From positions 189,805 through 253,804 of the forward strand of contig CALCZC010000007.1 of assembly GCA_937903605.1 (NCBI GenBank): a stretch of 64,000 nucleotides of DNA. Reading direction: 5' to 3'. Of this stretch, positions 1-64,000 are shown one piece after another. Under the pieces are notes generated by a model, which worked only from the letters and a program-made list of their open reading frames with translations, was not told the origin of the DNA and made no database searches. The first letter of the stretch is position 1, and every line of letters begins with the position of its first letter. This stretch comes from an uncultured bacterium (lineage in GTDB: Bacteria; Patescibacteriota; Patescibacteriia; Magasanikbacterales; GWA2-37-8). Position numbers and translations under genes: made by a program.

Positions 1-227
1 AGTGTCATATTTCAATATCTTGAGTATATAATAGCTAAAATAATTTTTCAATACAACAATAAATCTTTTTGCTTTAATTTAGCATAGTTATGCTAATCAC
101 CGGCCCCGCTGAGCGGGGCTACTCTCGCGCTTAGCGCGAGGCTTGCAAATTTTTTAAGTTTATTATATACTGGAAGCAAATCGCTTATTAAACGCGAAAT
201 TTTTAATGTATTTAATATTTTAATCCT

Positions 228-425
228 ATGGGTTTACCAGGCCATAGACGAACTTCGTCTCATAAAAGAAAAAGAGCTGCTCATTTTGCTCTTTCCTCTA
301 CCGCTATTAATGCTTGCCCAAAATGTGGCAAAGCTGTTCGTCCGCATCGCGCATGCGCTTTTTGCGGTACTTATAAAGGAAAACAAGTGATTAAAACTGA
401 AAAAAAATTAACTAAAAAGAAATAA
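228..425 (+). CDS. rpmF: 50S ribosomal protein L32
   Basis: 65 aa protein with the CPKCG...HRACAFCG zinc-ribbon motif typical of L32. Confidence 0.85.
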   Translation: MGLPGHRRTSSHKRKRAAHFALSSTAINACPKCGKAVRPHRACAFCGTYKGKQVIKTEKKLTKKK

Positions 426-437
426 CTTTGAAATCTT

Positions 438-1016
438 ATGTCCAATCGCCATTTGGCGCGCAGTATCGCGCTGCAAGTCCTTTTTGAATGGGACTTTCGC
501 GGGAAAAATTTACAAGAACTCGGTTCTATCGTTGAACACGACTTGTTAGAATTTGGCGCGGGATTGAACGAAAAAGATTTTACTCTTTCTTTGGTTAATG
601 GTGTTATTGAAAACATACCCGCCATTGACGAGGTTATTATCAAATACGCTCCGAGTTGGCCTATAGAGCAGATTACCAACGTAGATCGCAATGTTTTACG
701 TTTGGGAATATATGAGCTCAAGATAGCTCAAGAAGTTCCACCAAAAGTAGCCATCAATGAGGCTATAGAATTGGCTAAGAGTTATGGTGGTCCTGCTTCA
801 GGCAAATTTGTCAACGGAGTTTTGGGTTCTATCTACAAGGATATTCCCGAAGATGAAAAAATCGCTTTAGAGGAAAAAACTAAAAAGAAAGATAAAATAG
901 AAGAAAGCGAAGAAGTTGAAGAAACTACAGAGGAAATTACCGAGAATGAAACTGAAGTTGAAAAAAATACAAATAATAACGAAGATGACTACGAAACACC
1001 CGATGTTGAAAGATAA
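438..1016 (+). CDS. nusB: Transcription antitermination factor NusB with acidic C-terminal extension
   Basis: N-terminal [14 protein letters not shown] motif matches the NusB family; Glu/Asp-rich tail. Confidence 0.75.
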
Positions 1017-1021
1017 AATAT

Positions 1022-1828
1022 ATGCCGATAAAAAAAACAATTTCAAAAAATAAAATAAAAAAGGATTTACGCAATTTACCGGAAATCAAAGAGCGTAATT
1101 TTGAAATTCTGGAAGAAAAAATCGGTATTAAATTCAAAAATTTTGAATATCTAGTTCAAGCGTTTGTCCATCGTTCTTATCTCAACGAACATCATGATTT
1201 TCCTCTTTCTCACAATGAACGACTGGAGTTTTTGGGTGATGCGGTGGTTGAACTCATTGTAACCGAACATCTTTTCAATGAATACGGTAACCCCGAGGGC
1301 GAGCTAACCAATTGGCGCGCAGCTTTGGTAAACGCCAAAATCCTCTCCTCTATCGCCTATGAGATAGGCACTGAACCATTTCTCTTTTTGAGTCACGGCG
1401 AATCCAAAGACGCCGGCACCAAAGCTCGCGATTATATCATGGCCAATTTGTTTGAAGCGCTGGTCGGGGCGATTTATCTAGATCAAGGATATGAAGCTAC
1501 TACTAAATTTTTACAAACCTGGGTATTGCCAAAATTACCCTATATTTTAGAAAATGGCTTATACTTGGACCCTAAAAGCAGGTTCCAAGAAAGCGCTCAG
1601 GAGCTGGTTGGAGTAACGCCGACTTACAAAGTTATCAGTGAAGAAGGTCCGGATCATGCCAAAAATTTCAAAGTCGGAGTTTATCTGGACAAAGAATTGG
1701 TGGCCGAAGGAAACGGCACCAGCAAACAAGAGGCTCAAACAGAAGCTGCAGAAATAGCACTCAAAATCAAAGGATGGAAAGGCCCGAAGATAGATATTAT
1801 TAAGAGAAAATCTGGTGATCCAATATAG
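1022..1828 (+). CDS. rnc: Ribonuclease III
   Basis: ERLEFLGDAVVEL catalytic signature plus a C-terminal dsRBD-like region. Confidence 0.85.
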   Translation: MPIKKTISKNKIKKDLRNLPEIKERNFEILEEKIGIKFKNFEYLVQAFVHRSYLNEHHDFPLSHNERLEFLGDAVVELIVTEHLFNEYGNPEGELTNWRAALVNAKILSSIAYEIGTEPFLFLSHGESKDAGTKARDYIMANLFEALVGAIYLDQGYEATTKFLQTWVLPKLPYILENGLYLDPKSRFQESAQELVGVTPTYKVISEEGPDHAKNFKVGVYLDKELVAEGNGTSKQEAQTEAAEIALKIKGWKGPKIDIIKRKSGDPI

Positions 1829-1899
1829 CCGGTCTTCAGACTTCAGACTACTGACTACGGAACACAGAAGACAGAAGACTGTAGACCGAAGTCCGACAC

Positions 1900-1972
1900 G
1901 GGTCGCTAGCTCAGCTGGTAGAGCAGGTCCCTCTTAAGGACAAGGTCCGGAGTTCGAATCTCCGGCGACCCA
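1900..1972 (+). tRNA. tRNA-Lys (anticodon CTT)
   Basis: Hand-folded cloverleaf: acceptor GGGTCGC/GCGACCC, T-arm CGGAG-TTCGAAT-CTCCG, anticodon loop CTCTTAA; no encoded CCA. Confidence 0.75.
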
Positions 1973-1978
1973 CTAAAA

Positions 1979-2010
1979 AATAACTTCTCATTTATGAGGA
2001 GTTATTTTTT
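1979..2010 (+). terminator. Hairpin plus T-run after tRNA-Lys
   Basis: aataacttctcattta tgaggagttatttttt. Confidence 0.5.
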
Positions 2011-2021
2011 ATTATGTTGAG

Positions 2022-2153
2022 CCGGAGATTCGAACAAAGGGGTGGTGGGGAAAGTATTTCCCCACATTACCGAGGAGGAGCTGTTGAGGAACCCGAAGGT
2101 TCCTCAAGGAGGAGGCCAAAGGCCGACGACGTTCGATTCCTCCGGCGACCCAC
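2022..2153. other. tRNA-linked structured module E1
   Basis: Begins with the exact reverse complement of the tRNA-Lys T-loop and 3' T-stem (ccggagattcgaa). Ends with a near-copy of the tRNA 3' end (ttcgattcctccggcgacccac). Internal hairpins; the minus strand reads cUUCGg. Confidence 0.5.
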
Positions 2154-2340
2154 GACGCTTAGCGTCGTTAAAGGAACGCTTAGCGTTCCACAAACCGCTA
2201 AGTATACGAAGGGACGCTCAGCGTCCCACAAACAAAACAATCCTGCGTCAGCGGGATTTTTTTGTTTATACGATTAAGGCGAACTTTTTTGTCATTCCCG
2301 CGAAGGGACGCTGAGCGTTCCGAAGGCGGGAATCCAGTGG
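2153..2340. repeat. Cluster of GC-rich hairpins with 3-nt loops
   Basis: gacgcTTAgcgtc, ggaacgcTTAgcgttcc, gggacgcTCAgcgtccc, gggacgcTGAgcgttcc. Confidence 0.6.
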
Positions 2341-2343
2341 TGA

Positions 2344-2640
2344 TCAAAATGGCAATAATTCGTCGTACAAATCTTTCCATTGTGGATTATTTTCTTCAAT
2401 CAATCTTAATTTCCATTTTCTATTCCATTTTTTAAGATGTTTTTCTCTTGATATGGCATTATCTATATTATCGTAAACTTCATAATATACCAAAATATGT
2501 ACATTGTATTTTTTGGTAAAGCCTTTTATTGTATTACTTTTATGCTCAAAATTTCTTCTAATCAAATCATTGGTTACGCCGGTATATAATGTACCGTTTT
2601 TCTGACTAGCTAAAATATAGACATAATATTGTTTGGACAT
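2344..2640 (-). CDS. GIY-YIG nuclease family protein (UPF0213/YhbQ-like)
   Basis: YYVYILAS...GTLYTGVTNDLIRR...EHK...KKY GIY-YIG core. Confidence 0.75.
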   Translation of the reverse strand: MSKQYYVYILASQKNGTLYTGVTNDLIRRNFEHKSNTIKGFTKKYNVHILVYYEVYDNIDNAISREKHLKKWNRKWKLRLIEENNPQWKDLYDELLPF

Positions 2641-2711
2641 ATATTATACATTAATACTTTCCTGGATCCCCGCCTTTCCCAAAGGGAGGCCTTTGGCCCG
2701 CGGGGATGACA

Positions 2712-2748
2712 ATCAAAAACCGCTCCTATTTATTAGGAACGGTTTTTA
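2712..2748. terminator. Bidirectional hairpin terminator after the giant gene
   Basis: aaaaaccgctcctatttattaggaacggttttt immediately 3' of the 2757 stop. Confidence 0.5.
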
Positions 2749-2756
2749 TTATTTTT

Positions 2757-5700
2757 TTATTCCACAGGAACATCTGCCGGAGTTTCAGCCGGGGCTGCAG
2801 GTTCTTCAGTCGGAGAGGTATCTGGTACCGGTTCTTCTACCGGAGGTGTTTCTTCAACCGGCTCTACCGGCGTTTCAGCCGGAGGCGTTTCTGTTACAGG
2901 TTCTATTGGAGTTTCCGCCGGCGCTTCTATCGGCGCGGATGGCGTGGATTCGCCAGAGCTTTCAATCGGCGGTAAAATTATTTCTTCGTTTATTTTATTA
3001 TAAAAATCTTTTAACGATTCTACCGTGCCGTTTGAACTATAAATTTTCGTATCATCCTCCACTATATAGGCCTGCCAATTAAATATTACACTATCGGTCG
3101 CTTGTTCGGTCAAAGTAATTTCAAATCCGCGAGTCGTGACATTTTGTAATTTCCAACGACCGTCAAAATTGAGAGGGGTAATTCCCATCATCGGTGGTAC
3201 GGCATATTCTCCTTCAAAATCAACTTTCACCGAAATATCTCCGGCCATAATTTGCGCTTGACCCAACAAATTAGTTTCCATTTCTTCAGGGATTTCTTCA
3301 ACAATTTCTTCAGTAGTCAACATCGGGGTTTCCTTTGAATCATCTTGCCATACGCGATAATAATCAATATCTATATATTGCGCCCCGCCTCCGGCTACGG
3401 TATTGTTCATAATCATAGAAGTCAACCCGACAGTCGGAATATTGGTCGTTGCTTGACCGCAATAAAACCAATCCACTCCGTCAGTTGCATCGTTATCAAT
3501 ATAAAAATTTATCTCTCCCGTCCCGTCACCATTACTGGAAACTACTTCTATTTTTGCCACCCCAAATACAGCAGTGTTGATAGCTTGTCCCGCACAATCA
3601 ACAACAGTGGAAGCTCCGGCGCGACGCGAAACACCCTGCCACTCTCCGTTGGTGGTGTTATTGGTAAAATAAACACCGTTTAGAGGGTCTGCAGTTTGAG
3701 CTCGAGACAGATTGCTCAAACCAATTCTAAATCGGATATTGGCAGTAACAGCGGACGGAGAAGCTTTGAAAGTTATGACCGGTAAATTGGCGGTATTAAA
3801 GACAAGATTGGCGGTTCCGGCAGTTGTAATCCCATGATATGCCAAACAAGAGTTGGCGCCATTTGTCGCTTGCTGTCTGCCGATACCGTTTACTCCGTTT
3901 GCCACTGAACTCCAAGTACAAGCCGTATTTTCATCAACTGTGAATTGTTGAAAATCACCCCAAGCATACAAAGTATCTGCAGTCACATTTCCTCTACCGC
4001 GCATAAATTCTTCGCCAAAATAAGAATTTCTAGCAATAAAAGCTCCTGTTTCTAAACTCATCCCAAAATTTTGTGATAAATATTTTGCCTCACCCACAAC
4101 AACTCCATCTGAATTTAGCCAATGTTGTAAAGCTGCAGTTTGTCCAACCATACCCTGAACAGCTAAACCAACATTAGTAGTAGTAGCAGTCAAAATATGA
4201 ACCTGACCGGAAAAAACATTTGTATCATTAGCAAAACCACCAAAGCCTATTTCACCAGTTCTAGCTATTTGCATATCTGAATATTCTGTACTACTACCTA
4301 CGGGCTGACGCTTAATACTCCAATAAGGAGTATCGGCTCTGGTATCTAAACGGAAAATAGCACCAATAGAAGAAGTATTTCTATCCCCCAGCTGAGTAGC
4401 ATTAATACCATAGCTCAATAATGTTCCCCCGACTTCTGAGAATAAACCAGCTTTCCATGTAGAACTGTTGGTTACATTCAAACCAATTAAATCAGTGGAA
4501 CCAGCTCGATTAGGGAAAGCATTTGGACCAATTATCCAACCGTCAGTGCCTGAAGTAATTCTGAAATCTCCTTCGTTCAAACTCAATTTAGAAATAGGGG
4601 TAGACGTCCCAATGCCTATATATCCACCATTGGTTATTCTCATTCTTTCATTTTCCGCTTGCCAACCATCAGTCATAAAAATAAGTGCAGCATCGGTACT
4701 GGTAGATTCATTTATAAAATAAGAACCACCCGGAGCTACAGAGTCCCAAACTGCACTTCCTGGCAAAACACCCGCGAAACCTGGAGTGTCTATGCCATAA
4801 TAACCCAATTGTAAAAATTCAACATCACTCCCAGCTTTTAAATTAAATAAAGCTGTTTTGGTACTACTTCCAGATTTTACCTCTGCAGTAAGACCATTAT
4901 CCGGTTCATAAATTCGCAATTTATAATAACCAATATCCGAAGTTCCTATACCGACATGGCCGTATTGATTTACAATTAATGCTGGTTCAGAAGAACTAGT
5001 CATAATACTCAACAACGGATAAGTGGTTGTGCCGGTAATGGATAACATAGCCCCAGGATCTTGCTGATTAATACCTATTGTACCGGTAGAATTCAAAGTT
5101 AAAACATTGTTAAATAATCCCGCATCATCTACAAAATAAAATATAAATTTATCATCTTGATTATCATCTCTTTTTGAAAGTTGCCAATATTTATTATTTT
5201 GGGTTACAAAATTCAAGTTTGTAGCTCCCGCAATAGTTTTTTGTAAAATTGTCATTGCCGGGCCTGCATTATCTGTCACTACATGCAAAGGTGCTTGAGG
5301 AGTAGTAGTACCGATACCAACAGGACCACCAATCACCATTTTACCTGTGGTAGTAACATCGCCATTTACCTGTAAAGCAGTTGAACTCACTAAACCCGAA
5401 ACCATCAAACCGTTTGATAATTCAAATTGTGTAGCAGAATTATTCCAACGTAGATAATTATTAATGCCATTGTTAAAATAAAAATTATTATTTCCTGCAG
5501 TAGTAAATTGAATATTATCACCAAACAAAACCGGACCGGATAAAGTAGATGTTCCGGTGACCGATAAATTTCCACCTAACTTAGAGTGTCCAACTACTTC
5601 AAATTTTACATTACTACTGGTGGCACTATTTCCTACCACTACTGCATAATCTCCTGTTAAGTCCGGATAAACAACATTAGCGGTCGTAGTTACCCAAATA

Positions 5701-8700
5701 CTACTGCCTCCGCCACCAGATGGCCAAGTATTGCGAGTCACTCCGCCCAAAGTGATGGAATCAGCCACCAAAATATCAGTGGTACTCACTGTGCCTAAAA
5801 CATTGATATTGTTTACAGTCAAATCCGAAATCGTAGTTGTAGCCAAAATTGAATTACCCAAAACATTCAGCGTGCCGTCAATATATACCGAAGAACTGGC
5901 ATAAATAATATCTTTGAACCACACCGGAAGAGTTGTGGAAGTTGTCAAAACATTTCCGCCGTTGTGCGAAGCTAACAACCAGTTGGCGGTCGCCCCGCCG
6001 GCACTCGCCAACAAATTTCCGTTCCAATAAAGATCTCCGCCAATGTTGTAAATAGAGTTGGTGGTAGTGGCTGTGGCCGTATCTCCAATATAAATACCTC
6101 CGTCAACGTGGAGTTTGTTAAGCGGATCATAAAGTGCTTGGCCGATACCCACAAACCCGGTTCCTGCCTGAATAGTCAAAATGTCGTCCCCTTCCGCCCC
6201 GACTGAGTCGTCCCAAAGACGAAAATCCAGAGAACTGGTCGGCATATACCAAGACCAACCATTGTCATAACTACCACTATTCACGCGACGGATATAATGT
6301 CCCGCCTCACCGTTACCATTGGCGACAATGGTAATATAATTACGAGAGCTGGTAGGACTGGAGCTTAAATCAGATCCCCAAACTTCCAAAAGATCATAAG
6401 GTGTGGAAGTGCCTATTCCAAAAGAACCCTCAAATGTGGCAAAAGATTTATTTTGTAAATCACCATGACCGTTACTAATAAAATATTCCACTGTGCCGGA
6501 AACTCCGTCCGCAGTATATCTCACCGGGAAAATATCAGTATCTGTTTTGAACTGGTTGGAAGTCAACACTATATGATCGTTGGCCGTATTGGCGGAGCTA
6601 AGGTAAACATTGTTTTCACTAACCCCCGGACCGGCCCAAGCAAAAGAAGAATTGGTGATTTGCACTCCGGATAAAACAGTGGAACTGTTCACATAAGCCG
6701 GAATCAATTTTACGCTTCCCGGAGCCACAGTCAAAATTGTTGCAAATGCCGAATCAACATAAGTATTAAATCTGGCATTATCATGATAAAAAATCTTAAC
6801 GTTATTTGCCGGAGCAGTGGCATAAATCGGAAAAGTGATTACAGGGTCTTTGATAGTAGCAATACTACGTAAACTTTGATTATCGGTATAAAGCACAGAT
6901 AGATCATCGTCACTGTCATAAGTATTTACAAAAATTTCCGGGTTATAGATATAAGCGTTGGTAATAGTTGAGCTGGTTAGATAAAAAATGGTATTTATTT
7001 TTGTCCCAACAGTATTGGTAGTTTGAGTAAAGTTGTATTTATTGGCGGTAAAACTTTCCAAAGTGCCGTTTTCTTGATAAACCACGGCTTGGATATCTTT
7101 ACTACCGTCCGTATATTTCGCACCCACAGTTACATTTTTCAAAACAGATTTACCTGCGCTTTTTATCTCTACCGCATAATCATCCGTATTTTCCAGATCA
7201 ACCATAGATAAAACACTGCCATAAGTCATATCAAACGTGACTTTGCCTTTGATAAAAGTATTACAACCCATACCTCGAACTACTACAAAATCTTTCATCT
7301 GCAAATCTTCGGTGAAAGTTCCGGCGGAAACTGAAACCGTATAAGGATTGGTAGAAGACGATAAAACCGCGGCCGTATCAATAGCGTTTTGGATGGTTTT
7401 TTTTGCTCTGGCCGTACTGTTGCCATCAAAACTGTCTTTACCGCTCACCGCGTTAACATAAATAATATTACCTTCAATAAGCGCGTCATTAATAACGATT
7501 TCCGACCAAACATTGTGATTATTATTGATATTGCGAAGTTCCATGATACCGTTATTGTCACGGAAACCATATCCTGCTGCTCCGGTCGTAGTGCCAAAAT
7601 TAATATAACGATTTTCTCCTTCAATAAAAACATTACCACTAATTGATAACGGGGCCAAAGGAGTGGAAGTACCGATACCAACATAACCGGCATTACCCCC
7701 GCCGGTTCCAACTATCACCATACTTCTTTGTTCGTCGGTTGGATCAACATCAAAAATAATATCTCCGCCCGAGGCCAATGTCGAAAGTAATAAATCACTG
7801 ACTGAATACAACGCCAAACTGCCGGAAATTCCCGGGAGTCCGTCATTCCAGCCGGAACTCAAGGCTGTCAAACCGCCCAATTTTCCCAAATCGTTATACA
7901 AACTAAATTCCGCAGTAGAAGAAGGACCGGAGTTGTTATTGTGAATAGCCAAATTTAATTCATCATTAGTATCTCCGTATAAATAAAAGGCCTTGCCATT
8001 GACAGTGGTAGTATTTATAGCCACTAAACCGTTTTCATCTATAATCACGCGCTCTGTGCCGGCTGTTTGAAAATGAATTTTGTTTTCATTTGGTGAAGCT
8101 TCGGTTTCCACTTTAGTATCTCCGTCCGCGTCTTGAATATATGTGCTAGTATTACCACCGACAACCGGCGAGCCGTTCCAATAAAGTTGCCCGCCAAGAT
8201 TATAAAGGGTGTAAGAAGTTACTGCCGGAGAAGTACTGCAAATAGACAATCCACCTATTAATGTCAAAGCGTTTTTTGGTGTGGTAGTACCAATACCGAT
8301 AAAACCGCTGCTAGACACAAAAATATTACTGGTCGGCGCCCAAGAATCTCCATCCCAATAAGCAAATTGCCCTTCGGTAACACCAGGATCAACAGCAGTC
8401 AAAGGAACACTATTCATAAGATAACTACCGGTAATATCTATATCTCCGTCAACAGTCAATTGTGAATTGGGAGTGGAAGTACCAATACCGACATTGTCAC
8501 TACTGCCTTGTACAAACAAGGCATAATCATTATCCGGCGTCTTAACTTGAAAATCATAATTTCCACTACTACTGTTAAATATCGCTCCTCCTTGGAAATA
8601 CATCAACGAATTAAACCCATCCAAAGTCATTAATTTATTATCAATCAAACTTTTACCATCACCGGTGTCGTTGTTATAAAAATTAAAAAGCAAATTGGAG

Positions 8701-11700
8701 TTTGTTCCATATTTTGACATCATCCAACCTCGCATACTGGAAGTAGAACCAAATCCATCGGTATCCGAATAAAGATACAATCCGGCAATAGCACTCCTAT
8801 CTCCGCTGATTGCGGATAATTTTGCCTCACTGCTAGTCGCTTGAACTCCGAGCATCGTTCTTTCTCCGGGATTGTCATTAACAAAGATTAAACCATTATT
8901 TCTATAATAATCAGCTTGATAAGATAGTTTCGGAAGAATAGCCATGCCCGTATCAATTTTGATAACATCTTGATTGATATTGGAGTGCCTACCAAATAAA
9001 ACCACCCCTTCTTCTTCAGCCAAAGCGTAAAAATAAACATTGGCCGGATTATTGATGCTAATATCGGCACTGGAAAAAGCTCCGTCGCTCGAAGAAATAT
9101 TTATGGACGAACTGTCTTTTTGATCAATATTCAAAGTGGCCGCTTTCTGCAAATAACTGGCCGTAACTTTGGTAGCGGAATCGTCATTGGTAATAATGTT
9201 ATAATCCAAACCCCACATGTTGGAATAACGAATTTCCGCATAAGATCCGTTTCCTTCTATAAAAAGCCCTGTGCCCAAATCGCTGTTGGATCCGAATTCA
9301 CTGCCAACCATATAAAAAGATGACGAACCTGTCGTACTTTTCAAATGTACAAATCTGTTTTCAACATTTTCCATATAAACATTTTCGACTTGAGCTGCAG
9401 CACCGTTGTCTAAATTCACACCAATATTGCCGATATTATAAAAATCTGATTTGAAAATATTTAACAAGTTGGCTACTTGCATATTTATACCTGTCTCTGT
9501 GTCTATAATCACCAATTCGGAAAAATCCATCCAAACACTGCCGGTATTACTAACTCTAATAGCATCGCAACCGGATGTATTTCGAAAACCGACGGTTTGT
9601 GAACCGTCAATGGTCAACAAACGAATAGAAAAATCATTTTCTTCAGAAAAATTTATTTCAAAAATAGGACCGGGAGAACTGACCAGGTCCGTTGTCGGAC
9701 GAATCATCACCGCTTCTGTACTCATACCTCGAATACTTTTTATGTGAGTACTGGTAACAACCAAAGTAGATGAAACATCATAAACTCCGGGATAAATATT
9801 TATTATAGTGTCATAATCAACACCATTAGCAAAAGCAACAGCGTCTTCCAAATTATCAAAATCTCCCCCGCTTTTGGCCACATTGATGATATGGTCAACT
9901 TTGGTCGAAAAATTATTCCAACCACCACTCGCGTTCTTCCATTGCATCACCCCGGCATTATCGCGAATACCATAACCTACTGTCCCTGTATTATTTCCGA
10001 AATTCAAATACCTATCCGCGCCGGTAATAGAAAGATTGCCATAAACATCCAAAGCGGAAAGAGGAGAAGTGGTACCGATACCGACAGAACCTCCAAAATA
10101 ATTCACAGATGCTGTACCATCGGAATAAATATTAAAATTGGAATTTTGAGCAAAATTTTGTTCTTCGATATAAAGTCCGTACAAACTTCCGATTGTTCCC
10201 GTTCCCGTGCCGCTGGTCGGGTTATTAATTCTCATTCCAAAAGCCGTTCCAATATTTCCTCCTTCTATACCAAAATCTGATTGAATAGCCGAAGCATTGG
10301 AAATAATCCCATTACCTATACCGTTTTCAATATAACCGCTTAAGCCCAAAGCCAATCCTATGTTTCCGCTAAAATTTACATCTCCGGAACCATTAGTCGC
10401 TGTTTGTCCTCTCAATCCGAAAGCAACACCAACACTTCCCGTGGAATTGTCCAACTCGGCAGAAGAAATTTGTCCCAAAATCATGTTAACCGATCCTGAA
10501 CCTTGATGAATAACTTGATTTAAAAGACCGGCGATAACTTCAAAATTATTATTATTACCTTCATTGGTTGTAACACTGAGCAAAGTATTGATTGTTGTAG
10601 AAGCATCTTCTATAGGATCAAGCTCTATACCCATAACATTACCCAAAGTAAAGCCGTCTCCTGAATTTGATAAATTTGTATATTTTTTATAAGAAGCAAA
10701 AACCGAACCGCTTGGAATCTCTGCGGGAAAATTTTCTCCCACCATCAATTGAGTGATCGTGGTGGTGGACAAAGTGGAACTTCCTATAACATTCAAGTTG
10801 TTATTTATTATCAAAGCTCCGGTCATGGTATCGCCTGCAACATTAACCCAATTGTCCGTACCGGAGACCATAAAAGAGGTACTAGTAAAACCACTCCCCA
10901 CCAAACTCGTGCCGTTAAACCAAATAAATTCATTGCTCGCAAAACTGCCGGCATTGGTGCCGCCATTGGCAATCGGCAAAATTCCCGCGATATCGGAAGT
11001 CAGGTTTACTGTTGAAGTAGACCAAACACCGTTGTTAATTTTTACAAAACCTGTCCAACCGCTAGTGTCTTGTCCTGTCCCGCCATAATTGGTCGCAATA
11101 ATATCACCCTGCCATGTACCGGCGGAAATAGTACCAAAAGAAGATGCTCCGGTTAAGATAAGATTGGCAATAGTAGTCGTTGCCATCAGAGTATTTCCGG
11201 TAATGGCTAAATTTCCACTAATACTGGAAGTGGCAGTGCTACTGTTCATGGTTAAGTTTGCACCTGTAAATCCGCCGGATAAAATATTTAAATTCAAATT
11301 GTTATCCAGAGCCAAAAGCGTATTGGCCACAGCAGTGGAAGAAGCATGAAAACCGTCAACTCTGTCGGAATTGAAAGCATACGGATGAGTCGCCAAAATC
11401 ACACGCGGACTGGCTTCGTTGTCACTTTCTATTTTTACCGCCAAATAATAAGTACCTGTGCTAAAATCCAAATAACTCGGAAAAGCGCCGCAAGCACCAA
11501 GATTTACGGTAAAATATCCTTGGGCATCAGGTTGAACTTTGGGACAATTTCCGGAACTGCCGTCATAGACTTCAGTCCAAAGCAAAGGTCCGGCGGAACT
11601 TGGCGTATCTGTAGGAACTCCGGTGTTTGCGTTGTTATAAATAGAAAATTGAATAGTGGTAGAAGTAGTAATCGGCGTTCCTCCGTTATCTCGCAATCTG

Positions 11701-11852
11701 CCTTGGTAATTTATCAGGTTTGGAATAGCTAAAACTTCTTTACCTATAAAAGAAAAAACCGTCACTAACGCAACAAAAAACATGGCTTTCTGTATATTCA
11801 TCTTTAGAAAGTTAACAAGGAGTTTGGATTTTATTCCCCTCCGAATATTCAT
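2757..11852 (-). CDS. Giant (3031 aa) secreted cell-surface protein with beta-helix domains, recurring GIGT(S/T)TP motif and Pro/Glu/Thr-rich C-terminus
   Basis: Uninterrupted 9.1-kb ORF with an N-terminal signal peptide. Two beta-helix cap-like motifs (AVSGKDSFDGNSTARAKKTIQNAIDTA; AKSGGDFDNLEDAVAFANG). At least 8 copies of VGIGTSTP-like motifs. Tail (ETP/VEP)n. Confidence 0.8.
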   Translation of the reverse strand: MNIRRGIKSKLLVNFLKMNIQKAMFFVALVTVFSFIGKEVLAIPNLINYQGRLRDNGGTPITTSTTIQFSIYNNANTGVPTDTPSSAGPLLWTEVYDGSSGNCPKVQPDAQGYFTVNLGACGAFPSYLDFSTGTYYLAVKIESDNEASPRVILATHPYAFNSDRVDGFHASSTAVANTLLALDNNLNLNILSGGFTGANLTMNSSTATSSISGNLAITGNTLMATTTIANLILTGASSFGTISAGTWQGDIIATNYGGTGQDTSGWTGFVKINNGVWSTSTVNLTSDIAGILPIANGGTNAGSFASNEFIWFNGTSLVGSGFTSTSFMVSGTDNWVNVAGDTMTGALIINNNLNVIGSSTLSTTTITQLMVGENFPAEIPSGSVFASYKKYTNLSNSGDGFTLGNVMGIELDPIEDASTTINTLLSVTTNEGNNNNFEVIAGLLNQVIHQGSGSVNMILGQISSAELDNSTGSVGVAFGLRGQTATNGSGDVNFSGNIGLALGLSGYIENGIGNGIISNASAIQSDFGIEGGNIGTAFGMRINNPTSGTGTGTIGSLYGLYIEEQNFAQNSNFNIYSDGTASVNYFGGSVGIGTTSPLSALDVYGNLSITGADRYLNFGNNTGTVGYGIRDNAGVMQWKNASGGWNNFSTKVDHIINVAKSGGDFDNLEDAVAFANGVDYDTIINIYPGVYDVSSTLVVTSTHIKSIRGMSTEAVMIRPTTDLVSSPGPIFEINFSEENDFSIRLLTIDGSQTVGFRNTSGCDAIRVSNTGSVWMDFSELVIIDTETGINMQVANLLNIFKSDFYNIGNIGVNLDNGAAAQVENVYMENVENRFVHLKSTTGSSSFYMVGSEFGSNSDLGTGLFIEGNGSYAEIRYSNMWGLDYNIITNDDSATKVTASYLQKAATLNIDQKDSSSINISSSDGAFSSADISINNPANVYFYALAEEEGVVLFGRHSNINQDVIKIDTGMAILPKLSYQADYYRNNGLIFVNDNPGERTMLGVQATSSEAKLSAISGDRSAIAGLYLYSDTDGFGSTSSMRGWMMSKYGTNSNLLFNFYNNDTGDGKSLIDNKLMTLDGFNSLMYFQGGAIFNSSSGNYDFQVKTPDNDYALFVQGSSDNVGIGTSTPNSQLTVDGDIDITGSYLMNSVPLTAVDPGVTEGQFAYWDGDSWAPTSNIFVSSSGFIGIGTTTPKNALTLIGGLSICSTSPAVTSYTLYNLGGQLYWNGSPVVGGNTSTYIQDADGDTKVETEASPNENKIHFQTAGTERVIIDENGLVAINTTTVNGKAFYLYGDTNDELNLAIHNNNSGPSSTAEFSLYNDLGKLGGLTALSSGWNDGLPGISGSLALYSVSDLLLSTLASGGDIIFDVDPTDEQRSMVIVGTGGGNAGYVGIGTSTPLAPLSISGNVFIEGENRYINFGTTTGAAGYGFRDNNGIMELRNINNNHNVWSEIVINDALIEGNIIYVNAVSGKDSFDGNSTARAKKTIQNAIDTAAVLSSSTNPYTVSVSAGTFTEDLQMKDFVVVRGMGCNTFIKGKVTFDMTYGSVLSMVDLENTDDYAVEIKSAGKSVLKNVTVGAKYTDGSKDIQAVVYQENGTLESFTANKYNFTQTTNTVGTKINTIFYLTSSTITNAYIYNPEIFVNTYDSDDDLSVLYTDNQSLRSIATIKDPVITFPIYATAPANNVKIFYHDNARFNTYVDSAFATILTVAPGSVKLIPAYVNSSTVLSGVQITNSSFAWAGPGVSENNVYLSSANTANDHIVLTSNQFKTDTDIFPVRYTADGVSGTVEYFISNGHGDLQNKSFATFEGSFGIGTSTPYDLLEVWGSDLSSSPTSSRNYITIVANGNGEAGHYIRRVNSGSYDNGWSWYMPTSSLDFRLWDDSVGAEGDDILTIQAGTGFVGIGQALYDPLNKLHVDGGIYIGDTATATTTNSIYNIGGDLYWNGNLLASAGGATANWLLASHNGGNVLTTSTTLPVWFKDIIYASSSVYIDGTLNVLGNSILATTTISDLTVNNINVLGTVSTTDILVADSITLGGVTRNTWPSGGGGSSIWVTTTANVVYPDLTGDYAVVVGNSATSSNVKFEVVGHSKLGGNLSVTGTSTLSGPVLFGDNIQFTTAGNNNFYFNNGINNYLRWNNSATQFELSNGLMVSGLVSSTALQVNGDVTTTGKMVIGGPVGIGTTTPQAPLHVVTDNAGPAMTILQKTIAGATNLNFVTQNNKYWQLSKRDDNQDDKFIFYFVDDAGLFNNVLTLNSTGTIGINQQDPGAMLSITGTTTYPLLSIMTSSSEPALIVNQYGHVGIGTSDIGYYKLRIYEPDNGLTAEVKSGSSTKTALFNLKAGSDVEFLQLGYYGIDTPGFAGVLPGSAVWDSVAPGGSYFINESTSTDAALIFMTDGWQAENERMRITNGGYIGIGTSTPISKLSLNEGDFRITSGTDGWIIGPNAFPNRAGSTDLIGLNVTNSSTWKAGLFSEVGGTLLSYGINATQLGDRNTSSIGAIFRLDTRADTPYWSIKRQPVGSSTEYSDMQIARTGEIGFGGFANDTNVFSGQVHILTATTTNVGLAVQGMVGQTAALQHWLNSDGVVVGEAKYLSQNFGMSLETGAFIARNSYFGEEFMRGRGNVTADTLYAWGDFQQFTVDENTACTWSSVANGVNGIGRQQATNGANSCLAYHGITTAGTANLVFNTANLPVITFKASPSAVTANIRFRIGLSNLSRAQTADPLNGVYFTNNTTNGEWQGVSRRAGASTVVDCAGQAINTAVFGVAKIEVVSSNGDGTGEINFYIDNDATDGVDWFYCGQATTNIPTVGLTSMIMNNTVAGGGAQYIDIDYYRVWQDDSKETPMLTTEEIVEEIPEEMETNLLGQAQIMAGDISVKVDFEGEYAVPPMMGITPLNFDGRWKLQNVTTRGFEITLTEQATDSVIFNWQAYIVEDDTKIYSSNGTVESLKDFYNKINEEIILPPIESSGESTPSAPIEAPAETPIEPVTETPPAETPVEPVEETPPVEEPVPDTSPTEEPAAPAETPADVPVE

Positions 11853-12000
11853 AATGTTTTTACTATATTATTATACCATATATACAATTTTCAAAAAACC
11901 TCTCAGCTAGCCAAAATAAATAAACTGTGGATAACTTGTGTATAAACAAAAAACTCGCTTTTTTCGCGAGTTTTAATTCAAAAATATAAATTCAAAAATC

Positions 12001-12717
12001 CTAAATATTAGCGAGCGCTGTTATAGTAATTACCCCGTTATAACTACCTGATTTTTGATCTATTGGCGCGCTGGCACGATAATCAACCACAGTCACGGTA
12101 GTGCCCCAATTACATGTCGGACAATTCATAAATTGCGAATTTACAGTTGGAAATCCGCCATATTTAGCATTTAGAAGAGTGTCATCACTACCCCACCAAG
12201 CATTGTTATAATTGGAAGTCGTGCCTGATTGTTTTACACGAAAAGACAGATTGTTTCCCGGTGTATTTGTGGCATTGCCGGAACCGCTCGGATTCCAAGA
12301 AACATAATCCGGGAAATCAACCGATGAATCAACGGTCAAATCTACAGTTGAACTTACATCCTCTCTTTTGACTGACAAATTATATCCACTTAATGAACCG
12401 GGTATAGTAACATAAACCGCAGAACTGGCAAAAGTTGGTATATTTGGCAATATTTCTCCAAAATTTACAGTCGGCTCAACAGTAATTACCATCATAGGAA
12501 ATTCCATTACCAATCCGTGATCATAAATATAGTTTGTACTGGTGGCTCTACCTACCGCCGGATCACCAGCTCCACCTTTTAATTGAAAACCACTGGAAGT
12601 AGCGTCGTGATAGATAGTGCCGTAAGTTTGTCTATCAATTTGATTCTGCGCCAAAACTACCTGAGAAGTTATCAGGCACGATATCAAAATAACGGCTAAT
12701 TTTAGAGAAAAAGACAT
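12001..12717 (-). CDS. Secreted protein, WxL-like C-terminus (paralog A)
   Basis: Signal peptide; C-terminal SYNGVITITALANI; paralogous to 12964..13650. Confidence 0.7.
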   Translation of the reverse strand: MSFSLKLAVILISCLITSQVVLAQNQIDRQTYGTIYHDATSSGFQLKGGAGDPAVGRATSTNYIYDHGLVMEFPMMVITVEPTVNFGEILPNIPTFASSAVYVTIPGSLSGYNLSVKREDVSSTVDLTVDSSVDFPDYVSWNPSGSGNATNTPGNNLSFRVKQSGTTSNYNNAWWGSDDTLLNAKYGGFPTVNSQFMNCPTCNWGTTVTVVDYRASAPIDQKSGSYNGVITITALANI

Positions 12718-12721
12718 AAAA

Positions 12722-12860
12722 AAACAAACTCAAATCTCAAAGTTCAAATCTCAAAACTTTTGTATTGATTGGCAATATTCAAATTATCCGTCCCGCCAAG
12801 CGGGACTCCAAACTTTTGACTTTTGAGTTTTGAATTTTGATATTTTATATTATACCTCAT
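12722..12860. promoter_or_regulatory. Divergent promoter region with long imperfect palindrome around a GC hairpin
   Basis: Arms ctcaaatctcaaagttcaaatctcaaaacttt / aaacttttgacttttgagttttgaattttga flank gtcccgccaagcgggac. Confidence 0.4.
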
Positions 12861-12963
12861 TTTACCGTTATTCGTAAAACTAATTACTTATCCACATATT
12901 TTTCGTTTTTATATTTTTTCCCTATTATCAAAAAAATCAAAAAATAGTATAATACCTTGTGGA

Positions 12964-13650
12964 ATGATTTTAACATTAAATCATTTCAATAAATTAATAA
13001 ATTTATTTATTAACCTAATTTATTTTATGAGGAGGAAACTTCTTTCTTTCATCGTCCTTATGGCGATGTTTACCGCTTATAGCGGATATTTAAATCTCGG
13101 CGTGGCCAAAGCCGCCGAAGACAGTGAACAACAAACTATAGTTTTGTATGTCACTTCAACCATCACTTTAACATTGGCGACTTCCACGATAAATCTCGGC
13201 ACTTTAACTCCGGGAACTCCTGTCAACGGCAATACTTCTTTGACAGTCACTACCAACGATCATAATGGTTTCAACTTACAAGTAAAAAGAGACGACGCTG
13301 ATTCCACTTTGGATTTGGATGCTGATGGCACTGTCAATTTTCCAGATGCTACAGCTTGGAATTACTCTGCGCCAAATGCCACAACTTCTCCTGAAGTAGG
13401 AGCCAATCTTTCTTTCCGTTTGATGGTGGCCGGTACTGACGCCGCTTTGCAAAATACAGGTTTTTGGGGAACTGACGGAGCCAAACTTTGGGCCGGTTTT
13501 CCAACTACCAATCAACGCGTAACAGGTATCAGCAGTTGGGTTGGAGCAGCTCAAAATGTCGCTTACGAATTTAGAGCCGATGCTCCGGCTACTCAGGAAT
13601 CCGGTCAATACACAGGTACTATTACCTTTACCGCGATTACCAATCCATAA
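12964..13650 (+). CDS. Secreted protein, WxL-like C-terminus (paralog B); true start probably MRRKLL near 13030
   Basis: Signal peptide; C-terminal YTGTITFTAITNP resembles the WxL distal motif YxxxITWxLxxxP. Confidence 0.7.
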   Translation: MILTLNHFNKLINLFINLIYFMRRKLLSFIVLMAMFTAYSGYLNLGVAKAAEDSEQQTIVLYVTSTITLTLATSTINLGTLTPGTPVNGNTSLTVTTNDHNGFNLQVKRDDADSTLDLDADGTVNFPDATAWNYSAPNATTSPEVGANLSFRLMVAGTDAALQNTGFWGTDGAKLWAGFPTTNQRVTGISSWVGAAQNVAYEFRADAPATQESGQYTGTITFTAITNP

Positions 13651-13673
13651 ATTAACAATTTAATTTCATTTTT

Positions 13674-14627
13674 ATGAAAAGCATGTTGAACTGGAGGGTT
13701 CTTACGGTTTTTTTCTTAGTTGTTTTTTGTACGCTTTTCAAAATAGAAGCTGCGTCCGCGCAGCTTTCTATTTCTATCTATCCTCTTTCCTTTAAAGCAC
13801 AGGTAAATCCTGGAGATACCTGGAGCGGCAGCGTCACGGTTATAAACCCCAATGATTATCCTATTTCCGTTCGTCCTGAAAGAGAAAATCTTGTTGGAGG
13901 CGCGGAAGGTGAAGTTAGTTTAATAGGAGAAACTGATCAGAACTACGGTCTAGCTTCTTGGATTAAATACAACTCTGAAAAAGACTTCGTTTTAGCGGCC
14001 GGAGAAAGAAGAAAAATAGATTTTGTGATGAATGTGCCAAAAAACGCCCAACCTGGCGGACATTACGGTGCGGTTCTTTTTCGCGGCACGGAAATAAATA
14101 AAAAGCCATCCGGAGAAAGCGGACTTGGTGTAGCCGGGCGCGTAGGATCGGTAATGCTCTTTGAAGTCAGTGGAGACGTGCAAAAAACCGGAGAAATTTT
14201 TTCCGTTGAAACAAAGAAATTTATCGCTCACGGACCTCTTGATCTGACTTTTAAAGTCAAGAATACTGGTAATACTTTTTTCTTACCTGAAGGAAAAGTT
14301 GAATTCAAACATTTTTGGAAAAAACTTGAAACTACTTGGGAACCGCGCGTGGTATTTCCGGGATATGAAAGAACATTCAAAACAACTCTTGATAAAAAAT
14401 ATCTTTTTGGTCCTGTCAAAGCCACTATTTTGGCCAAAATGAGCGACGGAGCGGATTTAACCCCGATTTCCGTGACTGTTTGGGCATGGCCTTGGAAAGA
14501 AACATTGATCTTACTCGGTATTATCGCCGTGCTTTGGTTATTGAAAATTTGGTTGCTAAAAAACTTCAAAATTGTTAAAATAGAAAAAACGGAAAATACA
14601 GACGAAAATAAAAAAGGAGATGCCTAA
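13674..14627 (+). CDS. Secreted beta-rich protein with C-terminal TM anchor (DufA/DUF916-DUF3324-like topology)
   Basis: Signal peptide, roughly 270-aa ectodomain, C-terminal helix LILLGIIAVLWLLKIWLL, short charged tail. Confidence 0.6.
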   Translation: MKSMLNWRVLTVFFLVVFCTLFKIEAASAQLSISIYPLSFKAQVNPGDTWSGSVTVINPNDYPISVRPERENLVGGAEGEVSLIGETDQNYGLASWIKYNSEKDFVLAAGERRKIDFVMNVPKNAQPGGHYGAVLFRGTEINKKPSGESGLGVAGRVGSVMLFEVSGDVQKTGEIFSVETKKFIAHGPLDLTFKVKNTGNTFFLPEGKVEFKHFWKKLETTWEPRVVFPGYERTFKTTLDKKYLFGPVKATILAKMSDGADLTPISVTVWAWPWKETLILLGIIAVLWLLKIWLLKNFKIVKIEKTENTDENKKGDA

Positions 14628-15723
14628 ACGATTGTTAAAATCAATCTTTGCGACACAAGCCTCGAAATATTTCCTTTTGGGGCTTGTGTTTTTATTGTCC
14701 GCTCTGCCGGCTTTGGTTTTTGGCGCCGTAGTCACACAAAATGTAACCGTTTCCATCGATAATAGCTCTTATCACTGTTCCAACAAAACTCAAGATTATG
14801 ATGAAACCGGTGTGGATTGTGGCGGAACGCTTTGCGGAACTTGCGGAACACATTGTACAAACGGAATTAAAGATTTTGACGAAACAGGCGTTGATTGCGG
14901 AGGGTCTTTGTGTCCTTCTTGCGGCGGGGGTGGAGGCGGTGGCGGGGGTGGAGGGGGTTCTCTGCCGGTTTTAGTTTCTTCAGTAAACTTTTCCGGTTTT
15001 GCTTATCCGAATGCCAAAATATTTTTTCTTCGCGACGGAATTTTGGTTAATACCTTTTTTGCTTCTTCAACCGGAACTTTTCAATATTTGTTAAATTCCA
15101 TTACTGCCGGTAATTATCGTTACACCTTTTACGCTTCCGACTCAAGAGGAGGATATTCTTCTTCTTTGGTTTTTCCTTTAACCGTGGTTGCCGGAAATTC
15201 TTATCAAGTAAGCAACATTTTGATTCCTCCGACCTTATATTTCAATTCTCAAGAAATAAAGCGCGGTGACAGTTTAGAATTTTATGGTCAAAGCGCACCA
15301 AACTCAATTCTTCTGCTGGAATTAAAAAATTCTGTTTCCGGAAATACTTCCGCTTTTCAAACCATCGCCGATTCTTCGGGAAATTATTCTTATCTTTTAG
15401 AAACCTTGGGGTTGCCGGAAGGAAATTATGAAATCAAAATCAAAATGAAAATCGGTCTTATTGAAAGCGCTTTTAGCAATTCTTTTCCTTTTACGATCGG
15501 CGTCAAAACAGTGGAAAAACCCGTTCCTACGAGTAAATGTCCGGCCAAAGGCGATCTTAACGGCGATTGTAGAGTAAATTTGGTTGATTTTTCCATTGCC
15601 GCTTATTGGTACAAACGCACGGTCGCCACAAGTTTTATCAATACGGAAAATTCACAACTCAACGGCGATGATATTATCAACTTGATAGATTTTAGTATTT
15701 TGGCTTATTATTGGACCGGGTAG
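14620..15723 (+). CDS. Secreted Cys-rich repeat protein with poly-Gly linker and C-terminal dockerin-like repeats
   Basis: Two YDETGVDCGG.LC..CG repeats; a Gly12 run; GDLNGDCRVNLVDFSIAAY and QLNGDDIINLIDFSILAYYW match the dockerin Ca-binding repeat consensus. Confidence 0.7.
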   Translation: MPKRLLKSIFATQASKYFLLGLVFLLSALPALVFGAVVTQNVTVSIDNSSYHCSNKTQDYDETGVDCGGTLCGTCGTHCTNGIKDFDETGVDCGGSLCPSCGGGGGGGGGGGGSLPVLVSSVNFSGFAYPNAKIFFLRDGILVNTFFASSTGTFQYLLNSITAGNYRYTFYASDSRGGYSSSLVFPLTVVAGNSYQVSNILIPPTLYFNSQEIKRGDSLEFYGQSAPNSILLLELKNSVSGNTSAFQTIADSSGNYSYLLETLGLPEGNYEIKIKMKIGLIESAFSNSFPFTIGVKTVEKPVPTSKCPAKGDLNGDCRVNLVDFSIAAYWYKRTVATSFINTENSQLNGDDIINLIDFSILAYYWTG

Positions 15724-15727
15724 TGAA

Positions 15728-15778
15728 AGTTCGGCTAGGCGCCCTTAGCGCCCTATTGCCGAAGGCAAGCCGAACTTC
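15728..15778. repeat. GC-rich three-stem structured element
   Basis: agttcggc ... gccgaact encloses ggcgcccttagcgcc and ttgccgaaggcaa. Confidence 0.45.
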
Positions 15779-15810
15779 TACTACCCGGTGGACCGGGATA
15801 ATGTAAAGAT

Positions 15811-16098
15811 ATGTTTTTTTACGTTTATATTATACAAAGTTTAAAAAATAAAAGCCTTTATGTTGGCTATACCCAAGATTTAATAAAAAGATTAGACCAA
15901 CACAATGATGGCAATAGTACGTATACAAAAAAATATATACCTTGGCAATTAATTCACTACGAAGCTTACCGCAATGAAATAGATGCAAAACGCAGAGAAA
16001 AATATCTCAAAACAAATCAGGGGAGCCGTTTATTGAAGCGTATGTTAAAAGAATACTTTTATAATCAAAATTCCAATGATTCAGATTCAAAAACTTAA
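15811..16098 (+). CDS. GIY-YIG nuclease family protein (second copy)
   Basis: FYVYIIQS...SLYVGYTQDLIKRLDQHN...KKY...EKYLK. Confidence 0.75.
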   Translation: MFFYVYIIQSLKNKSLYVGYTQDLIKRLDQHNDGNSTYTKKYIPWQLIHYEAYRNEIDAKRREKYLKTNQGSRLLKRMLKEYFYNQNSNDSDSKT

Positions 16099-17014
16099 AA
16101 ATCACCTCTTGATACCAATGGTTATTTTGGGAGCTTTCTTTGTAATTACACCTACTTTGGCTGCGGAATTTTTTGCCACAGCTTCCAATCATAATCCTGA
16201 AATCGGTGAATACATACAAGTGGACTTATTTTTGGATACTGCCAAAGAAGAAATAAACGCTTTGGAAGCCGCTGTTATTTTTCCTGAAAATTTGTTGGAT
16301 CTGGTGGATTTTTCTTATGGAAATTCGGTTATCAATTATTGGGTGGAAAAACCTCACCAAACTGACGAACATAATAAAATATTTTTTTCAGGTATTACTC
16401 CCGGCGGATTCAACGAAAACTCAGCTTATTTGTTATCTTTGATTTTTAAAACCAAAAATACCGGCCGCGGTGAAATACTTTTTTCTCAAAATAAAACTTT
16501 GAAAAACAACGGCTTTGGCACGGAAACGAAGAGTTCGGGAAAAAAACTTTCTTTCAATGTTCAAACCGGTCTCAAAGGTGATGATACGGAAAATATTTAT
16601 AAAAATTTAGACAAAATACCTCCGGAAAACTTTGATCTTTTTGTTTATGAAGATAATAATATCGCTTCCGACAAGAAAGCTTTGATTTTTGACACGATAG
16701 ACAAAGATTCCGGGGTATCCCGTTATGAAGTATTAGAAGAAAAAACCGGACACTTGTTAGGTTGGGAATTTAAAATAGGACGCTGGACTCCGGCAACCAG
16801 CCCTTATGTTTTGCAAGATCAACAAATGCGTAGCAATATCTATGTCAAAGCCATAGACAGAGCCGGAAATGAACGAATTGTCTCATTAATGACCGTTCAG
16901 ACTCCGCGATGGTATACGAATTTGAATTTTTGGATTATAATAATAACTGTAATCATACTTCTCATTTTATCCAGGAGGGCTTATGAGAGATTTTCGCGGA
17001 AAAATAAAAATTAA
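16076..17014 (+). CDS. Cohesin-like domain surface protein with C-terminal TM anchor
   Basis: Signal peptide; IGEYIQVDLFLDTAKEEINALEAAVIFPENLLDLVDFSYG pattern typical of a cohesin beta-sandwich; C-terminal TM WIIIITVIILLIL. Confidence 0.55.
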   Translation: MIQIQKLKNHLLIPMVILGAFFVITPTLAAEFFATASNHNPEIGEYIQVDLFLDTAKEEINALEAAVIFPENLLDLVDFSYGNSVINYWVEKPHQTDEHNKIFFSGITPGGFNENSAYLLSLIFKTKNTGRGEILFSQNKTLKNNGFGTETKSSGKKLSFNVQTGLKGDDTENIYKNLDKIPPENFDLFVYEDNNIASDKKALIFDTIDKDSGVSRYEVLEEKTGHLLGWEFKIGRWTPATSPYVLQDQQMRSNIYVKAIDRAGNERIVSLMTVQTPRWYTNLNFWIIIITVIILLILSRRAYERFSRKNKN

Positions 17015-17798
17015 ACTGGCGATTTTTGTCGCTTCTATTTTTGCTTCTTTTGCTTTTGTTTCGATTTCCGAAGCGGCTTCTTTGTATTTTTCACCGAGTT
17101 CAGCGACTTATCGTCTCGGTGAAACTTTCCAAATTTCTCTGTATGTAAATAGTGCCGATCAAGCTATGAATGCCGCTCAAGCAACGGTCAATTTTCCAAT
17201 CGACAAACTTTCTGTTATTTCCGTTTCCACTAGAAATTCTATTTTTTCCTTAATGGTGGAAAGTCCTACTTTTTCCAATGTAAATGGTAGTGCCGGTTTC
17301 TCCGGAATAGTTTTGAATCCCGGATATACCGGAAAAAGTGGCCGATTGGTAACAATAAATTTCTCAGCCAAGACTTTAGGAAAAGCAACGATTACCGTTG
17401 GTGGGGCTCAAGTTTTGGCCAATGACGGAGTTGGTACAAATATTTTAACCGGTCGTGGCAGTGCTACGGTAAATATTATTGAGAGACCCAAAGTTGAACC
17501 TAAACCAGAAGTTAAGCCGGAAACAAAACCTACCACTACTCCGGAAGTTGTTACTCCAACCACCACACCAACTACGACAATTATTTATGTAACAACCACA
17601 CAATATATTATAACCTCTACCGCTTGCTCGGTTGAAAAACTACCGGTAATTTATTTGAAAATCGGTGGACTATCTACTGGTCCCAGTTTCTTACTCTTAC
17701 TGTTACTCATACTTTCCGCGTTGATAACAATTTATAGTTTTTATAAAGGCTTCACCTATCCGGAAAAAAAGAAAAGAATTTTTGGAAAGAGAAAATAA
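16983..17798 (+). CDS. Cohesin-like domain surface protein with Thr/Pro linker and C-terminal anchor
   Basis: LGETFQISLYVNSADQAMNAAQATVNFPIDKLSVISVS...GRLVTINFSAKTLGKATI; (TTP) linker; C-terminal LSTGPSFLLLLLLILSALI plus a basic tail. Confidence 0.6.
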   Translation: MRDFRGKIKIKLAIFVASIFASFAFVSISEAASLYFSPSSATYRLGETFQISLYVNSADQAMNAAQATVNFPIDKLSVISVSTRNSIFSLMVESPTFSNVNGSAGFSGIVLNPGYTGKSGRLVTINFSAKTLGKATITVGGAQVLANDGVGTNILTGRGSATVNIIERPKVEPKPEVKPETKPTTTPEVVTPTTTPTTTIIYVTTTQYIITSTACSVEKLPVIYLKIGGLSTGPSFLLLLLLILSALITIYSFYKGFTYPEKKKRIFGKRK

Positions 17799-17882
17799 AA
17801 AATACCGACCCGCTCAATTCAAAAGAGCGGGTTTTTTATACTTGATTTTTTTATCTAAATCTGCTACACTTTTGGCAATATT

Positions 17883-17954
17883 GCCCCTATAGTTTAATGG
17901 ATAAAATATCAGGCTTCGAACCTGAGGATGGGAGTTCGATTCTCTCTGGGGGCA
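17883..17954 (+). tRNA. tRNA-Arg (anticodon TCG)
   Basis: Hand-folded: acceptor GCCCCTA/TGGGGGC, anticodon stem TCAGG/CCTGA with loop CTTCGAA, T-arm GGGAG-TTCGATT-CTCTC. Confidence 0.7.
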
Positions 17955-17990
17955 CAAAAAATATTCGATTTAATATCAAATATTTTTTTA

Positions 17991-18117
17991 AGAGAGAATC
18001 GAATTAGGGAAGGGAGAAACCGGGAGGTTTCTCTTTGCGGAGGAAAGGTATTGGAAAACCCGAAGGTTTTTCAAAGAGGAGCGAAGCGACGATGTGAGTC
18101 TTCTCTCTGGGGGCACA
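17991..18117. other. tRNA-linked structured module E2
   Basis: Begins with agagagaatcgaa, the exact reverse complement of the tRNA-Arg T-loop and 3' T-stem. Ends with tctctctgggggcaca. Shares GAGGAG, the ccgaagg hairpin and the cgacga(c/t)g core with E1. Confidence 0.5.
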
Positions 18118-18461
18118 ACACTCAACGTCCCACAAAAAATCCATAATCAAAGAAAATAAAATTCTAAATATCCAACTTTATGTCGGATATTTTTTAATTT
18201 ATTTTTTATAAATTTTTAATTTACATTTTTTACTTTTGAATTTTGAGTTTTGACTTTTGAGTTCGACTCGTCTGTGACGAGTCGCCCTGTGTATAACTTC
18301 ACAAAATCTATTTCATTATTTTGCAAAAGCATTTATAATAAAGATAGGTCGAATTTTTTATGACATGCTTGTCTATAAAAAATTTATAAATTTTTTCTTG
18401 CGATCGCAAGATGAAAAAAATTATTTCATTTATCTCAAAAAAGAAAGGGGGTGCGCAAACT

Positions 18462-18578
18462 ATGAAAAAGAAAGCTAAAAAAGTTGTGAAAAAAGCTAAA
18501 AAAGTTGTAAAGAAAGTTAAAAAAGCTGTAAAAAAAGTAGCTAAAAAGAAAGTTGCCAAAAAAGGCAAAAAGAGATAG
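18462..18578 (+). CDS. 38-aa lysine-rich basic peptide (MKKKAKKVVKKAKKVVKKVKKAVKKVAKKKVAKKGKKR)
   Basis: ATG preceded by aaggggg RBS; followed by hairpin terminator caccgt...acggtgttttt; not in the ORF track (under 60 aa). Confidence 0.55.
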   Translation: MKKKAKKVVKKAKKVVKKVKKAVKKVAKKKVAKKGKKR

Positions 18579-18699
18579 TCTTTTCCTCACACTAAAAACA
18601 CCGTAAGTTATAGACTCACGGTGTTTTTATTTTTCTTTACTAACTATCAGAACACTGCTACAATAAAACTATAAGTATAATTATTAATTTATTTAATAT

Positions 18700-19911
18700 A
18701 TGTACAAAAAATTTTTAATTTCTTCGGTAATAATGTTTTTTGGATTGGTTTTGCTCTCGGGTAAAACTATGGCCATGGAAGAAAAAAGTTTTGAGGATGG
18801 AACTTTGATAAAAATCAAAGGTCAAAAAGTAATTTATTTACTGGAAGAAGGTGTCAAAAGACCTTTTGCCAATTCCGATACTTATAAAAATTACGGATAT
18901 TCTTGGTATGAAATAAAAACTGTCAAAGAAGAAGATGTGGCAAATTATCAAACCGGTCCGGAAATCAAAACACCGACCGTACAAATAACCGCTGATAAAC
19001 TTTTTGTTCGAAAGTGGCCGTTGCGTTTTAGTAAAATTTTATTTACCGCACAAAAAAATGAAACTTACGAAATAGTGGACATGATGGGCTCTTGGTATAA
19101 AATCAAAAATAACGAAAAAATTCTAGGTTGGGTTTCTTCACGTTATACTGTTGTTTTGGATGAAGAGATGGATGACTTCGTAATTATCAAGAAAGAAGAA
19201 GCGAAGTCCCTCACCGAACAAAGTTCTGGTGACGGGAAAAAAATTGAATCAATCAAAACCGAAGAAGTCAAAACCGAACCAATTGCAAAAGAGCCGGTAG
19301 TGAAAGAATCTGCTCCGAGCAAAGCGCTGACTTTGAACTATCTTGGTAATGGAAAATTTTCCTGGAAAAAAGTCGGAACATTTTCACAAGGGTACAAATT
19401 AGTCTGGTCAAAAAATTCCAATCCGACATATCCTCTGCGCGATGGAGATAAATATGCTTTTTATTCCAATCCTGAAACATTAACCGGTTATGTAACGGCT
19501 TTTGCCGGTGAAGGAAAATATTATGTGCGAGTTTGTGAATATTTGGGTGGTAAGTGCGGCATATATAGTAACCAAGTCACAATTACGTTGCTTGGTGATA
19601 CTGAAAAAACAGTAGAAAAAGAAACAACTCAAGCCGTAACTTCAATCACATTAACTTCTTTGGGTGAAGGAAAAATCAATTGGAAAGTAAACGGCTACTC
19701 CAAAAGTGGTTTCAAAGTTGTTTGGTCACAAAACCCATCCCCTACTTACCCGACTCGCGACGGTGATCAATATCATTACTATTCGGAACCGACCCAAACC
19801 ACAGATACTGTAAATAATTTTGACGGCGAAGGAAAATATTATGTTCGGGTATGCGAATACTTGGGAGGAAAATGTGGAATTTACAGTAATCAAATAGAAG
19901 TGAATTTATAA
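18700..19911 (+). CDS. Secreted protein with SH3b-like domain and two roughly 90-aa tandem repeats
   Basis: Signal/TM N-terminus; WYKIKNNEKILGWVSS SH3b-like; repeats ending GEGKYYVRVCEYLGGKCGIYSNQ x2. Confidence 0.7.
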   Translation: MYKKFLISSVIMFFGLVLLSGKTMAMEEKSFEDGTLIKIKGQKVIYLLEEGVKRPFANSDTYKNYGYSWYEIKTVKEEDVANYQTGPEIKTPTVQITADKLFVRKWPLRFSKILFTAQKNETYEIVDMMGSWYKIKNNEKILGWVSSRYTVVLDEEMDDFVIIKKEEAKSLTEQSSGDGKKIESIKTEEVKTEPIAKEPVVKESAPSKALTLNYLGNGKFSWKKVGTFSQGYKLVWSKNSNPTYPLRDGDKYAFYSNPETLTGYVTAFAGEGKYYVRVCEYLGGKCGIYSNQVTITLLGDTEKTVEKETTQAVTSITLTSLGEGKINWKVNGYSKSGFKVVWSQNPSPTYPTRDGDQYHYYSEPTQTTDTVNNFDGEGKYYVRVCEYLGGKCGIYSNQIEVNL

Positions 19912-19923
19912 AAGATTTAAAAC

Positions 19924-19955
19924 AAAAAAACCGCCGAACAGCTTCGGCGGTTTTA
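19924..19955 (+). terminator. Rho-independent terminator
   Basis: aaaaaaccgccgaacagcttcggcggtttt. Confidence 0.6.
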
Positions 19956-19960
19956 GTTTT

Positions 19961-20311
19961 TTATTCTTTACCAAACAATCGTTCAAATTCTTTATTACTT
20001 ATTAATTCTTTTAAGATGTCTTTTGCAACTTCTCTGTTTAAGTTTAATTTTTTTCCATCTATTTCTCCTGCTCTTTCTAAATCTTCTTTATAATTATCAC
20101 CGCCAAAATCTTCTTTTCCGGTTTTAACATAATTTTTTAACCAATCAACCGTCATTAAATAAACGGTGTGAAAATGTTCTTGAGAATATTTCAAACCATC
20201 TATTATCTGTTTTTTACCTTGTTCTATTCTCTCTTCCTCTTTCACTTTTTCCTCCATCCGCGATTGAACAAAGTCAGGATTATCTACGCCATAAGACTCT
20301 AAAGGATTCAT
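19961..20311 (-). CDS. Hypothetical protein
   Basis: 116-aa ORF downstream of the helicase on the same strand; no recognisable motif. Confidence 0.5.
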   Translation of the reverse strand: MNPLESYGVDNPDFVQSRMEEKVKEEERIEQGKKQIIDGLKYSQEHFHTVYLMTVDWLKNYVKTGKEDFGGDNYKEDLERAGEIDGKKLNLNREVAKDILKELISNKEFERLFGKE

Positions 20312-20390
20312 ATTATAAAAAATTAAAATTGGATTATATTATTAAATTAGCATAAAATATCCTTTTTTTCAAGAGTTCGCTAATTAAATT

Positions 20391-22496
20391 TTATAAATCA
20401 TCCAAATCTCGTAAAAAACTTCCCGGCCTTATTTTAGCTGGTTTGTCTATATAAGCGCTTTCCTCGGCTTCATAAACTACCCCGCTTATCGGATCGTTGA
20501 ATCTAGTTGAGTTTTCTGAAATTAACGATTTATCGTCCAACAAATCGTTATTAATTTCACTTAAAAACATACTTGGTCCGCTCAAACTATCACCCCATCC
20601 CCCACCAACCATTGGATAAGTCAAAAATAAATTATTCTTGGCACGTGTTATGGCCACATAAAACAAACGTCTTTCTTCTTCCAATCCTTGTGTTTCGCTA
20701 AGCGATCTATCACTTGGAAATGCACCGCTACTTAAATTGATAATAAAAACATTTTCCCATTCCAATCCTTTGGCTTGATGCACAGTAGATAAAATAATTT
20801 TATCTTTTCGTTCTTCTTGTTTATCTTCAATGTTTTTAGCTGTAAATCCTTCTTGTAACGCCGCTTCCGCCAAAAATTCTTCCAGTTTATCGTATTTTTC
20901 CGCAAACGTCATGAGTTGTTTGATGTCGGCTTTCCTGTCTTTGTAATCCAGATATTCATTTTCCAGATAATCTTTATAAGCCGAATCTAAAATTTTATTT
21001 ATCATATTGGCTGGAGTTCTGTCGCTAGTTAACATTTCATCCCAAATTTTCAAAAAGTTTTCAAAGCCTACCTGAGCTTTACCACCCAAAATATTTTTGA
21101 CTTCCGGCAGTTCTTCAATATTTTTTAAACCATTCACAAATTCCATGATTTTTTCCACTGCTGAGGGACCTATCCCTTCTTCGTGCAACAAAACTCTTGT
21201 CCAAGCAGCCAGGTCATTCAAGTTACTTACTATACGCAAATAACTGAGCACATCTTTGATGTGTGCGCGTTCAAAAAATCTCATTCCCCCGCGATAATCA
21301 TAGGGAATTCCGGCTTTGGTCAATTCCATTTCAAGCATTTGACTGTGCGCGCTGGCGCGAAAAAGCACAGCAATTTCACTTGGCGCTACATCTTTTTCCA
21401 AAAATTCCACGATTTTTTCCAACACAAAACTTGCTTCCATGCTTTGATCCATCTGCGGGCGAAGTTGGGGTTTCTCTCCCCCGTCTTTTATCGGTTTTAA
21501 ACTTTTTTTGTATTGTTTGGTATTGTAAGAAATAATATCATTGGCGATTTCCAAAATTTCTTTGGTACTGCGATAATTGGTTTCCAATTTAAAAATTTTT
21601 GCCTCCGGATAATCTCGTTCAAAATTTAAAATATTTTCTATATTGGCGGCACGAAAAGAGTAGATGCTTTGCGCATCATCACCAACAACCAAAATATTTT
21701 TATGCACACTGGCCAATTTTTTTATAATTTCCGCTTGAATTTTATTGGTATCCTGATATTCATCCACCATGATATATTGAAATTGCGTGGCAAATTTATT
21801 TTTTATTTCCTCATTTTGCAAAAGTAGTAACCAATTGGTCAGCAAATCGTCAAAATCCATACAATTGGCTTGTTTTTTGCGTTTTTCATATTCGCTCCAT
21901 ACATTTTTTATCTGGTCGGCCACGGCAAACCATTGCGGATATTTCAAATCCAAAACTTCTTCAATTGTTGTGTCGGCATTTTTGGCAAAAGAAATTATTC
22001 CTTGCAACACATTGGCCGAAGGATTTTTTTTGTCCGTACCGGAACTAAAAATATCTTTGGCGCAAAGTTTTATCAAACTGCGACTATCCTCACTATCAAG
22101 CACGGTAAATTTTTCTGTATATCCAATAACGTTCGCATAGCGTTTCAAAATTTTATAAGCAATACTATGAAACGTTCCGGCCCAAGGGAGAAAAGACTTC
22201 GGACTTCGGACTTCGGTCTTCGGACTTCTGTCTTCGTCACCTTCACTTTTCTGTAGACCGTAGACCGTAGACCGTAGACCGCTTACTCGTTCTATCATTT
22301 CTTTCGCTGCTTTGTTGGTAAAAGTCACAAGTAAAATATTTTCCGGTTTTATCCCCTGTTCCAATAAATAAGCTACCCTGTATGTAACGGTTCTTGTTTT
22401 GCCTGAACCAGCTCCGGCTAATACTAAACAAGGACCGTCACCCATATAGATCACGGCCAATTGTTCTTGGTTGAGTTCTTTGGAAAAATCAATCAT
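20391..22496 (-). CDS. UvrD/PcrA-family ATP-dependent DNA helicase
   Basis: GAGSGKTRTV (motif I), VTFTNKAAKEM, VDEYQDTN; carries a roughly 25-aa low-complexity insertion built from DNA repeats. Confidence 0.85.
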   Translation of the reverse strand: MIDFSKELNQEQLAVIYMGDGPCLVLAGAGSGKTRTVTYRVAYLLEQGIKPENILLVTFTNKAAKEMIERVSGLRSTVYGLQKSEGDEDRSPKTEVRSPKSFLPWAGTFHSIAYKILKRYANVIGYTEKFTVLDSEDSRSLIKLCAKDIFSSGTDKKNPSANVLQGIISFAKNADTTIEEVLDLKYPQWFAVADQIKNVWSEYEKRKKQANCMDFDDLLTNWLLLLQNEEIKNKFATQFQYIMVDEYQDTNKIQAEIIKKLASVHKNILVVGDDAQSIYSFRAANIENILNFERDYPEAKIFKLETNYRSTKEILEIANDIISYNTKQYKKSLKPIKDGGEKPQLRPQMDQSMEASFVLEKIVEFLEKDVAPSEIAVLFRASAHSQMLEMELTKAGIPYDYRGGMRFFERAHIKDVLSYLRIVSNLNDLAAWTRVLLHEEGIGPSAVEKIMEFVNGLKNIEELPEVKNILGGKAQVGFENFLKIWDEMLTSDRTPANMINKILDSAYKDYLENEYLDYKDRKADIKQLMTFAEKYDKLEEFLAEAALQEGFTAKNIEDKQEERKDKIILSTVHQAKGLEWENVFIINLSSGAFPSDRSLSETQGLEEERRLFYVAITRAKNNLFLTYPMVGGGWGDSLSGPSMFLSEINNDLLDDKSLISENSTRFNDPISGVVYEAEESAYIDKPAKIRPGSFLRDLDDL
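22195..22281. repeat. Tandem 9-bp (acttcggac-like) and 7-bp (gtagacc x4) repeats inside the helicase CDS
   Basis: gacttcggacttcggacttcggtcttcggacttctg ... gtagaccgtagaccgtagaccgtagaccg. Confidence 0.8.
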
Positions 22497-22499
22497 AAC

Positions 22500-23111
22500 T
22501 TAACTTTGTGCCGGTTCTTTTAGGTCTACCACATTTTCTTTGTTTGTTTTATCTACATTTAACAACAATACTTCTAAATCCATAATTATTTTTTCCGGCG
22601 CACCCTTACTCTTAAACCAGAGCTCACTTATTTCACACAAATATTCTCCTTTTATTTTCCCTGTTTTCAAGTTAACGCTAACTTTCTGGCCAGTTTTTTC
22701 CTTTACCAATTTTTCCAATACCTGTTTAAGAGTCGGCTCCTTTGTTTTCTCCTGGTTATTAATTTCTTTTATTAATTTTTCCGTATAAATAGAAGTTCTT
22801 TCCAGCACTCTTTTGCGAACTCCTTCTTTATATTCTTGCCATTTTTTGGTATAGGCTATTTCTTCCACCTTTTCTCCATTTTGAAAATCAATATTTTCCA
22901 GATGGCCTTCTCTACCCTGGTTAGTTTTAACTAAAATATAACCGTCTTTTACTTTTGATTGAAAATCCTCATTGTGAGGATCGTAAACATCTACAAAACC
23001 GTCAACCGAACCTTTTTCGGAGACTTTTAGCCATTTTAAACCTTCTTTTTCCGGATTAAATTTTTCTCTTTCTGACATATTTTTTATTATTATTTTTAGC
23101 TTGATTATCAT
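22500..23111 (-). CDS. Hypothetical protein (start may be the internal Met MSEREK)
   Basis: 203-aa ORF, 4 bp upstream of the helicase on the same strand. Confidence 0.5.
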   Translation of the reverse strand: MIIKLKIIIKNMSEREKFNPEKEGLKWLKVSEKGSVDGFVDVYDPHNEDFQSKVKDGYILVKTNQGREGHLENIDFQNGEKVEEIAYTKKWQEYKEGVRKRVLERTSIYTEKLIKEINNQEKTKEPTLKQVLEKLVKEKTGQKVSVNLKTGKIKGEYLCEISELWFKSKGAPEKIIMDLEVLLLNVDKTNKENVVDLKEPAQS

Positions 23112-23269
23112 ACCATATCATTGATTTTTTTCGCAAGACATGATAAAAAACATACCAATATACTAATGTACGAATGATACTAATCAAATACTAATACTCA
23201 AATACGAATACGTATTCGTATTATATTCGTATAATTAGTACAATTCGTATATTAGTATAAATTTATTTT

Positions 23270-24445
23270 ATGTTTTTCGAAACACTTAAAAATGACAATC
23301 AAACCAAAGCCCGAACCGGCATTATCCATACCGACCACGGAGATATTGAAACTCCTGCTTTTATGCCTGTGGGCACCCAAGCTACCGTCAAAACCCTGGA
23401 CCAACAGGACTTGCTTGATATTGATGCGCAAATTATTCTTGGCAACACCTACCATTTGCATTTACGCCCGGGCGAAGATCTTATAGCTAGTCAAGGTGGT
23501 TTGCATAAATTTATGAATTGGAATCGCCCTATTTTAACAGATTCGGGTGGTTTCCAGGTTTTTTCACTGGGTTTGCAAAAAAAGATGAAAGGACAAGGCG
23601 GTTTGGTAAATATTGATGAGGAGGGCGTGACTTTTCAAAGTCACATTGATGGCAGTTCACACCGATTTACTCCCGAATCAGCGATTGAAATTCAACACAA
23701 ACTTGGCGCTGATATTATAATGGCGTTTGACGAATGTACTCCGGATACCGCACCACGCGAATATATAGAAGAAGCTATGCAACGCACTCACCGATGGGCT
23801 GATCGTTGTATCAAAGAACATCAAAAAAACACTGCTTACCACGGTTACAAACAATTTTTATTTGGTATTATCCAAGGTGCAGGAAACGAAGAACTCCGCA
23901 AAAAATCCGCACAATATATTTCCTCCCTTCCTTTTGACGGCATTGCCATTGGCGGAGAAAGTATCGGCTACAACATGGAAGCCACCAAAGATATTTTGGA
24001 TTGGGTTACGCCGATAATTCCGGAAAACAAACCTCGTTACACCATGGGTCTTGGACTTTCACCTCTTGATTTATTGATTGCTGTGGAGCACGGTGCTGAT
24101 ATGTTTGATTGTGTCGCTCCGACCCGTCTTGCCCGTCACGGCATGCTTTTTTGTCATTGCGAGAGTAACGAAGCAATCCCACAAAAAGATAAATATCGTT
24201 TAAATATAAAGAATGCCAAATTTGAAAACGACCTCTCCCCGATTGATCCAGATTGTACTTGTCCGGTTTGTAAAAATTATACACGCTCATATTTACACCA
24301 TCTTTTCTCCGCAGATGAAATGACCGGCATGCGTCTCTCCACCATTCACAATCTTTACTTCATGCTGAATTTAATGAAAGAAACACGAAAAGCGATAAAT
24401 GAAGACAGATTTACAGAATTACTCAACAAGTGGAAAACGGCTTAA
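23270..24445 (+). CDS. tgt: Queuine tRNA-ribosyltransferase (tRNA-guanine transglycosylase)
   Basis: FETPAFMPVGTQATVK, DSGGFQV, zinc site CTCPVCKNYTRSYLHHL. Confidence 0.85.
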   Translation: MFFETLKNDNQTKARTGIIHTDHGDIETPAFMPVGTQATVKTLDQQDLLDIDAQIILGNTYHLHLRPGEDLIASQGGLHKFMNWNRPILTDSGGFQVFSLGLQKKMKGQGGLVNIDEEGVTFQSHIDGSSHRFTPESAIEIQHKLGADIIMAFDECTPDTAPREYIEEAMQRTHRWADRCIKEHQKNTAYHGYKQFLFGIIQGAGNEELRKKSAQYISSLPFDGIAIGGESIGYNMEATKDILDWVTPIIPENKPRYTMGLGLSPLDLLIAVEHGADMFDCVAPTRLARHGMLFCHCESNEAIPQKDKYRLNIKNAKFENDLSPIDPDCTCPVCKNYTRSYLHHLFSADEMTGMRLSTIHNLYFMLNLMKETRKAINEDRFTELLNKWKTA

Positions 24446-24516
24446 CCAAGCCGTTTTTACTTGCCCTGTACCGAACTTGTTCTGGTACAGGGTTACTTTA
24501 AATTAAATCCATTATT

Positions 24517-24600
24517 GTCCCGCTAAGCGGGACTATAACCTCGGCTTATCTTCGCGAGGCCCCGCTGAGCGGAGCTATATTGACGCTCAGCGCCGAGGTT
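24517..24600. repeat. GC-hairpin cluster (gtcccgcTAAgcgggac, ccccgcTGAgcgg, gacgcTCAgcg)
   Basis: Direct reading; long-range pairing aacctcggc/gccgaggtt encloses two of the hairpins. Confidence 0.55.
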
Positions 24601-24657
24601 GACAAAACCGCGAAAATGTGCTATATTTATTTGTTAGTTCATTACAAATAACAAACA

Positions 24658-25506
24658 ATGGAGAATATCATGTTAAGTTTACTTAATGAGGTTATCTGGG
24701 ATTACATTCCCCTTCTCTTGACCGCCCTGGTTATTCTGCTTTCTATTTTGATCTGGCTTCAGATTAAAAACTATTTGAAGCAAAACAAAAAAGAACAAGT
24801 AGAAGTGAAGCAGGAAAAAAGTATCTTTGAAAAGAAAATCAAAAGAAAAGACCCTCTTGAAGAGGCGGTTCAAAAAGAAATTTCCCTTGACCCAAAAATC
24901 GTCCGTCTACAAACTCACTTTCTCAATGTTTTACGCAACTTGACTGTAGACGCCAAAGAATTAGGTTTTACCTATGATTCTGACACTATTCAATATCTCC
25001 TTGCTGACTGGGAAAAAGTTCTTACTCACTATCTGAAAAATATTCAGGAGTTTGAAAAAGCGGAAATCCCTTTCCTTCCTTGCATTCCTGTGAATCAGCA
25101 TAATCCGCGACAAATGATGGAAACTCTTTATCGCAACGGTTCGGTCTCGGGGCTTTGTAATATTGATATTCAGAAACTGGAACAAACTGTTCCTCTTCCT
25201 AAAAAGACTTACTGGATCTTTGGGGTAGACTTCAAAAAAACCGAGCCTGATAAAATTTTCTGTCATGAAAGAAAAGAAGGGCTGGCAATAAATGAATTAA
25301 TTTTTGCCGCATCTTTTGTTGAGGATTTATGGAGAAACAAAAACACCCAACTTTTCTCCATAATTACTCTTTCTGATAGAATCCCGCTGATTTTCCGGTT
25401 TAATCTCAGAAATGAGGTGCCGGAAATCAAGGCCTTCTCCGAAAAAGAAAGTGCCAGAGAATACTACCTGGCGACCTGCAAAGACCGTGTGTGCTTTGCA
25501 GAATAA
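24658..25506 (+). CDS. Hypothetical membrane-anchored protein
   Basis: N-terminal TM helix; 282-aa ORF; terminator follows at 25512-25540. Confidence 0.55.
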   Translation: MENIMLSLLNEVIWDYIPLLLTALVILLSILIWLQIKNYLKQNKKEQVEVKQEKSIFEKKIKRKDPLEEAVQKEISLDPKIVRLQTHFLNVLRNLTVDAKELGFTYDSDTIQYLLADWEKVLTHYLKNIQEFEKAEIPFLPCIPVNQHNPRQMMETLYRNGSVSGLCNIDIQKLEQTVPLPKKTYWIFGVDFKKTEPDKIFCHERKEGLAINELIFAASFVEDLWRNKNTQLFSIITLSDRIPLIFRFNLRNEVPEIKAFSEKESAREYYLATCKDRVCFAE

Positions 25507-25545
25507 ATTTTGCCCGTCTCTTTTAGAGGCGGGCTTTTTTATTTT

Positions 25546-25619
25546 ACTGGGTTGACCCTGTGAAATATCGTCCGCCTTAGCGGACGATCCTGTTTATAAC
25601 AGGATTTCACTGGGTTGAC
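25546..25619. repeat. Inverted-repeat-bounded element, copy A
   Basis: ccctgtgaaat ... atttcactggg; flanked by direct repeat actgggttgac; inner hairpin gtccgccttagcggac. Confidence 0.55.
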
Positions 25620-25682
25620 AAAAGTGTTAAATTGAGGTATGCTTAAGCATTCGTCCTTTAACAACTTTTCAGGGAGTTTGTC

Positions 25683-26051
25683 ATGAAAACGGTCAGTTTA
25701 AAAGAGCTTAAGTCCTTCACTTTTGTCATTATCTTCTATCTGATTATCGGTTCGCTTTTGGTTTATCTCGGTCTTCCCGGCTATGTTCTGGGTTTCGTTT
25801 TGGCCGCCTGGACTTTGGCTGTTTTGTCTTTTGACATCAGAAACACACGACTGGCTATCGTTGACTCTTCTCGTCTTCTCTTAGGGTTAACTCCACCTTA
25901 TCTCATTTTCAACGGTCTTCCTTTTTTCACTCAGATATTCAAATACTACTTTTTCACCATCAGTACAGTCCTGGCCTTTGCCATTCTTTATTGGATGATA
26001 AAGGTCAAAGATGATTTGACCAACCATCCGGAAAAATTCTTGGACTACTAA
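25683..26051 (+). CDS. Hypothetical membrane protein
   Basis: Multiple predicted TM helices. Confidence 0.5.
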   Translation: MKTVSLKELKSFTFVIIFYLIIGSLLVYLGLPGYVLGFVLAAWTLAVLSFDIRNTRLAIVDSSRLLLGLTPPYLIFNGLPFFTQIFKYYFFTISTVLAFAILYWMIKVKDDLTNHPEKFLDY

Positions 26052-26066
26052 CTAAAGGAGAATACG

Positions 26067-26480
26067 ATGAAGAACTTACTGAGGAAAACCGAAAACGACC
26101 GGTTCAACGACTTGTTCTTCAATCTGGCTCTCGGACTTTTCGCTGGTTTTTTCAGCGGTCTAGGAATGTTCATGATGGTGAGCGACGAGCAAGTCATTTT
26201 GATGCTTGGGATGATGATAGCAACTATCGGGGTGTATTCGGTTTACACCCATGAATATAAGGCTGCCGCCCTGGTCTTTGCCACAATTCTGCCCATCATG
26301 ACCTTGGCCGCCTATCTCAAAATGGGGATCAAATACGATATTCCCGAATTGACAAGCGGTCTGCTCATTTTTCTTCAAGGATTTTTCTCTTCCCTTGTCC
26401 TAAGTATATTTATCGTTGCCTACCATCACGGTGGAAAAATGATAAAAGAGGATAAGGGCTATGGAGGCCCTCCCGAATAA
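26067..26480 (+). CDS. Hypothetical membrane protein
   Basis: Multiple predicted TM helices. Confidence 0.5.
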   Translation: MKNLLRKTENDRFNDLFFNLALGLFAGFFSGLGMFMMVSDEQVILMLGMMIATIGVYSVYTHEYKAAALVFATILPIMTLAAYLKMGIKYDIPELTSGLLIFLQGFFSSLVLSIFIVAYHHGGKMIKEDKGYGGPPE

Positions 26481-26526
26481 TGTTCTTTCAAAAAAACACC
26501 CGCCCTGTTCAAGGGGCGGGTTTTTC

Positions 26527-26844
26527 TTATTTAATTTCAACATCTACATCTGTCTCTCTATTTCCATGCTTAATCCCAATATCTCTTATGATTTTTAAAA
26601 TATGTTTATCTTCACAAATTCTTTTCAAATACTCATCGTCATTTTCCTCGGGTGAGAGTTTTGGCGGCATTTCTTCTTTTTTCAAATCAACCGACAAGCT
26701 TACATTTTCATCCAAAATATACTTCAAATAAAACTTTTTTGAAGTCGTGCCAAAATCTTTGTGTTTTTCCAAACAAAGAGTTACCAAAATCGGTTTTCCT
26801 TTTTCAAAATCGTTTTTTATTTCCCCTCTTTTTCCTTCATGCAT
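26527..26844 (-). CDS. Hypothetical protein
   Basis: 105-aa ORF between convergent genes. Confidence 0.4.
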   Translation of the reverse strand: MHEGKRGEIKNDFEKGKPILVTLCLEKHKDFGTTSKKFYLKYILDENVSLSVDLKKEEMPPKLSPEENDDEYLKRICEDKHILKIIRDIGIKHGNRETDVDVEIK

Positions 26845-26937
26845 ATATTAAAAATTTAATTAATCCTACCTTATATCTTATGCTTGTTTTTGAAAACTGT
26901 CAAAACTTGCCTTTCTTTATTTTTTAAACTAAACTGG

Positions 26938-27078
26938 ATAGCATCTCCCCTCTCCTTACAAAGCCTGGTCCCATACCGACCCGCAAGGGTCTGGTGTCGG
27001 GAGAGAGGGTTAGGGTGAGGTTAGGTTTGGCTTCCCTCTCCTTACGAAGGAAAGGGTTAGGGTGAGGTCTTACTATAT
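26938..27078. repeat. GC-rich repeat pair containing GGGTTAGGGTGAGG
   Basis: ccctctccttac(a/g)aag...gggttagggtgagg appears twice. Confidence 0.6.
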
Positions 27079-27086
27079 TATAAACT

Positions 27087-27554
27087 ATGAAAATAAACAT
27101 CATCGTTGTCGGAAAATTCAAAGAAACTTATTGGTCACAAGCGGAAAAAGAATATCTCAAACGCTTGTCCGCCTGGTTTAAGGTAAATATCATTGAACTC
27201 AAAGAAGAAAGTTTTACTGAAAAAGACGACCACGAAAATATCAAAGCCAAAGAAGCCGATAAAATCCTGGCCAAAATCCCGGCTAATTCTTTTGTCATAG
27301 CGCTTGATGAAAACGGTGTAGAATTTGAAAGCGAAAAGTTTGCAGACAAATTGCAATCTTGGTTAGAACTTGGAGATGAACTTACTTTTGTTCTCGGCGG
27401 ACCGCTTGGATTGTATGAAACTGTACTGCAAAAAGCTAAATTCAAATTGTCTTTATCACAAATGACATTTCCTCACCAAATGGCACGGGTTTTTCTGTTG
27501 GAACAGCTTTATAGAGCGCAAATGATAAACCAAAATAGAAAATACCATTACTAA
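27087..27554 (+). CDS. rlmH: 23S rRNA (pseudouridine1915-N3)-methyltransferase RlmH
   Basis: 155-aa SPOUT protein: MKINIIVVGK..., ALDENG, FVLGGPLG, LSLSQMTFPHQMARV. Confidence 0.8.
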   Translation: MKINIIVVGKFKETYWSQAEKEYLKRLSAWFKVNIIELKEESFTEKDDHENIKAKEADKILAKIPANSFVIALDENGVEFESEKFADKLQSWLELGDELTFVLGGPLGLYETVLQKAKFKLSLSQMTFPHQMARVFLLEQLYRAQMINQNRKYHY

Positions 27555-27636
27555 ACGACCACCTGGTCGTTTTTCTTTTTAACTTTACAAACTCCGTCTT
27601 TTCCTCTAAAATACCCCTATATTAACTATAATTTTT

Positions 27637-28620
27637 ATGTCCAAAAAACGCACTTTTTCAGGAGTTAAACCCAGCAACGAAATACATCTGGGCAATTATT
27701 TTGGCGCGATAAAAAACTGGGTGGAAATGCAAGACGAATATGAATGTATTTTTTCCATCGTGGATTTTCATGCTCTGACGGTTTATCAAAAACCGGAAGA
27801 CATACAAAAAAACATCTTCAATATCGCCAAGACCTATCTGGCTTTAGGTATTGATCCGAAAAAATCCCTCATTTTCCAACAATCCGATGTCAAAGAACAT
27901 ACTGAACTTTGCTGGATACTCAATACCATTGCCAAAGTTGGAGAAATGGAACGCATGACCCAATACAAAGACAAAGCCAAAGAACATCCGGAAAATATTA
28001 ATGTCGGTTTGTTTGATTACCCGGTCCTTATGGCCGCGGATATTTTTCTTTATGACACACAAGCCGTTCCGGTCGGCGATGATCAAAAACAACATGTGGA
28101 ACTGGCCCGCGATTTGGCCATCCGTTTTAATTCACTCTACGGTGAAACTTTTGTGATTCCCGAACCGGTCATCAAAAAAGAAGGTCGCCGCATCATGGGT
28201 TTGGACAATCCTCTCAAAAAAATGAGCAAAACCGCTTCTTCGACATTAAATTACATTTCTTTGGTTGACGATCCGGAAGTTGCCAAGAAAAAAATTATAA
28301 AAGCGGTCACGGATTCCGGAAATGAAATCAAATATGCGGAAGACAAGCCCGCGCTTTGCAATTTGCTCACCATTTATTCTTTGCTCACCGGCGAACTCAT
28401 CAAAAATATTGAAGAAAAATACACTGGCAAAGGTTACGGAGATTTCAAAAAGGATCTGGCTGATATTGTTGCCGACTTCTTGGTTGATTTCCAGAAAAAG
28501 TTTAATAAAATATCTGATAAAGAAGTAAAAAAAATATTAGAAGACGGCGCAGACAAAGCGCGAAAAATCGCAGCCAAGAAAATGGAAGAAGTAAAACAAA
28601 AAATCGGGATAAAAATATAA
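27637..28620 (+). CDS. trpS: Tryptophan--tRNA ligase
   Basis: Class I HIGH-like SGVKPSNEIHLGNYFGA and KMSKT; 327 aa. Confidence 0.85.
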   Translation: MSKKRTFSGVKPSNEIHLGNYFGAIKNWVEMQDEYECIFSIVDFHALTVYQKPEDIQKNIFNIAKTYLALGIDPKKSLIFQQSDVKEHTELCWILNTIAKVGEMERMTQYKDKAKEHPENINVGLFDYPVLMAADIFLYDTQAVPVGDDQKQHVELARDLAIRFNSLYGETFVIPEPVIKKEGRRIMGLDNPLKKMSKTASSTLNYISLVDDPEVAKKKIIKAVTDSGNEIKYAEDKPALCNLLTIYSLLTGELIKNIEEKYTGKGYGDFKKDLADIVADFLVDFQKKFNKISDKEVKKILEDGADKARKIAAKKMEEVKQKIGIKI

Positions 28621-28624
28621 GCAT

Positions 28625-28760
28625 TCCCCTCCTCTTCCTCAAGAGGAGGGTTAGGGTGGAGTCTTAGTCCCCTCCTTTTATCTAAGAGGAGGGTTAGGGT
28701 GGAGTCTTAGTCCCCTCCTTTTATTTAAGAGGAGGGCTAGGGTGGAGTGGTCAAAAAGAC
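28625..28760. repeat. Three tandem copies of a roughly 43-bp GC-rich hairpin unit
   Basis: cccctcc(t)tttat(c/t)taagaggagggttagggtggagtcttagt, three copies. Confidence 0.7.
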
Positions 28761-28822
28761 TCTCCCTTAATCCCTCTCTTAAAAAAGAGAGGGAAATCCA
28801 GAAAGTCTTTTGTAAATTTAAA

Positions 28823-29389
28823 ATGCCTAAAAAACTTCTCACAATTCTTATTCTTTTTCTCTTGGCGGTGTTTTTATCCGTCTTTATTGTATTTACCGCT
28901 TCCAAAAAACCGACACCCGCACCCAAACCATTAATCACCAATCTTCTCACTATGCAACTACTCTCTCCTGATTTCAAAAACAACGAAATCATTCCTGGTA
29001 AATTCACTTGTGACGGGCTCAATATTAACCCGGAATTGAAAATTTACGGCATTCCGGACAACGCTTTATCTCTGGCTATTATTTTAAACGACCCCGATTC
29101 TGTTGGTGGTGATTGGTCGCATTGGGTAATGTGGAATATAGACCCTAAAACTGAACTTATTGCAGAAAATTCCGTGCCTGCAGGCGCATTTGTCGGCAAA
29201 ACCGACTTTGACAATAACAAATATGGCGGTCCCTGTCCCCCGTCCGGCTCGCATCGTTATGTTTTCCATCTTTACGCCCTAGATACCAATTTAGATATTC
29301 CACAAAATTCTAACAAAGCGGATTTGCTTAAAGCGATAGAGGGGCATTTGATAGCAGAGACGGAATTGGTTGGAGTTTATAGCAAATAA
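28823..29389 (+). CDS. PEBP (YbhB/YbcL) family protein with N-terminal TM anchor
   Basis: GGPCPPSGSHRYVFHLYALD signature; start chosen at MPKKLL because the upstream part of the track ORF overlaps the repeat array. Confidence 0.7.
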   Translation: MPKKLLTILILFLLAVFLSVFIVFTASKKPTPAPKPLITNLLTMQLLSPDFKNNEIIPGKFTCDGLNINPELKIYGIPDNALSLAIILNDPDSVGGDWSHWVMWNIDPKTELIAENSVPAGAFVGKTDFDNNKYGGPCPPSGSHRYVFHLYALDTNLDIPQNSNKADLLKAIEGHLIAETELVGVYSK

Positions 29390-29419
29390 AAATAATTTAT
29401 TCTTAATTAATCTTCTTTT

Positions 29420-29695
29420 ATGTTCAAGCCAACAAAAAATAAAATCTTACTTTCATTACTCGTCTCCATCGTCATCTTGATAATATATATAATATATTTT
29501 AAATTTTTTTACATTTCCAGCGAACCTTGCCATCTTGTGCTTTGCGCAAAAATAGAGGAATATAAAATATTTTCAATAAGACCAACCTGTTGTGGATATA
29601 CAATGAAAAAATTATTAACTGAAATAATTTCAGTTATTTTATCATCTTTTTTGGTTAGCTATCTGGCTATATCAATTATTAATAGAAAAAAATAA
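29420..29695 (+). CDS. Small hypothetical membrane protein
   Basis: Two TM helices; 91 aa. Confidence 0.4.
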   Translation: MFKPTKNKILLSLLVSIVILIIYIIYFKFFYISSEPCHLVLCAKIEEYKIFSIRPTCCGYTMKKLLTEIISVILSSFLVSYLAISIINRKK

Positions 29696-29812
29696 TTTAA
29701 ACTTGAATCCAAAAGGCGCCTAACCGGCGTCTTTTTTAATTTACAAACTATATTTATTTTTATCGTGTTTTAAGATATAATTAAAGCACTTATTTTTATA
29801 AAATATTTCTTT

Positions 29813-30910
29813 GTGTTTTTTGCAACCAGAAAACTAAACGACCTCTATCTCAGCGTGGCGATAAAATCTTTCGCGCTTTCCATGCTTGGTATCTTCATAC
29901 CTATTTTTTTGATCAAACAAGGTTACACCCTATCAAATGTTTTGATTTTTTATGCTGTACTAAACGCCACCCACGCCCTATTTGTAATCCCGGCGACAAA
30001 AATTTGTTCTGCATACGGTTTTCGTTACTGCATTTCTTTGAGTTTCCCGCTACTTTTGGTTTTTTATGCCGGACTTTATACGTTAAATATTTATCACTGG
30101 CCTTTATTTCTCTTGGGTTTTGTTTCTGGTCTCAGTAATGCTTTTTATTGGATCGGATATCATCTTGATTTTTCAGTCTTTGGCGACCACCATCATCGTG
30201 GCAGAGAAGTCGGAACAGTAAAAATAATAACTTTGATTTTCCAAGCTCTAGGCCCACTTACCGGAGGTTTGATTTTGGCTTTCATCGGTTTTGGAGCTCT
30301 TTTTATCAGCGCCGCAATTTTACTCCTTTGTTCTTCTTTGCCGCTTTTTTTCCTCAAAAAAAATCATTCACCCATTATTTTTTCCGCCAAAAAATTTTTT
30401 AAAGGACAAAAGATAAAAGACGTTTTAACTTTTGCCGGCTATGGTATAGAAAGCGGGATCGCCACAGTTATTTGGCCGATATTTATCTTTTTTGCAGTTT
30501 TAAATAACTTTTGGGAACTGGGGCTTATCTCTTCTTTATCTTTATTTTTCTCTTTGATCTTTATTTTTATTGTTGGAAAACTTTTTGATGTTTGTGGAAA
30601 AATAATTTTGAAACTCGGATCTGTTCTAAACGCCATGGTTTGGGTTTTTCGTTTTTTTGTCAGTACCAAATTTCAAGTTTACTTAGCTGATTCTCTCTAT
30701 GGTATCACGCAAACACTTGTCCATATCCCCTTTGATGCGATGAGTTATGAAAAAGCCAACAAAACCGACATTATCAATCTTATCACTCTTCGAGAAATCA
30801 CTATTCAAACAGCCCGGGTTGTATTGTTTATACTTTTAATCTTTATTTCCGACTTCACTTTTAGTTTCCTCTTTGGCGGTGGTGCATCTCTGCTTTTTTT
30901 ATTATTTTGA
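29813..30910 (+). CDS. MFS-type multi-pass membrane transporter
   Basis: About 12 hydrophobic helices; 365 aa. Confidence 0.55.
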   Translation: MFFATRKLNDLYLSVAIKSFALSMLGIFIPIFLIKQGYTLSNVLIFYAVLNATHALFVIPATKICSAYGFRYCISLSFPLLLVFYAGLYTLNIYHWPLFLLGFVSGLSNAFYWIGYHLDFSVFGDHHHRGREVGTVKIITLIFQALGPLTGGLILAFIGFGALFISAAILLLCSSLPLFFLKKNHSPIIFSAKKFFKGQKIKDVLTFAGYGIESGIATVIWPIFIFFAVLNNFWELGLISSLSLFFSLIFIFIVGKLFDVCGKIILKLGSVLNAMVWVFRFFVSTKFQVYLADSLYGITQTLVHIPFDAMSYEKANKTDIINLITLREITIQTARVVLFILLIFISDFTFSFLFGGGASLLFLLF

Positions 30911-30922
30911 TAAATAAACAAT

Positions 30923-31444
30923 ATGTCCAAATCTCAAATTGAAACAGATAAAACAATTTTGGACTTTCTTGGAAATACAAAAATTTTTACTCCAGAAGAT
31001 TTGGTTATTTTGCGCAACAAAATTTTTTCCCATTTGGAATTTCGTCCGTACAATGACGAAACAAAAACACACGCCGACAGTATTCAATGGAAAAGAACGG
31101 CGTCAGAAATAATCAGGGACGGCTATGTTTATCAAGGCAAGGCTTGTTCGGATTTAACAATAGTATTTTTGGCTTTATGCAAAGCCGCCGGCATTGAAGG
31201 GCTTTTGGTTAAACTGAAAAGTTTGGATGATAAGAAAACCCACTCCATAGCCGAGATTAATTTAAACGGCGCTTGGTATAGAATAGATGTTTCAAGCAAA
31301 GATTCCCTTCCTTTCGCGGGACAACTTACAGACGAGTCTATTTGGAATAAAAATTATAAAGTTTGGAAAAAAGGACGTGATATTTGGGACCTGGAACTTG
31401 ATGATATAAACACGGAAAATAAAATTTTTAAAAAAGACGCCTAA
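30923..31444 (+). CDS. Transglutaminase-like cysteine peptidase domain protein
   Basis: GKACSDLTIVFLALCKAAGI...HSIAEI...GAWYRIDVS (Cys-His-Asp core). Confidence 0.55.
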   Translation: MSKSQIETDKTILDFLGNTKIFTPEDLVILRNKIFSHLEFRPYNDETKTHADSIQWKRTASEIIRDGYVYQGKACSDLTIVFLALCKAAGIEGLLVKLKSLDDKKTHSIAEINLNGAWYRIDVSSKDSLPFAGQLTDESIWNKNYKVWKKGRDIWDLELDDINTENKIFKKDA

Positions 31445-31508
31445 CCAGCGTCTTTTTTAAAAATAAAAAAACCACCCATTAAGCGGGGTGGCGCGCTGTG
31501 AACAATTT

Positions 31509-31805
31509 TTAGTCTGTTCTTATTGTGGCGCCTTTGAAAGGCCATCCCGTACAGACATATACCTCGACGAGGATGCCGGCTGGATTTACAGCCTTAACTG
31601 TAAATTTTGCCGCATCTTTTTCATCACATCCGCGCAAGCCTACCATAAAAAAGCTTTTGTCAATAATGCGGACCTTGCTGTATCCCTGCTTTTTCAAGGA
31701 TTCTCTTGCAGCATTTTCATCTGCAAAAACTCCGCGGCAAGCAATGATAAGCATCAAAATAATTGAAACGGTAAAAACAAAAATACTATTCTTTGTTGAA
31801 TCCAT
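31509..31805 (-). CDS. Small secreted hypothetical protein
   Basis: Signal peptide; 98 aa; minus-strand terminator cagcgcgccaccccgcttaatgggtggttttttt. Confidence 0.5.
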   Translation of the reverse strand: MDSTKNSIFVFTVSIILMLIIACRGVFADENAARESLKKQGYSKVRIIDKSFFMVGLRGCDEKDAAKFTVKAVNPAGILVEVYVCTGWPFKGATIRTD

Positions 31806-32045
31806 TTTATTCTCCGGTCGTATATGGCCCGACTCCGGCGCTTAATTAAACTAAATGTAAGGAACAAATATTTTAACAACGCATTGTAGCACATTTTAAC
31901 ACTTTTGTCAATAGTTTAGCTTGGCTAATTTTAGCCAAAATTAAATATAAATAATGCCTTTCGCCCCCGTTTTTTAATATTCAATATTCAGTATTCAATA
32001 TTAAATTATTGACAAACACTCCATTCTTTGCTAATATTTCCTCAA

Positions 32046-32148
32046 ATTCAACCCTGTAAAATCCGCTATCGCGGACCACGGGGCAAGCTAATAAACGGTG
32101 GGATCTGCGGGCCACTCCCGTGGAGCTTGTACCACTAAACATATTTTT
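32046..32148 (+). promoter_or_regulatory. Putative ribosomal protein L1 autoregulatory leader
   Basis: GC-rich structured segment (gcggaccacggggcaagc...gggatctgcgggccactcccgtggagc) directly upstream of rplA in an AT-rich context. Confidence 0.35.
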
Positions 32149-32823
32149 ATGGGAAAAAGAATTGACGCTCTTCGCGCCAAAGTAGACCAAAACAAAGTCT
32201 ATTCCGTAGAAGAAGCTATCAAACTCGTTAAAGAAACTTCTAGTGTGAAGTTTGACGCTAGTGTGGAAATCCACGCTCAACTTGGTATTGACCCAAAAAA
32301 AGGTGAACAACAAATTCGTTCTACCGTCGTCCTACCTCACGGTACTGGCAAAAGCAAAAAAGTAGCGGCTTTCGTTTCTGCTGAAAAGGAAAAAGAAGCC
32401 AAAGAAGCCGGAGCTGATTTCATCTATGGTGAAGAAGATATCAAAAAAATCAAAGACACCGGTAAAATAGAATTTGATGTGGCTGTCACCACTCCGGATA
32501 TGATGCCAAAAATGGCTGTGGCCGCGAAAGTATTGGGTCCAAAAGGCTTGATGCCAAATCCGAAAACCGAAACTGTCGGTCCGAATATCAAAAAAATGGT
32601 TGAGGAATTGAAAAAAGGTAAAATCACTTTCAAAAACGATGATGGCGCCAATGTCCATCAAATCATCGGCAAAGTCAGTTTCGATGAAGCTAAATTAAAA
32701 GAAAATTTTGAAGCCTTTTTGGATGCTCTCAAAAAAGTGAAACCAAATTCCGCCAAAGGAACTTATATCAAGAACTTGACTGTCAATGCGACCATGGGTC
32801 CGGCGATAAAGGTACAGGCTTAA
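32149..32823 (+). CDS. rplA: 50S ribosomal protein L1
   Basis: MGKRIDALRAKVD...KFDASVEIHAQLGIDPKKGEQQIRSTVVLPHGTGK; start set at the internal ATG at 32149. Confidence 0.85.
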   Translation: MGKRIDALRAKVDQNKVYSVEEAIKLVKETSSVKFDASVEIHAQLGIDPKKGEQQIRSTVVLPHGTGKSKKVAAFVSAEKEKEAKEAGADFIYGEEDIKKIKDTGKIEFDVAVTTPDMMPKMAVAAKVLGPKGLMPNPKTETVGPNIKKMVEELKKGKITFKNDDGANVHQIIGKVSFDEAKLKENFEAFLDALKKVKPNSAKGTYIKNLTVNATMGPAIKVQA

Positions 32824-33034
32824 TACAAATTAAATAAAAAATCCGCTGTAAGGCGGATTTTTTATTTAATTTAATTTTCAATTTTTAATTTAAAATTTTT
32901 AATTAATTTTCAATTTTTTACACAATCTTGCAATCTTTAAATCTTTAAATCTTGCAATTTTACAGACTTGCCAATACCCCCAAAATTTGATAAATTTGAT
33001 ATGCTAAAAAACTCTAATTTTTAAACTATTTTTT

Positions 33035-33493
33035 ATGCAAAAACCTCGCGAAAACGCTATTTCTTGGGACGAATGTTTCATGCGTATGGCCAATGTGATA
33101 GCAGAGCGTAGCAAAGACCCTAGTACTCAAGCCGGAGCAGTTGTCGTGACCGCCGATAACGTGGTAGTGGGCCTTGGATATAACGGTTTTCCTCGTGGAA
33201 TAGACAGCAACGATTTACCATGGGACAGAGAAGGAGAATTACAAAATACTAAATACGCTTATGTCTGTCATGCTGAAGAAAACGCTATTTATAATGCCAA
33301 CGGTCCGGTTCGTGATTGTAAAATTTATTGTACACTTTTTCCTTGTAATGAATGTGCTAAAACCATTATCCAAAACGGTATACGCGAAGTAATTTTTGAA
33401 AGCGATAAATACCACGACACCCCAGCTTGTATCGCCTCTCGCAAAATGTTTGATTTAGCCGGTGTAACTTATAGAGAATACAAAAATCGATAA
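33035..33493 (+). CDS. dCMP deaminase (cytidine/deoxycytidylate deaminase family)
   Basis: CHAEENAI and PCNECAKTI zinc-binding motifs. Confidence 0.8.
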   Translation: MQKPRENAISWDECFMRMANVIAERSKDPSTQAGAVVVTADNVVVGLGYNGFPRGIDSNDLPWDREGELQNTKYAYVCHAEENAIYNANGPVRDCKIYCTLFPCNECAKTIIQNGIREVIFESDKYHDTPACIASRKMFDLAGVTYREYKNR

Positions 33494-33591
33494 ACGATTT
33501 AAATAATTTAAAGATTCAAAGATTTAAAGATTGTAAAAACCGTACAAAATCTTTTAATCTTTCAATCTTACAATCTTTCAATCTCAAACTT

Positions 33592-34143
33592 ATGTCAAAA
33601 ATTATCCTCGGTTTTGTCGGTGAAATTTCTTGTGGAAAATCCACGGCTACACAATATCTCAAAAACAAGTATGGTGCTGTGACTTTCAAATTCTCTGATT
33701 GTTTACGCGATGTCGCCTCTCGCATGCATATCGAAAAAACACGTGAAAATCTTCAGCTCATTTCCACTGTTTTACGCCAAAATTTTGGCGATGATTTATT
33801 GTCAAAAATTTTAGCTGAAGATGTTCGCAACGCAGATGCGGAAATTATTATTACCGAAGGTGTTCGCAGATTAAGCGACATCACTTATCTCAAAGATGTT
33901 CCGGGATTCAAACTCATAGCCATCAAAACCGATGAACGTATCCGTTTTGAGAGATTAACCCAAAGAAGCGAAAATATTGACGATAAAAATAGAACTTGGG
34001 AAGAATTTCAAAAAGATGGCCAAAGAGAAACCGAATTACGTATCAAAGAAACAATGGATCAAGCCGATTTTACTCTGGATAACAACGGCTCTGCCGAAGA
34101 GTTACACGCGCAAATAGATGCTTTAATGACCCAACTACAATAA
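33592..34143 (+). CDS. P-loop nucleotide kinase (dNMP kinase-like)
   Basis: Walker A GEISCGKST; embedded in the thymidylate-synthesis gene cluster. Confidence 0.5.
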   Translation: MSKIILGFVGEISCGKSTATQYLKNKYGAVTFKFSDCLRDVASRMHIEKTRENLQLISTVLRQNFGDDLLSKILAEDVRNADAEIIITEGVRRLSDITYLKDVPGFKLIAIKTDERIRFERLTQRSENIDDKNRTWEEFQKDGQRETELRIKETMDQADFTLDNNGSAEELHAQIDALMTQLQ

Positions 34144-34145
34144 TT

Positions 34146-34679
34146 ATGCAAAATATTGAAGTGGAAATTCGTAGTTTTCTTACCGAAGAACAATATAATC
34201 ATTTTTTGGAATATTTCAAACAAAATTCTATATTTGTAAACGAAGATTATCAAGAAACTTATTATTTTGACGGCCCGCAAGATTTACGTATCCAAAAAAA
34301 TAATTTCTACGCCAAAATTTGGTTAAAAAGCGGAAAAATCCATGATGAACAGCGTGAAGAAACGGAAATAAAATTTGATAAAGAAGATTTTGGCCAAGCG
34401 GAAAAACTTTTTTTGAACTTGGGTTATAAAACTCAGATAAAATGGTTTCGCACGCGCAATGTTTTCAAATGGCAAGATATCACCGTGACCATCGACTATT
34501 CCAAAGGCTACGGCTATATCATTGAATTTGAAAAAATGTCGGATGAAGAAAATAAAAACAAAGATTTGGAGTATCTCAAAAACAAAATGGCTGAATTGCA
34601 AATAACCCAAACCCCGAAAGAAGAATTTGATACAAAATATAATTATTATAAAGAACATTGGGAGGAATTAACTAAATAA
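34146..34679 (+). CDS. CYTH-like (triphosphate tunnel metalloenzyme) domain protein
   Basis: N-terminal EVEIRSF (ExExK-like) motif, YYFD, IEFE acidic motifs. Confidence 0.45.
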   Translation: MQNIEVEIRSFLTEEQYNHFLEYFKQNSIFVNEDYQETYYFDGPQDLRIQKNNFYAKIWLKSGKIHDEQREETEIKFDKEDFGQAEKLFLNLGYKTQIKWFRTRNVFKWQDITVTIDYSKGYGYIIEFEKMSDEENKNKDLEYLKNKMAELQITQTPKEEFDTKYNYYKEHWEELTK

Positions 34680-34681
34680 TT

Positions 34682-35113
34682 ATGCAAATTAAAATAAAAC
34701 GGATAGATAAAGAACTTTCGCTTCCGGCTTACCAAACAGAAGGTTCAGCTGGTTTTGATATTTATGCGCGGGAAAATACTGTTATTGCACCAAAAACTAT
34801 TTCACTAGTACCAAGTAATTTAATTATTGCTACTCCACCTGGGTTTATGCTCGTTGTGGCTTCGCGCTCCAGCACGCCTAAACGCAAAGGATTAATGATT
34901 GCCAACGGAATCGGTATCGTGGATAGCGATTACAGCGGGCCGGAAGATGAAATAAAAATTTTAGTTTACAATTTTACCGAAAATGAAGTTATGGTAGAAA
35001 AAGGCGAACGTATCGCTCAAGGACTTTTTGTTAAAGTAGAACAAGGACAGTGGGAAGAAACTGATATTATGGAAAACCCTACTCGCGGAGGTTTTGGTTC
35101 AACGGGAAAATAA
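34682..35113 (+). CDS. dut: dUTP diphosphatase
   Basis: GSAGFDIYA, IANGIGIVDSDYSGPE, RIAQ motifs. Confidence 0.85.
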   Translation: MQIKIKRIDKELSLPAYQTEGSAGFDIYARENTVIAPKTISLVPSNLIIATPPGFMLVVASRSSTPKRKGLMIANGIGIVDSDYSGPEDEIKILVYNFTENEVMVEKGERIAQGLFVKVEQGQWEETDIMENPTRGGFGSTGK

Positions 35114-35141
35114 ACTTCATTTAATTAATTTTTATAAAAAT

Positions 35142-36014
35142 ATGCGTACTTATCTCGATATTGTCCAAAAAATTATTGATACTGGTGAACGCAAAGAAAA
35201 TCGAACTGGTGTTGATACTATTGCTATTGCTGGGGCTATGTTTGAACACGATATGAGTAAAGGTTTTCCTCTTTTGACCACCAAAAAAACTCCTTTCAAG
35301 GTTATGGCCACAGAATTGGAATTTTTTATCAAAGGCATTACAAATAAAAATTGGCTAATAGAAAGAAACTGTCATATTTGGGATGAATGGGCTTCACCTT
35401 TAAAAGTTGCTTATGGCCATAATGAGGAGACCAAGAAAAAAATGATGGAAGAAAGGGATTTGGGTCCGATTTATGGCTTTCAGTGGCGTCATTTCAACGC
35501 TGATTATGAAAATTTTGATTCCGACTATTCTGGCAAAGGTATAGACCAGTTAAAAAAGCTGGTTGAAACTTTGAAAAAAAATCCTAACGATCGCCGCATG
35601 ATAGTGTCTGCTTGGAATCCAAGCAAATTACACGAAATGGCTCTTCCTCCTTGTCATTACAGCTTTCAAGTTACAGTTATAAACGGAAAATTAAATTTAC
35701 TTTGGAATCAAAGATCGGTAGATACTATGCTCGGACTTCCTTTCAATATCGCTTCTTATGCCTTGCTTTTACATTTACTTGCCAAAGAAGCCGGATTGCA
35801 AGAAGGTAAACTAGTTGGATTTTTGGCCGATACTCATATTTATGTTAATCATCTTGACGGAGCCAAAGAACAATTGTCACGCGATCCAAATATCTATCCT
35901 CTACCGCAAATTGTGACAGAAAATTTTACTTCTATTTTTGATTGGAAAGCGGAAAATACCAAATTGCAAAATTATCAAAGTTTTCCAAAAATTGAATTCC
36001 CTATCGCAGTATAA
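35142..36014 (+). CDS. thyA: Thymidylate synthase
   Basis: MRTYLDIV..., active-site LPPCH, DTHIY; start at the internal ATG after the dut stop. Confidence 0.9.
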   Translation: MRTYLDIVQKIIDTGERKENRTGVDTIAIAGAMFEHDMSKGFPLLTTKKTPFKVMATELEFFIKGITNKNWLIERNCHIWDEWASPLKVAYGHNEETKKKMMEERDLGPIYGFQWRHFNADYENFDSDYSGKGIDQLKKLVETLKKNPNDRRMIVSAWNPSKLHEMALPPCHYSFQVTVINGKLNLLWNQRSVDTMLGLPFNIASYALLLHLLAKEAGLQEGKLVGFLADTHIYVNHLDGAKEQLSRDPNIYPLPQIVTENFTSIFDWKAENTKLQNYQSFPKIEFPIAV

Positions 36015-36015
36015 T

Positions 36016-36525
36016 ATGAAAACAACACTTTTGATGGCTATAACAGCCGACGGAAAAATCGCAAAAAATTCCACCCATTTTGCCAATTGGACTTCTGGTG
36101 CAGATAAAAAAATGTTCGTAGAAAAAACCAAATCTGCCGGTGTAATTATTATGGGCTTAACAACCTATCAGACTATTGGTCGCCCGCTTCCAGGTCGTCT
36201 AAATATTGTTTTAACCCCAGAGCCAGAAAAAGAAACTTCGATTCCAGGATCTTTGGAATACGCTTCGCAAACTCCAAAAGAAATCTTGGAGAATTTGGAA
36301 AAAAGAAATTTTTCTGAAGCTATTATCGGCGGTGGTTCAACTATAAATGGATTGTTTTTAAAAGAAAATTTAATTGATGAAATTTGGTTGACCGTAGAAC
36401 CAAAAATTTTTGGTGAAGGCCTCGATCTTTTTCGTGGAGTAGAGGTTGATTTGAATTTAGAATTGCTGAAAACCGTTCAGTTGGATAAAAATGTAATTCA
36501 ACTAAAATACAAAGTGCTAAAATAA
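36016..36525 (+). CDS. folA: Dihydrofolate reductase
   Basis: VIIMGLTTYQTIGRPLPGRLNIVLT and IIGGGSTI motifs; start at MKTTLL directly after the thyA stop. Confidence 0.75.
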   Translation: MKTTLLMAITADGKIAKNSTHFANWTSGADKKMFVEKTKSAGVIIMGLTTYQTIGRPLPGRLNIVLTPEPEKETSIPGSLEYASQTPKEILENLEKRNFSEAIIGGGSTINGLFLKENLIDEIWLTVEPKIFGEGLDLFRGVEVDLNLELLKTVQLDKNVIQLKYKVLK

Positions 36526-36581
36526 ACACCAAATTGAAAATTCATTAAAAATTGTAAAATTAAAAATTAAAAATTCTACTT

Positions 36582-37295
36582 ATGTTCATAATGCTCGACG
36601 CAATAGACGGAGGCGGTAAAGGTACCGTTATCTCCGCTTGGAAAGAATATATTACCTCCCAAGGCAACCCTATTTTTGATCTGAAAGATTATTGGGAACA
36701 AAACAAACAATACCCGGAGATAAATGAACTGCGATCTTATGATTTTGTTTTTACCGCCGAGCCGACTTATGCCGGTATCGGTCAAGTAATCCGTGATGAA
36801 CTTATCAGGACCGGCACAGACTATCCTCCGGAAGCTGTGGCTCAGGCTTATTCTTTGGATCGTTTGGTACTTTATAAAAAAATTATTTTACCACTTTTGG
36901 CTCAAGACAAATTTATCATTCAAGACAGAGGTTTTTCCACCTCTTTGGCTTATCAAAACGCCCAAACTCCGGAATTAACCTTTGAAAAACTACTGGCCAT
37001 GCCGGGAAACACTCTGGCGCTAAAACACCGCCCTGATTATCTCATTCTTTTGACCACCGAGCCGGAAGAAGCCATGCGCCGACTGGATGCTCGTGGAGAT
37101 AAAAAAGACAACGTTATCTTTGAAAACCTTGATTTTCAAAAGAAAACCGCCGCCACCTTTATGTCTCCTGGTTACCAAGAAATTTTTACCCAAGCCGGGA
37201 CCAAAATATTTTACTTGTCTACAATGGGTGAAATTGATATAATAAGACAAAAGGCTAAAGAACTTTTAGCCAATATTATTAATCAAAAAGTTTAA
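36582..37295 (+). CDS. tmk: Thymidylate kinase
   Basis: P-loop DGGGKGT, DRGFSTSLAYQ motif. Confidence 0.8.
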   Translation: MFIMLDAIDGGGKGTVISAWKEYITSQGNPIFDLKDYWEQNKQYPEINELRSYDFVFTAEPTYAGIGQVIRDELIRTGTDYPPEAVAQAYSLDRLVLYKKIILPLLAQDKFIIQDRGFSTSLAYQNAQTPELTFEKLLAMPGNTLALKHRPDYLILLTTEPEEAMRRLDARGDKKDNVIFENLDFQKKTAATFMSPGYQEIFTQAGTKIFYLSTMGEIDIIRQKAKELLANIINQKV

Positions 37296-37304
37296 ATAAA
37301 TCAT

Positions 37305-38072
37305 ATGCTTATCACCGCCTCTGAAATCATCAAAAAAAGCTGGGAAACATATTCCAAAAATTGGAAAGCTCTTTTGCCTTATATGGTTTTGATTTTTGCT
37401 TCCTCTGTTACTTTGGGCCTTGTCGGTATTTTGGGATTGCAAATTGAAAAATTTTTAGCCAAAGGATCTTTGATTTTTATCAATAATTTATTTATTGCCG
37501 CTTTAACTTTAGCTTTACTCTTGTTTTCTCTCTGGATTACCATAGCTCTAACCAAAAACTTAAAAGCGATTATTGAAAAAAAAGAAATCGGACGCATCAA
37601 AGAAAACATGCTACAAACCAGTAAGTATCTCTGGCCAATAATCTGGGCTTCGTTTTTACTTGTTTTGGCTATTTTGGGAGGATTTATTCTATTTCTAATC
37701 CCAGCCTTGATCTTCGCCATTTGGTTTGTTTATTATTTCTATACTGTCATTTTTGAAGAAAAAAAAGGAATTGAAGCTTTGAAAAGTAGCAAGTCGCTGG
37801 TTTCTGGAAGATGGTGGAAAACACTTTGGCTTATTTTAGCTCCAAGCATATTTTACGGAATTATTATTTTGGTTATCCAAGGAGCTATCAATTATCCGTT
37901 AATTTTTATTTTTGGTGAAAAAACTTTAACTTATGTCTTTACTCGTTCAGTCCTGACCACAACTATATCTGCTCTATTCGCTCCCCTTTCTGCTTTAACT
38001 ACTCTTTATCTTTATCTTAGTGCCAAAGCTAATCCGCTGGAAAAAGTACCTGAAACTCCGGACAAAATATAA
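37305..38072 (+). CDS. Hypothetical multi-pass membrane protein
   Basis: Six or more TM helices. Confidence 0.5.
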   Translation: MLITASEIIKKSWETYSKNWKALLPYMVLIFASSVTLGLVGILGLQIEKFLAKGSLIFINNLFIAALTLALLLFSLWITIALTKNLKAIIEKKEIGRIKENMLQTSKYLWPIIWASFLLVLAILGGFILFLIPALIFAIWFVYYFYTVIFEEKKGIEALKSSKSLVSGRWWKTLWLILAPSIFYGIIILVIQGAINYPLIFIFGEKTLTYVFTRSVLTTTISALFAPLSALTTLYLYLSAKANPLEKVPETPDKI

Positions 38073-38217
38073 ATACTTATCCAAAAAAATACTCTGTTCC
38101 ACAGAGTATTTTTTAATTGACTTAACCGTTTAAAAAAGGTAAAATCTTATATGATATATAGTATCAAAAATACAATATACGATATACAAAATACGCTATA
38201 CGAAAATATTAAATTTT

Positions 38218-39759
38218 ATGCCAAAGCTAATCCCAGTCATCGGCCTTGAAATCCACGTTGAACTCAACACCAAGAGTAAAATGTTTTGTTCTTGCGCCAA
38301 TAATCCCGATAAAGATACTCCTAATACCAATATTTGCGAGGTTTGCTTGGCACACCCGGGAACTTTACCAGTACCAAATATTGAAGCTCTACACTCTACT
38401 ATCAAGATTGCCAAAGCTCTCAATTGTAAAATAGCTGAAAAATCCAAATTTGATCGTAAACATTATTTTTATCCGGATTTACCCAAAGGCTACCAAATTT
38501 CTCAATTTGACCAGCCAATCGGTGAAACAGGTTTTATTGATTTGCAGTTTATAAACGTCAAAAATGATCGTCCAACAGCGAGAATTGGTATTACACGCGT
38601 TCATCTGGAAGAAGATACTGCCAAACTGCTTCATGATAAAGGCGGTAATACTTTGGTTGATTTTAATCGTGCTGGCGTACCGCTGGTAGAAATAGTTTCT
38701 AATCCAAATATACAAACATCTACCGAAGCTAAAGTTTACTGTCAAGAATTACAAACTATTTTTCGCTATTTAGACGTTTCCGACGCTGATATGGAAAAAG
38801 GACATATGCGTTGCGAAGCCAATGTTTCCATGCAAGAAGAAGGAAAATTTATCATTGAAGGGTCCAATATTTCCGCGCTTGACGGATATACCCTCAATCA
38901 TAAAGTAGAATTGAAAAACATCAATTCTTTCCGCGCCATGGAAAAAGCTATTGAATATGAGATAAAAAGACAAACCGAAGCTCTGCAAAAAGGAGAAACA
39001 CAGTTGCCGGAAACTCGTGGCTGGGATGACGAAAAAGGAGAAAGTTATGTTCAACGCGTCAAAGAAACTTCCGCTGATTATCGCTATTTCCCCGAACCGG
39101 ATATCCCGGTTTTTGAACCGCTCAAACTCTGCCCCGATGTCGTTTTACCGGAGCTACCAAACGCCAGACGACAAAGATTTTTTGATGAATATGGTTTTTC
39201 TTATGCTGATGCGGATTTATTAACCCAAAATAAATATTGGAGCGGTTATGCGGAAAATGTGATGACCGAACTGCAAGAATGGATAGATTCTTTACCAGAA
39301 ACCAAAAGCGAAGATAGTATTTACAAGAAAAAAGAACTGGCAAAACTCGCCGGCGGTTGGTTAACCACCAAATTAACCGGCGCAATGGCAGAAAGAAAAA
39401 TAGATATCAGAATTTTGAAATTAAGCGCTGAAAATTTCGCTGAACTTATTACTTTGATTTATGCTAAAAGAGTAAATTCTACCAATGCTCAGAAAATACT
39501 CAATGAAATGCTTGATTCTAATACCGATATTGATCCGACGCATATCATGGAAGAAAAAGGCTATGGCCAAGTTAGCGATGAAAATAAATTGGAAGAAATA
39601 ATTTTGGAAGTTATCAAAAATTACCCGGCTCAAGTGGAACAATTCAAATCCGGTAAAGACCCGATAATCAAATTTTTACTTGGCATGGTGATGAAAGCCA
39701 CGGAAGGTAGTGCTGATCCGATAATAGCGGAAAAAATACTCCGAGAAAGATTGAAGTAA
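38218..39759 (+). CDS. gatB: Asp-tRNA(Asn)/Glu-tRNA(Gln) amidotransferase subunit B
   Basis: VIGLEIHVELNTKSKMFCSC N-terminal signature; 513 aa. Confidence 0.85.
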   Translation: MPKLIPVIGLEIHVELNTKSKMFCSCANNPDKDTPNTNICEVCLAHPGTLPVPNIEALHSTIKIAKALNCKIAEKSKFDRKHYFYPDLPKGYQISQFDQPIGETGFIDLQFINVKNDRPTARIGITRVHLEEDTAKLLHDKGGNTLVDFNRAGVPLVEIVSNPNIQTSTEAKVYCQELQTIFRYLDVSDADMEKGHMRCEANVSMQEEGKFIIEGSNISALDGYTLNHKVELKNINSFRAMEKAIEYEIKRQTEALQKGETQLPETRGWDDEKGESYVQRVKETSADYRYFPEPDIPVFEPLKLCPDVVLPELPNARRQRFFDEYGFSYADADLLTQNKYWSGYAENVMTELQEWIDSLPETKSEDSIYKKKELAKLAGGWLTTKLTGAMAERKIDIRILKLSAENFAELITLIYAKRVNSTNAQKILNEMLDSNTDIDPTHIMEEKGYGQVSDENKLEEIILEVIKNYPAQVEQFKSGKDPIIKFLLGMVMKATEGSADPIIAEKILRERLK

Positions 39760-39873
39760 GTTTTGACTTTGGTCTTCAGTCTACAGACTACAAAAAATCT
39801 GCCGTTACCGGCAGATTTTTTTATTTTACAACATTCGGAGCATTCGGATATAATTCGTAGATTCGGATTATAT

Positions 39874-40455
39874 TTATCGTTTTCCTAACATTTTCAACGC
39901 TTCCTTCATCAATTGTTCGCTGGTTTTACCGTTAGCTTGAAGTTTTTGTACTGTATCTCTGGCTTGTACTCCACTGTATCCCAAAGCCATTAAACCTTCT
40001 ATTACATCCCCTATTTCATTACTAAATCCTTGGCCCAAATTTGCACTTGTACTTGGTCCGACTTTATTTTTGAGTTCTACTACCAATCTTTCCGCGGTTT
40101 TTTTACCCATTCCAGAAACCTTTGTGAGGTAAGCAACATCGCTACGAGCGATAGCTGAACTGATTTCTCCAACACTGCCCAATGATAAAATACGTAAAGC
40201 GGTCTTCGGACCAACTCCGGAAACTAATAAAAATTTTTCAAATAAACTTTTTTCTTCTTTATTTTTAAAACCAAACAAATCCATCGCATTTTCTCTAACT
40301 GCCAAATATGTCAAAATTTCGGTTTCCATCCCGACTTTAAAAAACTCGGCGCCATTGGTATTAACCAAAATTTCATAACCAACGCCCCCGGCAGTCAAAA
40401 CTATTATCTGCTCGCCATTGTTTTCTATAATTTTTCCTTTGATAAGAGAAATCAT
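39874..40455 (-). CDS. ruvA: Holliday junction DNA helicase RuvA
   Basis: MISLIKGKI...VLTAGGVGYEI N-terminal signature. Confidence 0.8.
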   Translation of the reverse strand: MISLIKGKIIENNGEQIIVLTAGGVGYEILVNTNGAEFFKVGMETEILTYLAVRENAMDLFGFKNKEEKSLFEKFLLVSGVGPKTALRILSLGSVGEISSAIARSDVAYLTKVSGMGKKTAERLVVELKNKVGPSTSANLGQGFSNEIGDVIEGLMALGYSGVQARDTVQKLQANGKTSEQLMKEALKMLGKR

Positions 40456-40529
40456 ACTATTTAGTATAAAGTATATAGTATTTAGTATTAAGTATCCATA
40501 CTTTATACTTAATACTCAATACTAAATAC

Positions 40530-41513
40530 CTATTTATTTTTTTTATTACGGTTTACCCGAATAAGTCCTCCGCAAGTCAATACTTCCACACCTTTCTTTT
40601 CCAATTCATCCAAAAACAAATTCATCCCCAAAGAATCCGAAGATATATGTCCGGCTACTACCACATTCATAAATTGTTCTTTGGCTTTGTTCATAGCATC
40701 ATCTTTCATATGCATCGTCACAATAGTACTAATCCCGGCTTTACTCAGGATCTCATAAACTTTTTGTGACGGATTGGTACCACCGGTCATTTCCATCAAA
40801 AACTTACCGACTCGATGTCGCGGATTGCCGGCAAACAGTTTCGGTCCGGCTCCGACTTTTTTTGCTTCAGAATATTCCGGAATTTCTAGCAAAACTTTCA
40901 ATAAATCATTTATAGTTTCTGGTTTCTTATTTTTCAAAAACTTTTCCACATATTGACTTACCAGGTTATCGGTTACTGTGTGTGTATTCATCAAATCAAT
41001 TTGCAAAAGTTTGGCCATATCAATGACCTGAAAATGATTGGCCGGGTGAACACTACGTCCTACTTCTTTCATTCTTTCTTCGGTAATTTGTTCGGCCAGA
41101 TGGACCGGAATTCCGAGATTTTCATAAACTTCTGTTGTCATATCCATCACCCCGTGCAAATCCGCCAATCCCCTGCCTATCGGATGATGAGCCAAAATCA
41201 AATCTATTTTTTTACCCCTTTCGTTAAGTTGAGAAGCCAACAAAATTTCCGCTGAACCAATATCAATCCCGGCCAAAATTCTTTTTACTGGCTTTTTGGG
41301 GTCGCCCAGATGCAAACGACTGTCTGCGTAAGGATTAAAAAGTCGTTCAGTATCAAAATATTTTTTATCTGCCGGCTTGAGATCCTCGTATTCTTTTTTG
41401 ACTCTGTTGAGATATTTTTTAACCCCTTTTTCCCCTCGCGGATCAGCTGCAATAGACATTTTCAAAGCTGTTTCAAAAATTTGTTGGATAGTCATCATAT
41501 GTGTATGTATCAA
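40530..41513 (-). CDS. Nif3-family dinuclear metal-centre protein
   Basis: IDIGSAEILLASQLNERGKKIDLILAHHP and C-terminal AGHISSDS motifs. Confidence 0.5.
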   Translation of the reverse strand: MIHTHMMTIQQIFETALKMSIAADPRGEKGVKKYLNRVKKEYEDLKPADKKYFDTERLFNPYADSRLHLGDPKKPVKRILAGIDIGSAEILLASQLNERGKKIDLILAHHPIGRGLADLHGVMDMTTEVYENLGIPVHLAEQITEERMKEVGRSVHPANHFQVIDMAKLLQIDLMNTHTVTDNLVSQYVEKFLKNKKPETINDLLKVLLEIPEYSEAKKVGAGPKLFAGNPRHRVGKFLMEMTGGTNPSQKVYEILSKAGISTIVTMHMKDDAMNKAKEQFMNVVVAGHISSDSLGMNLFLDELEKKGVEVLTCGGLIRVNRNKKNK

Positions 41514-41695
41514 GTTTGCCTCGTGATCCGTTTTAAACGGATTTTACGGGGTATTATGTATTAAGTATATGAATTTTAGCTTTTTAGGGCTAAAAAGTCA
41601 ACTTTACTAGAACCTATAAACATCTTGACAAAAAAAGAAAAATAAGCTACATTATACGGCACGTTCATTAAAAATTTTTAACAGCGGAGAAAAAA

Positions 41696-41965
41696 ATGGC
41701 AAAAGAACAACGTCCAAAAAACTTGGCTGGGTATAAAAGCCTTAAAAAATTGGCAAAAGATATAGCCAATTTGAGCTATAACTCCGTTTACATTTTTTTG
41801 CTTTGTCTTGGGGCGGAAATGCTCCGGGCTTCAGCAAAAGATGAAGAAGATGGTAAAGTTAAACTCGCCAAAAAGCTTTCCGATATCGCTGATTATTTAA
41901 ACAGGGCTGGCAAAGAAATGGGTGAGGCTTGGGATATTTGCGAGGACCACACTGAAGAAATCTAA
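41696..41965 (+). CDS. Hypothetical protein
   Basis: 89-aa ORF. Confidence 0.35.
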   Translation: MAKEQRPKNLAGYKSLKKLAKDIANLSYNSVYIFLLCLGAEMLRASAKDEEDGKVKLAKKLSDIADYLNRAGKEMGEAWDICEDHTEEI

Positions 41966-42011
41966 AAAGGCGCAAAAACGCCTAGAAAAAACTTTTAAAC
42001 ATTGAGGGAGG

Positions 42012-42227
42012 ATGCTCATGGCAGAAAAAGGACCGCAGAAAAAGAAGAAAGAAAACAGAAGAGATGGTCAGAAACAGATAGAAAATGGCATAATGGAACA
42101 TGCCGGTATCGTACGCCGTGCAGTTCATACGCCGGTTTCTAAAAAAGTTATTCGTGGACATACCGGTCCGGTTCTGTCGGCCGGTCAGCAGAATCGCCTG
42201 ATAGATTGGGTTCCGTCCGGCTGTTAA
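42012..42227 (+). CDS. Small basic hypothetical protein
   Basis: ggagg RBS precedes the ATG; strong terminator follows. Confidence 0.4.
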   Translation: MLMAEKGPQKKKKENRRDGQKQIENGIMEHAGIVRRAVHTPVSKKVIRGHTGPVLSAGQQNRLIDWVPSGC

Positions 42228-42240
42228 AAGATCTTTATAC

Positions 42241-42271
42241 ACAAAAGCGTCCCATAGGGACGCTTTTTTTA
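42241..42271 (+). terminator. Rho-independent terminator
   Basis: aaaagcgtcccatagggacgcttttttt. Confidence 0.65.
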
Positions 42272-42275
42272 TTTA

Positions 42276-42345
42276 CTCCGTGAAATTTCATCCCGATGAA
42301 AAATCGGGATGAACCTGCCAAAGGCAGGATTTCACAGGGGTGAAC
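42276..42345. repeat. Inverted-repeat-bounded element, copy B
   Basis: ctccgtgaaat ... atttcacaggggtgaac; inner hairpins tcatcccgat/atcgggatga and cctgcc/ggcagg. Confidence 0.55.
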
Positions 42346-42349
42346 CCGG

Positions 42350-43177
42350 TTAAACTCTAAACTTTTTCCCTAGAAAATCTCTAAAAGCTTTTTTATCAAA
42401 ATCCCAAAAATTTGTTGGTACTGGAATTTTGCCCAAACTATTTTCCGCTTCTATGGTAAAAATCGGATATGCTAGCCCAGATAATTTTTTTCGTAATTCA
42501 CTATAAATTTTTATTTCTTTTTTCAGATCAACTTCAAACGGTTTAGCATTAGCAACCGGATCACAATGAAAAAGATAATAAGGTTTAACTCCGATTTCTG
42601 TCAGTTTTTCAAATAATTCTTGTAAGATTTTTACATTATCGTTTATTCCTTTCAAAAAAACAGTTTGACTCAAAATCATAGTTACACCTGTTTGTATTTT
42701 TTTTATTGCTTTGTCTGTTTCTTTGCTCAATTCATTAAAATGATTAACATGCAACATTAGATAAATTGGTTTATTTTTAACTGTTTTTAAAATTTTTACT
42801 ATTTTATCGTTTATGGCTTTTGGATAAGTTATTGGCAATCTAGTACCGATACGAATCATTTTTATTTGTGATAAATTTCCCAATTCTTTCAAACATTTTT
42901 CTAAAACTTCCGGCGTATTCAGCGGATCTCCGCCGGAAAAAATTAACTCTTTTATTTCTTTATTTTTTATCAAGTATCTTTTTATTTCCTTTATTTCTTT
43001 ATTTTTTATCAAGTATTTCATTTTCATCATTTCCCTTTTTCGCATACAAAAAGCACATTCTTGGGCGCAAATATTATTTACCAAAATCAAGGCCCTATTT
43101 TTATAACGGCAAATCAATTTAGGTACCGGCATATTTTGAATTTCCAAAAACGGATCGCTGTTGTTTATTTTTTTCAT
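42350..43177 (-). CDS. epmB: Radical SAM lysine 2,3-aminomutase-like protein (EpmB/YjeK family), short form with in-frame 12-aa tandem duplication
   Basis: CAQECAFC (CX3CX2C) followed by LIFSGGDPL; adjacent to epmA. Confidence 0.6.
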   Translation of the reverse strand: MKKINNSDPFLEIQNMPVPKLICRYKNRALILVNNICAQECAFCMRKREMMKMKYLIKNKEIKEIKRYLIKNKEIKELIFSGGDPLNTPEVLEKCLKELGNLSQIKMIRIGTRLPITYPKAINDKIVKILKTVKNKPIYLMLHVNHFNELSKETDKAIKKIQTGVTMILSQTVFLKGINDNVKILQELFEKLTEIGVKPYYLFHCDPVANAKPFEVDLKKEIKIYSELRKKLSGLAYPIFTIEAENSLGKIPVPTNFWDFDKKAFRDFLGKKFRV

Positions 43178-44205
43178 ATATTTTCCACTTGATCTTTGGC
43201 AGACATAAAAATCACATCGTTTATATCCTTGGCGCCCGTGAAAAGCATTATTGCTCTATCCAAGCCCAAAGCAATTCCGCCAGATAGCTTCATTCCACTT
43301 TGCAAAGCCTTTATAAATTCAGTATCTATCGGGAAAACTTCTTTCCCGAGTTCTTGTCTCAAATTTCTATCTTTTTCCAAATTTTCTTGTTGTTTTTGCG
43401 CATCAGTTAACTCACCAAAAGCATTGCAAAGTTCCAAACCTGCAATATAACATTCAAAACGTTCTGCATATCTACTATCTTCACAAAATTGCGACAACGA
43501 AGTCATTTGTGCGGGATAATCATAGATAATAACCGGCTTTTCCCAACCCAATTTCGGCTCTATTTCATTCAAAAATATTTTATAAAACAAATCTTCATAT
43601 TTTTCTTTTTCTTCAACTTGATATCCTTTTTCTTTTGCCAAAATAGACATTTTTTCTATATTCAAATAATCATCTAAATTAATTCCTAAATATTTTTGCC
43701 AAATTTCTTTCATCTGCATTCTGTCCCAAGCAATATTTATCGAGATATTTTTATCATTTCTACTGACAAAATCCTGACTCAAGGTCTGACCGATACTTTT
43801 GAATAAATTTTCCAAATCATCCATAATGTCCGTCAATTTTCCGGGCGAACGATACCATTCTATCATGGTAAATTCGGGATTGTGTGTTCCGCCAAAATCT
43901 TCTCTGTTACGAAAGCAAGGGCAAATTTCAAAAATTTTTTCATACCCGGCGCAAAGCAATTTTTTCAGTGCATATTCCGGAGAAGTGTGTAAATAAAATG
44001 GATACTCTTGGCCCATAGGATGAATATATCTAATCCCGATAGGATCTAGATACGGCTCTTGTGAAGCAGTTTTTACCGCTATCGGGGTTTGCGCTTCAAC
44101 AAAACCGAGCGACCAAAAAAACTCTCTTGTTTTTTTCAAAATTAAGAGTTTTTTATCATAAATTTCCTTAGTCTTTGGGTTGTCTTTTAGTTCTTTCCAA
44201 TTCAT
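43174..44205 (-). CDS. epmA: EF-P lysyltransferase EpmA (GenX/PoxA; class II LysRS paralog)
   Basis: Class II aaRS motif 2 CPCFRNREDFGGTHNPEFTMIEWY; 343 aa; lacks an anticodon-binding domain. Confidence 0.7.
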   Translation of the reverse strand: MNWKELKDNPKTKEIYDKKLLILKKTREFFWSLGFVEAQTPIAVKTASQEPYLDPIGIRYIHPMGQEYPFYLHTSPEYALKKLLCAGYEKIFEICPCFRNREDFGGTHNPEFTMIEWYRSPGKLTDIMDDLENLFKSIGQTLSQDFVSRNDKNISINIAWDRMQMKEIWQKYLGINLDDYLNIEKMSILAKEKGYQVEEKEKYEDLFYKIFLNEIEPKLGWEKPVIIYDYPAQMTSLSQFCEDSRYAERFECYIAGLELCNAFGELTDAQKQQENLEKDRNLRQELGKEVFPIDTEFIKALQSGMKLSGGIALGLDRAIMLFTGAKDINDVIFMSAKDQVENI

Positions 44206-44298
44206 ACAAAATATTTGCTTATTTTAAACAAATATTGGGCTTTTGTCAATATTTAAAACCGCCCCTTTATTTAGGAGGCGGTTTTAAATATTTTTTAT

Positions 44299-45249
44299 TT
44301 AAGGGTTTATTTTAATCGGAACTAAACTTGGGGTAACTTTTACTGGTGTAACTCTCAACTGTTCTCTAAGACGAATTTTACTTACTTTTCCAACGACCTC
44401 CACGCCTTTCTCATAGGCTTCTACTTCCAAAGGCATATCATCATCATATTGAGCTAGTTTCTCCGGGGCTAGCATGGCAACAACCGGATCAAAGTCTAAA
44501 GTCCAAATCGCTTTTTTAAGAGCTTTCCAAAAATCTTTTATAAATCCGGCAGCCGCATGGTCGAAAAGTTCATTAAACCAACGAATCGCATATTTATCTC
44601 TATTGCCGGCGTATTGTTCACAGTGGGTTAGTTCATGAGCCATCCAATAAATGTTATCGTTGCTAAGATCTGTTAATTTTTTAGCGCTAGCAAAAGTTTT
44701 AACATACTTTTCATCACCAAACATTATTTTATAGCCATCCGTGATTCCCAGGTGAGGAGAATTTAATTTCTCTTTTAGTCTTGGCGCATAACCAAAAGTC
44801 ACTCTCTTTAAATCGCATTTTTTAGCATCATAATAAGGAGACAGGTCTGTAACCATCTGAGTAGAAAATTTTTGCATTTTTGCGCCTTTGCCCACCCAAT
44901 CCATATATAAACTAAAAACTTTTGCCAATAATCCGTTCCAACCAGACCAACTCATCAAAGTTTTGGGGGCGGTGGTAGTTTCAGCTAAATAGATTTTTTC
45001 CAATAGCACTGAAGGGGCAATAAGTTTATCATTTATCAAATTTACAATATCATCATCTGACAAAAGAGCGTAATTTACAGCCGGTAATTTAACGGTTGTA
45101 TTTTTATTCAAAGCATTGTCGCTAATACTAAATACTATATTACTCTGAACAATGTCTTGTTCGTTTATAAAGATTTGGTAAGTCATAAACCCTACAAACC
45201 CGACGGTTAAAAACAACAAAAACATTAAAATTTGTGTTGAATATTTCAT
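44299..45249 (-). CDS. Membrane-anchored protein with HExxH(C)EQ zinc-metallopeptidase-like motif (DUF4157-like)
   Basis: N-terminal TM; MAHELTHCEQY. Confidence 0.45.
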   Translation of the reverse strand: MKYSTQILMFLLFLTVGFVGFMTYQIFINEQDIVQSNIVFSISDNALNKNTTVKLPAVNYALLSDDDIVNLINDKLIAPSVLLEKIYLAETTTAPKTLMSWSGWNGLLAKVFSLYMDWVGKGAKMQKFSTQMVTDLSPYYDAKKCDLKRVTFGYAPRLKEKLNSPHLGITDGYKIMFGDEKYVKTFASAKKLTDLSNDNIYWMAHELTHCEQYAGNRDKYAIRWFNELFDHAAAGFIKDFWKALKKAIWTLDFDPVVAMLAPEKLAQYDDDMPLEVEAYEKGVEVVGKVSKIRLREQLRVTPVKVTPSLVPIKINP

Positions 45250-45329
45250 AAATTAAAATTAATAAATAATTTAAAACCCGCTTTAATCATAACATTAAAA
45301 CGGGTTTTTTTCAAATATTTCCAGGTTTT

Positions 45330-48227
45330 TTAAATTTTTTCCACTGCAAGTTGAATTTTTTCTCCATCAATCTCCGTTTCTTTATTTAGTGTTTCTCGTT
45401 GTTCTATTTTTTCTGCTAAAACACTTTGTTTTAATTTCTCGGAATTTTTTTCAACAATATCTTTTAGGTTTTCGCTTTTAGTATTAAAAATCAAAACAAT
45501 TTTATCGTTAACCGTCAATTTCTGATCTTTACGCATTTGGTTGACGGTTCGCACTATTTCTCGAACTGCACCTTCTTTTTTAAGTTCAGGTGTAATTTCC
45601 GTATCTAACCAAACTTTCAAGCCATTGTTTTCTTTAATATTATCGACAAAAGAGAATTTTTTATCAAAAACAGCTTCTTTGACATTTAATTCTTCGGCTA
45701 GAATCTTTAATAACCCTTCTTCTGTCTTTTCGTTTATTACAACTTTAGACAAGGGCTGGCGAACCTTGAGACTTTTTTCTGCTCGCAAAGATAAACCGAG
45801 CTCCACTGCTTTGCGTACTTTTTCCATTTCTTCCAAAACATCTTTGTCTATTTTTTCCGTTTCTGGCCAGTCTTCCAAATGCACACTTTCTTTTTCTCCG
45901 CCCAAAGACAAATATATTTTTTCCGCGATAAACGGCGTAACAGGCGCCATAACTTTTGACAATACAGATAAAACTTCATGAGTAGTAGATAAAGCGGCTT
46001 TTTTATCTTCTTCATCATTACCTTTGAAACGATCGCGAGAACGACGTACATACCATTGTGATAACTCGGTCACAAATTCCAAAATAGGTCGGTTGGCTTT
46101 TACCAAACGATAATTTTCCATATTTTCGGTAATTTCTTTTACCAGTAAATTTAATTTAGCCAAAATCCATTTATCCAAAATGTTTTTTGATTTTATTTTT
46201 TCCGGTTTTTTACCTTCACTAAACATTTCATAAAATTCATAGACGTTCCAGAGGGTATTTACCAACTTACCATAAATTTCTCGGACGCTTTCTTCATTAA
46301 AATTTAGGTCCTCGGCTTCCATAACCGGAGAAGTGGCCAGATAATATCTCACCGCATCCGCACCATATTTTTGCAACAGCATTTCCGGATCCGGATAATT
46401 GCGTAAGCTTTTACTCATTTTTTTGCCGTCAGCGGCCAAAACCATACCGTTTACAATCACATTTTTGAAGGCTGGAACATTTTTGATTTTGGGAATGACT
46501 GATTTTCCTTCTTGTGATAAAGCGGTAGCTAAAATATGTAAGGTATAAAACCAACCTCGAGTTTGATCTTGTCCTTCGGCGATAAATTCAGCTGGAAAAG
46601 ATTTTTCAAATTTTTCTTTATTTTCAAAAGGATAGTGCATTTGTGCATAAGGCATACTACCACTCTCAAACCAGCAATCCAAAACTTCCGGAATTTTATA
46701 ATATTCTTTACTGTCTTTTTTGATAACTATTTGATCCACAAAGTGTTTGTGCAAATCCGTGATTTTTTGCCCGCTCAACTCTTCCAATTCTTTAACCGAA
46801 CCGATACAAATACGATCGCCATCTTTGCTTTCCCAAATAGGAAGAGGTGTTCCCCAAAAACGGTTACGCGAAATTGCCCAATCACGAGCCGAATCTAACC
46901 AATCACCAAAACGACCTTCTTTAATATGACTGGGAATCCAATTTATTTTCTGATTATTTTTTAACATCTGATCTTTGATATCTGTCACTTTTACAAACCA
47001 ACTGTCGGTTGCATAATTAAGCAACGGCGTGTCACAACGCCAACAATGCGGATAACTATGTTCTATTTTTTCTTTGCTAAATAATTTATTTTGCCCGGCC
47101 AACCATTTGATAATTTCTACATCGGTTTTTTGCGGATCTTCTTTTGGTTTTACTTCTTGACCTACAAAATCAGTTACTTCTTCTACAAAACGACCGGTCA
47201 TATCCACATGTTGTACCAGTGGAATTTTTTCCTTTTGTCCGACATTAAAATCATCTTCGCCGAAAGCTGGTGCAATATGTACCACTCCGGTACCATCAAC
47301 CGTAGTGACAAAAACAGCATTAACCACACGAAAGGCATTTTCTGTGTTGGCAAAATAAGGAAATAAAGGCTCATATTTCAAACCTGTCAAACGATCCCCT
47401 TCTATTTGTTTGATTATTTCAAACGGGATATCTTTGAAAACCGTTTCCGCTCTATCTTTTGCTACCAAATAATGAGTATCTTCTGCTTTTACCACTATAT
47501 ATTGAATATCTCCGCCCAATGCCAACAAAACATTTCCGGGCAATGTCCATGGTGTCGTGGTCCAAGCCAAAATATATAATTCTTTTAAATCTAAAATTTC
47601 AGGATTTGTAACTTTAAATTTTACCGTTACAGAAATATCTTTTATATCTTTATATCCTTGAGACGCTTCGAAATTGGAAAGCGGGGTGCTACATCGCGGA
47701 CAAATATGCATGGGCTTGTGTCCTTTATAAATCAAATTTTGGTCCCAGAGCTGTCGAAACACCCACCAAACACTTTCCATAAATTCCACATTCATGGTTT
47801 TGTAATCATTTTCCATATCAACCCAACGACCAATACGACGAACGGTTTTTTTCCACTCTTTAGCATAGGTCATGACACTACTACGACAAGCTTCATTAAA
47901 TTTTGCGATACCATAATCTTCTATATCTTTACGTCCACCTAAACTTAAATCTTTTTCCACAATATTTTCCACTGGTAAACCATGACAATCCCAGCCCCAG
48001 CGTCGTTCAACTTTAAATCCGCGCATCGTAAAATAGCGCGGCACCACATCTTTCATCAAAGAAGCCACGATGTGACCATAATGCGGCAAACCGGTAGCAA
48101 ACGGCGGACCATCATAAAAAGCATAGGGCTTGGAATCCGGATTTTTTTGTAAAGATTTCTCAAAACATTGGTGTTTGTCCCAATATTCAAGTATTTTATT
48201 TTCTTCTTCGTTAGCGTTGTATAACAT
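45330..48227 (-). CDS. ileS: Isoleucine--tRNA ligase
   Basis: PPFATGLPHYGHI (HIGH), GWDCHGLPVE (IleS-specific), KKMSKSLRN (KMSKS); 965 aa. Confidence 0.8.
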   Translation of the reverse strand: MLYNANEEENKILEYWDKHQCFEKSLQKNPDSKPYAFYDGPPFATGLPHYGHIVASLMKDVVPRYFTMRGFKVERRWGWDCHGLPVENIVEKDLSLGGRKDIEDYGIAKFNEACRSSVMTYAKEWKKTVRRIGRWVDMENDYKTMNVEFMESVWWVFRQLWDQNLIYKGHKPMHICPRCSTPLSNFEASQGYKDIKDISVTVKFKVTNPEILDLKELYILAWTTTPWTLPGNVLLALGGDIQYIVVKAEDTHYLVAKDRAETVFKDIPFEIIKQIEGDRLTGLKYEPLFPYFANTENAFRVVNAVFVTTVDGTGVVHIAPAFGEDDFNVGQKEKIPLVQHVDMTGRFVEEVTDFVGQEVKPKEDPQKTDVEIIKWLAGQNKLFSKEKIEHSYPHCWRCDTPLLNYATDSWFVKVTDIKDQMLKNNQKINWIPSHIKEGRFGDWLDSARDWAISRNRFWGTPLPIWESKDGDRICIGSVKELEELSGQKITDLHKHFVDQIVIKKDSKEYYKIPEVLDCWFESGSMPYAQMHYPFENKEKFEKSFPAEFIAEGQDQTRGWFYTLHILATALSQEGKSVIPKIKNVPAFKNVIVNGMVLAADGKKMSKSLRNYPDPEMLLQKYGADAVRYYLATSPVMEAEDLNFNEESVREIYGKLVNTLWNVYEFYEMFSEGKKPEKIKSKNILDKWILAKLNLLVKEITENMENYRLVKANRPILEFVTELSQWYVRRSRDRFKGNDEEDKKAALSTTHEVLSVLSKVMAPVTPFIAEKIYLSLGGEKESVHLEDWPETEKIDKDVLEEMEKVRKAVELGLSLRAEKSLKVRQPLSKVVINEKTEEGLLKILAEELNVKEAVFDKKFSFVDNIKENNGLKVWLDTEITPELKKEGAVREIVRTVNQMRKDQKLTVNDKIVLIFNTKSENLKDIVEKNSEKLKQSVLAEKIEQRETLNKETEIDGEKIQLAVEKI

Positions 48228-48257
48228 AATAAAAAATTTTTAATTTTTAATTTTTTA

Positions 48258-48318
48258 CCCCGTGAAATCCTATCGTAGATAGGATCGTCCGCCACAGCGG
48301 AAGATATTTCACAGGGGT
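48258..48318. repeat. Inverted-repeat-bounded element, copy C
   Basis: ccccgtgaaat ... atttcacaggggtgaat. Confidence 0.55.
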
Positions 48319-48330
48319 GAATTTTTAAAT

Positions 48331-48545
48331 AAAAAAACACGCGGTTGCGTGTTAAGAGCCCTGGTTAAGGGCGGTACCATCTTAACTTTATACTTAATTT
48401 AGTGGTTTTTACGGGCCCGACCGGGAGAGTCTATTTTTTGCTAAAATAAGCAAATTTCTTTCTCCAACGCTCTCTAAAAAAGATCCTTGTTGATAGCAAG
48501 TCTTAGCGTTTTTAACTTGTTCTAATAATACCTATTTATAAAATA
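48331..48545 (-). promoter_or_regulatory. T-box-like riboswitch leader of ileS
   Basis: Minus strand: TTGACA-17 nt-TATTAT promoter, Stem-I-like region, conserved T-box core UGGUACCGC, then terminator acacgcaaccgcgtgttttttt. Confidence 0.55.
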
Positions 48546-48671
48546 TTTGTCAATTTATTTTAAATACTATCAACATCTCTAATAAATTGCCAAAACTCTA
48601 CAAACCTTATATAATAAGGATATTAAATTACAATCTTGTAATCTTTAAATCTTGCAATTTTGCAACCTCTT

Positions 48672-49109
48672 ATGTTCTACATCGCCGCCGACCATGCCGG
48701 TCATAAACTCAAAAAAGAATTGGAGCAAATTTTCAAAAACCAAGAAATGGAGTTTGAAGATTTGGGGGCCAAAAACTATGATGAACAGGACGATTTCACT
48801 GATTTTGTCATCCCTTTAGCCAAAAAAGTGTTGGAAACAGGTAATAAAGGAGTCTTGATTTGTGGCAGTGGACACGGTATGTGTATAGCCGCCAACAAAG
48901 TCGCTGGCATCAGAGCGATTGTCGGTTATAGTATTTCTGGAAGCGAACTCGGGCGTAAACACAACGACGCCAATGTTTTATGTTTGGCAGGCAGACTTTT
49001 GACCAAAGATCACGCCGCTGCTATTATCAAAACTTTTTTAAATACTGAATTTTCCGGCGAGGAAAGATTTATTCGAAGAAATAAAAAAATATCCGATCTA
49101 GAAAAATAA
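48672..49109 (+). CDS. rpiB: Ribose-5-phosphate isomerase B
   Basis: MFYIAADHAGHKLK..., GVLICGSGHGMCIAANKVAGIRA; ATG at 48672 preferred over the TTG at 48660. Confidence 0.8.
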   Translation: MFYIAADHAGHKLKKELEQIFKNQEMEFEDLGAKNYDEQDDFTDFVIPLAKKVLETGNKGVLICGSGHGMCIAANKVAGIRAIVGYSISGSELGRKHNDANVLCLAGRLLTKDHAAAIIKTFLNTEFSGEERFIRRNKKISDLEK

Positions 49110-49110
49110 T

Positions 49111-49749
49111 ATGCAAATTGTTCCTGCTATCTTGTTAAATAATTTTTCCGATTTTAAATCGCAAATAAAAAAAGTTAAAAATATTTTTCCACTTGTCCAA
49201 ATAGATATTTGTGATGGACGATTTGTCAAAAATAAAACTTTCAAAGAACGTTTACAAATCAACAAATTATCTCTCCCCTGTTTGTTAGAACTTCACTTGA
49301 TGGTAAAAGATCCGGAAAAAGAACTGAAAAAATGGGAAAAAGTAAAAAATATTTTTCGTGTTTATATTCACGCCGAAACTTTGAAAAATAATTTTGATAA
49401 AATAGATAATGTTGTTCGTAAAAACGGCTGGCAATTGGGTTTAGTTTTAAACCCAGAAACAAAAATAGATAAGATTACCAAGTATTTGAATAAAATTGAA
49501 GCTGTACTTTTTATGACTGTCCAGCCAGGCATTCAAGGACAAAAGTTGATAAAACCAGTTTTGAAAAAAATAAAGTCTTTTACCGCAAAAAATAAAAATA
49601 TTTTGATTGCGGCTGACGGAGGAATAAATCTGGAGAATATAAAAGAAGTTAAAAAAGCAGGTGTGGTAGAATTTTGTATTGGAGGAAAACTAGTAATGGC
49701 GGAAGATATAAAAAAAATAAAAAAAGAATTTGAAAAAAGAATAAAATAA
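49111..49749 (+). CDS. rpe: Ribulose-phosphate 3-epimerase-like protein
   Basis: IVPAIL..FSDF...VQIDICDGRFV and MTVQPGIQGQKLI match Rpe motifs; the first metal-binding His is replaced by Gln. Confidence 0.6.
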   Translation: MQIVPAILLNNFSDFKSQIKKVKNIFPLVQIDICDGRFVKNKTFKERLQINKLSLPCLLELHLMVKDPEKELKKWEKVKNIFRVYIHAETLKNNFDKIDNVVRKNGWQLGLVLNPETKIDKITKYLNKIEAVLFMTVQPGIQGQKLIKPVLKKIKSFTAKNKNILIAADGGINLENIKEVKKAGVVEFCIGGKLVMAEDIKKIKKEFEKRIK

Positions 49750-49910
49750 AACTATTTCAAAACTAACTATCTTTCTGAGCGCAGCGAAGAATCACTTATA
49801 GTTAAACTTATTTTTCAAAGTATTGTTTAAGGGATCCTTCGTTTCACTCAGGATGACGCCTGCCTGAAAATTGATAATTGAAAATTAATTAAAAATTGTA
49901 AAATTAAAAA

Positions 49911-50879
49911 TTGAAAATTTTATTTATGCTCGATTTACTCATTATAGGCGGTTCCGCTGCCGGTTGCAGTGCAGCTATTTACGCAGCTCGTAGAAAACTT
50001 AACTTCAAACTTATTACTCACGATGTCGGTGGTGAAGTAGCTTATGCCGGAGAAGTCAGTAATTGGCTGGGTATTAAAAACATTTATGGTTATGAATTGG
50101 CGCAAAATTTTGCCGCCCATGTTCGTGCCAATGGTGTAGAAATAGAAGAAGGTTGGAAAGTTTTTGCTATCCAAAAAGAAGAAGTCGGTTTTAGTATAAA
50201 AGCTCGTAACAGCAAAGGAGAGGAACGATCTGAATCCGCCAAAACCGTGCTTATTGCCACCGGTATTCATCCCCGACATTTGGGTGCAAAAAATGAAGAA
50301 GAGCTCTTTCATAAGGGAGTTACTTATTGCACTGTTTGTGATGGTCCTCTTTTCAAAAATAAAACCGTGGCCGTACTTGGCGGAGGTAACGCAGCACTAG
50401 AGGCCGCTGTCATGATGAGTGGTATTGCTCAAAAAGTGCACTTGATGACTATCGAGCCCGATACTCCTGAAAAAAAATTCGGCTTTCCAACAGGCGATGA
50501 TGTTTTGATAGAAAAAGTAAAAAATTTGCCTAACGTGGAAATTATCCATTATGCAGATACTTTTGAATTTATCGGCGAAAATAGATTAGCTGGTTTGAAA
50601 TATCGCGATTTACGTGACAATACAAAAGAAGAAAAAGAATTAGCAATTGAAGGGGCGATGATCCACGTCGGTATGGTGCCAAATTCAGAATTTATAGACA
50701 TCGTAGAAAAAGACAGGGCTAAACAAATTATTGTTGATAGAAATTGTCATACCAATGTGCCAGGGATTTTTGCCGCTGGCGATGTTACCGACACTCCCTA
50801 TAAACAAATTATCGTAGCTGCAGGACAAGGAACGGTGGCAGCCTTAGCAGCTATAGAGTATCTTAATAAACAAAAGTAG
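49911..50879 (+). CDS. trxB: Thioredoxin-disulfide reductase
   Basis: FAD motif IIGGSAAGCSAA; redox CTVCDG; NAD(P) motif VLGGGNAALEAA. Confidence 0.75.
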   Translation: MKILFMLDLLIIGGSAAGCSAAIYAARRKLNFKLITHDVGGEVAYAGEVSNWLGIKNIYGYELAQNFAAHVRANGVEIEEGWKVFAIQKEEVGFSIKARNSKGEERSESAKTVLIATGIHPRHLGAKNEEELFHKGVTYCTVCDGPLFKNKTVAVLGGGNAALEAAVMMSGIAQKVHLMTIEPDTPEKKFGFPTGDDVLIEKVKNLPNVEIIHYADTFEFIGENRLAGLKYRDLRDNTKEEKELAIEGAMIHVGMVPNSEFIDIVEKDRAKQIIVDRNCHTNVPGIFAAGDVTDTPYKQIIVAAGQGTVAALAAIEYLNKQK

Positions 50880-50983
50880 ATAACGAAATACGAACTCCGC
50901 CAAAAGGCGGTACGAAATTACGAACCCAATTCGTTTCGTAATTACGTATTATTTCGTATTTCGTATCTATTAACTTTAATCAT

Positions 50984-51271
50984 ATGAATATCCCTCTCTT
51001 CGACATCATTCTCAACGTCATCGCCGGCCTCGGAGCCATCATGATTACCTACGCTGTATTTTTAGGACACGAGACAAAGCAAGATATCGTACTCGCAATT
51101 GGTTCTTTTTGTTTACTTGTTTACGCCCTTTGGATCAGTAATGTAATTTTTACACTCGCCATGGGCGGATTATTTCTTGCTAGCATGGTTGAGTTTGTGG
51201 AAATACTAGTGGGAATACATACACCGGTTGGAACTATCAAACAAAATTCAAACAACAAATTAAAATCGTAG
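50984..51271 (+). CDS. Small hypothetical membrane protein
   Basis: Three TM helices; 95 aa. Confidence 0.45.
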   Translation: MNIPLFDIILNVIAGLGAIMITYAVFLGHETKQDIVLAIGSFCLLVYALWISNVIFTLAMGGLFLASMVEFVEILVGIHTPVGTIKQNSNNKLKS

Positions 51272-51285
51272 TTCAACTTATTAAA

Positions 51286-51405
51286 ATCCCAATTTCCAAT
51301 TCCCAATGTCCAATGAATGACCAATGCTTAAATGATTAAATTTTGGACATTAGGATTTGGGATTTGATTGGTCATTGGTCATTGGGGTTTGGTCATTTTA
51401 AAAAT
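51286..51405. repeat. Inverted arrays of CCAAT/ATTGG words forming a roughly 120-bp imperfect palindrome
   Basis: cccaatttccaattcccaatgtccaatgaatgaccaatg ... cattggtcattggtcattggggtttggtca. Confidence 0.6.
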
Positions 51406-51446
51406 CTTGCAATCTTGTAATCTTTCAATCTTTAAATTTTTCTTTT

Positions 51447-52433
51447 ATGTTCAACTTAATCACCATCGGCGATGCGGTCGTTGATAATCACATAATCCTT
51501 GATGAAGCAGAAGTAGAATGCAGTGTTGATAAAAAAACCTGTCGTTTGTGTTTGGATTATGCGGCCAAAGTACCGGTTAGTGAGAGCTTTCAAAATATTG
51601 GCGGCAATGCTGTCAATGTAGCTATTGGCGCTAGCAAACTAGGGCTCTCTACCGCTGTCTTAACCGATCTAGGCAAAGATGCTAATGGTAAAACTGTAAT
51701 TTCCGAACTCAAAAAATATGGTGTAGATACAAAATTGACAAAGCTAAATCCTAAAAATGAAACTCGTTTTGCAATAGTTCTCAATTACAAAGGTGAGCGT
51801 ACTATTTTATCTTCACACAAGAAAAAAATATATTCTTGGCCGGAAAATCTCCCGGCAACTGATTGGATTTACTACACTTCTTTATCTGACGGTTTTGAAG
51901 TTTTACAAAAAAATCTTTTTACTCATCTCAAAAAACACCCAACCGTTCGTCTAGCTTATAATCCCGGATCATTTCAATTAAAAAATTCTTTGAATAGCGT
52001 TTTGGAAACTATCAAAAAAACCGATGTTCTGATAGTCAATCTTCAAGAAGCGGAAATTATTTTAAATACCACTTGGCAAAAAGAAAAAAGCATTGTTACC
52101 ATCATTCATAAATTACTCGCTCTAGGAGCAAAAGAAGTGGTGATTACCGATGCGGAAAAAGGAGCTTATACCGGCAATCAAGACGGTATTTGGAAAATAG
52201 AATCATTTCCGGTAAAAGTAGTGGCCAAAACCGGCGCTGGCGACGCATTTTCCTCCGGTTATTTATCCGCACGACAATATGATCATGATATTGCCGATGC
52301 TCTAGTCTGGGGCATTGCTAATAGTTGTAGTGTAATAAGTAGTTTCGGCTCACATGCAAAGTTGTTGGAAAAAGATAATATAAAAAATTATATAAAAAGA
52401 TACAGCGATATAACACCAAAGAAAATCTCTTAA
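51447..52433 (+). CDS. PfkB-family carbohydrate kinase (ribokinase-like)
   Basis: GGNAVNVAIGASKLG and GAGDAFSSGYL motifs. Confidence 0.75.
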   Translation: MFNLITIGDAVVDNHIILDEAEVECSVDKKTCRLCLDYAAKVPVSESFQNIGGNAVNVAIGASKLGLSTAVLTDLGKDANGKTVISELKKYGVDTKLTKLNPKNETRFAIVLNYKGERTILSSHKKKIYSWPENLPATDWIYYTSLSDGFEVLQKNLFTHLKKHPTVRLAYNPGSFQLKNSLNSVLETIKKTDVLIVNLQEAEIILNTTWQKEKSIVTIIHKLLALGAKEVVITDAEKGAYTGNQDGIWKIESFPVKVVAKTGAGDAFSSGYLSARQYDHDIADALVWGIANSCSVISSFGSHAKLLEKDNIKNYIKRYSDITPKKIS

Positions 52434-52514
52434 ATTTCTCTAAACAAAACATCCTGATTTATGTCAGGATGTTTTTAAATAAAAAAGGGAAGCAAAGCTT
52501 CCCATAAAAATGAT

Positions 52515-52690
52515 CTAGGTTAACCATCCACCTTGATCAGTAAGGAGCCTCCAGATTTGGGCCATGTTCGGCCGGGCCTGAGGCACAGGGCGCTAGGCGA
52601 AGTATATGTTGGGTTTTGGCCCACTAAAGGAACGGTTTCATGACTTCCTCCTTGCCCAATAACGGGCTGTGGTTGTTTATTATTAAAGAA
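52515..52690. ncRNA. Unassigned GC-rich structured island (candidate ncRNA)
   Basis: Roughly 175 nt of markedly higher GC between convergent genes, with many complementary segments (gggcc/ggccc, ggagcctcc); no convincing ORF. Confidence 0.3.
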
Positions 52691-52887
52691 CGATAAATTA
52701 TAACACATATTTTATATTTTGTCAAGGGGTTTGTACCATTTTTATAAAAATATTCATTTTTTATTATAAATAAGCCAATTTTATGTTATATTTTAGCTAA
52801 TTTATTGTCATTTTTTTTCTGACAAAAAGTACTTAATTATTAAAAAAACGCACAGTTGTGCGTTTTAAGAGACTCTTTTAAAAAATT

Positions 52888-53403
52888 TTATAGTTTCTGC
52901 AAGATCGCTTCACCCCAAGCCAATGCCGCACTCGGCCCAGTGGCAGTAATGAGATTATTGTCTACAACTACCGGTTCATCAACATATTCCGCTCCGGCTT
53001 TTTTAAAAATTTTACCCAATTCTCCATCTCCATCCCAACCAGTCGCTTTTTTACCTGCCAAAACTCCGGCAGCAGCCAAAATTCGCGGGGAAATACAGAT
53101 AGCTCCCCAGAGTTTATTACTCTTTGCAATCTCTCTAAAAATTTTATATGTTTTTTCATTATCCAAATATTCTACTGCTCCATGTCCACCAACCAAAAAT
53201 ATTCCATCGTAATCAGACGGTTTAATTTCTTCCAAACTTATATCGGATTGCGCAATTTCTTGAGTACGAGAAGCAATAACTTTTCCTTTTTTATCGCTTC
53301 CTGTTATCACTTCAACCCCCGCATTTTCCAAAATCTTTTTTGGTTCAAAATATTCCATTGGCTGGAAGCCCTCAGAAGCAATTATAAAAAGCAGTTTTTT
53401 CAT
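52888..53403 (-). CDS. DJ-1/PfpI family protein
   Basis: YDGIFLVGGHG and ICISPRILAAAGVL (nucleophile-elbow Cys) motifs. Confidence 0.75.
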   Translation of the reverse strand: MKKLLFIIASEGFQPMEYFEPKKILENAGVEVITGSDKKGKVIASRTQEIAQSDISLEEIKPSDYDGIFLVGGHGAVEYLDNEKTYKIFREIAKSNKLWGAICISPRILAAAGVLAGKKATGWDGDGELGKIFKKAGAEYVDEPVVVDNNLITATGPSAALAWGEAILQKL

Positions 53404-53412
53404 AATTTTAAT

Positions 53413-53946
53413 TTAAACATCTAAAGATTTTCTGCTTAATTTTATTAAAAAATAAATAAAACTAATCACAAAGAAAATGGAAAAACATATACCTAAAACT
53501 GAAATTATATAAAATTCCCACTCTACTAGCGACCGATAATATTCGCCTTGTGAAAAAATATCTGAAAACTTAATATATTCATTAAATTTTGTTAAAAATA
53601 TTAATAATACAAAAAAAATAATAGAACTTATTATACCAACAAACGCAGTTTTTTTATATTTTAAACACAAGTTTCTTATTTTTTCTTTATCTTTATTATT
53701 ATTTGCTAAAAAATATATTAAAAAAGAAAAAAGGAATATAAAAATTAAAGAAATCATAATAGCAGATGAAGCTATTTTATAAATTTCTTCAATAGGCAAC
53801 AAAGTTGGTCCTCTCATCGTACAATCCAAAGGATTTGGACACAAATCTTCCATGGTATATTTTTGCGAATAAACATTTTGACCTGCTAATAAAAATACCA
53901 AAAATAAAAAAGTTAAAATTACTATTTTTTTCATATTATTCATCAT
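53413..53946 (-). CDS. Hypothetical membrane protein
   Basis: Signal peptide plus four TM helices. Confidence 0.5.
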   Translation of the reverse strand: MMNNMKKIVILTFLFLVFLLAGQNVYSQKYTMEDLCPNPLDCTMRGPTLLPIEEIYKIASSAIMISLIFIFLFSFLIYFLANNNKDKEKIRNLCLKYKKTAFVGIISSIIFFVLLIFLTKFNEYIKFSDIFSQGEYYRSLVEWEFYIISVLGICFSIFFVISFIYFLIKLSRKSLDV

Positions 53947-54661
53947 AAAAATTAATTTGTCTTGTTTCTTCTATCCCCCTCATCCTGTTCAAATCCATTT
54001 TTCTCCCCGTAAAAAAGTCTATTGATTGGGATATGGAATGAAAACTCAATTCCGGGCCAAGTAAACATAAGCCGTATTCAAACATTCTTATTTTTTCTCT
54101 GATTTCATCCGCCAAAATAGGGTGATCCTGTTCATTGAGGGCTATTTCTCGCAAACCTTTCAATTTATCTTCGATCTGTTCCAATAATTTATTATATTCA
54201 TCCACTTTTTCCAAAAATCTTTTTTTCTCTGTGCTGGCAATTTGTTGATTGACGTATTTTTTTAAATCTTCTTGCATTTTGAGTAGTGCTTTATACAATT
54301 CCACTCTTTCTTCACTTTCAAAATAAGCGGCCGGACGACCGGAATGCAAATCACGCAAACTCAAACCATAATCTTTGTAATGAAGATACTTTTCTTTTAA
54401 ATCTGGAGATAAGTATGGTTGTAAAAACTCATCACCGTAAGCATTTTCCGCAATCGTCAAAAAATCCTTATAGGCCTGATTCCACGGCCAAAGAATATAT
54501 CCGAAGGTTATCATCGTATCCTCTATTTGGTGTGGGGTTAACGATTGATTGGTTTCCAATTGCCACATCGCCTCTTTTATTTTTTCCTTTTCTTCTTTAG
54601 GAAAAAGAGGAGGGATGTTGCTATAAAAGTATCTGAATAGTTGAATTGTATAATTAGACAT
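53936..54661 (-). CDS. Hypothetical protein
   Basis: 241-aa ORF; predicted helical; no recognised motif. Confidence 0.5.
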   Translation of the reverse strand: MSNYTIQLFRYFYSNIPPLFPKEEKEKIKEAMWQLETNQSLTPHQIEDTMITFGYILWPWNQAYKDFLTIAENAYGDEFLQPYLSPDLKEKYLHYKDYGLSLRDLHSGRPAAYFESEERVELYKALLKMQEDLKKYVNQQIASTEKKRFLEKVDEYNKLLEQIEDKLKGLREIALNEQDHPILADEIREKIRMFEYGLCLLGPELSFHSISQSIDFFTGRKMDLNRMRGIEETRQINFYDE

Positions 54662-54705
54662 GTGAAAAATTTTTAATTTTTAATTTTACAATTTTTAATT
54701 AATTT

Positions 54706-55209
54706 TCAATTTACAATTTTGCAATCTTTAAATCTTGTAATCTTGTAATTTTCGGCGATGTAATACATCGCCACTCCCGCTGCCACCGACACATTCAAAC
54801 TGTTCTTCTTCCCATGCATGGGAATTTCTACCGCTTTGTCGCAGTATTTCAATTGGTCTTTGGTAACACCGGTTTTTTCGTTTCCAAAGACCAATACACA
54901 AGGGAATTTTGGTTTCCAAGAAAACATATCCACACTGGTTTTTGTTTGTTCCAGCGCTACTATATTATACCCTTTTTCTTTCAATTGTTTAAGTAATTTT
55001 CCAGTTTGTTTGCAATATTCCCATTTTACGAAATTTTCCGCCCCGAGAGACACTTTGAGAAGACTAGGATGAGGTGGATATGGAGAATAGCCGGTAATAT
55101 AAACTTTATCAACTCCTGCACCATCAGCCGTGCGTAAAATCGCGCCGACATTATGTGCGCTTCTAATATTTGGCACTACTACTACAAATTTTTCTTTAGA
55201 CTCTTGCAT
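54706..55209 (-). CDS. SpoU/TrmH-class RNA 2'-O-methyltransferase (TrmL-like size)
   Basis: VVVPNIRSAHNVGAILRTADGAG, VFGNEKTGV, LNVSVAAGVAMY SPOUT motifs. Confidence 0.7.
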   Translation of the reverse strand: MQESKEKFVVVVPNIRSAHNVGAILRTADGAGVDKVYITGYSPYPPHPSLLKVSLGAENFVKWEYCKQTGKLLKQLKEKGYNIVALEQTKTSVDMFSWKPKFPCVLVFGNEKTGVTKDQLKYCDKAVEIPMHGKKNSLNVSVAAGVAMYYIAENYKITRFKDCKIVN

Positions 55210-55337
55210 TTTAGAAATTAAAAAGGTAATATATAATATATTGTTTAGTATATATTTTATTTATAAAATATACAAATTTTTAATAAAGTATATGGCTATA
55301 TTTAACCTAATATTTATAATTAATAACAAATAAATTT

Positions 55338-55853
55338 ATGAATGAATCAAATTTACATGAACATTTGTGTGCGGTGGAACCGTCAAAAGAAACTAAAGAT
55401 GTATTAGCTGTTAATTTAAGTAAAACAAAAAAAGAAAGCTTTAATAAATTTCTTAACCAAACACCTAAAGGACTAAAAGGAAGTGGCATCGAAAATAGAC
55501 TACTAGTACTTGGCTTACAAATTGAATTAGCCAAAAATTTATTAGATGAGGAAGAGATGCTAAAATTTAATGAAATAATTAATAAAATTCACAATATACA
55601 AGAAATGAATAAAAGTGAAATAACCACAGCCACTCTTTCACACTTTTGCAACAGCAAAAGGCAAGAAATTTTAATTCCTGATTTTGATAAACATCCTAAT
55701 GTATCAATGAAATTACAAGGTAAATTTATAGACAAACTTCGAAGTTTAGGATTTGATATATCAAAAGGAAGTGAAGGTCATACTGATCCAAAAAAATATT
55801 ATCTAAAATTAAGTTTTCTCGAAGAATATGATGACGCATATTTTAAAGAATAA
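55338..55853 (+). CDS. Hypothetical protein
   Basis: 171-aa ORF with a terminator downstream. Confidence 0.5.
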   Translation: MNESNLHEHLCAVEPSKETKDVLAVNLSKTKKESFNKFLNQTPKGLKGSGIENRLLVLGLQIELAKNLLDEEEMLKFNEIINKIHNIQEMNKSEITTATLSHFCNSKRQEILIPDFDKHPNVSMKLQGKFIDKLRSLGFDISKGSEGHTDPKKYYLKLSFLEEYDDAYFKE

Positions 55854-56027
55854 TAAAAATTGATATTGTATTAAACAAGCCTACAACTATTTGTCAAAAA
55901 TTAAAAAATCCTCAAAATTTGAGGGTTTTTTAATTTGGCTCTCTTTGTTGCTTTTTTTCATAAAATATACTAAAATTCAGATATGCTTAATAAGATTTTA
56001 GTAGTTTTTTGTTAAATAAGCAAAAAT

Positions 56028-56726
56028 ATGAAACCAAATTTAAAGCTGGTTATAAATATTAAAAAAGAAATTGGTAGTGCCCAAGGATTTATAAAATACA
56101 GTGATTACGTAGATCGCTTTTTACCATTAAACTTTCAGTATATCCTCAACAAAAAATTTACCCCTGTTGAACGAAATAAAATGGTAGCAGAATATACAAA
56201 ACACATCCATAATTTATATAAAAAAGAAATCCGGGAAGGCGTGGCAGAAACCAAAAAACGCTGGGCAAAAATCGAAAACAAATTTTACCGCCTGATAGAT
56301 AAAATCTTTCAGGGACACCCCTGGCCAAAAGGAAAATATACCGGATATGCTTCTATTTACCACATGTATCCCCGATATATAAAAGAAAAAACTTTTTTCT
56401 TTCCTTATAAACAAAACAAGCTAGATCCGCGATTAACCATAGCCCACGAAATGCTACATTTTATTTTCTTTGACTATATAAAAAACAAATACGGTATCGA
56501 GGAGCGTGACAAAATCAAAAGCAAAGAGCCGAAATATGTTTGGAAAATTTCGGAAACCTTCAATGTCGTGATTGAAAACTGGCAACCTTATATGAAACTT
56601 TTTGGTAGAAAAGAAAAAAGAACACCCTACCACCAAGGATATAAAAAAATGTTTAGCAAGATGACCAAACAATGGACTAAGGAACAAAATATCAATAAAT
56701 TACTTAATAACTATTTTAAAATATAA
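56028..56726 (+). CDS. Hypothetical protein with HEMLH motif
   Basis: TIAHEMLHFIF (HExxH). Confidence 0.45.
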   Translation: MKPNLKLVINIKKEIGSAQGFIKYSDYVDRFLPLNFQYILNKKFTPVERNKMVAEYTKHIHNLYKKEIREGVAETKKRWAKIENKFYRLIDKIFQGHPWPKGKYTGYASIYHMYPRYIKEKTFFFPYKQNKLDPRLTIAHEMLHFIFFDYIKNKYGIEERDKIKSKEPKYVWKISETFNVVIENWQPYMKLFGRKEKRTPYHQGYKKMFSKMTKQWTKEQNINKLLNNYFKI

Positions 56727-56735
56727 TCAAAAAAT

Positions 56736-58655
56736 ATGGACGAACAACATTTGCAAAAAAAAGAAGAGATTGTTGAAAACAATCCGGAAAAAATCGTTGA
56801 AGAAAAAACAAAAAAATGTTTTTTACATTCAGCTTGGTTGCCGCTAATTTTTTGGCTTGTTTTTGCCGGAGTTTTTTATTTTTTCGCTTATGATCTGGCC
56901 ACTATCAAATTTTCCGATATTACTGACAAACGTGTTATCTCTATTTTTAGCAAATACAGTATTTATGCAGGTTTAATTTTTGGTCTTTTATCCATGCTTG
57001 GAGGTTATCTGATTTATGCGATTTTACGCAAAACTAAGCTAAAAAATAATACTTTTATCTATCCACTTTTAACCGCTTTGATGGCTTTGCCTTGGTATTT
57101 ATTTGCCAGACAGCTGGTTTATTTTGAAAATAGATATACTGACATTGCTCGCGGTGTTATCAATTATATCGGTTACCCTCTACTTTCTACGGCCAAATTT
57201 ATCTTTGCTTTGACTTTGATTTGGCTTATCGTTTTGATAATAAAACTTTTGGTTAAAAAAGGTTTAAATAAAAAAGTTACTACTGTGGCGATTATTTTGC
57301 TCTCCCCTATGTTTCTTAACGGCTGTATCGGAGATATAAATGAATGGGCGTGCAGTTTTTTTGACGATCCTGATCATTGTTATCAAAATGCCGGCGTTCA
57401 AGAAGGCGATACCGATACTTGCGCTAAAATTAAAGGTGAAGGTTTTAACGGTTCAAATCCGCCACGAGATAAATGTTATTTGCGAATTGCGGAAAATACC
57501 GGTGATTTGAGCGCTTGCGATAAAATCCAAGGTGGTCTTTATTCATATACTAAAGAAGAATGTATTTTGGGCGCCTCGGTAAAATTCAAAAATCCAGAAG
57601 GTTGTTTGATGCTATCCGGCGCTGATAAAAAAAGTTGTGTTTCTCAAGTTGGTCCTTATTTATTACCGGGTAGTGTCTTGGAAATAGATGATCAGATAAA
57701 TATACTCAAAGAAGAGTTGAAAAACAATCCTGACGCGGAACTGCAAAAACAATTGGACGGTTTGGAAAAAAAGAGAAACGACTATTTGGGTGTGATGGAT
57801 GATAAAAACAAAAAAGATTACGAATCATTATCCGATCCCATGAATAAAAAAGTGGCGATGGATTATTATAGCGGGAGAATTGATCAAAAAACCAAAGATG
57901 CCTTAACCGCCTTAAACGATAGCCTGCGAGGAAAAGGAGAAAAGCTCAGCGACCAAGAATATAAATCGCTAAGTGAAATGTTGGCTTACAAAAATGATCC
58001 AAAAAATGACATTGAAAATATGGACCCCTCGGAAATAGTAAAATTGCGTTGGAATGAAAAATTTGGCAATGCTGTTGATAGTTTGAAATTTTGGAATAGT
58101 AATCCAACCGAAGCGGAAAAAAAATATGATGAACAATTGCTTTTTTATCAAAGAATGTTAGAAAGACAAGCGGCTATAGAAAAAGGCCTCAGTCAAAAGC
58201 AACAGGATTTTGGGCGTGAAGCTGATAGAGTTACAGGTTACATCAAAGACCAAATCTATGACAAAATAATGGACGAAGCCAAGAAAGAAGCTTTTGGCGA
58301 ACTGCTTGATTTAGTGGATTCTCCTGCTTCCGCTCCGGTAACCGCAATTTTGGGCGAAGCTATAGATACAGTCAAAAAAGAGGCTCAATCAGCTGAATTT
58401 CGTGGTTTAGTCCGAGCTTACAATAAAGGCATGGAGGAAGAATTGCGTAAGTTTAGCGGCAATGTAGACAAAGCTCATGCAGCCGTTACTGCCAACTTGC
58501 AAAAAGACCCTTACATGTATGAGGACAAAAATACTTTTGCCAAATACGGTAATATCTTGGAAAACAAAGATTGCGACGGGAGCAATCCGCATTGTATTCA
58601 ACGAGATGTTTTTTGGAAGGCGATGAAAAAATCCTACACCTATCAAAATAAATAA
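56736..58655 (+). CDS. Membrane protein with Cys-rich extracytoplasmic segment and long helical C-terminal region
   Basis: Four to five N-terminal TM helices; at least 10 Cys in a roughly 150-aa segment. Confidence 0.55.
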   Translation: MDEQHLQKKEEIVENNPEKIVEEKTKKCFLHSAWLPLIFWLVFAGVFYFFAYDLATIKFSDITDKRVISIFSKYSIYAGLIFGLLSMLGGYLIYAILRKTKLKNNTFIYPLLTALMALPWYLFARQLVYFENRYTDIARGVINYIGYPLLSTAKFIFALTLIWLIVLIIKLLVKKGLNKKVTTVAIILLSPMFLNGCIGDINEWACSFFDDPDHCYQNAGVQEGDTDTCAKIKGEGFNGSNPPRDKCYLRIAENTGDLSACDKIQGGLYSYTKEECILGASVKFKNPEGCLMLSGADKKSCVSQVGPYLLPGSVLEIDDQINILKEELKNNPDAELQKQLDGLEKKRNDYLGVMDDKNKKDYESLSDPMNKKVAMDYYSGRIDQKTKDALTALNDSLRGKGEKLSDQEYKSLSEMLAYKNDPKNDIENMDPSEIVKLRWNEKFGNAVDSLKFWNSNPTEAEKKYDEQLLFYQRMLERQAAIEKGLSQKQQDFGREADRVTGYIKDQIYDKIMDEAKKEAFGELLDLVDSPASAPVTAILGEAIDTVKKEAQSAEFRGLVRAYNKGMEEELRKFSGNVDKAHAAVTANLQKDPYMYEDKNTFAKYGNILENKDCDGSNPHCIQRDVFWKAMKKSYTYQNK

Positions 58656-58658
58656 AAC

Positions 58659-59381
58659 ATGTTAGAAAAAAACCCAGAAAAACAAAATAAAAAAAGTTGG
58701 CGTGACCGTATTTTGATTACCGTCCGTTTATTGTTATTAATCTCTTTGCTTTTAAACTTATTTTTTGTCGGTTTTGAAATATTTTTAGACGGCGATGTTT
58801 CCAAAACAGAAGTTTTTGAAGAACTTTACAAAAGATTGGAGCTGGGTTTTTGGACCTTGATAACCCTGCTTTTAACTTTCGTACCTGGTTATATTCGCAA
58901 GCACCAAAAACTAAATATCCCGGAAATTTTGGAAATAACTATTGTTTTGTTTGTTTATGCGGGAATGTTTTTCAGTGTTCGCTTTGATATGTATTATCGT
59001 TTTTGGTGGTGGGATGATTTATTGCACACTTTGGCCGGAATTATTATCGGTTTTGTCAGTTTTATTTTCATGTATAAAATAAATCTCCACTATAAATTAA
59101 ATATTCGTCCTGGTTTTTTGGCTTTTTTAGCTTTTACCATAGCGGTTACCGCCGGGGTACTTTGGGAAATACTTGAATTTACATCAGATGTCCTGTTTAA
59201 AACCGCCCATCAAAAATGGAATTTGCCGGATACGGAAATAATGATTGGCAAACCATATCAGGGTAGCGGATTGCGAGATACTATGTCTGATCTGATAGTT
59301 AACGGTTTTGGCGCTTTCTTTACTTCACTGTTCTGTTATTTCCTTTACAAAAAAGAGACAAAAGAAAATTTAATTCCTTAA
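58659..59381 (+). CDS. Hypothetical multi-pass membrane protein
   Basis: Five or six TM helices. Confidence 0.5.
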   Translation: MLEKNPEKQNKKSWRDRILITVRLLLLISLLLNLFFVGFEIFLDGDVSKTEVFEELYKRLELGFWTLITLLLTFVPGYIRKHQKLNIPEILEITIVLFVYAGMFFSVRFDMYYRFWWWDDLLHTLAGIIIGFVSFIFMYKINLHYKLNIRPGFLAFLAFTIAVTAGVLWEILEFTSDVLFKTAHQKWNLPDTEIMIGKPYQGSGLRDTMSDLIVNGFGAFFTSLFCYFLYKKETKENLIP

Positions 59382-59405
59382 TTTTGATATTTAATTTAAT
59401 AAATT

Positions 59406-60146
59406 ATGAACACACTTTTTTTAATTGTTCTTTCGTGTCTAGCCATTACTCTTTGTGTTTGGATAGCTCTCTTTTTACTTTATCTAAAAAAAGAAACCTT
59501 AAATAAAATAACTCTTTTTTTAGTAGCTCTTTCCGCCGGCGCGCTTATTGGCGGAGCATTTTTACATCTTTTACCCGAAGCCGCCCACGAGCTCGATGCT
59601 GAGTTGATTTTTTTGATCACCCTTTTATCTTTTGTTTTCTTTTTTCTTTTGGAAAAAACCCTATTTTGGCGTCACTGTCATAAAGGCGAATGTCCAGTAC
59701 ACACTTTTGGTTATATGAATCTAGTTGGAGATTCTTTGCATAACTTTATTGACGGTTTGGTAATTGCCAGTACTTTTCTGATAGACATTCGTTTGGGTTT
59801 GGTTACTACTGCCATCATTGCCCTGCATGAAATACCGCAGGAAATTGGTGATTTTGGCGTATTGCTTCATGCCGGTTTTGAAAAAAGAAAAGCCCTGCTT
59901 GTGAATTTTCTAGTAGCCTTAACCGTGCTTTTGGGTGGAATAGTTGGTTATTTTATTTCTTTTAAACTAGAAAATATTATTCCTTATCTTCTGCCTTTCG
60001 CCGCCGGGGGGTTTATCTATATTGCCTCTTCGGATTTGATGCCGGAAATTCGCAAAGAAACAAATCTCAAAAAATCCATGCTTTCTTTTGTTGTTTTTAT
60101 TTTTGGTGTAATATTAATGTACACCGCTACTTTATTTGAACACTAA
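59406..60146 (+). CDS. zupT: ZIP-family metal transporter (ZupT-like)
   Basis: HNFIDGLVIASTF and HEIPQEIGDFGVLL signature motifs. Confidence 0.75.
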   Translation: MNTLFLIVLSCLAITLCVWIALFLLYLKKETLNKITLFLVALSAGALIGGAFLHLLPEAAHELDAELIFLITLLSFVFFFLLEKTLFWRHCHKGECPVHTFGYMNLVGDSLHNFIDGLVIASTFLIDIRLGLVTTAIIALHEIPQEIGDFGVLLHAGFEKRKALLVNFLVALTVLLGGIVGYFISFKLENIIPYLLPFAAGGFIYIASSDLMPEIRKETNLKKSMLSFVVFIFGVILMYTATLFEH

Positions 60147-60150
60147 ACAT

Positions 60151-60378
60151 ATGGAAGATCTGCAATTAGGTATTTATCAACATTTTAAAGGTAATTTATA
60201 CGAAGTTATCGCTGTCGGTAAAGACAGTGATACTCTGGAAGACCTGGTAGTTTATAAAGCGCTTTACGATTCCGCGGAATTTGGCAAAAATGCCATTTGG
60301 ATAAGGCCAAAAGAAAAATTTTGCGAGGAAATAATAGTTGACGGCAAAAAAATTCCAAGGTTTAAATTTGTAAAATAA
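60151..60378 (+). CDS. DUF1653 family protein
   Basis: YQHFKGNLYEV...VVYKALYD...WIRP pattern. Confidence 0.55.
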   Translation: MEDLQLGIYQHFKGNLYEVIAVGKDSDTLEDLVVYKALYDSAEFGKNAIWIRPKEKFCEEIIVDGKKIPRFKFVK

Positions 60379-60449
60379 TTTTTAAAAAACACCCTTTAGG
60401 GTGTTTTTCCTTATTATTTACAAGCTTACCGACTTACTAGCTTACCAGC

Positions 60450-60944
60450 TTATCTGCTTTTAATTTTTTCCATCCACAATCTTTGTGCCGCACAAACAGC
60501 CACTGCCAAGGCATCGGCAGCATCATCGGATCTGATTTTTTGTTTTAACCCCAAAACAGTAGCGGTCATTTTTTGTATCTGTTTTTTTTCCGCTTTGCCA
60601 TAGCCGGTAATCGCTTGTTTTACTTGCAAAGGAGTAAACTCATAAATTTCCATTTTATTTTCAATCCCGGCAAGCAGTATCGCTCCTCTGGCTTGCCCAA
60701 CATCCATCGCGGTTTTGGCATTTTTGAAAAAAAATAATTTTTCCACTCCCATAACTTCTGGTTTGTATTTTTTACTAAGAGCATCAACTTTTTCTTTAAT
60801 TTCCATCAAACGACAAACAAAAGATTTCTTTGAATCAGTATTTAGACAACCATAAACAAGCGCTTTCCATTGACCACTTTGTTTTTTTTCTATCACTCCA
60901 TAACCCATCCGGCCATAGCCGGGATCTATTCCGAGAATTTTCAT
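60450..60944 (-). CDS. ruvC: Crossover junction endodeoxyribonuclease RuvC
   Basis: MKILGIDPGYGRMGYGVIE N-terminal signature. Confidence 0.85.
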   Translation of the reverse strand: MKILGIDPGYGRMGYGVIEKKQSGQWKALVYGCLNTDSKKSFVCRLMEIKEKVDALSKKYKPEVMGVEKLFFFKNAKTAMDVGQARGAILLAGIENKMEIYEFTPLQVKQAITGYGKAEKKQIQKMTATVLGLKQKIRSDDAADALAVAVCAAQRLWMEKIKSR

Positions 60945-61084
60945 AACTTTTTATTTGCTGTTTATTTTTATACTTTTTCAAAAATTATTCTATCTTTTGT
61001 GTTTTTGTATCCTGTAGCATGTATTAAGTATTATGTATGTGACAAGACCGCATAATACATACTACATAATACATTCTACACAGT

Positions 61085-61816
61085 TTACTTCGCGTTAGTA
61101 AAATAATCCTCCACATCTTCTCTTTCTTCTAACTCTCCGAATAAATTTTGCAATTTATCAACATTTTCTTCCGGAATTTCCACTTTTTCTTTAGCCACCC
61201 ATTCAATTCCCGATTTATTTGGTTCTAGATTCATTTCTTTTATTTTACCTAGAACTTTTTGTAAATCTTCTATTTTGGTCAGCACTTCTATTTCGTCTTC
61301 CTCAACTTTAATATCTTGCGCACCAACTTCTATCAAACTCATTTCAAAATCATCTTGAGAAATATTTTTGTTTTTTAACTCTTCTGCTGTTAGTCTTATA
61401 ACCCCGATTTGTTCGAACATCCAAGCTACACTACCCGGGCCGGCCATACTACCACCGCTTTTGGTTAAAATGTGTTTAATTTCCGAAACAGTGCGGTTTT
61501 TGTTATCTGTAACCGCTTTGATAAGCACAGCCACTCCGCCAGGACCAAAGGCTTCATAAAGCGCTTCTTCTAAAACGATTCCGTCATTGAGTTCTCCCGT
61601 TCCTTTTTTAATCGCTTTATCAATATTATCTTTTGGCATACTCACACTTTTGGCTTTATCTATCGCAATCCGAAGAGAAAAGTTTTTATCCGGATCTCCG
61701 CCACCTTTAGCGGCAATGGTAATTAATTTTGAATATTTGGAAAACATAGCACTACGCAGTGCATCTTGTTTGCCTTTTCGGCCTTGAATATTGTGCCATT
61801 TAGAGTGACCAGACAT
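61085..61816 (-). CDS. yebC: YebC/PmpR family transcriptional regulator
   Basis: MSGHSKWHNIQGRKGKQDA N-terminal signature; upstream of ruvC as is typical. Confidence 0.85.
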   Translation of the reverse strand: MSGHSKWHNIQGRKGKQDALRSAMFSKYSKLITIAAKGGGDPDKNFSLRIAIDKAKSVSMPKDNIDKAIKKGTGELNDGIVLEEALYEAFGPGGVAVLIKAVTDNKNRTVSEIKHILTKSGGSMAGPGSVAWMFEQIGVIRLTAEELKNKNISQDDFEMSLIEVGAQDIKVEEDEIEVLTKIEDLQKVLGKIKEMNLEPNKSGIEWVAKEKVEIPEENVDKLQNLFGELEEREDVEDYFTNAK

Positions 61817-61944
61817 ATAAATTACAAGATTTAAAGATTGAAAGATTTAAAGATTAACTATCTTTATTTTACCAACAAATCTTTTAAAAAGCAACTAAAA
61901 AAGCCCGTTTGAGACGGACTTTTTTAGGCTTAATTAAGCAAAAA

Positions 61945-64000
61945 TTATTTCTTAAACCCCGTACCAGCCGGAATCAGGCGACCAATGATAACATTTTCTT
62001 TGAGACCTTCCAAATAATCAATTTTACCGGTAATCGCGGTATTGATAAGTACACGCGCGGTTTCTTGGAACGATGCGGCGGAAAGGAAGCTTTGAGTAGA
62101 AAGAGAGACTCTAGTAATACCCAATAACAACTCTCGTCCTGCGGCTTCTTTGCCTCCGTCTTTTTTGGTTTGATTATTACAAAATTCCAAATGTGCTTTT
62201 TCTACAACCTCGCCAGGTAGTAATTCAGAATCTCCGGCATCTTCCACATAAACACGACTAAACATTTGGCGAATAATAACTTCCATGTGTTTATCATTAA
62301 CTTTCTGACCCTGAGAAGAATATATATTTTGCACTTCTTCCAAAATATATTTTTGAACTGCCGGACGTCCGCGAAGTTCAAACAATTCTTGTAAATTGAT
62401 AGAACCGTCAGTTAACTGATCGCCTTTTTTTACTTCATCTCCATCTTTTACATACAATTTATAACCTAGCGGAACAATATACTCGCGGATCTTCGGTCCA
62501 TTGTAAGAAAGAAAAATTTTATTTTTTTCAATTTTTACTTGACCGCCATATTTGGCTTTTATTTCTTCACCCGATGATCCTCGAACAACCAAAACAGTAT
62601 CCTGTTCTACCATCTCATCGTTTTTAACCATTACTTCATCTTCGCTACCAACACTAATTTTCATTTCATCCATTCCTTCAAAGTGAACTTTAACTATTTT
62701 TTGTCCACGACGACCTTCAAAAATTTTCTTACCGGTGGCGGAAGTTATAATTTTTCCATCTGCGTCTTCTATTTCTACTTTTCCTTCTACATCAGTCAAA
62801 AGTGCCTGATGTTTAGGAGAGCGTACTTCAAAGATTTCTTCGATACGAGGCAAACCTTGAGTAATGTCGCTTCCCGCCACACCGCCGGTATGGAAAGTAC
62901 GAAGTGTCAATTGAGTGCCAGGCTCACCGATAGATTGAGCAGCAATAATTCCAACAGAAGCTCCAAGCTCCGCGGGTTTATTATAAGACAAATCATAACC
63001 ATAGCATTTCTGACAAACTCCTTTTGGACATTTACATTTGAAAACCGAACGTACATGGATAGATTCAACTTTATTTTTTTCTATTTCGCGAGCAGCTTTT
63101 TCATCGACAACCTCACCGGCTTTTACTATAACTTTATTACCTGATTTTACATCTTCTACCACATAACGACCGACAACTCTGTCTGCCAATTTCTCGCCCA
63201 TCTCTGCTGATTGAGCTGTTGTAAACACTTCCCCCTCTTTGGCACCACAATCTTCTTCCAAAACTACAACATCTTGTGCTACATCCACCAAACGACGAGT
63301 CAAATAACCAGCACCAGCAGTACGCAAAGCGGTATCAGATAAACCTTTACGAGTACCGTGGGAAGAAATGAAAAATTCCAAAGAATCAAAACCTTCTTTA
63401 AAGTTACCTTTAACTGGAAGCTCAATAATATCGCCAGATGGAGAAGCCACCAAACCTTTCATACCAATAACCTGACCGAGTTGTCCCCAAGAACCACGAG
63501 CACCAGATTCGATCATGGCGTAAACTGGACCAACCTTGTTAAGCATCTCTTTATTATTGGCAATAATTTTATCTTTGGCTTCAGTCCAAATTTCCAAAAT
63601 TTTAGCGTGCTTTTCTCCTTGAGTGAGCAAACCTTCGTTGCGTAAATTTTCTACTTCACGAACTTTCGCATCACATTCTTTTATCAAAGCAGCTTTGGCT
63701 TCAATTTTTGGAAAGTCATTCATACTTAAGGAATAACCTGATTTAGTACCATATTTAAAACCAAGATTTTTTAAATCATCCAAAAAAGCAGCTGTTTTTT
63801 CTTGACCATAAATTTCCAAATAGGAAGAGATAACATTGCCGAGTTTCTTGACGGTAATAACATCATTGATGAAAGAAATTTCTTCTGGTAAAACCTGATT
63901 GAAAATAATACGTCCAATCGAGGTTTCAATACGCGGATTAGTCCCTTCAGGAAATTTTTTCAAATCTGTAAAACGAACTCTGATTTTTTCATGTAAAGTA
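61945..64000 (-). CDS. rpoC: DNA-directed RNA polymerase subunit beta' (C-terminal part; 5' end lies beyond the window)
   Basis: C-terminal ...LKENVIIGRLIPAGTGF; internal GYDLS/NADFDGD-region-like segments. Confidence 0.8.
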   Translation of the reverse strand, partial: TLHEKIRVRFTDLKKFPEGTNPRIETSIGRIIFNQVLPEEISFINDVITVKKLGNVISSYLEIYGQEKTAAFLDDLKNLGFKYGTKSGYSLSMNDFPKIEAKAALIKECDAKVREVENLRNEGLLTQGEKHAKILEIWTEAKDKIIANNKEMLNKVGPVYAMIESGARGSWGQLGQVIGMKGLVASPSGDIIELPVKGNFKEGFDSLEFFISSHGTRKGLSDTALRTAGAGYLTRRLVDVAQDVVVLEEDCGAKEGEVFTTAQSAEMGEKLADRVVGRYVVEDVKSGNKVIVKAGEVVDEKAAREIEKNKVESIHVRSVFKCKCPKGVCQKCYGYDLSYNKPAELGASVGIIAAQSIGEPGTQLTLRTFHTGGVAGSDITQGLPRIEEIFEVRSPKHQALLTDVEGKVEIEDADGKIITSATGKKIFEGRRGQKIVKVHFEGMDEMKISVGSEDEVMVKNDEMVEQDTVLVVRGSSGEEIKAKYGGQVKIEKNKIFLSYNGPKIREYIVPLGYKLYVKDGDEVKKGDQLTDGSINLQELFELRGRPAVQKYILEEVQNIYSSQGQKVNDKHMEVIIRQMFSRVYVEDAGDSELLPGEVVEKAHLEFCNNQTKKDGGKEAAGRELLLGITRVSLSTQSFLSAASFQETARVLINTAITGKIDYLEGLKENVIIGRLIPAGTGFKK

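Follow-up and report, generated by a model that had tools for sequence, protein, structure and literature searches.

A structured module behind tRNA genes of Patescibacteria as a possible attachment site of integrase-less mobile cassettes

Introduction

The genes for tRNAs and tmRNA are classic landing sites of mobile DNA. In the systems known to us, each integrase/attP pair is bound to one target. The bacteria considered here have very small genomes, in which few mobile elements are known. Integron integrases recombine single-stranded with double-stranded partners (according to an excerpt of PMC4792948). For the integration of the CTX phage, an excerpt of PMC3442271 describes the exchange of one strand pair between single-stranded phage DNA and double-stranded host DNA.

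We have analyzed a stretch of 64,000 nt from an uncultured member of the Patescibacteria (referred to as the window), in which a structured module was noticed behind tRNA genes. Its two copies, E1 and E2, may belong to a family of mobile, integrase-less cassettes which insert at the 3' ends of Patescibacteria tRNA and tmRNA genes, with the module being the recombination or attachment site. This is our best explanation, and we hold it with about even confidence. By analogy to integron attC and to attP of the CTX phage, the module probably acts as folded DNA.

Results

The modules behind tRNA-Lys and tRNA-Arg

The window has exactly two tRNA genes (ARAGORN and Rfam), tRNA-Lys(ctt) at 1900..1973 and tRNA-Arg(tcg) at 17883..17955. 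Each is followed by a hairpin and then by a module of ~130 nt; all of these features are on the plus strand. Local BLAST revealed two exact repeats at each locus. At the lysine locus, the 15 nt at 2021-2035 (designated X') are the reverse complement of 1952-1966, the T-loop and T-stem 3' strand of the tRNA, and the 14 nt at 2140-2153 are a direct copy of its 3' end (1960-1973). At the arginine locus, X' is represented by 13 nt (17991-18003), the reverse complement of the equivalent tRNA region (17935-17947), and 18 nt (18101-18118) are a direct copy of the tRNA 3' end (17940-17957). When the downstream sequence was shuffled, the longest matches were 7-12 nt. Exact direct repeats have a median length of 14 nt at tRNAs with a module compared to 6 nt at tRNAs without one, and exact inverted repeats have medians of 12 and 6 nt. 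Because both controls yield shorter matches, the repeats at the modules exceed chance. The earlier note on this DNA had described this arrangement after each tRNA, and the exact repeats and shuffled controls bear it out. A covariance model based on 25 members of the family matches the window only twice, at the places of E1 and E2 (122.9 and 93.6 bits).

At the lysine locus, a terminator-like hairpin (1974..2011; 17 pairs and a T run) ends the tRNA transcript and opens the inserted unit; the equivalent hairpin belongs to the 180-nt insertion by which locus L006 differs from L007. After a spacer (2012-2020) follows X' (2021..2035), which is also the 5' strand of the closing stem P1. Hairpin 1 (2041..2071) keeps its pairing across the family with variable sequence. 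Hairpin 2 (ttgaggaaccCGAAggttcctcaa, 2084..2107) and the purine-rich conserved strands GAGGAGGAG and AAGGAGGAGG which flank it are the most conserved part of the family. Hairpin 3 (ggccaaaggcc, 2114..2124) pairs throughout the family, with wholly different length and sequence, and is followed by a conserved CGACGAC. The 3' strand of P1 is provided by X (2131..2153), a T-loop near-copy owned by the element and then the 14-nt tRNA-Lys end; in all, the last 14-22 nt of the tRNA recur at the module end. The crossover at E1 falls inside the exact repeat.

Downstream of E1 are small G+C-rich palindromes (gacgcttagcgtc, ggaacgcttagcgttcc, gggacgctcagcgtccc; 2154..2230), each ending in ...ccac. They represent a separate small repeat outside the module and are within the 257 nt which are absent from the relative L001. 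The original trailer and terminator of tRNA-Lys (2231..2262) have been pushed downstream by the insertions: from window position 2231 on, 35 of 36 positions are identical to the sequence directly 3' of tRNA-Lys in L001. A downstream block (cgtcccacaaa...atcc), which had been assigned to the module, thus does not belong to it, as at the lysine locus it consists of the palindromic insertions (2154-2230) and the original tRNA trailer and terminator.

The second unit opens with an A+T-rich hairpin and a spacer (17956..17990, self-complementary over 17956-17988), followed by X' (17991..18003). The E2 core (18011..18087) consists of hairpin 1 (18011-18036), GGAGGAAAGG, hairpin 2 (18051-18074), AAAGAGGAG, and mini-hairpin 3 (gcgaagc, 18081-18087). 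A cgacgatg motif, the first base of which (18087) is common with hairpin 3, and then X complete the module (18088..18118). In X of E2, the subfamily motif tgagtc replaces the T-loop and precedes the 18-nt tRNA-Arg end. The ordered interior blocks claimed to be common to E1 and E2 are confirmed by the alignments. The claim of a terminator hairpin after both tRNAs holds for the hairpin at both loci and for the terminator at the lysine locus; at the arginine locus, the hairpin is weak and A+T-rich and was not called by the terminator scan.

Two simple origins of X' were rejected. Insertion of a MITE into a displaced T-loop, at its palindromic TTCGAA, does not apply, as the tRNA-Arg T-loop is non-palindromic and X' is unambiguously its reverse complement. 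Snap-back copying of the tRNA trailer does not apply either, as the spacer before X' is not complementary to the acceptor strand.

Distribution of the family and tailoring of its ends

Two collection scans and the covariance model revealed ~40 further copies in Patescibacteria. The scans returned 34 matches, 32 of which are real, and the covariance model returned 37 matches in loci. Homologs located 3' of tRNAs in other Patescibacteria, for which the earlier note had suggested a search, thus exist. Modules occur behind at least 14 tRNA species, namely Lys(ctt), Lys(ttt), Arg(tcg), Arg(gcg), Val, His, Gln(ctg), Gln(ttg), Leu, Asp, Ala, Pro, Ser, and Gly, and behind one tmRNA-like gene, where the copy is located between smpB and infC. 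All of these copies are on the tRNA strand, ~10-60 nt downstream. The module of locus L023 is in a non-tRNA context and has ends that do not match its neighbor.

Core identity across tRNA species reaches ~90%, as counted from the alignment of the L006 lysine copy with the L002 arginine copy. The ends are specific for the adjacent gene. The mean pairing energy of X' is -22.5 kcal/mol with its own tRNA, compared to -13.6 kcal/mol with other tRNAs, and overall X' fits the tRNA better than it fits X of the same element. The flanking tRNA-end repeat is exact over 5-20 nt and measures ~55 nt in L024. In the Arg/Leu/Asp subfamily, X has no T-loop copy, so that only the T-stem part of P1 can form; X' nevertheless retains a perfect T-loop complement. 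A second type of module (type B) has a core unrelated to that of type A and follows the same X'/X logic, with its X' covarying with the T-stem of three tRNA-Lys alleles. The cores of types A, B, and C are all unrelated, and only the logic of their ends is common. Taken together, the repeat medians, pairing energies, and alignments support the proposal of a structured and conserved family whose copies are adapted to the individual tRNAs.

The proposed absence from Rfam also stood up to analysis, both at gathering score and at E<=10. At gathering score, only tRNA passes in the window and in four loci (Rfam 15). At E<=10, both modules yield chance-level matches well below gathering scores; miRNA-like matches are due to the long hairpin into which the tRNA T-arm, the terminator, and X' fold. 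Resemblances seen by eye to a hammerhead core (CUGAUGA/GAAA) and to an RNase P motif (GAGGAAAG) were rejected, as the cores do not fit and Rfam is silent. A small ORF was rejected because the modules carry stop codons and indels of variable length. A phage origin was rejected because three scans of viral contigs with type-A and type-B core patterns gave zero matches. A literature search yielded no description of such modules; the tRNA introns of Patescibacteria described in PMC13011429 are group I introns in the anticodon loop and are unrelated to the modules.

Gain, loss, and tandem arrays

Near-identical strains differ by precise gains or losses of 180-193 nt at the tRNA-end repeat. Locus L006 equals L007 with an additional 180 nt directly after ...cgacccac (flanks identical at 307/310 and 149/150 positions). 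Locus L009 equals the window with an additional 193-nt type-B unit at 2153|2154 (250/250 nt identical on the left). In L001, the tRNA-Lys trailer directly adjoins the tRNA, and the window has 257 nt more. The inserted units (180-257 nt) have no ORF, and their right boundary is the tRNA-end copy itself. Thus, gains and losses of a ~180-nt unit map precisely to the repeat of the tRNA end. Tandem arrays are found, along with older units in decay, in L006, L009, L017, L018, and L034. The presence of the module is sporadic among near-identical strains, which indicates that it is dispensable.

These data bear on the possibility that the modules are inert scars, that is, decayed attL or attR sites left by integrase-carrying prophages or islands formerly present at these tRNAs. 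Such elements are classically recognized by a direct repeat of the tRNA 3' end, they have tRNA and tmRNA genes as classic targets, and degenerate older units are present. However, it is the ~180-nt unit itself by which near-identical strains differ, it has the same size and order behind at least 14 tRNAs with a core that is up to ~90% identical between species, and it shows covariation and compensatory changes (see below). Moreover, neither integrase fragments nor viral relatives were found. We thus consider scars very unlikely. Of the att-site alternative raised in the earlier note, attachment at tRNA genes comes closer to the truth, while the decayed remnant is not upheld, as the unit is mobile, its structure is selected, and no integrase was found.

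The units leave tRNA-end fragments, which are liable to be mistaken for prophage att sites. Unit indels between strains can also break metagenome assemblies.

Folding, strand, and transcription signals

In the computed folds, P1 forms two helices with a bulge and a mismatch and is capped by the three hairpins. Six of the seven pairs of hairpin 1 are changed on both sides among family members, as are three pairs of hairpin 2. These are compensatory changes of the kind that the earlier note had suggested looking for. In L031, X' and X have changed in a matching way, so that P1 stays paired while both depart from the tRNA. The pairing of the module hairpins is under selection.

In 26 of 28 copies, the better fold is that of the tRNA-sense strand. 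In well-paired stem parts, wobbles on the plus strand comprise nine G.T compared to three A.C, and 16 of 21 hairpin-1 tetraloops are GNRA on this strand. No promoter-like site was found on either strand of the window. The earlier note had favored a functional RNA from the minus strand, with a 5' end antisense to the 3' end of the cognate tRNA. There, the loop of hairpin 2 reads cUUCGg, a sequence that the scan patterns required, and the symmetric lysine hairpin (preceded by an A run and followed by a T run) could terminate a minus-strand transcript, with the scan calling it on the plus strand only. However, such an RNA would fold worse in 26 of the 28 copies, the stem wobbles would turn into A.C mismatches, the GNRA class of hairpin-1 loops would be lost, and no promoter-like site was found for it in the window. 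As the element ends at X, the promoter would have to lie in flanking DNA that varies between loci. These points speak against the antisense RNA, which we regard as extremely unlikely.

In nearly all copies, the module is set off from the upstream gene by a terminator hairpin, and this, together with the lack of a promoter-like site, fits a role at the DNA level. Two copies have no upstream terminator, L031 (after tRNA-Ala) and L024 (between tRNA-Gly and tRNA-Thr), and must therefore be co-transcribed with the tRNA. A terminator also follows most copies. Type A leaves the acceptor-strand part of X unpaired, and no complement of the acceptor 3' strand occurs upstream of X', so that the acceptor stem of a minihelix or tRNA mimic is absent. 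Types B and C pair part of the acceptor-strand copy.

The GNRA-type loops, the G.U-type wobbles, and the conservation of single-stranded purine tracts are just as typical of RNA. Accordingly, the module might be a stable structured RNA of the tRNA-sense strand, made by read-through or by co-transcription with the tRNA, which has a cellular role and for which mobility is secondary. It might act in tRNA 3' processing or folding, as a protein sponge via its GGA/Shine-Dalgarno-like tracts, or as a mimic of the tRNA top half. The strand preference in folding, the GNRA loops, the covarying stems, the two copies inside tRNA transcription units, the terminator after most copies, and the minihelix-like pairing of the acceptor/T-stem copy in types B and C would all agree with such an RNA. 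Its sporadic, dispensable presence argues against it, as does the upstream terminator without a promoter in most copies. Type A, having no 5' acceptor strand, does not mimic a substrate of RNase P, RNase Z, or the CCA-adding enzyme. In addition, unrelated cores with constant ends point to an insertion mechanism as the constant feature. A sense-strand RNA therefore appears unlikely to us.

Recombinases, cargo, and the choice of target

By Pfam, no integrase or transposase was found in ~30 ORFs of the window and ~25 ORFs of other loci. The ORFs scanned yielded no tyrosine recombinase, and the loci examined yielded no DEDD/IS110-type ORF. All-against-all clustering of module-adjacent ORFs gave no recurrent family beyond syntenic housekeeping ones. 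In the loci analyzed, no tRNA-end repeats that might bound cargo were found more than 400 nt away.

Cargo linked to a tRNA is documented only once (L021), with a degenerate X (4 mismatches). Here, the order is tRNA-Gln, terminator, an ORF for an 838-aa DUF4238 protein, terminator, module, and X. The L023 module is beside an Avs4 defense gene. Its neighborhood includes an S24/LexA-like gene, which has homologs in many Patescibacteria and adjoins a defense hotspot (Avs4 vs. CBASS). When the left end of this island was sought via the S24/LexA-like gene, no tRNA was found there.

The tailored ends permit an alternative in which target choice is guided by nucleic acid. The module, as RNA or as folded DNA, would be a programmable guide for a recombinase encoded in trans, similar to the bridge RNA of IS110. 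X' would pair with the tRNA-sense strand at the T-loop and T-stem, the unpaired acceptor copy in X would pair with the opposite strand just downstream, and a change of ~15 nt would retarget the element. This accounts for a conserved scaffold with swapped target-matched ends at all of the target genes, for an X' with a better match to the adjacent tRNA than to X of the same element, for the perfect T-loop complement kept in the Arg/Leu/Asp subfamily despite an unpairable X, for two customized segments which address adjacent positions on opposite strands, and for the fact that no integrase was found in cis. However, X' and X pair with each other, and the compensatory change in L031 keeps this pairing and departs from the tRNA. 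Furthermore, the loci examined have no DEDD/IS110-type ORF, a promoter was not found, a terminator is directly upstream, and the architecture is devoid of the two internal guide loops of bridge RNAs. We thus doubt that the module acts as a guide. Equally doubtful is its use as a programmable targeting device whose base-paired ends direct a recombinase provided in trans to insert recombinase-less cassettes, some of which may carry defense genes.

Discussion

A candidate mechanism

We return to the mobile cassette with a folded attachment site. The order within a unit is terminator hairpin, optional cargo, X', the three-hairpin core with its purine-rich joins, and X. A circular or looped-out form would read X, terminator, (cargo), X', and core. 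X would provide the homology for the crossover, restoring the tRNA's 3' end. Within one DNA strand, X' and X would pair to a target-like duplex, predicted to have two short helices with a bulge between them and a branched-loop cap. The exchange of this folded site with the tRNA gene would be the work of a putative recombinase whose gene is elsewhere in the genome, and it would resemble the way in which integron attC sites and the folded single-stranded attP of CTX are used. The re-matching of X' possibly occurs by template switching seeded on TCGAAC, the complement of the universal T-loop.

Several points count against this explanation. No recombinase was identified, a stage as single-stranded DNA is purely inferred, and neither an excised nor a circular form was seen. 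The X copies of the Arg/Leu/Asp subfamily are without a T-loop copy, and X' fits the tRNA better than X. The acceptor-strand part of X is unpaired in type A, and the module has features typical of RNA. The copies in L031 and L024 are co-transcribed, L021 is the sole case of cargo, and L023 is in a non-tRNA context.

With nothing but its ends changed, one conserved structured core of ~130 nt is used at no fewer than 14 tRNA species as well as at a tmRNA-like gene, and the element is devoid of a recombinase. If the module is a recombination site, this would be an integron-like cassette system which docks at tRNA ends, and it could account for the movement of accessory genes in these lineages. 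If targets are chosen by base pairing, this would be a new principle of programmable integration. Were the guide alternative true, it would be a natural guide-directed cassette integration in ultra-small bacteria, distinct from CRISPR-associated transposons and IS110 bridge RNAs.

Comparison with known systems

MITEs, REPINs, Correia, and ERIC elements resemble the module in being short, non-coding, hairpin-forming, multi-copy, and non-autonomous. In contrast to MITEs, the module inserts next to tRNA or tmRNA genes in one orientation. Its terminal repeats are derived from the target and differ at each site, and it is flanked by a tRNA-end repeat of variable length (10-55 nt) rather than by a short target duplication of fixed length. 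Element-specific terminal inverted repeats with a fixed-length duplication, as in MITEs, are not found.

The IS110 bridge RNA (PMC11208160) is likewise a structured scaffold at an element end with swappable, target-matched segments. In the module, these segments are the termini and pair mutually, whereas those of the bridge RNA are two internal loops; the internal junction strands of the module are conserved in the alignment and not customized. Both module segments address one site, while those of the bridge RNA address target and donor. There is no ORF for an IS110 recombinase (DEDD/RuvC-like) beside the module, as the unit has no ORF and no neighbor family is recurrent.

Integrative elements and genomic islands which target tRNA genes, including integrase-less derivatives that are mobilizable in cis, also insert at the 3' end of tRNA or tmRNA genes. 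As with the module, they are flanked by a direct repeat of the tRNA end, an element-borne copy keeps the gene intact, and they accrete in tandem; for the module, the intact tRNA and the flanking repeat are seen in the 14-nt and 18-nt copies and in the filled and empty sites. Cargo related to defense (L023) or of unknown function (L021) is a further similarity, with one case each. In contrast to these islands, the mobile unit is only ~180 nt and has no integrase in cis: units are free of ORFs, and L021 holds one DUF4238 ORF. The module adds an inverted T-arm copy (X') and a covarying hairpin core. One module core has at least 14 targets, whereas an ordinary integrase/attP pair has one.

The attP site of CTX (PMC3442271) has two inverted target-like copies about 90-100 nt apart at one end of the integrated element. 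This is also the layout of the module, with X' and X separated by ~95-105 nt at the distal end of every unit in constant orientation. In both cases, the folding of one strand would rebuild a duplex resembling the chromosomal target. CTX and other Xer-dependent elements have no recombinase of their own and use one that is encoded by the host. The target of CTX is dif and its enzymes are XerCD, whereas the module targets the 3' ends of tRNA and tmRNA genes. For CTX, a 7-kb phage, the single-stranded stage is proven, whereas most module units are ~180 nt and their single-stranded stage is putative.

The similarity to integron attC is extensive. Both are sites of similar size (~60-140 nt for attC) which are conserved in fold and not in sequence. 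Both are imperfect inverted repeats, with two short bulged helices and a variable, sometimes branched terminal structure; the one-strand imperfect palindrome with bulges and a variable terminus that is typical of attC is found in the module. The consensus of the attC core sites at the outer ends (R'' RYYYAAC and R' GTTRRRY) is not found. According to the alignment, the only AAC...GTT box of the module (TTCGAAC/GTTCGAW) agrees at 5 of 7 positions and is at the inner, not the outer, side of the stem; X of the Arg/Leu/Asp subfamily does not have it. Nor is the module anchored at an attI beside an integron integrase, none of which was found among the ORFs scanned. Where the optional cargo gene is present, both sites are at its 3' end and in its orientation, both occur in arrays stacked at one anchor site, and in both one strand alone folds well and the cassette has no recombinase of its own. 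While integron cassettes are anchored at a single attI beside intI, the module is anchored at many tRNA and tmRNA 3' ends, its outer helix is re-matched for each target, and most of its units carry no gene.

The tRNA genes of the window and their modules

Only two tRNA genes are detected in the window by ARAGORN and Rfam: tRNA-Lys(ctt) at 1900-1973, located downstream of rpmF-nusB-rnc, and tRNA-Arg(tcg) at 17883-17955. Each is followed by a module (E1 and E2, respectively), which starts with the antisense of the T-loop and T-stem (X') and ends with a copy of the tRNA 3' end (X). In E1, X' (2021-2035) is the reverse complement of 1952-1966 (15 nt) and X (2140-2153) is a direct copy of 1960-1973 (14 nt). 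In E2, X' (17991-18003) is the reverse complement of 17935-17947 (13 nt) and X (18101-18118) is a direct copy of 17940-17957 (18 nt). The tRNA-derived repeats claimed in the earlier note are exact matches at all four segments, and the interior blocks that it described as shared by E1 and E2 keep their order in the alignment. Both modules are predicted to fold into a closing stem (P1, formed by X' and X) which encloses three hairpins, here called the type A core. Neither has a match in Rfam.

The distance between tRNA-Lys and tRNA-Arg(tcg) is 16 kb in the window and 26-270 nt in relatives (L002, L004, and L011 compared). The stretch between them (1974-17882) codes for a 98-aa stand-alone GIY-YIG domain protein (2344-2640, minus strand; directly downstream of the tRNA-Lys array, with a hairpin cattcccgcgaagg...cgggaatc just past the 3' end of its gene) and a 3031-aa repetitive surface-type protein (2757-11852). 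It also contains several ORFs which have no Pfam match or weak Dockerin or WxL-interacting domain matches. The DNA separating the two tRNAs is thus a large variable region.

Gain and loss between relatives

The RNase III of the window is identical to a protein assigned by NCBI to Candidatus Magasanikbacteria (Patescibacteria), which places the window in this group. The rnc-tRNA-Lys loci of relatives were obtained via RNase III homologues. In L001 (RNase III 90% identical), aacaaaacaatcctgcgtcagcgggattttttt directly follows tRNA-Lys, whereas the equivalent trailer in the window (35/36 identical) begins at 2231; 1974-2230 (257 nt) is thus extra in the window. Loci L006 and L007 code for the same RNase III protein, and L006 has an additional 180 nt exactly after '...cgacccac', with flanks that are identical at 307/310 and 149/150 positions. 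This extra piece consists of a terminator hairpin, X', core, and X. Locus L009 equals the window over the 250 nt ending at X and carries an additional 193-nt unit at the position between 2153 and 2154 of the window. A unit of ~180 nt is therefore gained or lost exactly where the tRNA end is repeated, and such units accumulate in tandem. In the more distant L004 and L011-L014, tRNA-Lys is adjacent to tRNA-Arg(tcg) and there is no module.

The 193-nt unit of L009 (type B) has a core unrelated to type A. An antisense T-stem segment is present, which tracks the T-stem in three tRNA-Lys alleles (tggga / ggagg / ggaga), and the unit terminates in a copy that matches the local tRNA-Lys 3' end exactly. 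The same end logic thus applies to at least two core types that are unrelated to each other.

A third type (type C) was observed between tRNA-Gln(ctg) and a type A unit (L018 140-300; L040 11603-11750). Its 10-bp stem ggacctggat/atccaggtcc pairs the entire T-stem and the acceptor copy, GAUGAGAAG replaces the T-loop complement, and the G+C-rich core is unrelated.

Modules are matched to their target tRNAs

Module-bearing tRNAs have median exact repeat lengths of 14 nt (direct) and 12 nt (inverted), compared to 6 nt for both in tRNAs without a module; shuffled sequences gave repeats of up to 7-12 nt. The mean pairing energy of X' is -22.5 kcal/mol with its own tRNA vs. -13.6 kcal/mol with other tRNAs. 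The module ends are thus matched to the individual target, which answers in the affirmative the question whether modules are customised to each tRNA. The core is ~90% identical between the Lys copy of L006 and the Arg copy of L002 (count from the alignment) while the ends are target-matched, so that ends are swapped much faster than the core diverges.

Core patterns were scanned against a 185,579-genome collection (16 loci matched, 14 real) and the JGI metagenome collection (18 loci matched, 18/18 real). With a covariance model based on 25 different copies, 37 matches were obtained in the fetched loci. In the window, it retrieved both modules and one marginal A+T-rich match (53935-54002, minus strand; 14.7 bits, E 0.095, 28% G+C), which is probably due to chance. 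Modules occur 3' of many tRNA species in other Patescibacteria: Lys(ctt, ttt), Arg(tcg, gcg), Val, His, Gln(ctg, ttg), Leu, Asp, Ala, Pro, Ser, and Gly. One target is a tmRNA-like gene (order: smpB, tmRNA-like 3' end, module, infC). At these genes, the copies are located 10-60 nt downstream and always on the tRNA strand. All module contigs are from Patescibacteria by gene content and similarity, and we take differing taxon labels on several bins to be mislabels. No viral contig with a type A or type B core was found in the scan.

At L039 (1114-1265), the module is located behind a gene with a tRNA-like end (gggttcgaatcccacccccggagca) and no ARAGORN call; at L029 (755-1008), the ARAGORN calls include two tRNA-Asp models of overlapping type. 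Both loci may have tRNA genes with introns, as reported for Patescibacteria (PMC13011429). At tRNA-Gln(ttg) of L024 (2790-2900, minus strand), the module-flanking repeat is ~55 nt long and spans the entire terminator; its two copies carry the 13-nt hairpin core in exactly opposite orientation (cctttgaaaaagg vs. cctttttcaaagg), a hairpin-loop flip.

Fold, strand, and transcription

Compensatory changes were found in hairpin 1 (two-sided changes at 6/7 pairs), in hairpin 2 (3 pairs), and in P1 of L031. Hairpin 3 is retained despite wholly different sequence and length (gcgaagc to gtccgccagctggcggac). In L031, X differs at a T-loop position and X' has the matching change at the partner position; since tRNAs almost always keep A at this position, this is a true compensatory change. 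The fold of the module is under selection. This, and the gain and loss of the ~180-nt unit itself, make it unlikely that the modules are att remnants in the sense of inert scars, an alternative which the earlier note had offered.

The tRNA-sense strand gives the better fold in 26/28 copies (by 5.4 kcal/mol on average). In well-paired stem parts, wobbles are mostly G.T (n = 9; A.C, n = 3), hairpin 1 has many further G.T pairs at its base, and 16/21 hairpin-1 tetraloops are GNRA on this strand. The scan patterns demanded the hairpin-2 loop sequence, so cUUCGg on the other strand is fixed by the search. No sigma-70-like promoter for the module was seen on either strand. The minus-strand antisense RNA initially preferred is thus unlikely, given the strand preference of the fold and the lack of a promoter-like site. 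Terminator-like hairpins are located on both sides of E1. No hairpin precedes the module after tRNA-Ala in L031 or the diverged copy that L024 carries between tRNA-Gly and tRNA-Thr, and these must therefore be co-transcribed with the tRNA. A cellular RNA from the plus strand is a reading of low probability, though more likely than inert scars or the minus-strand RNA. A guide-type mechanism is given the same low probability; here, the two target strands would be read by X' and the acceptor-strand copy. In its favour, the match of X' to the tRNA is better than that to the X of the same module; against it are the compensatory change, which maintains X':X pairing, and the lack of any sign of expression.

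Neighbouring genes and small repeats

No integrase or transposase was found among the scanned ORFs of the window (housekeeping genes, the GIY-YIG protein, surface proteins, UvrD helicase) or near modules, and no protein family recurs beside modules beyond synteny. The 4.3-kb contig L021 carries, in this order, the 3' part of tRNA-Gln, a terminator, an 838-aa DUF4238/SEC-C ORF, a terminator, a module, and a degenerate Gln-type X. In L023, the module is located behind an Avs4 defence gene and a 219-aa ORF, with no tRNA nearby and with ends that do not match the neighbour. Relative L049 has both genes and no module. This defence hotspot is downstream of a S24/LexA-like gene (L049 9001-15300; L051 9001-13400; L023, minus strand); in L051, DUF2188 and a CBASS system (SAVED, SMODS) replace Avs4 and the 219-aa ORF.

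Upstream in the hotspot are R-M genes, a ParB-methylase, and a SNase-domain gene. Behind the cargo, L049, L051, and L023 share one conserved non-coding element of ~150 nt (ctgtcgcatttgtcgcatttt...gggtacttaacccgactacaccg). In L051 (13400-13590), a hairpin after this element is followed by gggtggattcgaac (an X'-like antisense T-arm), different hairpins, and the terminus '...ccgaatctctcca', which may represent a further type of module outside a tRNA context.

A G+C-rich palindromic unit of ~17-20 nt (gacgcttagcgttccgaagg or gggacgctcagcgtccc) is inserted in CCGAAGG hairpin loops, sometimes as two in tandem, with repeated GAAGG on its flanks (window 2154-2228 and 2295-2325; L034 735-790; L002 4456-4500). 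Copies are present in the tail hairpin next to the GIY-YIG gene, within an old module of L034, and, at both the Lys and the Arg loci, immediately behind X. Judged by sequence, the unit seems to be a miniature mobile repeat in its own right. In L008 (4808-5274), whose RNase III is identical to that of the window, a 23S_rRNA_IVP four-helix-bundle gene is inserted between rnc and tRNA-Lys, with short repeats of the 'ttgaaagt/caaaagtcaaaa' type on its flanks. Similar repeats occur without the gene just after E2 (18215-18262) and after the module array of L034 (905-935).

Proposed mechanism and relation to known systems

What the core types have in common is the pair of target-matched ends, which suggests a role in the insertion mechanism. 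For this reason, we read the module, from its sequence, as the putative recombination (attachment) site of a cassette that lacks an integrase. A circular form would read X-terminator-(cargo)-X'-core, and a crossover anywhere in the exact repeat would yield the observed arrangement. As the T-loop differs between tRNA and X (L006 vs. L007; window), the crossover would be within the last ~14 nt. The element carries an inverted and a hybrid site copy ~100 nt apart at its distal end. This layout would be expected if a folded single-stranded site were exchanged with a duplex target, and by analogy such an exchange may operate here; it is described for CTX phage (PMC3442271) and integron attC sites (PMC4792948).

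Full-text searching of the literature retrieved no description of such modules. The flanking tRNA-end repeat is common to tRNA-targeting islands, but the module has no integrase in cis. A folded, cassette-borne site is shared with integrons, but the attC core consensus and attI/intI are lacking. The inverted-site geometry is shared with the CTX attP, but the target is not dif. IS110 elements differ by their ORF and internal guide loops, both absent from the module. We rate the element as site-specific mobile DNA, which could prove categorically new relative to these systems if targeting is truly by base pairing.

Follow-up and report, generated by a model that had tools for sequence, protein, structure and literature searches.

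The minus strand of the 64,000-nt stretch of DNA analysed here (the window) carries a gene whose product is probably a very large fibre on the outside of a Patescibacteria (Magasanikbacteria-type) cell, one that belongs to the superfamily of MATs (mosaic adhesive trimers). MAT fibres were described in 2024 in Bdellovibrio, a predator that uses them to recognise its prey (Caulton et al. 2024, PMC10769870), and this family, which an earlier sequence-only reading of the window did not name, provides a better frame for the protein. Its likeliest function would be that of a long surface fibre binding glycans of a host or substrate. The open reading frame (ORF) runs for 9,096 nt from an ATG start and encodes 3031 aa with no internal stops (Table 1), as the sequence-only reading had reported without giving the strand. 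At least six independently assembled contigs, from ENA assemblies ERZ724084 and ERZ724082, encode the identical 3031-aa protein, and collinear orthologues of 2879–3845 aa occur in other genomes; the ORF, for which chimerism or frameshifting had been considered, is therefore intact and not an assembly artefact. The source is a CPR bacterium (Patescibacteria, Magasanikbacteria clade), and the gene sits between nusB/rnc and housekeeping genes in a synteny that is conserved across genomes, with no phage genes in these chromosomal surroundings. The protein is rich in Thr, Ser, Gly and Asn.

Table 1. Features of the giant fibre gene and its neighbourhood (coordinates in the window; aa, residues of the giant protein).
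Feature	aa	Coordinates	Strand	Basis or remark
Giant fibre gene		2757..11852	(-)	3031 codons + stop
Predicted Sec signal peptide	1-43	11724..11852	(-)	basic N-region, hydrophobic core, VLA/IP site
Conserved N-terminal domain, MAT N-domain-related	44-175	11328..11723	(-)	NCBIfam Bdello_MAT_N, profile search
Proximal shaft, Thr/Ser/Gly-rich	176-360	10773..11327	(-)	YGGTG, LPIANGGT, GDTMTG motifs; conserved in orthologues
Variable Gly/Asn-rich cassette	361-589	10086..10772	(-)	identity comparison
Capping-loop motif 1, VGIGTTSPLSALDV	590	10044..10085	(-)	breakpoint in P0007, P0010, P0011, P0012
Beta-helix domain 1, right-handed parallel, tailspike-/pectin-lyase-like	651-1100	8553..9902	(-)	AlphaFold2, Foldseek
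Capping-loop motif 2	1121	8451..8492	(-)	
Capping-loop motif 3, then LYNLGGQLYWNG	1185	8259..8300	(-)	
Capping-loop motif 4	1391	7641..7682	(-)	
Beta-helix domain 2	1455-1800	6453..7490	(-)	AlphaFold2
Capping-loop motif 5	1811	6381..6422	(-)	P0003 identity recovers here
Capping-loop motif 6, degenerate, VGIGQALYDPLNKLHV, then IYNIGGDLYWNG	1901	6105..6152	(-)	
Short-module array	2178-2585	4098..5321	(-)	motif opens each module: aa 2178, 2259, 2300, 2412
Concanavalin-A (ConA)-like lectin-fold domain, SO2946-like_C type	2588-2838	3339..4091	(-)	AlphaFold2, Foldseek, Pfam of homologue
Terminal H-type-lectin-like beta-sandwich domain	2862-2945	3018..3269	(-)	Pfam H_lectin, sub-threshold
Acidic Pro/Glu/Thr-rich tail	2961-3031	2760..2972	(-)	ends ...DVPVE
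Promoter-like site (TTGAAA ... TGgTATAAT), predicted		11867..11894	(-)	consensus scan; just upstream of giant ATG
Terminator-like hairpin + T-run		11950..11974	(-)	between WxL-like A and giant gene
'WxL-like' paralogue A, 238 aa, secreted		12001..12717	(-)	synteny in L001-L011; candidate partner
'WxL-like' paralogue B, 228 aa, heads divergent operon		12964..13650	(+)	paralogue A HMM, E 1.8e-32
DUF916-like protein, 317 aa, signal peptide + C-terminal membrane anchor		13674..14627	(+)	WxLIP_PGBD sub-threshold
Secreted 367-aa protein, Ig-like repeats, dockerin-like C-terminus		14620..15723	(+)	Dockerin_1 E 3.6e-4, just sub-threshold
Membrane-anchored 271-aa protein		16983..17798	(+)	cohesin domain in orthologues

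The sole hydrophobic stretch of the protein lies within aa 18–47, behind a basic N-region, and ends in V-L-A/I-P; an equivalent small-x-small site stands immediately before the N-domain in all relatives. On these features the signal peptide proposed earlier holds as a prediction, and the picture of a very large secreted protein on the surface of a CPR cell is supported; the protein would be exported by Sec before the signal peptide is removed. In 16 of 19 family members the ~130-aa domain that follows matched NCBIfam NF053851 (Bdello_MAT_N), under the curated cut-off and with a best E of 3.5e-9. The giant protein itself is far under this Bdellovibrio-specific cut-off (17–21 bits against 60), and its match to the model covers only the first ~35 residues. 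A profile of the domain found 39,035 representative proteins, in which it nearly always occupies aa ~30–175, and proteins with the same N-domain have Peptidase_S74 at their end or contain YadA-head repeats. In all 21 Bdellovibrio MATs the N-domain comes directly after the signal peptide (PMC10769870). By analogy with these fibres, the domain presumably adjoins the cell and would serve as the anchor that holds the fibre at the surface.

The likeness to MATs extends to a motif recurring along the protein. At least eight copies of (V/I)GIGT(S/T)(S/T)P..(K/Q)L.V.G had been claimed, a number that holds for a relaxed form (nine copies, with [VIF]GIG[TQ] likewise matching nine times) but not for the full expression, which matched once, nor for the core GIGT[ST][ST]P, present seven times; composition shuffles gave mean counts of 0.001–0.07. 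When a profile built from 54 motif windows of the protein's family was searched against all PDB sequences, it returned seven matches at E <0.01 and one chance-level match. Five of the seven are Bdellovibrio MAT structures (8OND, 8OML, 8OJN/8ONB/8ONC, 8OL4/8ONF and 8ON4), among which 8OND (Bd2133) matched in three stretches at E 1.3e-24, and the other two are MyRF structures (7DC3 and 5YHU). In Bd3182, whose crystal structure has two capping loops (PMC10769870), the motif-matched stretches are both of these loops. The motif, already likened to those of tail-fibre-type proteins, is thus the 'capping loop' found in MAT and S74 fibres (PMC10769870). From this homology, a GIGTxxPxxxL capping loop would delimit each module of a long beta-structured shaft in which three chains probably intertwine. 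Shaft modules modelled as a single chain gave AlphaFold2 pLDDT <50, which would fit an obligate oligomer.

Candidate receptors for the N-domain are products of the neighbouring genes, namely the WxL-like, DUF916-like and cohesin/dockerin proteins. WxL-like A is co-oriented with the giant gene and adjoins it, 148 nt upstream, as noted before. All Magasanikbacteria-type loci examined have it as the immediate upstream neighbour of the giant gene, and in other CPR lineages remote relatives of it are encoded 2–5 kb upstream of related fibres. This conserved linkage makes it plausible that WxL-like A and the fibre are physical partners. The sequence-only reading went further and proposed a beta-helical adhesin held to the wall by WxL-domain proteins, like the Csc/WxL surface complexes of Firmicutes. 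As with those complexes (WxL proteins, DUF916 WxL-interacting proteins and small LPXTG proteins), genes for small, secreted, beta-rich proteins cluster beside that of a large surface protein. One product of the divergent operon also has the DUF916 architecture: a signal peptide, a C-terminal anchor (a hydrophobic segment read from the sequence) and matches to WxLIP_PGBD (DUF916) in 3/3 orthologues at E 4e-4 to 1.2e-3, below the gathering score. However, Pfam WxL gave no match to the giant protein, its C-terminus included, to paralogues A and B, to any of the 22 homologues of these or to the remote relatives; A and B had no Pfam match of any kind, and the giant protein differs further from the Firmicute systems in having no LPXTG signal. 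Between WxL-like A and the giant gene stand a terminator-like hairpin and, apart from it, a promoter-like site, making co-transcription of the two genes doubtful; the closeness of this promoter-like site to the giant ATG would imply a very short leader. What stands of the Firmicute arrangement is the conserved neighbour linkage, while attachment through WxL domains is unsupported. Such attachment would also leave the MAT N-domain and capping loops unaccounted for, and it is compatible with a MAT fibre only as a proposal for how that fibre is anchored; we consider it unlikely. The cluster additionally encodes cohesin- and dockerin-like modules, which are not known from classical Csc loci: the 271-aa protein had no domain match in its window copy, its orthologue at locus L003 matched Cohesin above the cut-off (E 2.8e-5), and that at L004 is listed with PF00963.

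The shaft is interrupted by the two right-handed beta-helices that had been anticipated. AlphaFold2 modelled aa 653–898 (the confident core of beta-helix 1, pLDDT 75–93) and aa 1483–1623 (the confident part of beta-helix 2, pLDDT 70–86) as a short helix followed by three-strand rungs, and Foldseek matched beta-helix 1 to right-handed parallel beta-helix proteins, namely phage tailspikes, PL6 lyases and pectin methylesterases (E 4e-6 to 1e-3). Judging by fold, these tailspike-like domains could act on surface polysaccharide by binding or cleaving it. The protein might accordingly be mainly a cell-surface polysaccharide depolymerase, with the beta-helices attacking a polymer of host or environmental origin (capsule, exopolysaccharide or wall glycans) and the remainder serving as scaffold, since the best matches include active phage tailspikes (CBA120 TSP2, AS12 gp42, phiAB6 and Det7) besides PL6 alginate lyases, pectin lyase and pectin methylesterases. 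However, no Pfam lyase or hydrolase family matched the giant protein, no catalytic residues were identified in the beta-helices, and beta-helix domains elsewhere serve binding alone. We judge a mainly enzymatic role to be improbable, as recognition is favoured by the MAT architecture and by the presence of two lectin-like domains at the tip, although both roles may coexist, as they do in phage tailspikes.

At the C-terminal tip, the ConA-like domain was modelled with a core pLDDT of 70–92 (mean for the tip model, 61). Its structural matches, all with modest TM-scores (0.45–0.69), were to L-type lectins in the PDB (E ~1e-5, target TM-score up to 0.55) and to uncultured phage tail-fibre-type proteins in BFVD (E 1e-10, target TM-score 0.69), and homologue P0035 matched Pfam SO2946-like_C (2.7e-7). 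The terminal domain scored 21.6 bits against Pfam H_lectin, for which the cut-off is 24 (E 2.4e-4). H_lectin matched 15 of 29 copies of the domain in the family (best E 1.6e-5), and an H-type-lectin-like domain is C-terminal in 55 of 197 other family proteins; a profile of the terminal domain found no match among solved structures. These folds, held with moderate confidence, suggest that the distal ConA-like domain and H-type-lectin-like knob would bind glycans of the host or substrate. The last 71 aa form the acidic tail described earlier (P 20, E 16, T 9), and neither an LPXTG-type sorting signal nor a transmembrane segment was found at the C-terminus. Tail composition is similar in relatives, several of which (P0002–P0006, P0008 and P0036) keep the terminal P-(V/I)-E. 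Given this Pro-rich tail, the C-terminus, instead of the N-terminus, could face the wall.

The giant gene is mosaic at both the protein and the DNA level. Amino-acid identity to close relatives alternates between ~100% and 0–50% in discrete blocks, and in DNA, tracts of 100% identity adjoin tracts of 46–66%, with modules permuted. Against P0002 DNA, aa 1501–1860 and aa 2611–2820 are among tracts of 99–100% that stand beside tracts of 59–66%. The cassette at aa 361–589 is ~100% identical to that of P0003 and 50–65% identical to those of P0002, P0004 and P0005. Beta-helix domain 1 is a swapped cassette in P0005, and beta-helix 2 is swapped in P0003 (30–50% amino-acid and 46–64% nucleotide identity, against 84–100% in the rest of the gene). 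Variability peaks in the short-module array: over aa 2178–2280 it is ~60–100% identical to the closest relatives (P0002–P0005), and from aa 2281 only 0–40%, whereas from aa 2321 the array is 68–85% identical to P0006, which overall is only ~58% identical. P0002 has a permuted module order in this array. Breakpoints fall at motif sites (aa 590, 1811, 1901, 2178 and 2300), suggesting that recombination among co-existing lineages may swap and permute modules, often at capping-loop junctions, and so change binding specificity. This swapping between related strains makes the fibre a good candidate determinant of the host or surface to which a cell sticks. The same variation bears on whether the protein is a structural envelope component (S-layer or sheath) with no specific ligand. 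Its very large size, secretion, composition and lack of enzymatic annotation would suit such a role, which is nevertheless very improbable, as cassette-type strain variation is unlike a lattice-former, the terminal domains are lectin-like and the homology is to adhesive fibres.

That the gene encodes a phage, prophage or tailocin tail fibre is effectively refuted: the protein shares its capping-loop motif, its tailspike-like beta-helices and the folds of its tip with phage receptor-binding proteins, but it has a Sec-type signal peptide and the conserved housekeeping setting given above, and no match came from PHROGs or from a tblastn search of 50,697 phage records with 3000 aa. Right-handed beta-helices occur in phage tailspikes and S74 fibres (K1F endosialidase, T5 pb1, CBA120 TSP2 and P22 tailspike), the capping-loop motif in S74 proteins and MyRF, and ConA/SO2946-like tip folds commonly in uncultured phage tail proteins, while tailspikes and tail fibres also evolve as mosaics; unlike phage S74 fibres, the giant protein has no S74 chaperone domain. 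YadA-type trimeric autotransporter adhesins are likewise long modular fibres, N-domain relatives carry YadA_head repeats, and orthologues contain a coiled-coil insert weakly resembling trimeric coiled coils, but the giant protein lacks both these repeats and a beta-barrel membrane anchor, and its cell is not expected to have an outer membrane. The closest parallel to the proposed MAT fibre is with the non-S74 MATs of Bdellovibrio bacteriovorus such as Bd2133, which share the signal peptide followed by a ~130-aa beta-rich N-domain, capping loops repeated along the shaft, interchangeable C-terminal tips that include lectin-type folds, and evidence of module swapping. The giant protein is about three times longer than these (3031 aa against ~1000 aa); in the cross-taxon table of the MAT paper, from which Patescibacteria/CPR are absent, the longest protein has 1915 aa (PMC10769870). 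It further differs from Bdellovibrio MATs in belonging to a Patescibacteria/CPR cell, in its two mid-fibre beta-helices, in its double tip followed by the acidic Pro-rich tail, and in its linked cluster of WxL-like, DUF916-like and cohesin/dockerin genes.

The giant protein is a new, unusually large member, in a new phylum, of the mosaic adhesive trimer (MAT) fibre superfamily described in Bdellovibrio (Caulton et al. 2024, PMC10769870). The feature was real and correctly described at first reading, and it is best explained by this known, recently defined fibre family. Its gene occupies 2757–11852 of the minus strand, with an ATG start, 3031 residues and zero internal stops. At least six contigs, up to ~300 kb long, carry the identical protein (two ENA assemblies are shown), and collinear orthologues of 2879–3845 residues are found in other genomes. 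Together these exclude a chimeric or frameshifted assembly of this single uninterrupted ORF. The surrounding window is ordinary chromosome, encoding nusB, rnc, uvrD, tgt, several aminoacyl-tRNA synthetases, gatB and rpoC. Judged from the relatives and genome records that bear names, it belongs to the Patescibacteria (CPR), within the Magasanikbacteria clade.

The sole strongly hydrophobic stretch of the protein lies within residues 18–47, after a basic N-region, and ends V-L-A/I-P (the slash marks the predicted cleavage). A comparable small-x-small site stands immediately ahead of the conserved N-domain in every relative. We read this leader as a predicted, cleaved Sec signal peptide; the sequence-only reading had also noted a signal peptide. 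The N-domain begins at the residue after the leader, covers ~130 residues (aa 44–175) and is where conservation within the family is highest. When each of 19 family members was scanned individually against NCBIfam, 16 matched a single model, NF053851 Bdello_MAT_N (best E 3.5e-9). The giant protein scores 17.3 bits as a whole protein and 21.5 bits as the domain alone against a curated cut-off of 60 bits, and we therefore keep it out of the Bdellovibrio subfamily and place it only in the wider superfamily. Among 1.84 billion metagenome proteins, an N-domain profile found 39,035 representatives (16,644 at E ≤1e-10), which makes this a very large fibre family, most of it without annotation. The domain was nearly always at residues ~30–175, in proteins as long as 5516 residues. 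For the genome scan a narrower N-domain alignment was used, the diverse one being too variable. Searched against the PDB, the profile gave a single match, to CBM77 at the chance level of E 0.05.

The shaft carries a short recurring motif whose repetition was noticed at the outset. We found that the recurrence held and that the pattern as first written did not: the full pattern occurs once, against seven occurrences of the core GIGT[ST][ST]P and nine of a relaxed form, which adds a degenerate copy at aa 2259. The form [VIF]GIG[TQ] has nine sites, at aa 590, 1121, 1185, 1391, 1811, 1901, 2178, 2300 and 2412. Motif means in composition shuffles were 0.001–0.07; the VGxGxxxPxxxL type is present in 9–10 copies in the shaft against about 0.06 expected. 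Across the 33 first-retrieved relatives the relaxed form occurs 244 times. A profile built from 54 motif-centred windows and searched against every PDB sequence gave seven matches at E <0.01 and another no better than chance. Of these seven, five come from Bdellovibrio MATs (8OND, 8OML, 8OJN/8ONB/8ONC, 8OL4/8ONF and 8ON4) and two are structures of myelin regulatory factor (MyRF). Three stretches of 8OND (Bd2133) were matched at E 1.3e-24, and the stretches matched in Bd3182, RVGVGTTAPTSALH and FFGINTAAPAYNIH, are both of the capping loops named by Caulton et al. In their account this element lies along the edges of a beta-helix formed by three intertwined chains and is common to S74 MATs, non-S74 MATs and MyRF (PMC10769870), so the correspondence gives the giant-protein motif a known structural role. 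Taken literally, the consensus V-G-G/N-pi-X-X-P-X-X-X-L of the MAT paper has no site in the giant protein; in alignment to the crystal sequences the MAT capping loop equals the motif in length, VGxGxxxPxxxL. Self-BLAST of the giant protein at E ≤1e-3 found no internal repeats, and only the short motif is repeated.

Single-chain AlphaFold2 modelling of aa 634–1830 was confident at two places only, aa 653–898 (pLDDT 75–93) and aa 1483–1623 (70–86), where a short helix is followed by stacked ~23-residue rungs of three short strands each. Foldseek searches of the beta-helix model against the PDB returned the tailspikes CBA120 TSP2, AS12 gp42, Det7, phiAB6, P22 and Sf6, as well as PL6 alginate lyases, pectin lyase and pectin methylesterases, with E values of 4e-6 to 1e-3 for the tailspikes, PL6 lyases and pectin methylesterases. 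Rungs and fold matches agree on two right-handed beta-helices, which bears out the cap-like motifs from which such helices had been proposed. Pfam beta-helix families had zero matches in the giant protein at the sequence level. Modelled as a monomer, the motif-bearing modules between the beta-helices have pLDDT <50.

At the tip, the model of aa 2578–2957 has a mean pLDDT of 61 and a core of 70–92; the structure alignments were shallow, as the homologue search with the tip returned three proteins only. The model matched L-type lectins in the PDB (E ~1e-5, target TM-score up to 0.55) and, better, predicted structures of uncultured phage proteins in BFVD (E 1e-10, TM-score 0.69). The annotations of those phage proteins read SO2946-like C-terminal domain, ConA-like, tail repeat, tropism determinant or tip attachment protein, and the homologue P0035 matches PF22237 (SO2946-like_C) at 2.7e-7. 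With moderate confidence, the models point to a ConA-like beta-sandwich of the SO2946-like_C type. The terminal folded domain (aa 2862–2945) scores 21.6 bits (E 2.4e-4) against Pfam H_lectin (PF09458), whose gathering score is 24. H_lectin matches 15 of the 29 family copies of this domain (best E 1.6e-5), and an H_lectin-like domain terminates 55 of 197 other family proteins examined. A profile of the domain found no meaningful entry in the PDB. In orthologues P0006–P0011, a coiled-coil-like insert of ~100–150 residues, weakly similar to trimeric coiled coils such as reovirus sigma-1 and P22 gp26, separates the ConA-like from the terminal domain; at that position the giant protein (aa 2839–2861) has just a short acidic linker, and so do its closest relatives. 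The protein closes with a 71-residue Pro/Glu/Thr-rich tail. Neither an LPXTG-type sorting signal nor a membrane segment was found at the C-terminus, in agreement with the acidic, LPXTG-less tail first reported. A P-(V/I)-E ending of the tail occurs in relatives P0002–P0006, P0008 and P0036, and we know of no sorting signal that resembles it.

Those defining traits of the MAT superfamily that sequence and models can test are present in the giant protein: a leader followed by a conserved beta-rich N-domain, a shaft bearing capping loops, and a tip that is variable and not of the S74 type, here ConA-like plus H_lectin-like, with the tip region and modules swapped among relatives. It is three times as long as usual MATs, and differs from them in the two tailspike-like beta-helices inside the fibre and in its double lectin-like tip. 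Unlike in Peptidase_S74 (PF13884) fibres, no S74 domain was found in it by Pfam; relatives P0018, P0022, P0029 and P0030 have one. PHROGs holds no family for the whole protein, phmmer with the whole protein against PDB sequences gave no match, and tblastn with 3000 aa against 50,697 phage records gave none either. It is thus motif and fold, and not sequence, that connect the giant protein with phages. CPR are not in the published cross-taxon list of MATs (PMC10769870), and our search of the literature on CPR together with tail-fibre or giant-protein found nothing relevant.

Comparison with the closest relatives revealed a mosaic in which blocks of ~100% amino-acid identity alternate with blocks of 0–50%. 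DNA tracts encoding aa 601–660, 1501–1860 and 2611–2820 are 99–100% identical to the relative P0002 and adjoin tracts at 59–66%; P0002 also has two modules in reversed order. From aa 2321, within the last divergent block, the giant protein is 68–85% identical to P0006, which is ~58% identical overall. Some breakpoints lie on the motif sites at aa 590, 1811, 1901, 2178 and 2300 or no more than ~20 residues away from them, and the remaining ones coincide with domain borders at aa ~360, ~1470, ~2585 and ~2840. In relatives P0003–P0005 and P0007–P0009, a different cassette replaces the modules at aa ~2300–2580, which indicates that whole binding domains are exchanged there. By eye, that cassette resembles a pre-peptidase C-terminal/collagen-binding domain (…TDPDNPNRTGRYMDTYNIATL…YLQITSDTGSVTYFDDDGG…). 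A diversity-generating retroelement was rejected, as the 64-kb window has no template/variable repeat pair; long repeats involving the giant gene were found nowhere in it. Silent donor cassettes were likewise rejected, there being no further motif-bearing ORF or N-domain copy in the window. With neither repeat pair nor silent cassette, the variation is attributed to recombination between lineages and not to a local diversifying element. Such sharp exchange of cassettes between strains marks the parts of the fibre that are likely to set its specificity.

The sequence-only reading had found a fit to a Firmicute-type arrangement, with the giant protein tethered to the wall by the WxL-like paralogue beside it. 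The gene order is well conserved: an HMM of WxL-like A placed it next to the fibre gene, on the upstream side, in 11 of 11 Magasanikbacteria-type loci (L001–L011). In eight more CPR loci the HMM found remote relatives, 2–5 kb upstream of a related fibre gene; several of these remote relatives have weak, mostly sub-threshold dockerin-like C-termini. The gap between WxL-like A and the giant gene contains a promoter-like site, TGnTATAAT, and a predicted hairpin that resembles a terminator. Pfam WxL (PF13731), at E up to 0.1–1, matched none of the giant protein, WxL-like A and B, their orthologues and the remote relatives, and precomputed Pfam domains were present in 0 of 22 homologues of the WxL-like proteins. 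A WxL-tethered adhesin is not the best explanation, and we retain the MAT placement. The divergent operon encodes WxL-like B, a 317-residue protein, an Ig/dockerin-like protein and two membrane-anchored proteins, for one of which cohesin-bearing orthologues exist. The 317-residue protein has a signal peptide, a C-terminal membrane segment (a hydrophobic stretch in the sequence) and a weak match to WxLIP_PGBD (DUF916), at 19–21 bits against a cut-off of 27.3 and over the same region in three of three orthologues. This arrangement is kept in orthologous loci ~58% identical. In two of these, L003 and L004, the divergent operon extends into genes (L003 1975–3684, L004 1861–3603) for a T2SSE-type (pilus/secretion) ATPase and a 382-aa protein; its counterpart in the window is followed by an SH3_3 protein and uvrD. 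Two small stand-alone GIY-YIG nuclease ORFs lie just downstream of the giant gene (98 aa) and within the divergent surface-protein operon (95 aa). As the gene lists of L003 and L004 have neither at the corresponding position, they may be mobile insertions. Near-identical or closely related copies of the CPR fibre locus also occur in public MAG records (loci L005, L012, L016, L018, L019 and L021) titled 'uncultured Gammaproteobacteria', 'Micavibrio' or 'Bdellovibrionales', titles that are probably taxonomic mislabels; L005 has a 98% identical N-domain and the WxL-like neighbour.

Most CPR/Patescibacteria are not culturable, and how they find and hold their hosts is largely unknown. Placement among the MATs gives a giant 'hypothetical protein' a concrete, testable function, and connects the surface biology of CPR with the fibres by which predatory bacteria recognise prey and with phage receptor-binding proteins. 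The analysis shows homology of the N-domain and of the motif, the folds, the mosaicism and the synteny; for the trimer, its orientation, its ligand and its role in biology we infer the following. The giant protein would be exported via Sec and anchored through its N-domain, and its chains would assemble as a trimer whose distal lectin-like domains recognise glycans. The beta-helices may bind or cut polysaccharide, and strain-level cassette exchange would retune the specificity of the fibre. A crystallised 370-residue fragment of Bd2133 is 142 Angstrom long (PMC10769870), and scaling from it gives a rough estimate for the giant fibre on the order of 100 nm. The Bdellovibrio study named no partner for the MAT N-domain (PMC10769870); the conserved neighbour genes are candidates for its anchor and offer a testable lead. 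It is possible, if rather doubtful, that CPR host range is determined by recombination-shuffled ~100-nm MAT-type fibres, with the cluster of WxL-like A/B, the DUF916-like membrane protein and the cohesin/dockerin pair as the cell-side receptor of the N-domain.

Positions of the features discussed, in the window (nt) or in the giant protein (aa)
Feature	Position	Strand	Remark
WxL-like A	12001-12717	-	148 nt upstream of giant gene
GIY-YIG ORF, 98 aa	2344-2640	-	
GIY-YIG ORF, 95 aa	15811-16098	+	
Pro/Glu-rich tail	2760-2972		
Divergent block	aa 361-560		
Divergent block	beta-helix 1		P0005
Divergent block	beta-helix 2		P0003
Divergent block	aa 2281-2600		
8-nt-period array	32909-32969		
8-nt-period array	33491-33593		
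8-nt-period array	48617-48669		
8-nt-period array	51388-51448		
8-nt-period array	54700-54752		
8-nt-period array	61814-61855		
43-nt unit	28625-28753		three tandem copies
43-nt unit	27031-27073		
AT-rich ~55-nt element	32875-32916		
AT-rich ~55-nt element	36531-36587		
AT-rich ~55-nt element	49867-49931		
AT-rich ~55-nt element	54658-54720		

Three other kinds of repeat were observed in the window. In a 43-nt unit, a GC hairpin, TCCCCTCCTC...GAGGAGGG, precedes TTAGGGTGGAGTCTTAG; the tandem array of this unit lies downstream of a Trp/Tyr-type tRNA synthetase gene. An AT-rich element of ~55 nt, AAATTGAAAATTAATTAAAAATTGTAAAATTAAAAATTGAAAATT, has four copies, direct and inverted, at 86–95% identity. 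Short intergenic arrays with an 8-nt period and a unit of about AATCTTKM (e.g. TTGCAATCTTTAAATCTT) occur in both orientations, immediately ahead of several ORF starts; a regulatory or promoter element shared by these ORFs is a possible reading.

What the first reader, a model, noticed from the sequence alone, without database searches (positions are those of the whole stretch)
12001..14627. Divergent pair of paralogous secreted proteins with WxL-like C-termini plus a DufA-like C-terminally anchored partner
The 238-aa and 228-aa proteins are clear paralogs. Shared blocks include G(F/Y)NL.VKR(D/E)D..ST(L/V)DL, NLSFR and (Y/V)(E/D)(F/Y)RA.AP..Q(E/K)SG.Y.G.IT. Both carry signal peptides. Their C-terminal ends are YTGTITFTAITNP and SYNGVITITALANI, which resemble the distal WxL-domain motif YxxxITWxLxxxP of low-GC Gram-positive surface proteins with the Trp replaced. 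The next gene encodes a 317-aa protein with a signal peptide, a beta-rich ectodomain and a single C-terminal TM helix with a short basic tail. That is the topology of the DUF916/DUF3324 (DufA) partner in enterococcal and lactobacillal WxL (Csc) clusters. Paralog A sits directly upstream of the 3031-aa giant protein on the same strand. This suggests a WxL-type non-covalent cell-wall display system in a CPR-like genome that lacks sortase signals.
Basis: partly seen in the sequence, partly recalled or inferred. Interest (0 to 1): 0.7.

Follow-up and report, generated by a model that had tools for sequence, protein, structure and literature searches.

The report
Usher-less chaperone–pilin locus in CPR bacterium
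Two related secreted proteins with the incomplete-Ig fold of chaperone-usher pilins sit next to a membrane-anchored chaperone that is homologous to the WxL-interacting protein of Gram-positive bacteria, so this locus links the newly described "Pam" pili of ultrasmall CPR bacteria to the long-puzzling WxL surface-protein clusters.

Summary
A (238 aa) and B (228-aa ORF, probably 207 aa from ATG 13027) are paralogs (39% identity over 158 aa, E=8e-31). C (317 aa) has a signal peptide, two beta-sandwich domains and a C-terminal TM helix.

The DufA/WxLIP call for C is well supported. 43 of 50 family members hit Pfam DUF916. hhalign against Firmicutes WxLIP gives 98.5% probability over both domains. 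Its best structural matches are solved E. faecium WxLIP, then PapD/FimC/Caf1M/CsuC chaperones.

The WxL call for A and B is not established. None of 169 family members hits Pfam WxL, and profile-profile similarity is weak (10-25% probability) though in register. B's confident model matches donor-strand pilins (CsuA/B, CfaB, Fim/Pap). B's family hits NCBI's Pam pilin C-domain model, and all 27 A-type proteins hit PamT, all below cutoff.

The domain family (601 cluster representatives) occurs as small proteins and at the C-terminus of large adhesin-like proteins, always next to the WxLIP-like gene.

Best reading: an usher-less, chaperone-assisted donor-strand surface fibre, a new variant of the Pam pilus that shares its chaperone family with WxL clusters.

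The parts
12001..12717 (-). Paralog A, 238 aa: secreted PamT-like subunit. It has a C-terminal pilin-like domain, a conserved N-terminal extension of about 50 aa, and an invariant Cys pair in NCxTCN.
   Evidence: ORF. Paralogy to B. The A1 HMM hits it at E=7e-67. NCBIfam PamT hit at E=2.3e-6, and 27 of 27 A-type orthologs hit PamT, all far below the 240-bit cutoff. Alignment A4.
12493..12648 (-). N-terminal extension specific to the A-type (residues about 24-75, DR.TYGT.YHDATS..F.LKGG.GDPAVGRS.S.NYI.DHGLV). It aligns to the N-terminal half of the PamT model and replaces the QTIxLxV strand found in B.
   Evidence: A4 conservation. The PamT match covers protein residues 7-116 and model positions 8-125 of 241.
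12718..13026 (.). Divergent intergenic and promoter region between A and B. It has promoter-like sites on both strands and a nested palindrome around a GC hairpin.
   Evidence: Promoter-like TTATCA-17-TATAAT at 12925-12953 (+) and TTTACG-18-TATAAT at 12878-12849 (-). Inverted repeat 12732-12756 / 12821-12845 and hairpin 12790-12806. These are consensus matches only.
13027..13650 (+). Paralog B: secreted single-domain pilin-like subunit. The longest ORF starts at 12964 (228 aa); the probable start is 13027 (207 aa).
13132..13176 (+). Candidate donor strand at the mature N-terminus of B (residues 57-71, QTIVLYVTSTITLTL). Residues 57-63 are strongly conserved and alternately hydrophobic, but unpaired in the monomer model.
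   Evidence: Column conservation: Q57 88%, T58 96%, V63 94%, with hydrophobic residues at 59/61/63 and 67/69/71. DSSP shows the first strand only from residue 67. The donor-strand role is an inference.
13267..13290 (+). GFNLQVKR strand of B. The family consensus is GWxLxVKR, which corresponds in position to the proximal WxL motif.
   Evidence: A1 consensus, with G102 and R109 invariant. hhalign places this strand on the GW.L strand of WxL.
13603..13647 (+). C-terminal strand of B, GQYTGTITFTAITNP. The family signature is G.Y.G.IT(Y/F)TA..NP, always at the extreme C-terminus, with the same Tyr-to-Pro spacing as the distal WxL motif.
   Evidence: C-termini of 144 representatives. hhalign register against WxL.
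13674..14627 (+). C, 317 aa: WxLIP/DufA homolog with a PapD-like two-domain fold and a C-terminal TM anchor. It is the proposed membrane-tethered chaperone.
   Evidence: as set out in the report.
14088..14168 (+). Hairpin of C (residues 139-165). A variable, low-confidence loop is followed by the conserved alternating segment SG(V/L)G(I/V)SGRVGSV.L.EV. It is the proposed complementing strand, equivalent to the WxLIP hairpin and to the G1 strand of PapD.
   Evidence: pLDDT dips to 66 at residues 141-150. Conservation profile. It aligns to the EfmWxLIP1 segment ...GAQIKNRIAY. AlphaFold2 in PMC10599100 predicts that this hairpin inserts into WxL. Its role here is inferred.
14493..14564 (+). C-terminal transmembrane helix of C (residues 274-297), followed by a basic tail.
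   Evidence: Helix in the AlphaFold2 model; sequence.
14620..15723 (+). D, 367 aa: conserved operon member with Cys-rich repeats, Ig-like domains and a weak C-terminal dockerin match.
   Evidence: Pfam Dockerin_1 E=3.6e-4, below cutoff. BLAST finds orthologs directly after C in 19 of the 20 closest loci and in a second clade.
16076..17014 (+). E, 312 aa: conserved operon member with a signal peptide and a C-terminal TM helix. It is a candidate membrane anchor.
   Evidence: Sequence. Conserved position after D in L014-L033. Function not established.
16983..17798 (+). F, 271 aa: conserved operon member with a beta-rich ectodomain, a Thr/Pro-rich linker and a C-terminal TM helix. One ortholog (L003) carries a weak cohesin hit.
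   Evidence: Sequence. Cohesin (weak) in L003. Conserved position.
2757..11852 (-). Giant 3031-aa fibre-like surface protein downstream of A. It carries no pilin domain. Its N-terminal module (about residues 5-165) recurs next to WxLIP-like genes in distant lineages.
   Evidence: No A1 HMM hit. Weak Bdello_MAT_N hit. N-terminal HSPs to large proteins beside WxLIP-like genes in L064, L066, L078, L085, L088, L089 and L092. The Pam preprint reports a 'tail fibre-like protein' central to pam neighbourhoods.
11950..11974 (-). Terminator-like hairpin between the stop codon of A and the start of the giant. It may act as an attenuator that keeps the subunit in excess over the giant.
   Evidence: Consensus scan only.

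Best explanation
The locus most likely encodes a chaperone-assisted, usher-less donor-strand surface fibre of a monoderm CPR bacterium (Magasanikbacteria-like). It is a single-domain variant of the Pam pilus.

Proposed steps:
1. A and B are exported by Sec. They fold into an incomplete Ig-like, pilin-type domain with a missing strand.
2. C is tethered to the outer face of the membrane by its C-terminal helix. It caps each subunit by inserting its conserved hairpin strand (residues about 149-165) into that groove.
3. The conserved N-terminal strand of the next B subunit (QTIxLxV) then displaces the chaperone strand by donor-strand exchange, so a B polymer grows from its base.
4. A has a PamT-like N-terminal extension in place of that strand, so it would act as the distal cap or adaptor.
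5. The downstream TM-anchored proteins E and F, and the adjacent giant fibre protein, are candidates for the anchor and the cargo.

What is shown: paralogy; the pilin-like fold of B; homology of C to WxLIP and its PapD-like fold; conserved synteny; family architecture.

What is inferred: strand complementation and exchange; polymerisation; the roles of A, E, F and the giant.
For: - Pam pilin C-domain model: B is matched over model positions 3-146 of 148; 14 of 49 and 26 of 120 family members hit it, best E=1e-8.
- PamT model: 27 of 27 A-type proteins hit it.
- C: top fold hits are solved WxLIP (9i25_C, 9i1y), followed directly by CfaA, SafB, Caf1M, FimC, DraB, CsuC and PapD at E 1e-9 to 3e-7. 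hhalign to WxLIP gives 98.5%.
- PamC/D are described as PapD/FimC-like chaperones with a C-terminal TM helix, and Pam filaments assembled by donor-strand exchange were solved by cryo-EM (bioRxiv 10.64898/2026.03.03.709456).
- AlphaFold2 predicts that the WxLIP hairpin inserts into WxL to complete its sandwich (PMC10599100).
- B's N-terminal strand and C's hairpin are both conserved and alternately hydrophobic, and both are unpaired or of low confidence in the monomer models.
- Synteny: 20 of 20 closest loci have a pilin-domain gene directly upstream of the WxLIP-like gene, and 17 of 17 with enough flank have at least two. One such cassette abuts the ATP synthase operon, as reported for pam operons.
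Against: - All hits to the Pam models are far below NCBI's cutoffs (19 against 55 bits; 27 against 240 bits).
- No multimer model or filament data exist for this family.
- A and B are single-domain proteins, whereas PamA and PamB have an N-terminal domain that stabilises the linear filament.
- No PamR-like anchor was identified.
- I could not obtain the PamC/D sequences, so whether they belong to the WxLIP family is an inference.
- Published work on the WxLIP family reads it as a static peptidoglycan-display complex, not a polymeriser.
Confidence: 0.58

Rival explanations
1. This is a WxL-type static display system. A and B are highly diverged WxL domains that bind peptidoglycan non-covalently. 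C (WxLIP) stays in a stable 1:1 complex that holds them, and possibly the giant protein, on the wall. Nothing polymerises.
For: C is a true WxLIP homolog. The cluster architecture matches the published WxL definition of at least one WxLIP plus at least two domain proteins, in small and large forms, with the domain always C-terminal. The family consensus keeps a proximal GWxL, and the C-terminal strand has the spacing of the distal WxL motif. hhalign to WxL is weak but in register, P about 1e-3 against 0.3-0.4 for decoys. A solved WxLIP-long WxL complex exists (9i25).
Confidence: 0.27
2. A and B are self-assembling donor-strand fibres of the TasA / archaeal thread / cannulae type and need no chaperone. 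C is an independent Ig-fold adhesin that merely shares the operon.
Against: The pilin-domain gene is strictly adjacent to the WxLIP-like gene across many CPR lineages. C has a PapD-like fold and a conserved hairpin at the position of the chaperone G1 strand. No SipW-type signal peptidase or camelysin-like features were seen among the cluster proteins scanned.
Confidence: 0.08
3. The genes are ordinary, unrelated secreted proteins, and the clustering and similarity have no functional meaning.
For: None specific. All named-family hits for A and B are below curated thresholds.
Against: A-B E=8e-31. 601 family representatives. The five-gene order is conserved across CPR classes. Confident, specific folds.
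Confidence: 0.02

Closest known systems
Pam pilus of Candidatus Mycosynbacter amalyticus (Troman et al., bioRxiv 10.64898/2026.03.03.709456; NCBIfam NF058579 PamT, NF058581 Pam_pilin_C)
   Same: CPR host. Secreted subunits with a C-terminal truncated-Ig pilin domain; B aligns to the whole CTD model. A PamT-like subunit of the same size (238 aa against a 241-position model). A two-Ig-domain PapD-like chaperone tethered by a C-terminal TM helix. No usher. An associated giant 'tail-fibre-like' protein. In a related locus, adjacency to the ATP synthase operon.
   Different: All scores are far below NCBI's cutoffs. The lineage is Magasanikbacteria/Paceibacteria rather than Saccharimonadia/Microgenomatia. 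A and B are single-domain proteins with no PamA/B-type N-terminal domain. There is one chaperone gene, not two. No RbmA-like PamR was recognised. The cassette has extra dockerin- and cohesin-like TM-anchored genes (D, E, F). No filament has been observed.
WxL (Csc) surface-protein clusters of Lactobacillales and Listeria, with WxLIP/DufA (PF06030 DUF916 + PF11797 DUF3324 + TM helix)
   Same: C is a full-length WxLIP homolog (98.5% hhalign; best PDB fold and sequence hit). The gene order is the same, with the small domain protein immediately upstream of WxLIP. Both have small single-domain forms and large forms with a C-terminal domain. The domain is about 170-180 aa and lies at the extreme C-terminus. 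The family consensus has a proximal GWxL, and the distal strand has the same spacing.
   Different: A and B are not recognised by Pfam WxL. Both Trp residues are replaced in the window's proteins. No LPXTG partner gene is present. The host is CPR rather than Bacillota. Peptidoglycan binding is unknown. The domain's sequence affinity is to the Pam pilin models, which Firmicutes WxL proteins do not hit.
Classical, alternate and archaic chaperone-usher pili (Fim, Pap, CFA/I, Csu, Caf1)
   Same: B has the incomplete-Ig pilin fold and C has the PapD-like two-domain chaperone fold. The proposed mechanism of donor-strand complementation and exchange is the same.
   Different: There is no outer membrane and no usher. 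The chaperone is membrane-anchored instead of soluble in the periplasm. There is no detectable sequence homology, only sporadic weak fimbrial hits. The similarity may be homology or convergence.
Chaperone-independent donor-strand fibres (TasA, archaeal threads, cannulae, bundling pili)
   Same: Monoderm or archaeal context. Beta-sandwich subunits joined by donated strands. Several appear among B's fold matches.
   Different: Those systems have no dedicated PapD-like chaperone, whereas here the WxLIP-like gene is strictly linked.

Membership tests
WxL gene cluster (Hassan & Williamson 2022/2023 definition) | At least one WxLIP protein: DUF916 (PGBD) followed by DUF3324 (HBD) and a C-terminal TM helix | tested here: met
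   C itself scores 20.7 bits on PF06030, against a cutoff of 27.3, but 43 of 50 orthologs hit it, best E=1.2e-9. hhalign to 7 Firmicutes WxLIPs gives 98.5% over 251 columns spanning both domains. The Foldseek top hits are 9i25_C and 9i1y WxLIP. The TM helix lies at residues 274-297. No family member hit a Pfam DUF3324 model in the scan at E<=0.01; the second domain is supported only by hhalign and by fold.
WxL gene cluster (Hassan & Williamson 2022/2023 definition) | At least two proteins with a WxL domain (Pfam PF13731) within four genes of WxLIP | tested here: not met
   A and B flank C correctly, but 0 of 49 (E<=0.1) and 0 of 120 (E<=0.01) family members hit PF13731.
WxL gene cluster (Hassan & Williamson 2022/2023 definition) | Two conserved Trp-x-Leu motifs on adjacent strands, the distal one near the C-terminus (YxxxITWxLxxxP) | tested here: inconclusive
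   In A and B both Trp residues are replaced (GYNL/GFNL; ITITAL/ITFTAI). The family consensus keeps GWxLxVKR at the proximal site, and the distal strand keeps the Y...T.(F/Y/I).....P spacing without Trp. hhalign gives 10-25% probability and P 7.5e-4 to 2.9e-3, against decoys at 0.31-0.41.
WxL gene cluster (Hassan & Williamson 2022/2023 definition) | The domain is always C-terminal; small (about 180 aa mature) and large multi-domain forms coexist | tested here: met
   This holds at family level: many proteins of 400-3773 aa carry the domain at their extreme C-terminus. The window itself holds only two small forms; the giant lacks the domain.
WxL gene cluster (Hassan & Williamson 2022/2023 definition) | Non-covalent binding to peptidoglycan | not testable with these tools
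   Needs biochemistry.
Pam pilus system (NCBIfam NF058581 / NF058579; Troman et al. 2026) | Pilin with the Pam C-terminal truncated-Ig domain, scoring at or above the NF058581 cutoff of 55 bits | tested here: not met
   B scores 19.2 bits (E=1e-3) but over model positions 3-146 of 148. 14 of 49 and 26 of 120 members hit the model, best E=1e-8, all below cutoff. The family is related but lies outside the curated family.
Pam pilus system (NCBIfam NF058581 / NF058579; Troman et al. 2026) | PamT tip subunit (equivalog cutoff 240 bits) | tested here: not met
   A scores 27.2 bits, E=2.3e-6, over the N-terminal half only. 27 of 27 A-type orthologs hit the model, best E=1.8e-8. A is a distant homolog, not an equivalog.
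Pam pilus system (NCBIfam NF058581 / NF058579; Troman et al. 2026) | PapD/FimC-like chaperone carrying a C-terminal TM helix (PamC/PamD) | tested here: met
   C's fold matches CfaA, SafB, Caf1M, FimC, CsuC and PapD at E 1e-9 to 3e-7 and it has a C-terminal TM helix. Direct sequence comparison with PamC/D was not possible because their sequences could not be obtained.
Pam pilus system (NCBIfam NF058581 / NF058579; Troman et al. 2026) | Two-domain major pilins (nine-strand NTD + linker donor strand + CTD) | tested here: not met
   A and B are single-domain proteins. Multi-domain members exist elsewhere in the family.
Pam pilus system (NCBIfam NF058581 / NF058579; Troman et al. 2026) | Filament assembled by donor-strand exchange | not testable with these tools
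Only indirect evidence exists: conserved unpaired strands.
Classical chaperone-usher pathway | Outer-membrane usher protein | tested here: not met
   No usher-family hit in A-F (Pfam and NCBIfam) or in the giant (NCBIfam only). None is expected in a monoderm.
Classical chaperone-usher pathway | Incomplete-Ig pilin fold plus PapD-like chaperone fold | tested here: met
   The similarity is structural only; there is no significant sequence homology.

The most novel reading that the evidence does not exclude
WxL clusters of Firmicutes, this large unannotated CPR family and the Pam pili may be one ancient superfamily of monoderm 'chaperone-only' (usher-less) donor-strand systems. WxLIP/DufA/PamC-D would be the membrane-anchored PapD-like chaperone, and WxL / Pam-CTD domains would be the strand-accepting subunits. 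If so, WxL proteins are assembled, and perhaps polymerised, by donor-strand exchange rather than simply sticking to peptidoglycan. The chaperone half of the chaperone-usher pathway would then predate, or exist independently of, the outer-membrane usher.
Probability: 0.4. Interest if true: 0.78.

Novelty: new variant of a known kind. Interest (0 to 1): 0.58.

Why it matters
WxL/Csc clusters have been known in lactobacilli, enterococci and Listeria since 2006 and are tied to virulence and adhesion, but their mechanism is still unclear. Pam pili were described only in 2026, as a CPR-exclusive novelty, and that preprint does not mention WxL or DUF916.

This locus carries Pam-like subunits next to a clear WxLIP homolog, and that WxLIP homolog has the PapD-chaperone fold. 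That gives a concrete and testable bridge: WxLIP may be a membrane-tethered pilus chaperone, and WxL systems may be usher-less donor-strand assemblies.

The work also shows that Pam-like machinery extends well beyond Saccharimonadia and Microgenomatia. It appears in Magasanikbacteria, Paceibacteria, Minisyncoccia and other groups, through a family of at least 601 sequence clusters. Many of these are large adhesin-like proteins, which are candidates for how episymbiotic CPR cells attach to their hosts.

Tried and rejected
- Single-sequence and profile searches of PDB sequences with A, B and A1 found nothing meaningful. The Pam pilin structures do not appear to be in the PDB copies searched.
- The AFDB50 fold library, which would have listed WxL and Pam relatives by name, was unavailable.
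- The search for related loci with the pilin alignment failed because no stretch was conserved enough. The chaperone alignment was used instead.
- The word-indexed profile search with A1 stayed within the family and returned no annotated relatives.
- Firmicutes WxL and WxLIP proteins hit no NCBI Pam model, so there is no transitive link.
- ORFs from Saccharimonadales-labelled loci were tested for PamA/B/C/D equivalence. Only sub-threshold Pam_pilin_C hits came back, and no chaperone model hit. PamC/D = WxLIP therefore remains an inference.
- The first hhalign of the pilin domain against 8 WxL sequences gave 13%. A broader CPR profile gave 5.6%. With 24 distinct WxL domains it gave 10-25%. The signal is consistent but never significant.
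- I looked for an ATP synthase operon in the window, as reported near pam operons. The 513-aa candidate is GatB.
- I checked whether the giant protein carries the pilin domain, as a 'large WxL' would. It does not.
- I considered a TasA/camelysin-type fibre and plain unrelated secreted proteins. Both are disfavoured by the strict linkage to the WxLIP-like gene.
- Literature searches found no paper that mentions WxL together with chaperone-usher, PapD or donor-strand concepts. No paper for PDB entries 9i25 and 9i1y turned up in these searches.


Full report
**1. Observation**

A is 12001..12717 (-), 238 aa. B is 12964..13650 (+), 228 aa. C is 13674..14627 (+), 317 aa. A lies 148 bp upstream of the 3031-aa giant (2757..11852) on the same strand, and A and B are transcribed divergently.

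A and B are clear paralogs: BLASTP gives 39% identity over 158 aa, E=8e-31.

One correction applies to B. All of its homologs begin at MRRK.., so B most likely starts at ATG 13027 and is 207 aa long. A promoter-like TTATCA-17-TATAAT lies at 12925-12953.

The closest named relatives (84% identity) are from Candidatus Magasanikbacteria / Patescibacteria MAGs.

**2. The 317-aa protein C**

- Pfam gives one hit, PF06030 WxLIP_PGBD (formerly DUF916), at E=4.5e-4. It is below the cutoff, 20.7 against 27.3 bits. Across 50 orthologs, 43 hit PF06030, best E=1.2e-9, and NCBI names one of them a DUF916 domain-containing protein.
- An AlphaFold2 model built on the family alignment is confident, with mean pLDDT 90. 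It shows a signal helix, two beta-sandwich domains (34-165 and 173-271) and a TM helix (274-297).
- Against the PDB, its two best Foldseek matches are solved Enterococcus faecium WxLIP structures: 9i25_C, 'bound to long WxL', and 9i1y, both at E about 2e-10. Directly after them come the pilus chaperones CfaA, SafB, Caf1M, FimC, DraB, CsuC and PapD, at E 1e-9 to 3e-7, with RbmA among them.
- The family profile also picks EfmWxLIP1 as its best PDB sequence hit, E=7e-4.
- I collected seven WxLIP genes from annotated Firmicutes plasmids. hhalign of the CPR family against them gives 98.5% probability, E=2.6e-15, over 251 columns covering both domains.

C is therefore a genuine WxLIP/DufA homolog, and WxLIP itself has the PapD-chaperone fold.

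**3. The paralogs A and B**

Sequence searches:
- Pfam finds nothing for A or B. No family member hits the WxL domain model: 0 of 49 at E<=0.1 and 0 of 120 at E<=0.01.
- NCBIfam gives weak hits to two new CPR models. A hits NF058579 PamT (E=2.3e-6). B hits NF058581 Pam_pilin_C (E=1e-3, covering model positions 3-146 of 148).
- These hits recur across the family. 14 of 49 and 26 of 120 members hit Pam_pilin_C, best E=1e-8. All 27 A-type orthologs hit PamT, best E=1.8e-8. Every hit is far below the curated cutoffs of 55 and 240 bits.

Background on the models. They derive from a 2026 preprint (bioRxiv 10.64898/2026.03.03.709456). It reports cryo-EM structures of Pam pili from Ca. Mycosynbacter amalyticus.
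- The pilins have a C-terminal truncated Ig domain that is completed by a strand from the neighbouring subunit.
- PamT is a single-domain tip subunit.
- PamC and PamD are PapD/FimC-like chaperones with a C-terminal TM helix.
- PamR is a TM-anchored terminator.
- A 'tail fibre-like protein' and ATP synthase genes lie in the neighbourhood.

Structure of B:
- The AlphaFold2 model is confident, with mean pLDDT 91.
- No WxL chain appears in either top list.

**4. Family architecture and synteny**

An exhaustive HMMER search with the A/B profile finds 601 cluster representatives at E<=1e-3. Many are proteins of 400-3773 aa with the domain at their extreme C-terminus. Their N-terminal parts are beta-propellers, fn3, LamG and PARCEL repeats. 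The C-terminal signature Y.hDhP..Q..G.Y.G.hT(Y/F)TA..NP is universal in the family.

I then started from the chaperone gene and collected 80 loci from GTDB species genomes. They span Magasanikbacteria, Paceibacteria, Minisyncoccia, Woesebacteria, Jorgensenbacteria, Microgenomates, Saccharimonadales, Berkelbacteria, Moranbacteria and other groups.
- In all 20 closest loci a pilin-domain gene ends just upstream of the WxLIP-like gene on the same strand.
- All 17 of those with enough flank have a second pilin-domain gene. In the Magasanikbacteria group it is the divergent A-type. In ten of the other lineages it is a large protein (440-2962 aa) with the domain at its C-terminus. In L019 and L032 it is a smaller protein of 215-261 aa.
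- The order B, C, D, E, F is conserved in these loci, except that BLAST finds no D in L022. One such cassette abuts the ATP synthase operon.

The window's giant has no pilin domain. Its N-terminal module (about residues 5-165), however, recurs in large proteins immediately downstream of WxLIP-like genes in distant lineages.

This layout of small protein, large protein with a C-terminal domain, and WxLIP is the published definition of a WxL cluster (PMC9772566, PMC10599100). In Firmicutes plasmids the small WxL gene likewise lies directly upstream of WxLIP in most clusters.

**5. Is the A/B domain a diverged WxL domain?**

At motif level the resemblance is real.
- The family consensus has TN...GW.L.VKR, compared with V.D.RG...GW.L.V in WxL. 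A has GYNL and B has GFNL at this site.
- The C-terminal strand G.Y.G.IT(F/Y)TA..NP has the same Tyr-to-Pro spacing as G.Y..TL.W.L...P. Compare YTGAITWTLSGN in the Lactobacillaceae plasmid loci L096 and L100 with YTGTITFTAITNP in B.

Profile-profile comparison used 24 distinct WxL domains from 18 plasmid loci.
- It gives only 10-25% probability (P 7.5e-4 to 2.9e-3).
- The alignment falls on the homologous strands, and is collinear when extended.
- Reversed decoys give P 0.31-0.41. Unrelated profiles mostly give 0.12-0.73; one (A1 against WxLIP) reached 0.017 on a short N-terminal stretch.

I therefore rate membership of the WxL domain family as not demonstrated. Remote homology is plausible.

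**6. Mechanism**

Two sequence features point to donor-strand chemistry.
- The mature N-terminus of B has a highly conserved, alternately hydrophobic segment: Q57 88%, T58 96%, I59, L61, V63 94%. The monomer model leaves it unpaired, since the first strand begins at residue 67.
- C has a variable, low-confidence loop (139-148; pLDDT 66) followed by the conserved alternating segment SG(V/L)G(I/V)SGRVGSV. It aligns with the EfmWxLIP1 segment. AlphaFold2 predicts that this segment becomes a strand inserted into a gap of WxL (PMC10599100). Geometrically it is equivalent to the G1 donor strand of PapD-like chaperones.

A lacks the QTIxLxV strand. In its place it has a conserved PamT-like extension of about 50 aa and an invariant Cys pair.

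The best-supported model has these steps:
1. A and B are exported by Sec.
2. The membrane-tethered chaperone C caps each subunit.
3. Donor-strand exchange with the N-terminal strand of the next B builds a fibre.
4. A acts as the distal cap or adaptor.

The anchor is not identified. E and F, both with C-terminal TM helices, are candidates. D carries a weak dockerin match, and one F ortholog carries a weak cohesin match. A terminator-like hairpin between A and the giant would fit differential expression.

Only the folds, the homologies and the synteny are shown. Complementation, exchange and polymerisation are inferred.

**7. Comparison and novelty**

The locus works like a Pam pilus and is organised like a WxL cluster, but it passes the curated thresholds of neither subunit family. 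Only its chaperone is a confident member of a named family (WxLIP).

The Pam preprint does not mention WxL or DUF916. No paper in the searchable library mentions WxL together with chaperone-usher or donor-strand concepts.

I classify the locus as a new variant of a known kind. It is a single-domain, Magasanikbacteria-type version of the usher-less Pam/WxL-like system, and it belongs to a large unannotated domain family.

The more novel reading is that WxL clusters and Pam pili are one chaperone-only donor-strand superfamily. That is plausible, at about 0.4, but it needs multimer modelling, structural superposition with WxL and the Pam CTD, and a direct comparison of PamC/D with WxLIP. I could not run any of these.

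Noticed in passing
window 15811-16098 (+): A 95-aa ORF with a GIY-YIG-type N-terminal motif (YVYIIQS...LYVGYT; family assigned by eye, not tested) sits between operon genes D and E and overlaps the start of E by 23 nt. In the near-identical contig L014 and in L001 and L015 the insertion is absent and D is followed directly by E, so it looks like a strain-specific insertion of a small nuclease gene into the operon.
   Followed up: partly
window 12725-12850 and 24517-24533: The divergent A/B intergenic region holds a nested palindrome. Its 25-nt arms (12732-12756 / 12821-12845, 88% complementary) flank a GC hairpin, GTCCCGCCAAGCGGGAC (12790-12806). A second copy of the hairpin core, with one mismatch, lies in another intergenic region at 24517-24533. 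The chance expectation is 0.01 matches. It may be a repeated regulatory or terminator element.
   Followed up: partly
window 2757-11852 (-), residues about 5-165 of the giant; loci L064, L066, L078, L085, L088, L089, L092: The N-terminal module of the 3031-aa giant (IPNLINYQGRL..., with a weak Bdellovibrio 'mosaic adhesive trimer' N-domain hit) recurs at 29-35% identity in proteins of up to 2785 aa directly downstream of WxLIP-like genes in distant lineages. This suggests a functional link between giant fibre proteins and this chaperone family.
   Followed up: partly
window 14620-17798 (+): Three conserved downstream genes may form a cohesin-dockerin-like display module. D has two Cys-rich repeats (C..K..D.DETGVDCGG.LC..CG), a Gly run, Ig-like domains and a weak C-terminal dockerin hit. 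E and F have beta-rich ectodomains with C-terminal TM helices, and one F ortholog carries a weak cohesin hit.
   Followed up: partly
window 11950-11974 (-) and 13746-13767 (both strands): A terminator-like hairpin lies directly after the stop codon of A, ahead of the giant gene. A perfect GC-rich palindrome (GAAGCTGCGTCCGCGCAGCTT) lies inside the signal-peptide-coding part of C, just downstream of B. Both could act as attenuators that set the ratio of subunit to partner.
   Followed up: no
loci L058 and L061 (MAGs labelled Saccharibacteria / Saccharimonadales): Genes alternate along these loci: a pilin-like gene of about 370-390 aa, a WxLIP-like gene of 315-339 aa, another pilin-like gene, then a WxLIP-like gene of 411-414 aa. 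That gives two chaperone paralogs per locus, reminiscent of PamC and PamD in the published pam operon. The pilins hit Pam_pilin_C only below its cutoff.
   Followed up: partly
loci L014, L034-L041, L045, L047, L049-L051, L055-L056, L064, L075, L078-L081, L083, L085, L088, L092: Many TPA MAG records that carry this CPR-type cassette are titled 'uncultured Gammaproteobacteria', 'Pseudomonadales' or 'Bdellovibrionales'. One of them, L014, is 84-100% identical to the window across the cluster proteins (B 100%, C 97%). These organism labels look unreliable.
   Followed up: no
loci L096, L099, L100 (Lactiplantibacillus, Melissococcus and Levilactobacillus plasmids): The genes directly upstream of WxLIP are annotated only as 'hypothetical protein', yet they match an iterated WxL profile at E 1e-27 to 1e-52. 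WxL-domain proteins are therefore under-annotated even in Firmicutes.
   Followed up: partly
window 38218-39759 (+): The 513-aa ORF is GatB, the Asp/Glu-tRNA amidotransferase subunit B (E=1.7e-112 to PDB 3h0l_B). It was identified while checking for an ATP synthase operon, and that check found none near the locus.
   Followed up: yes
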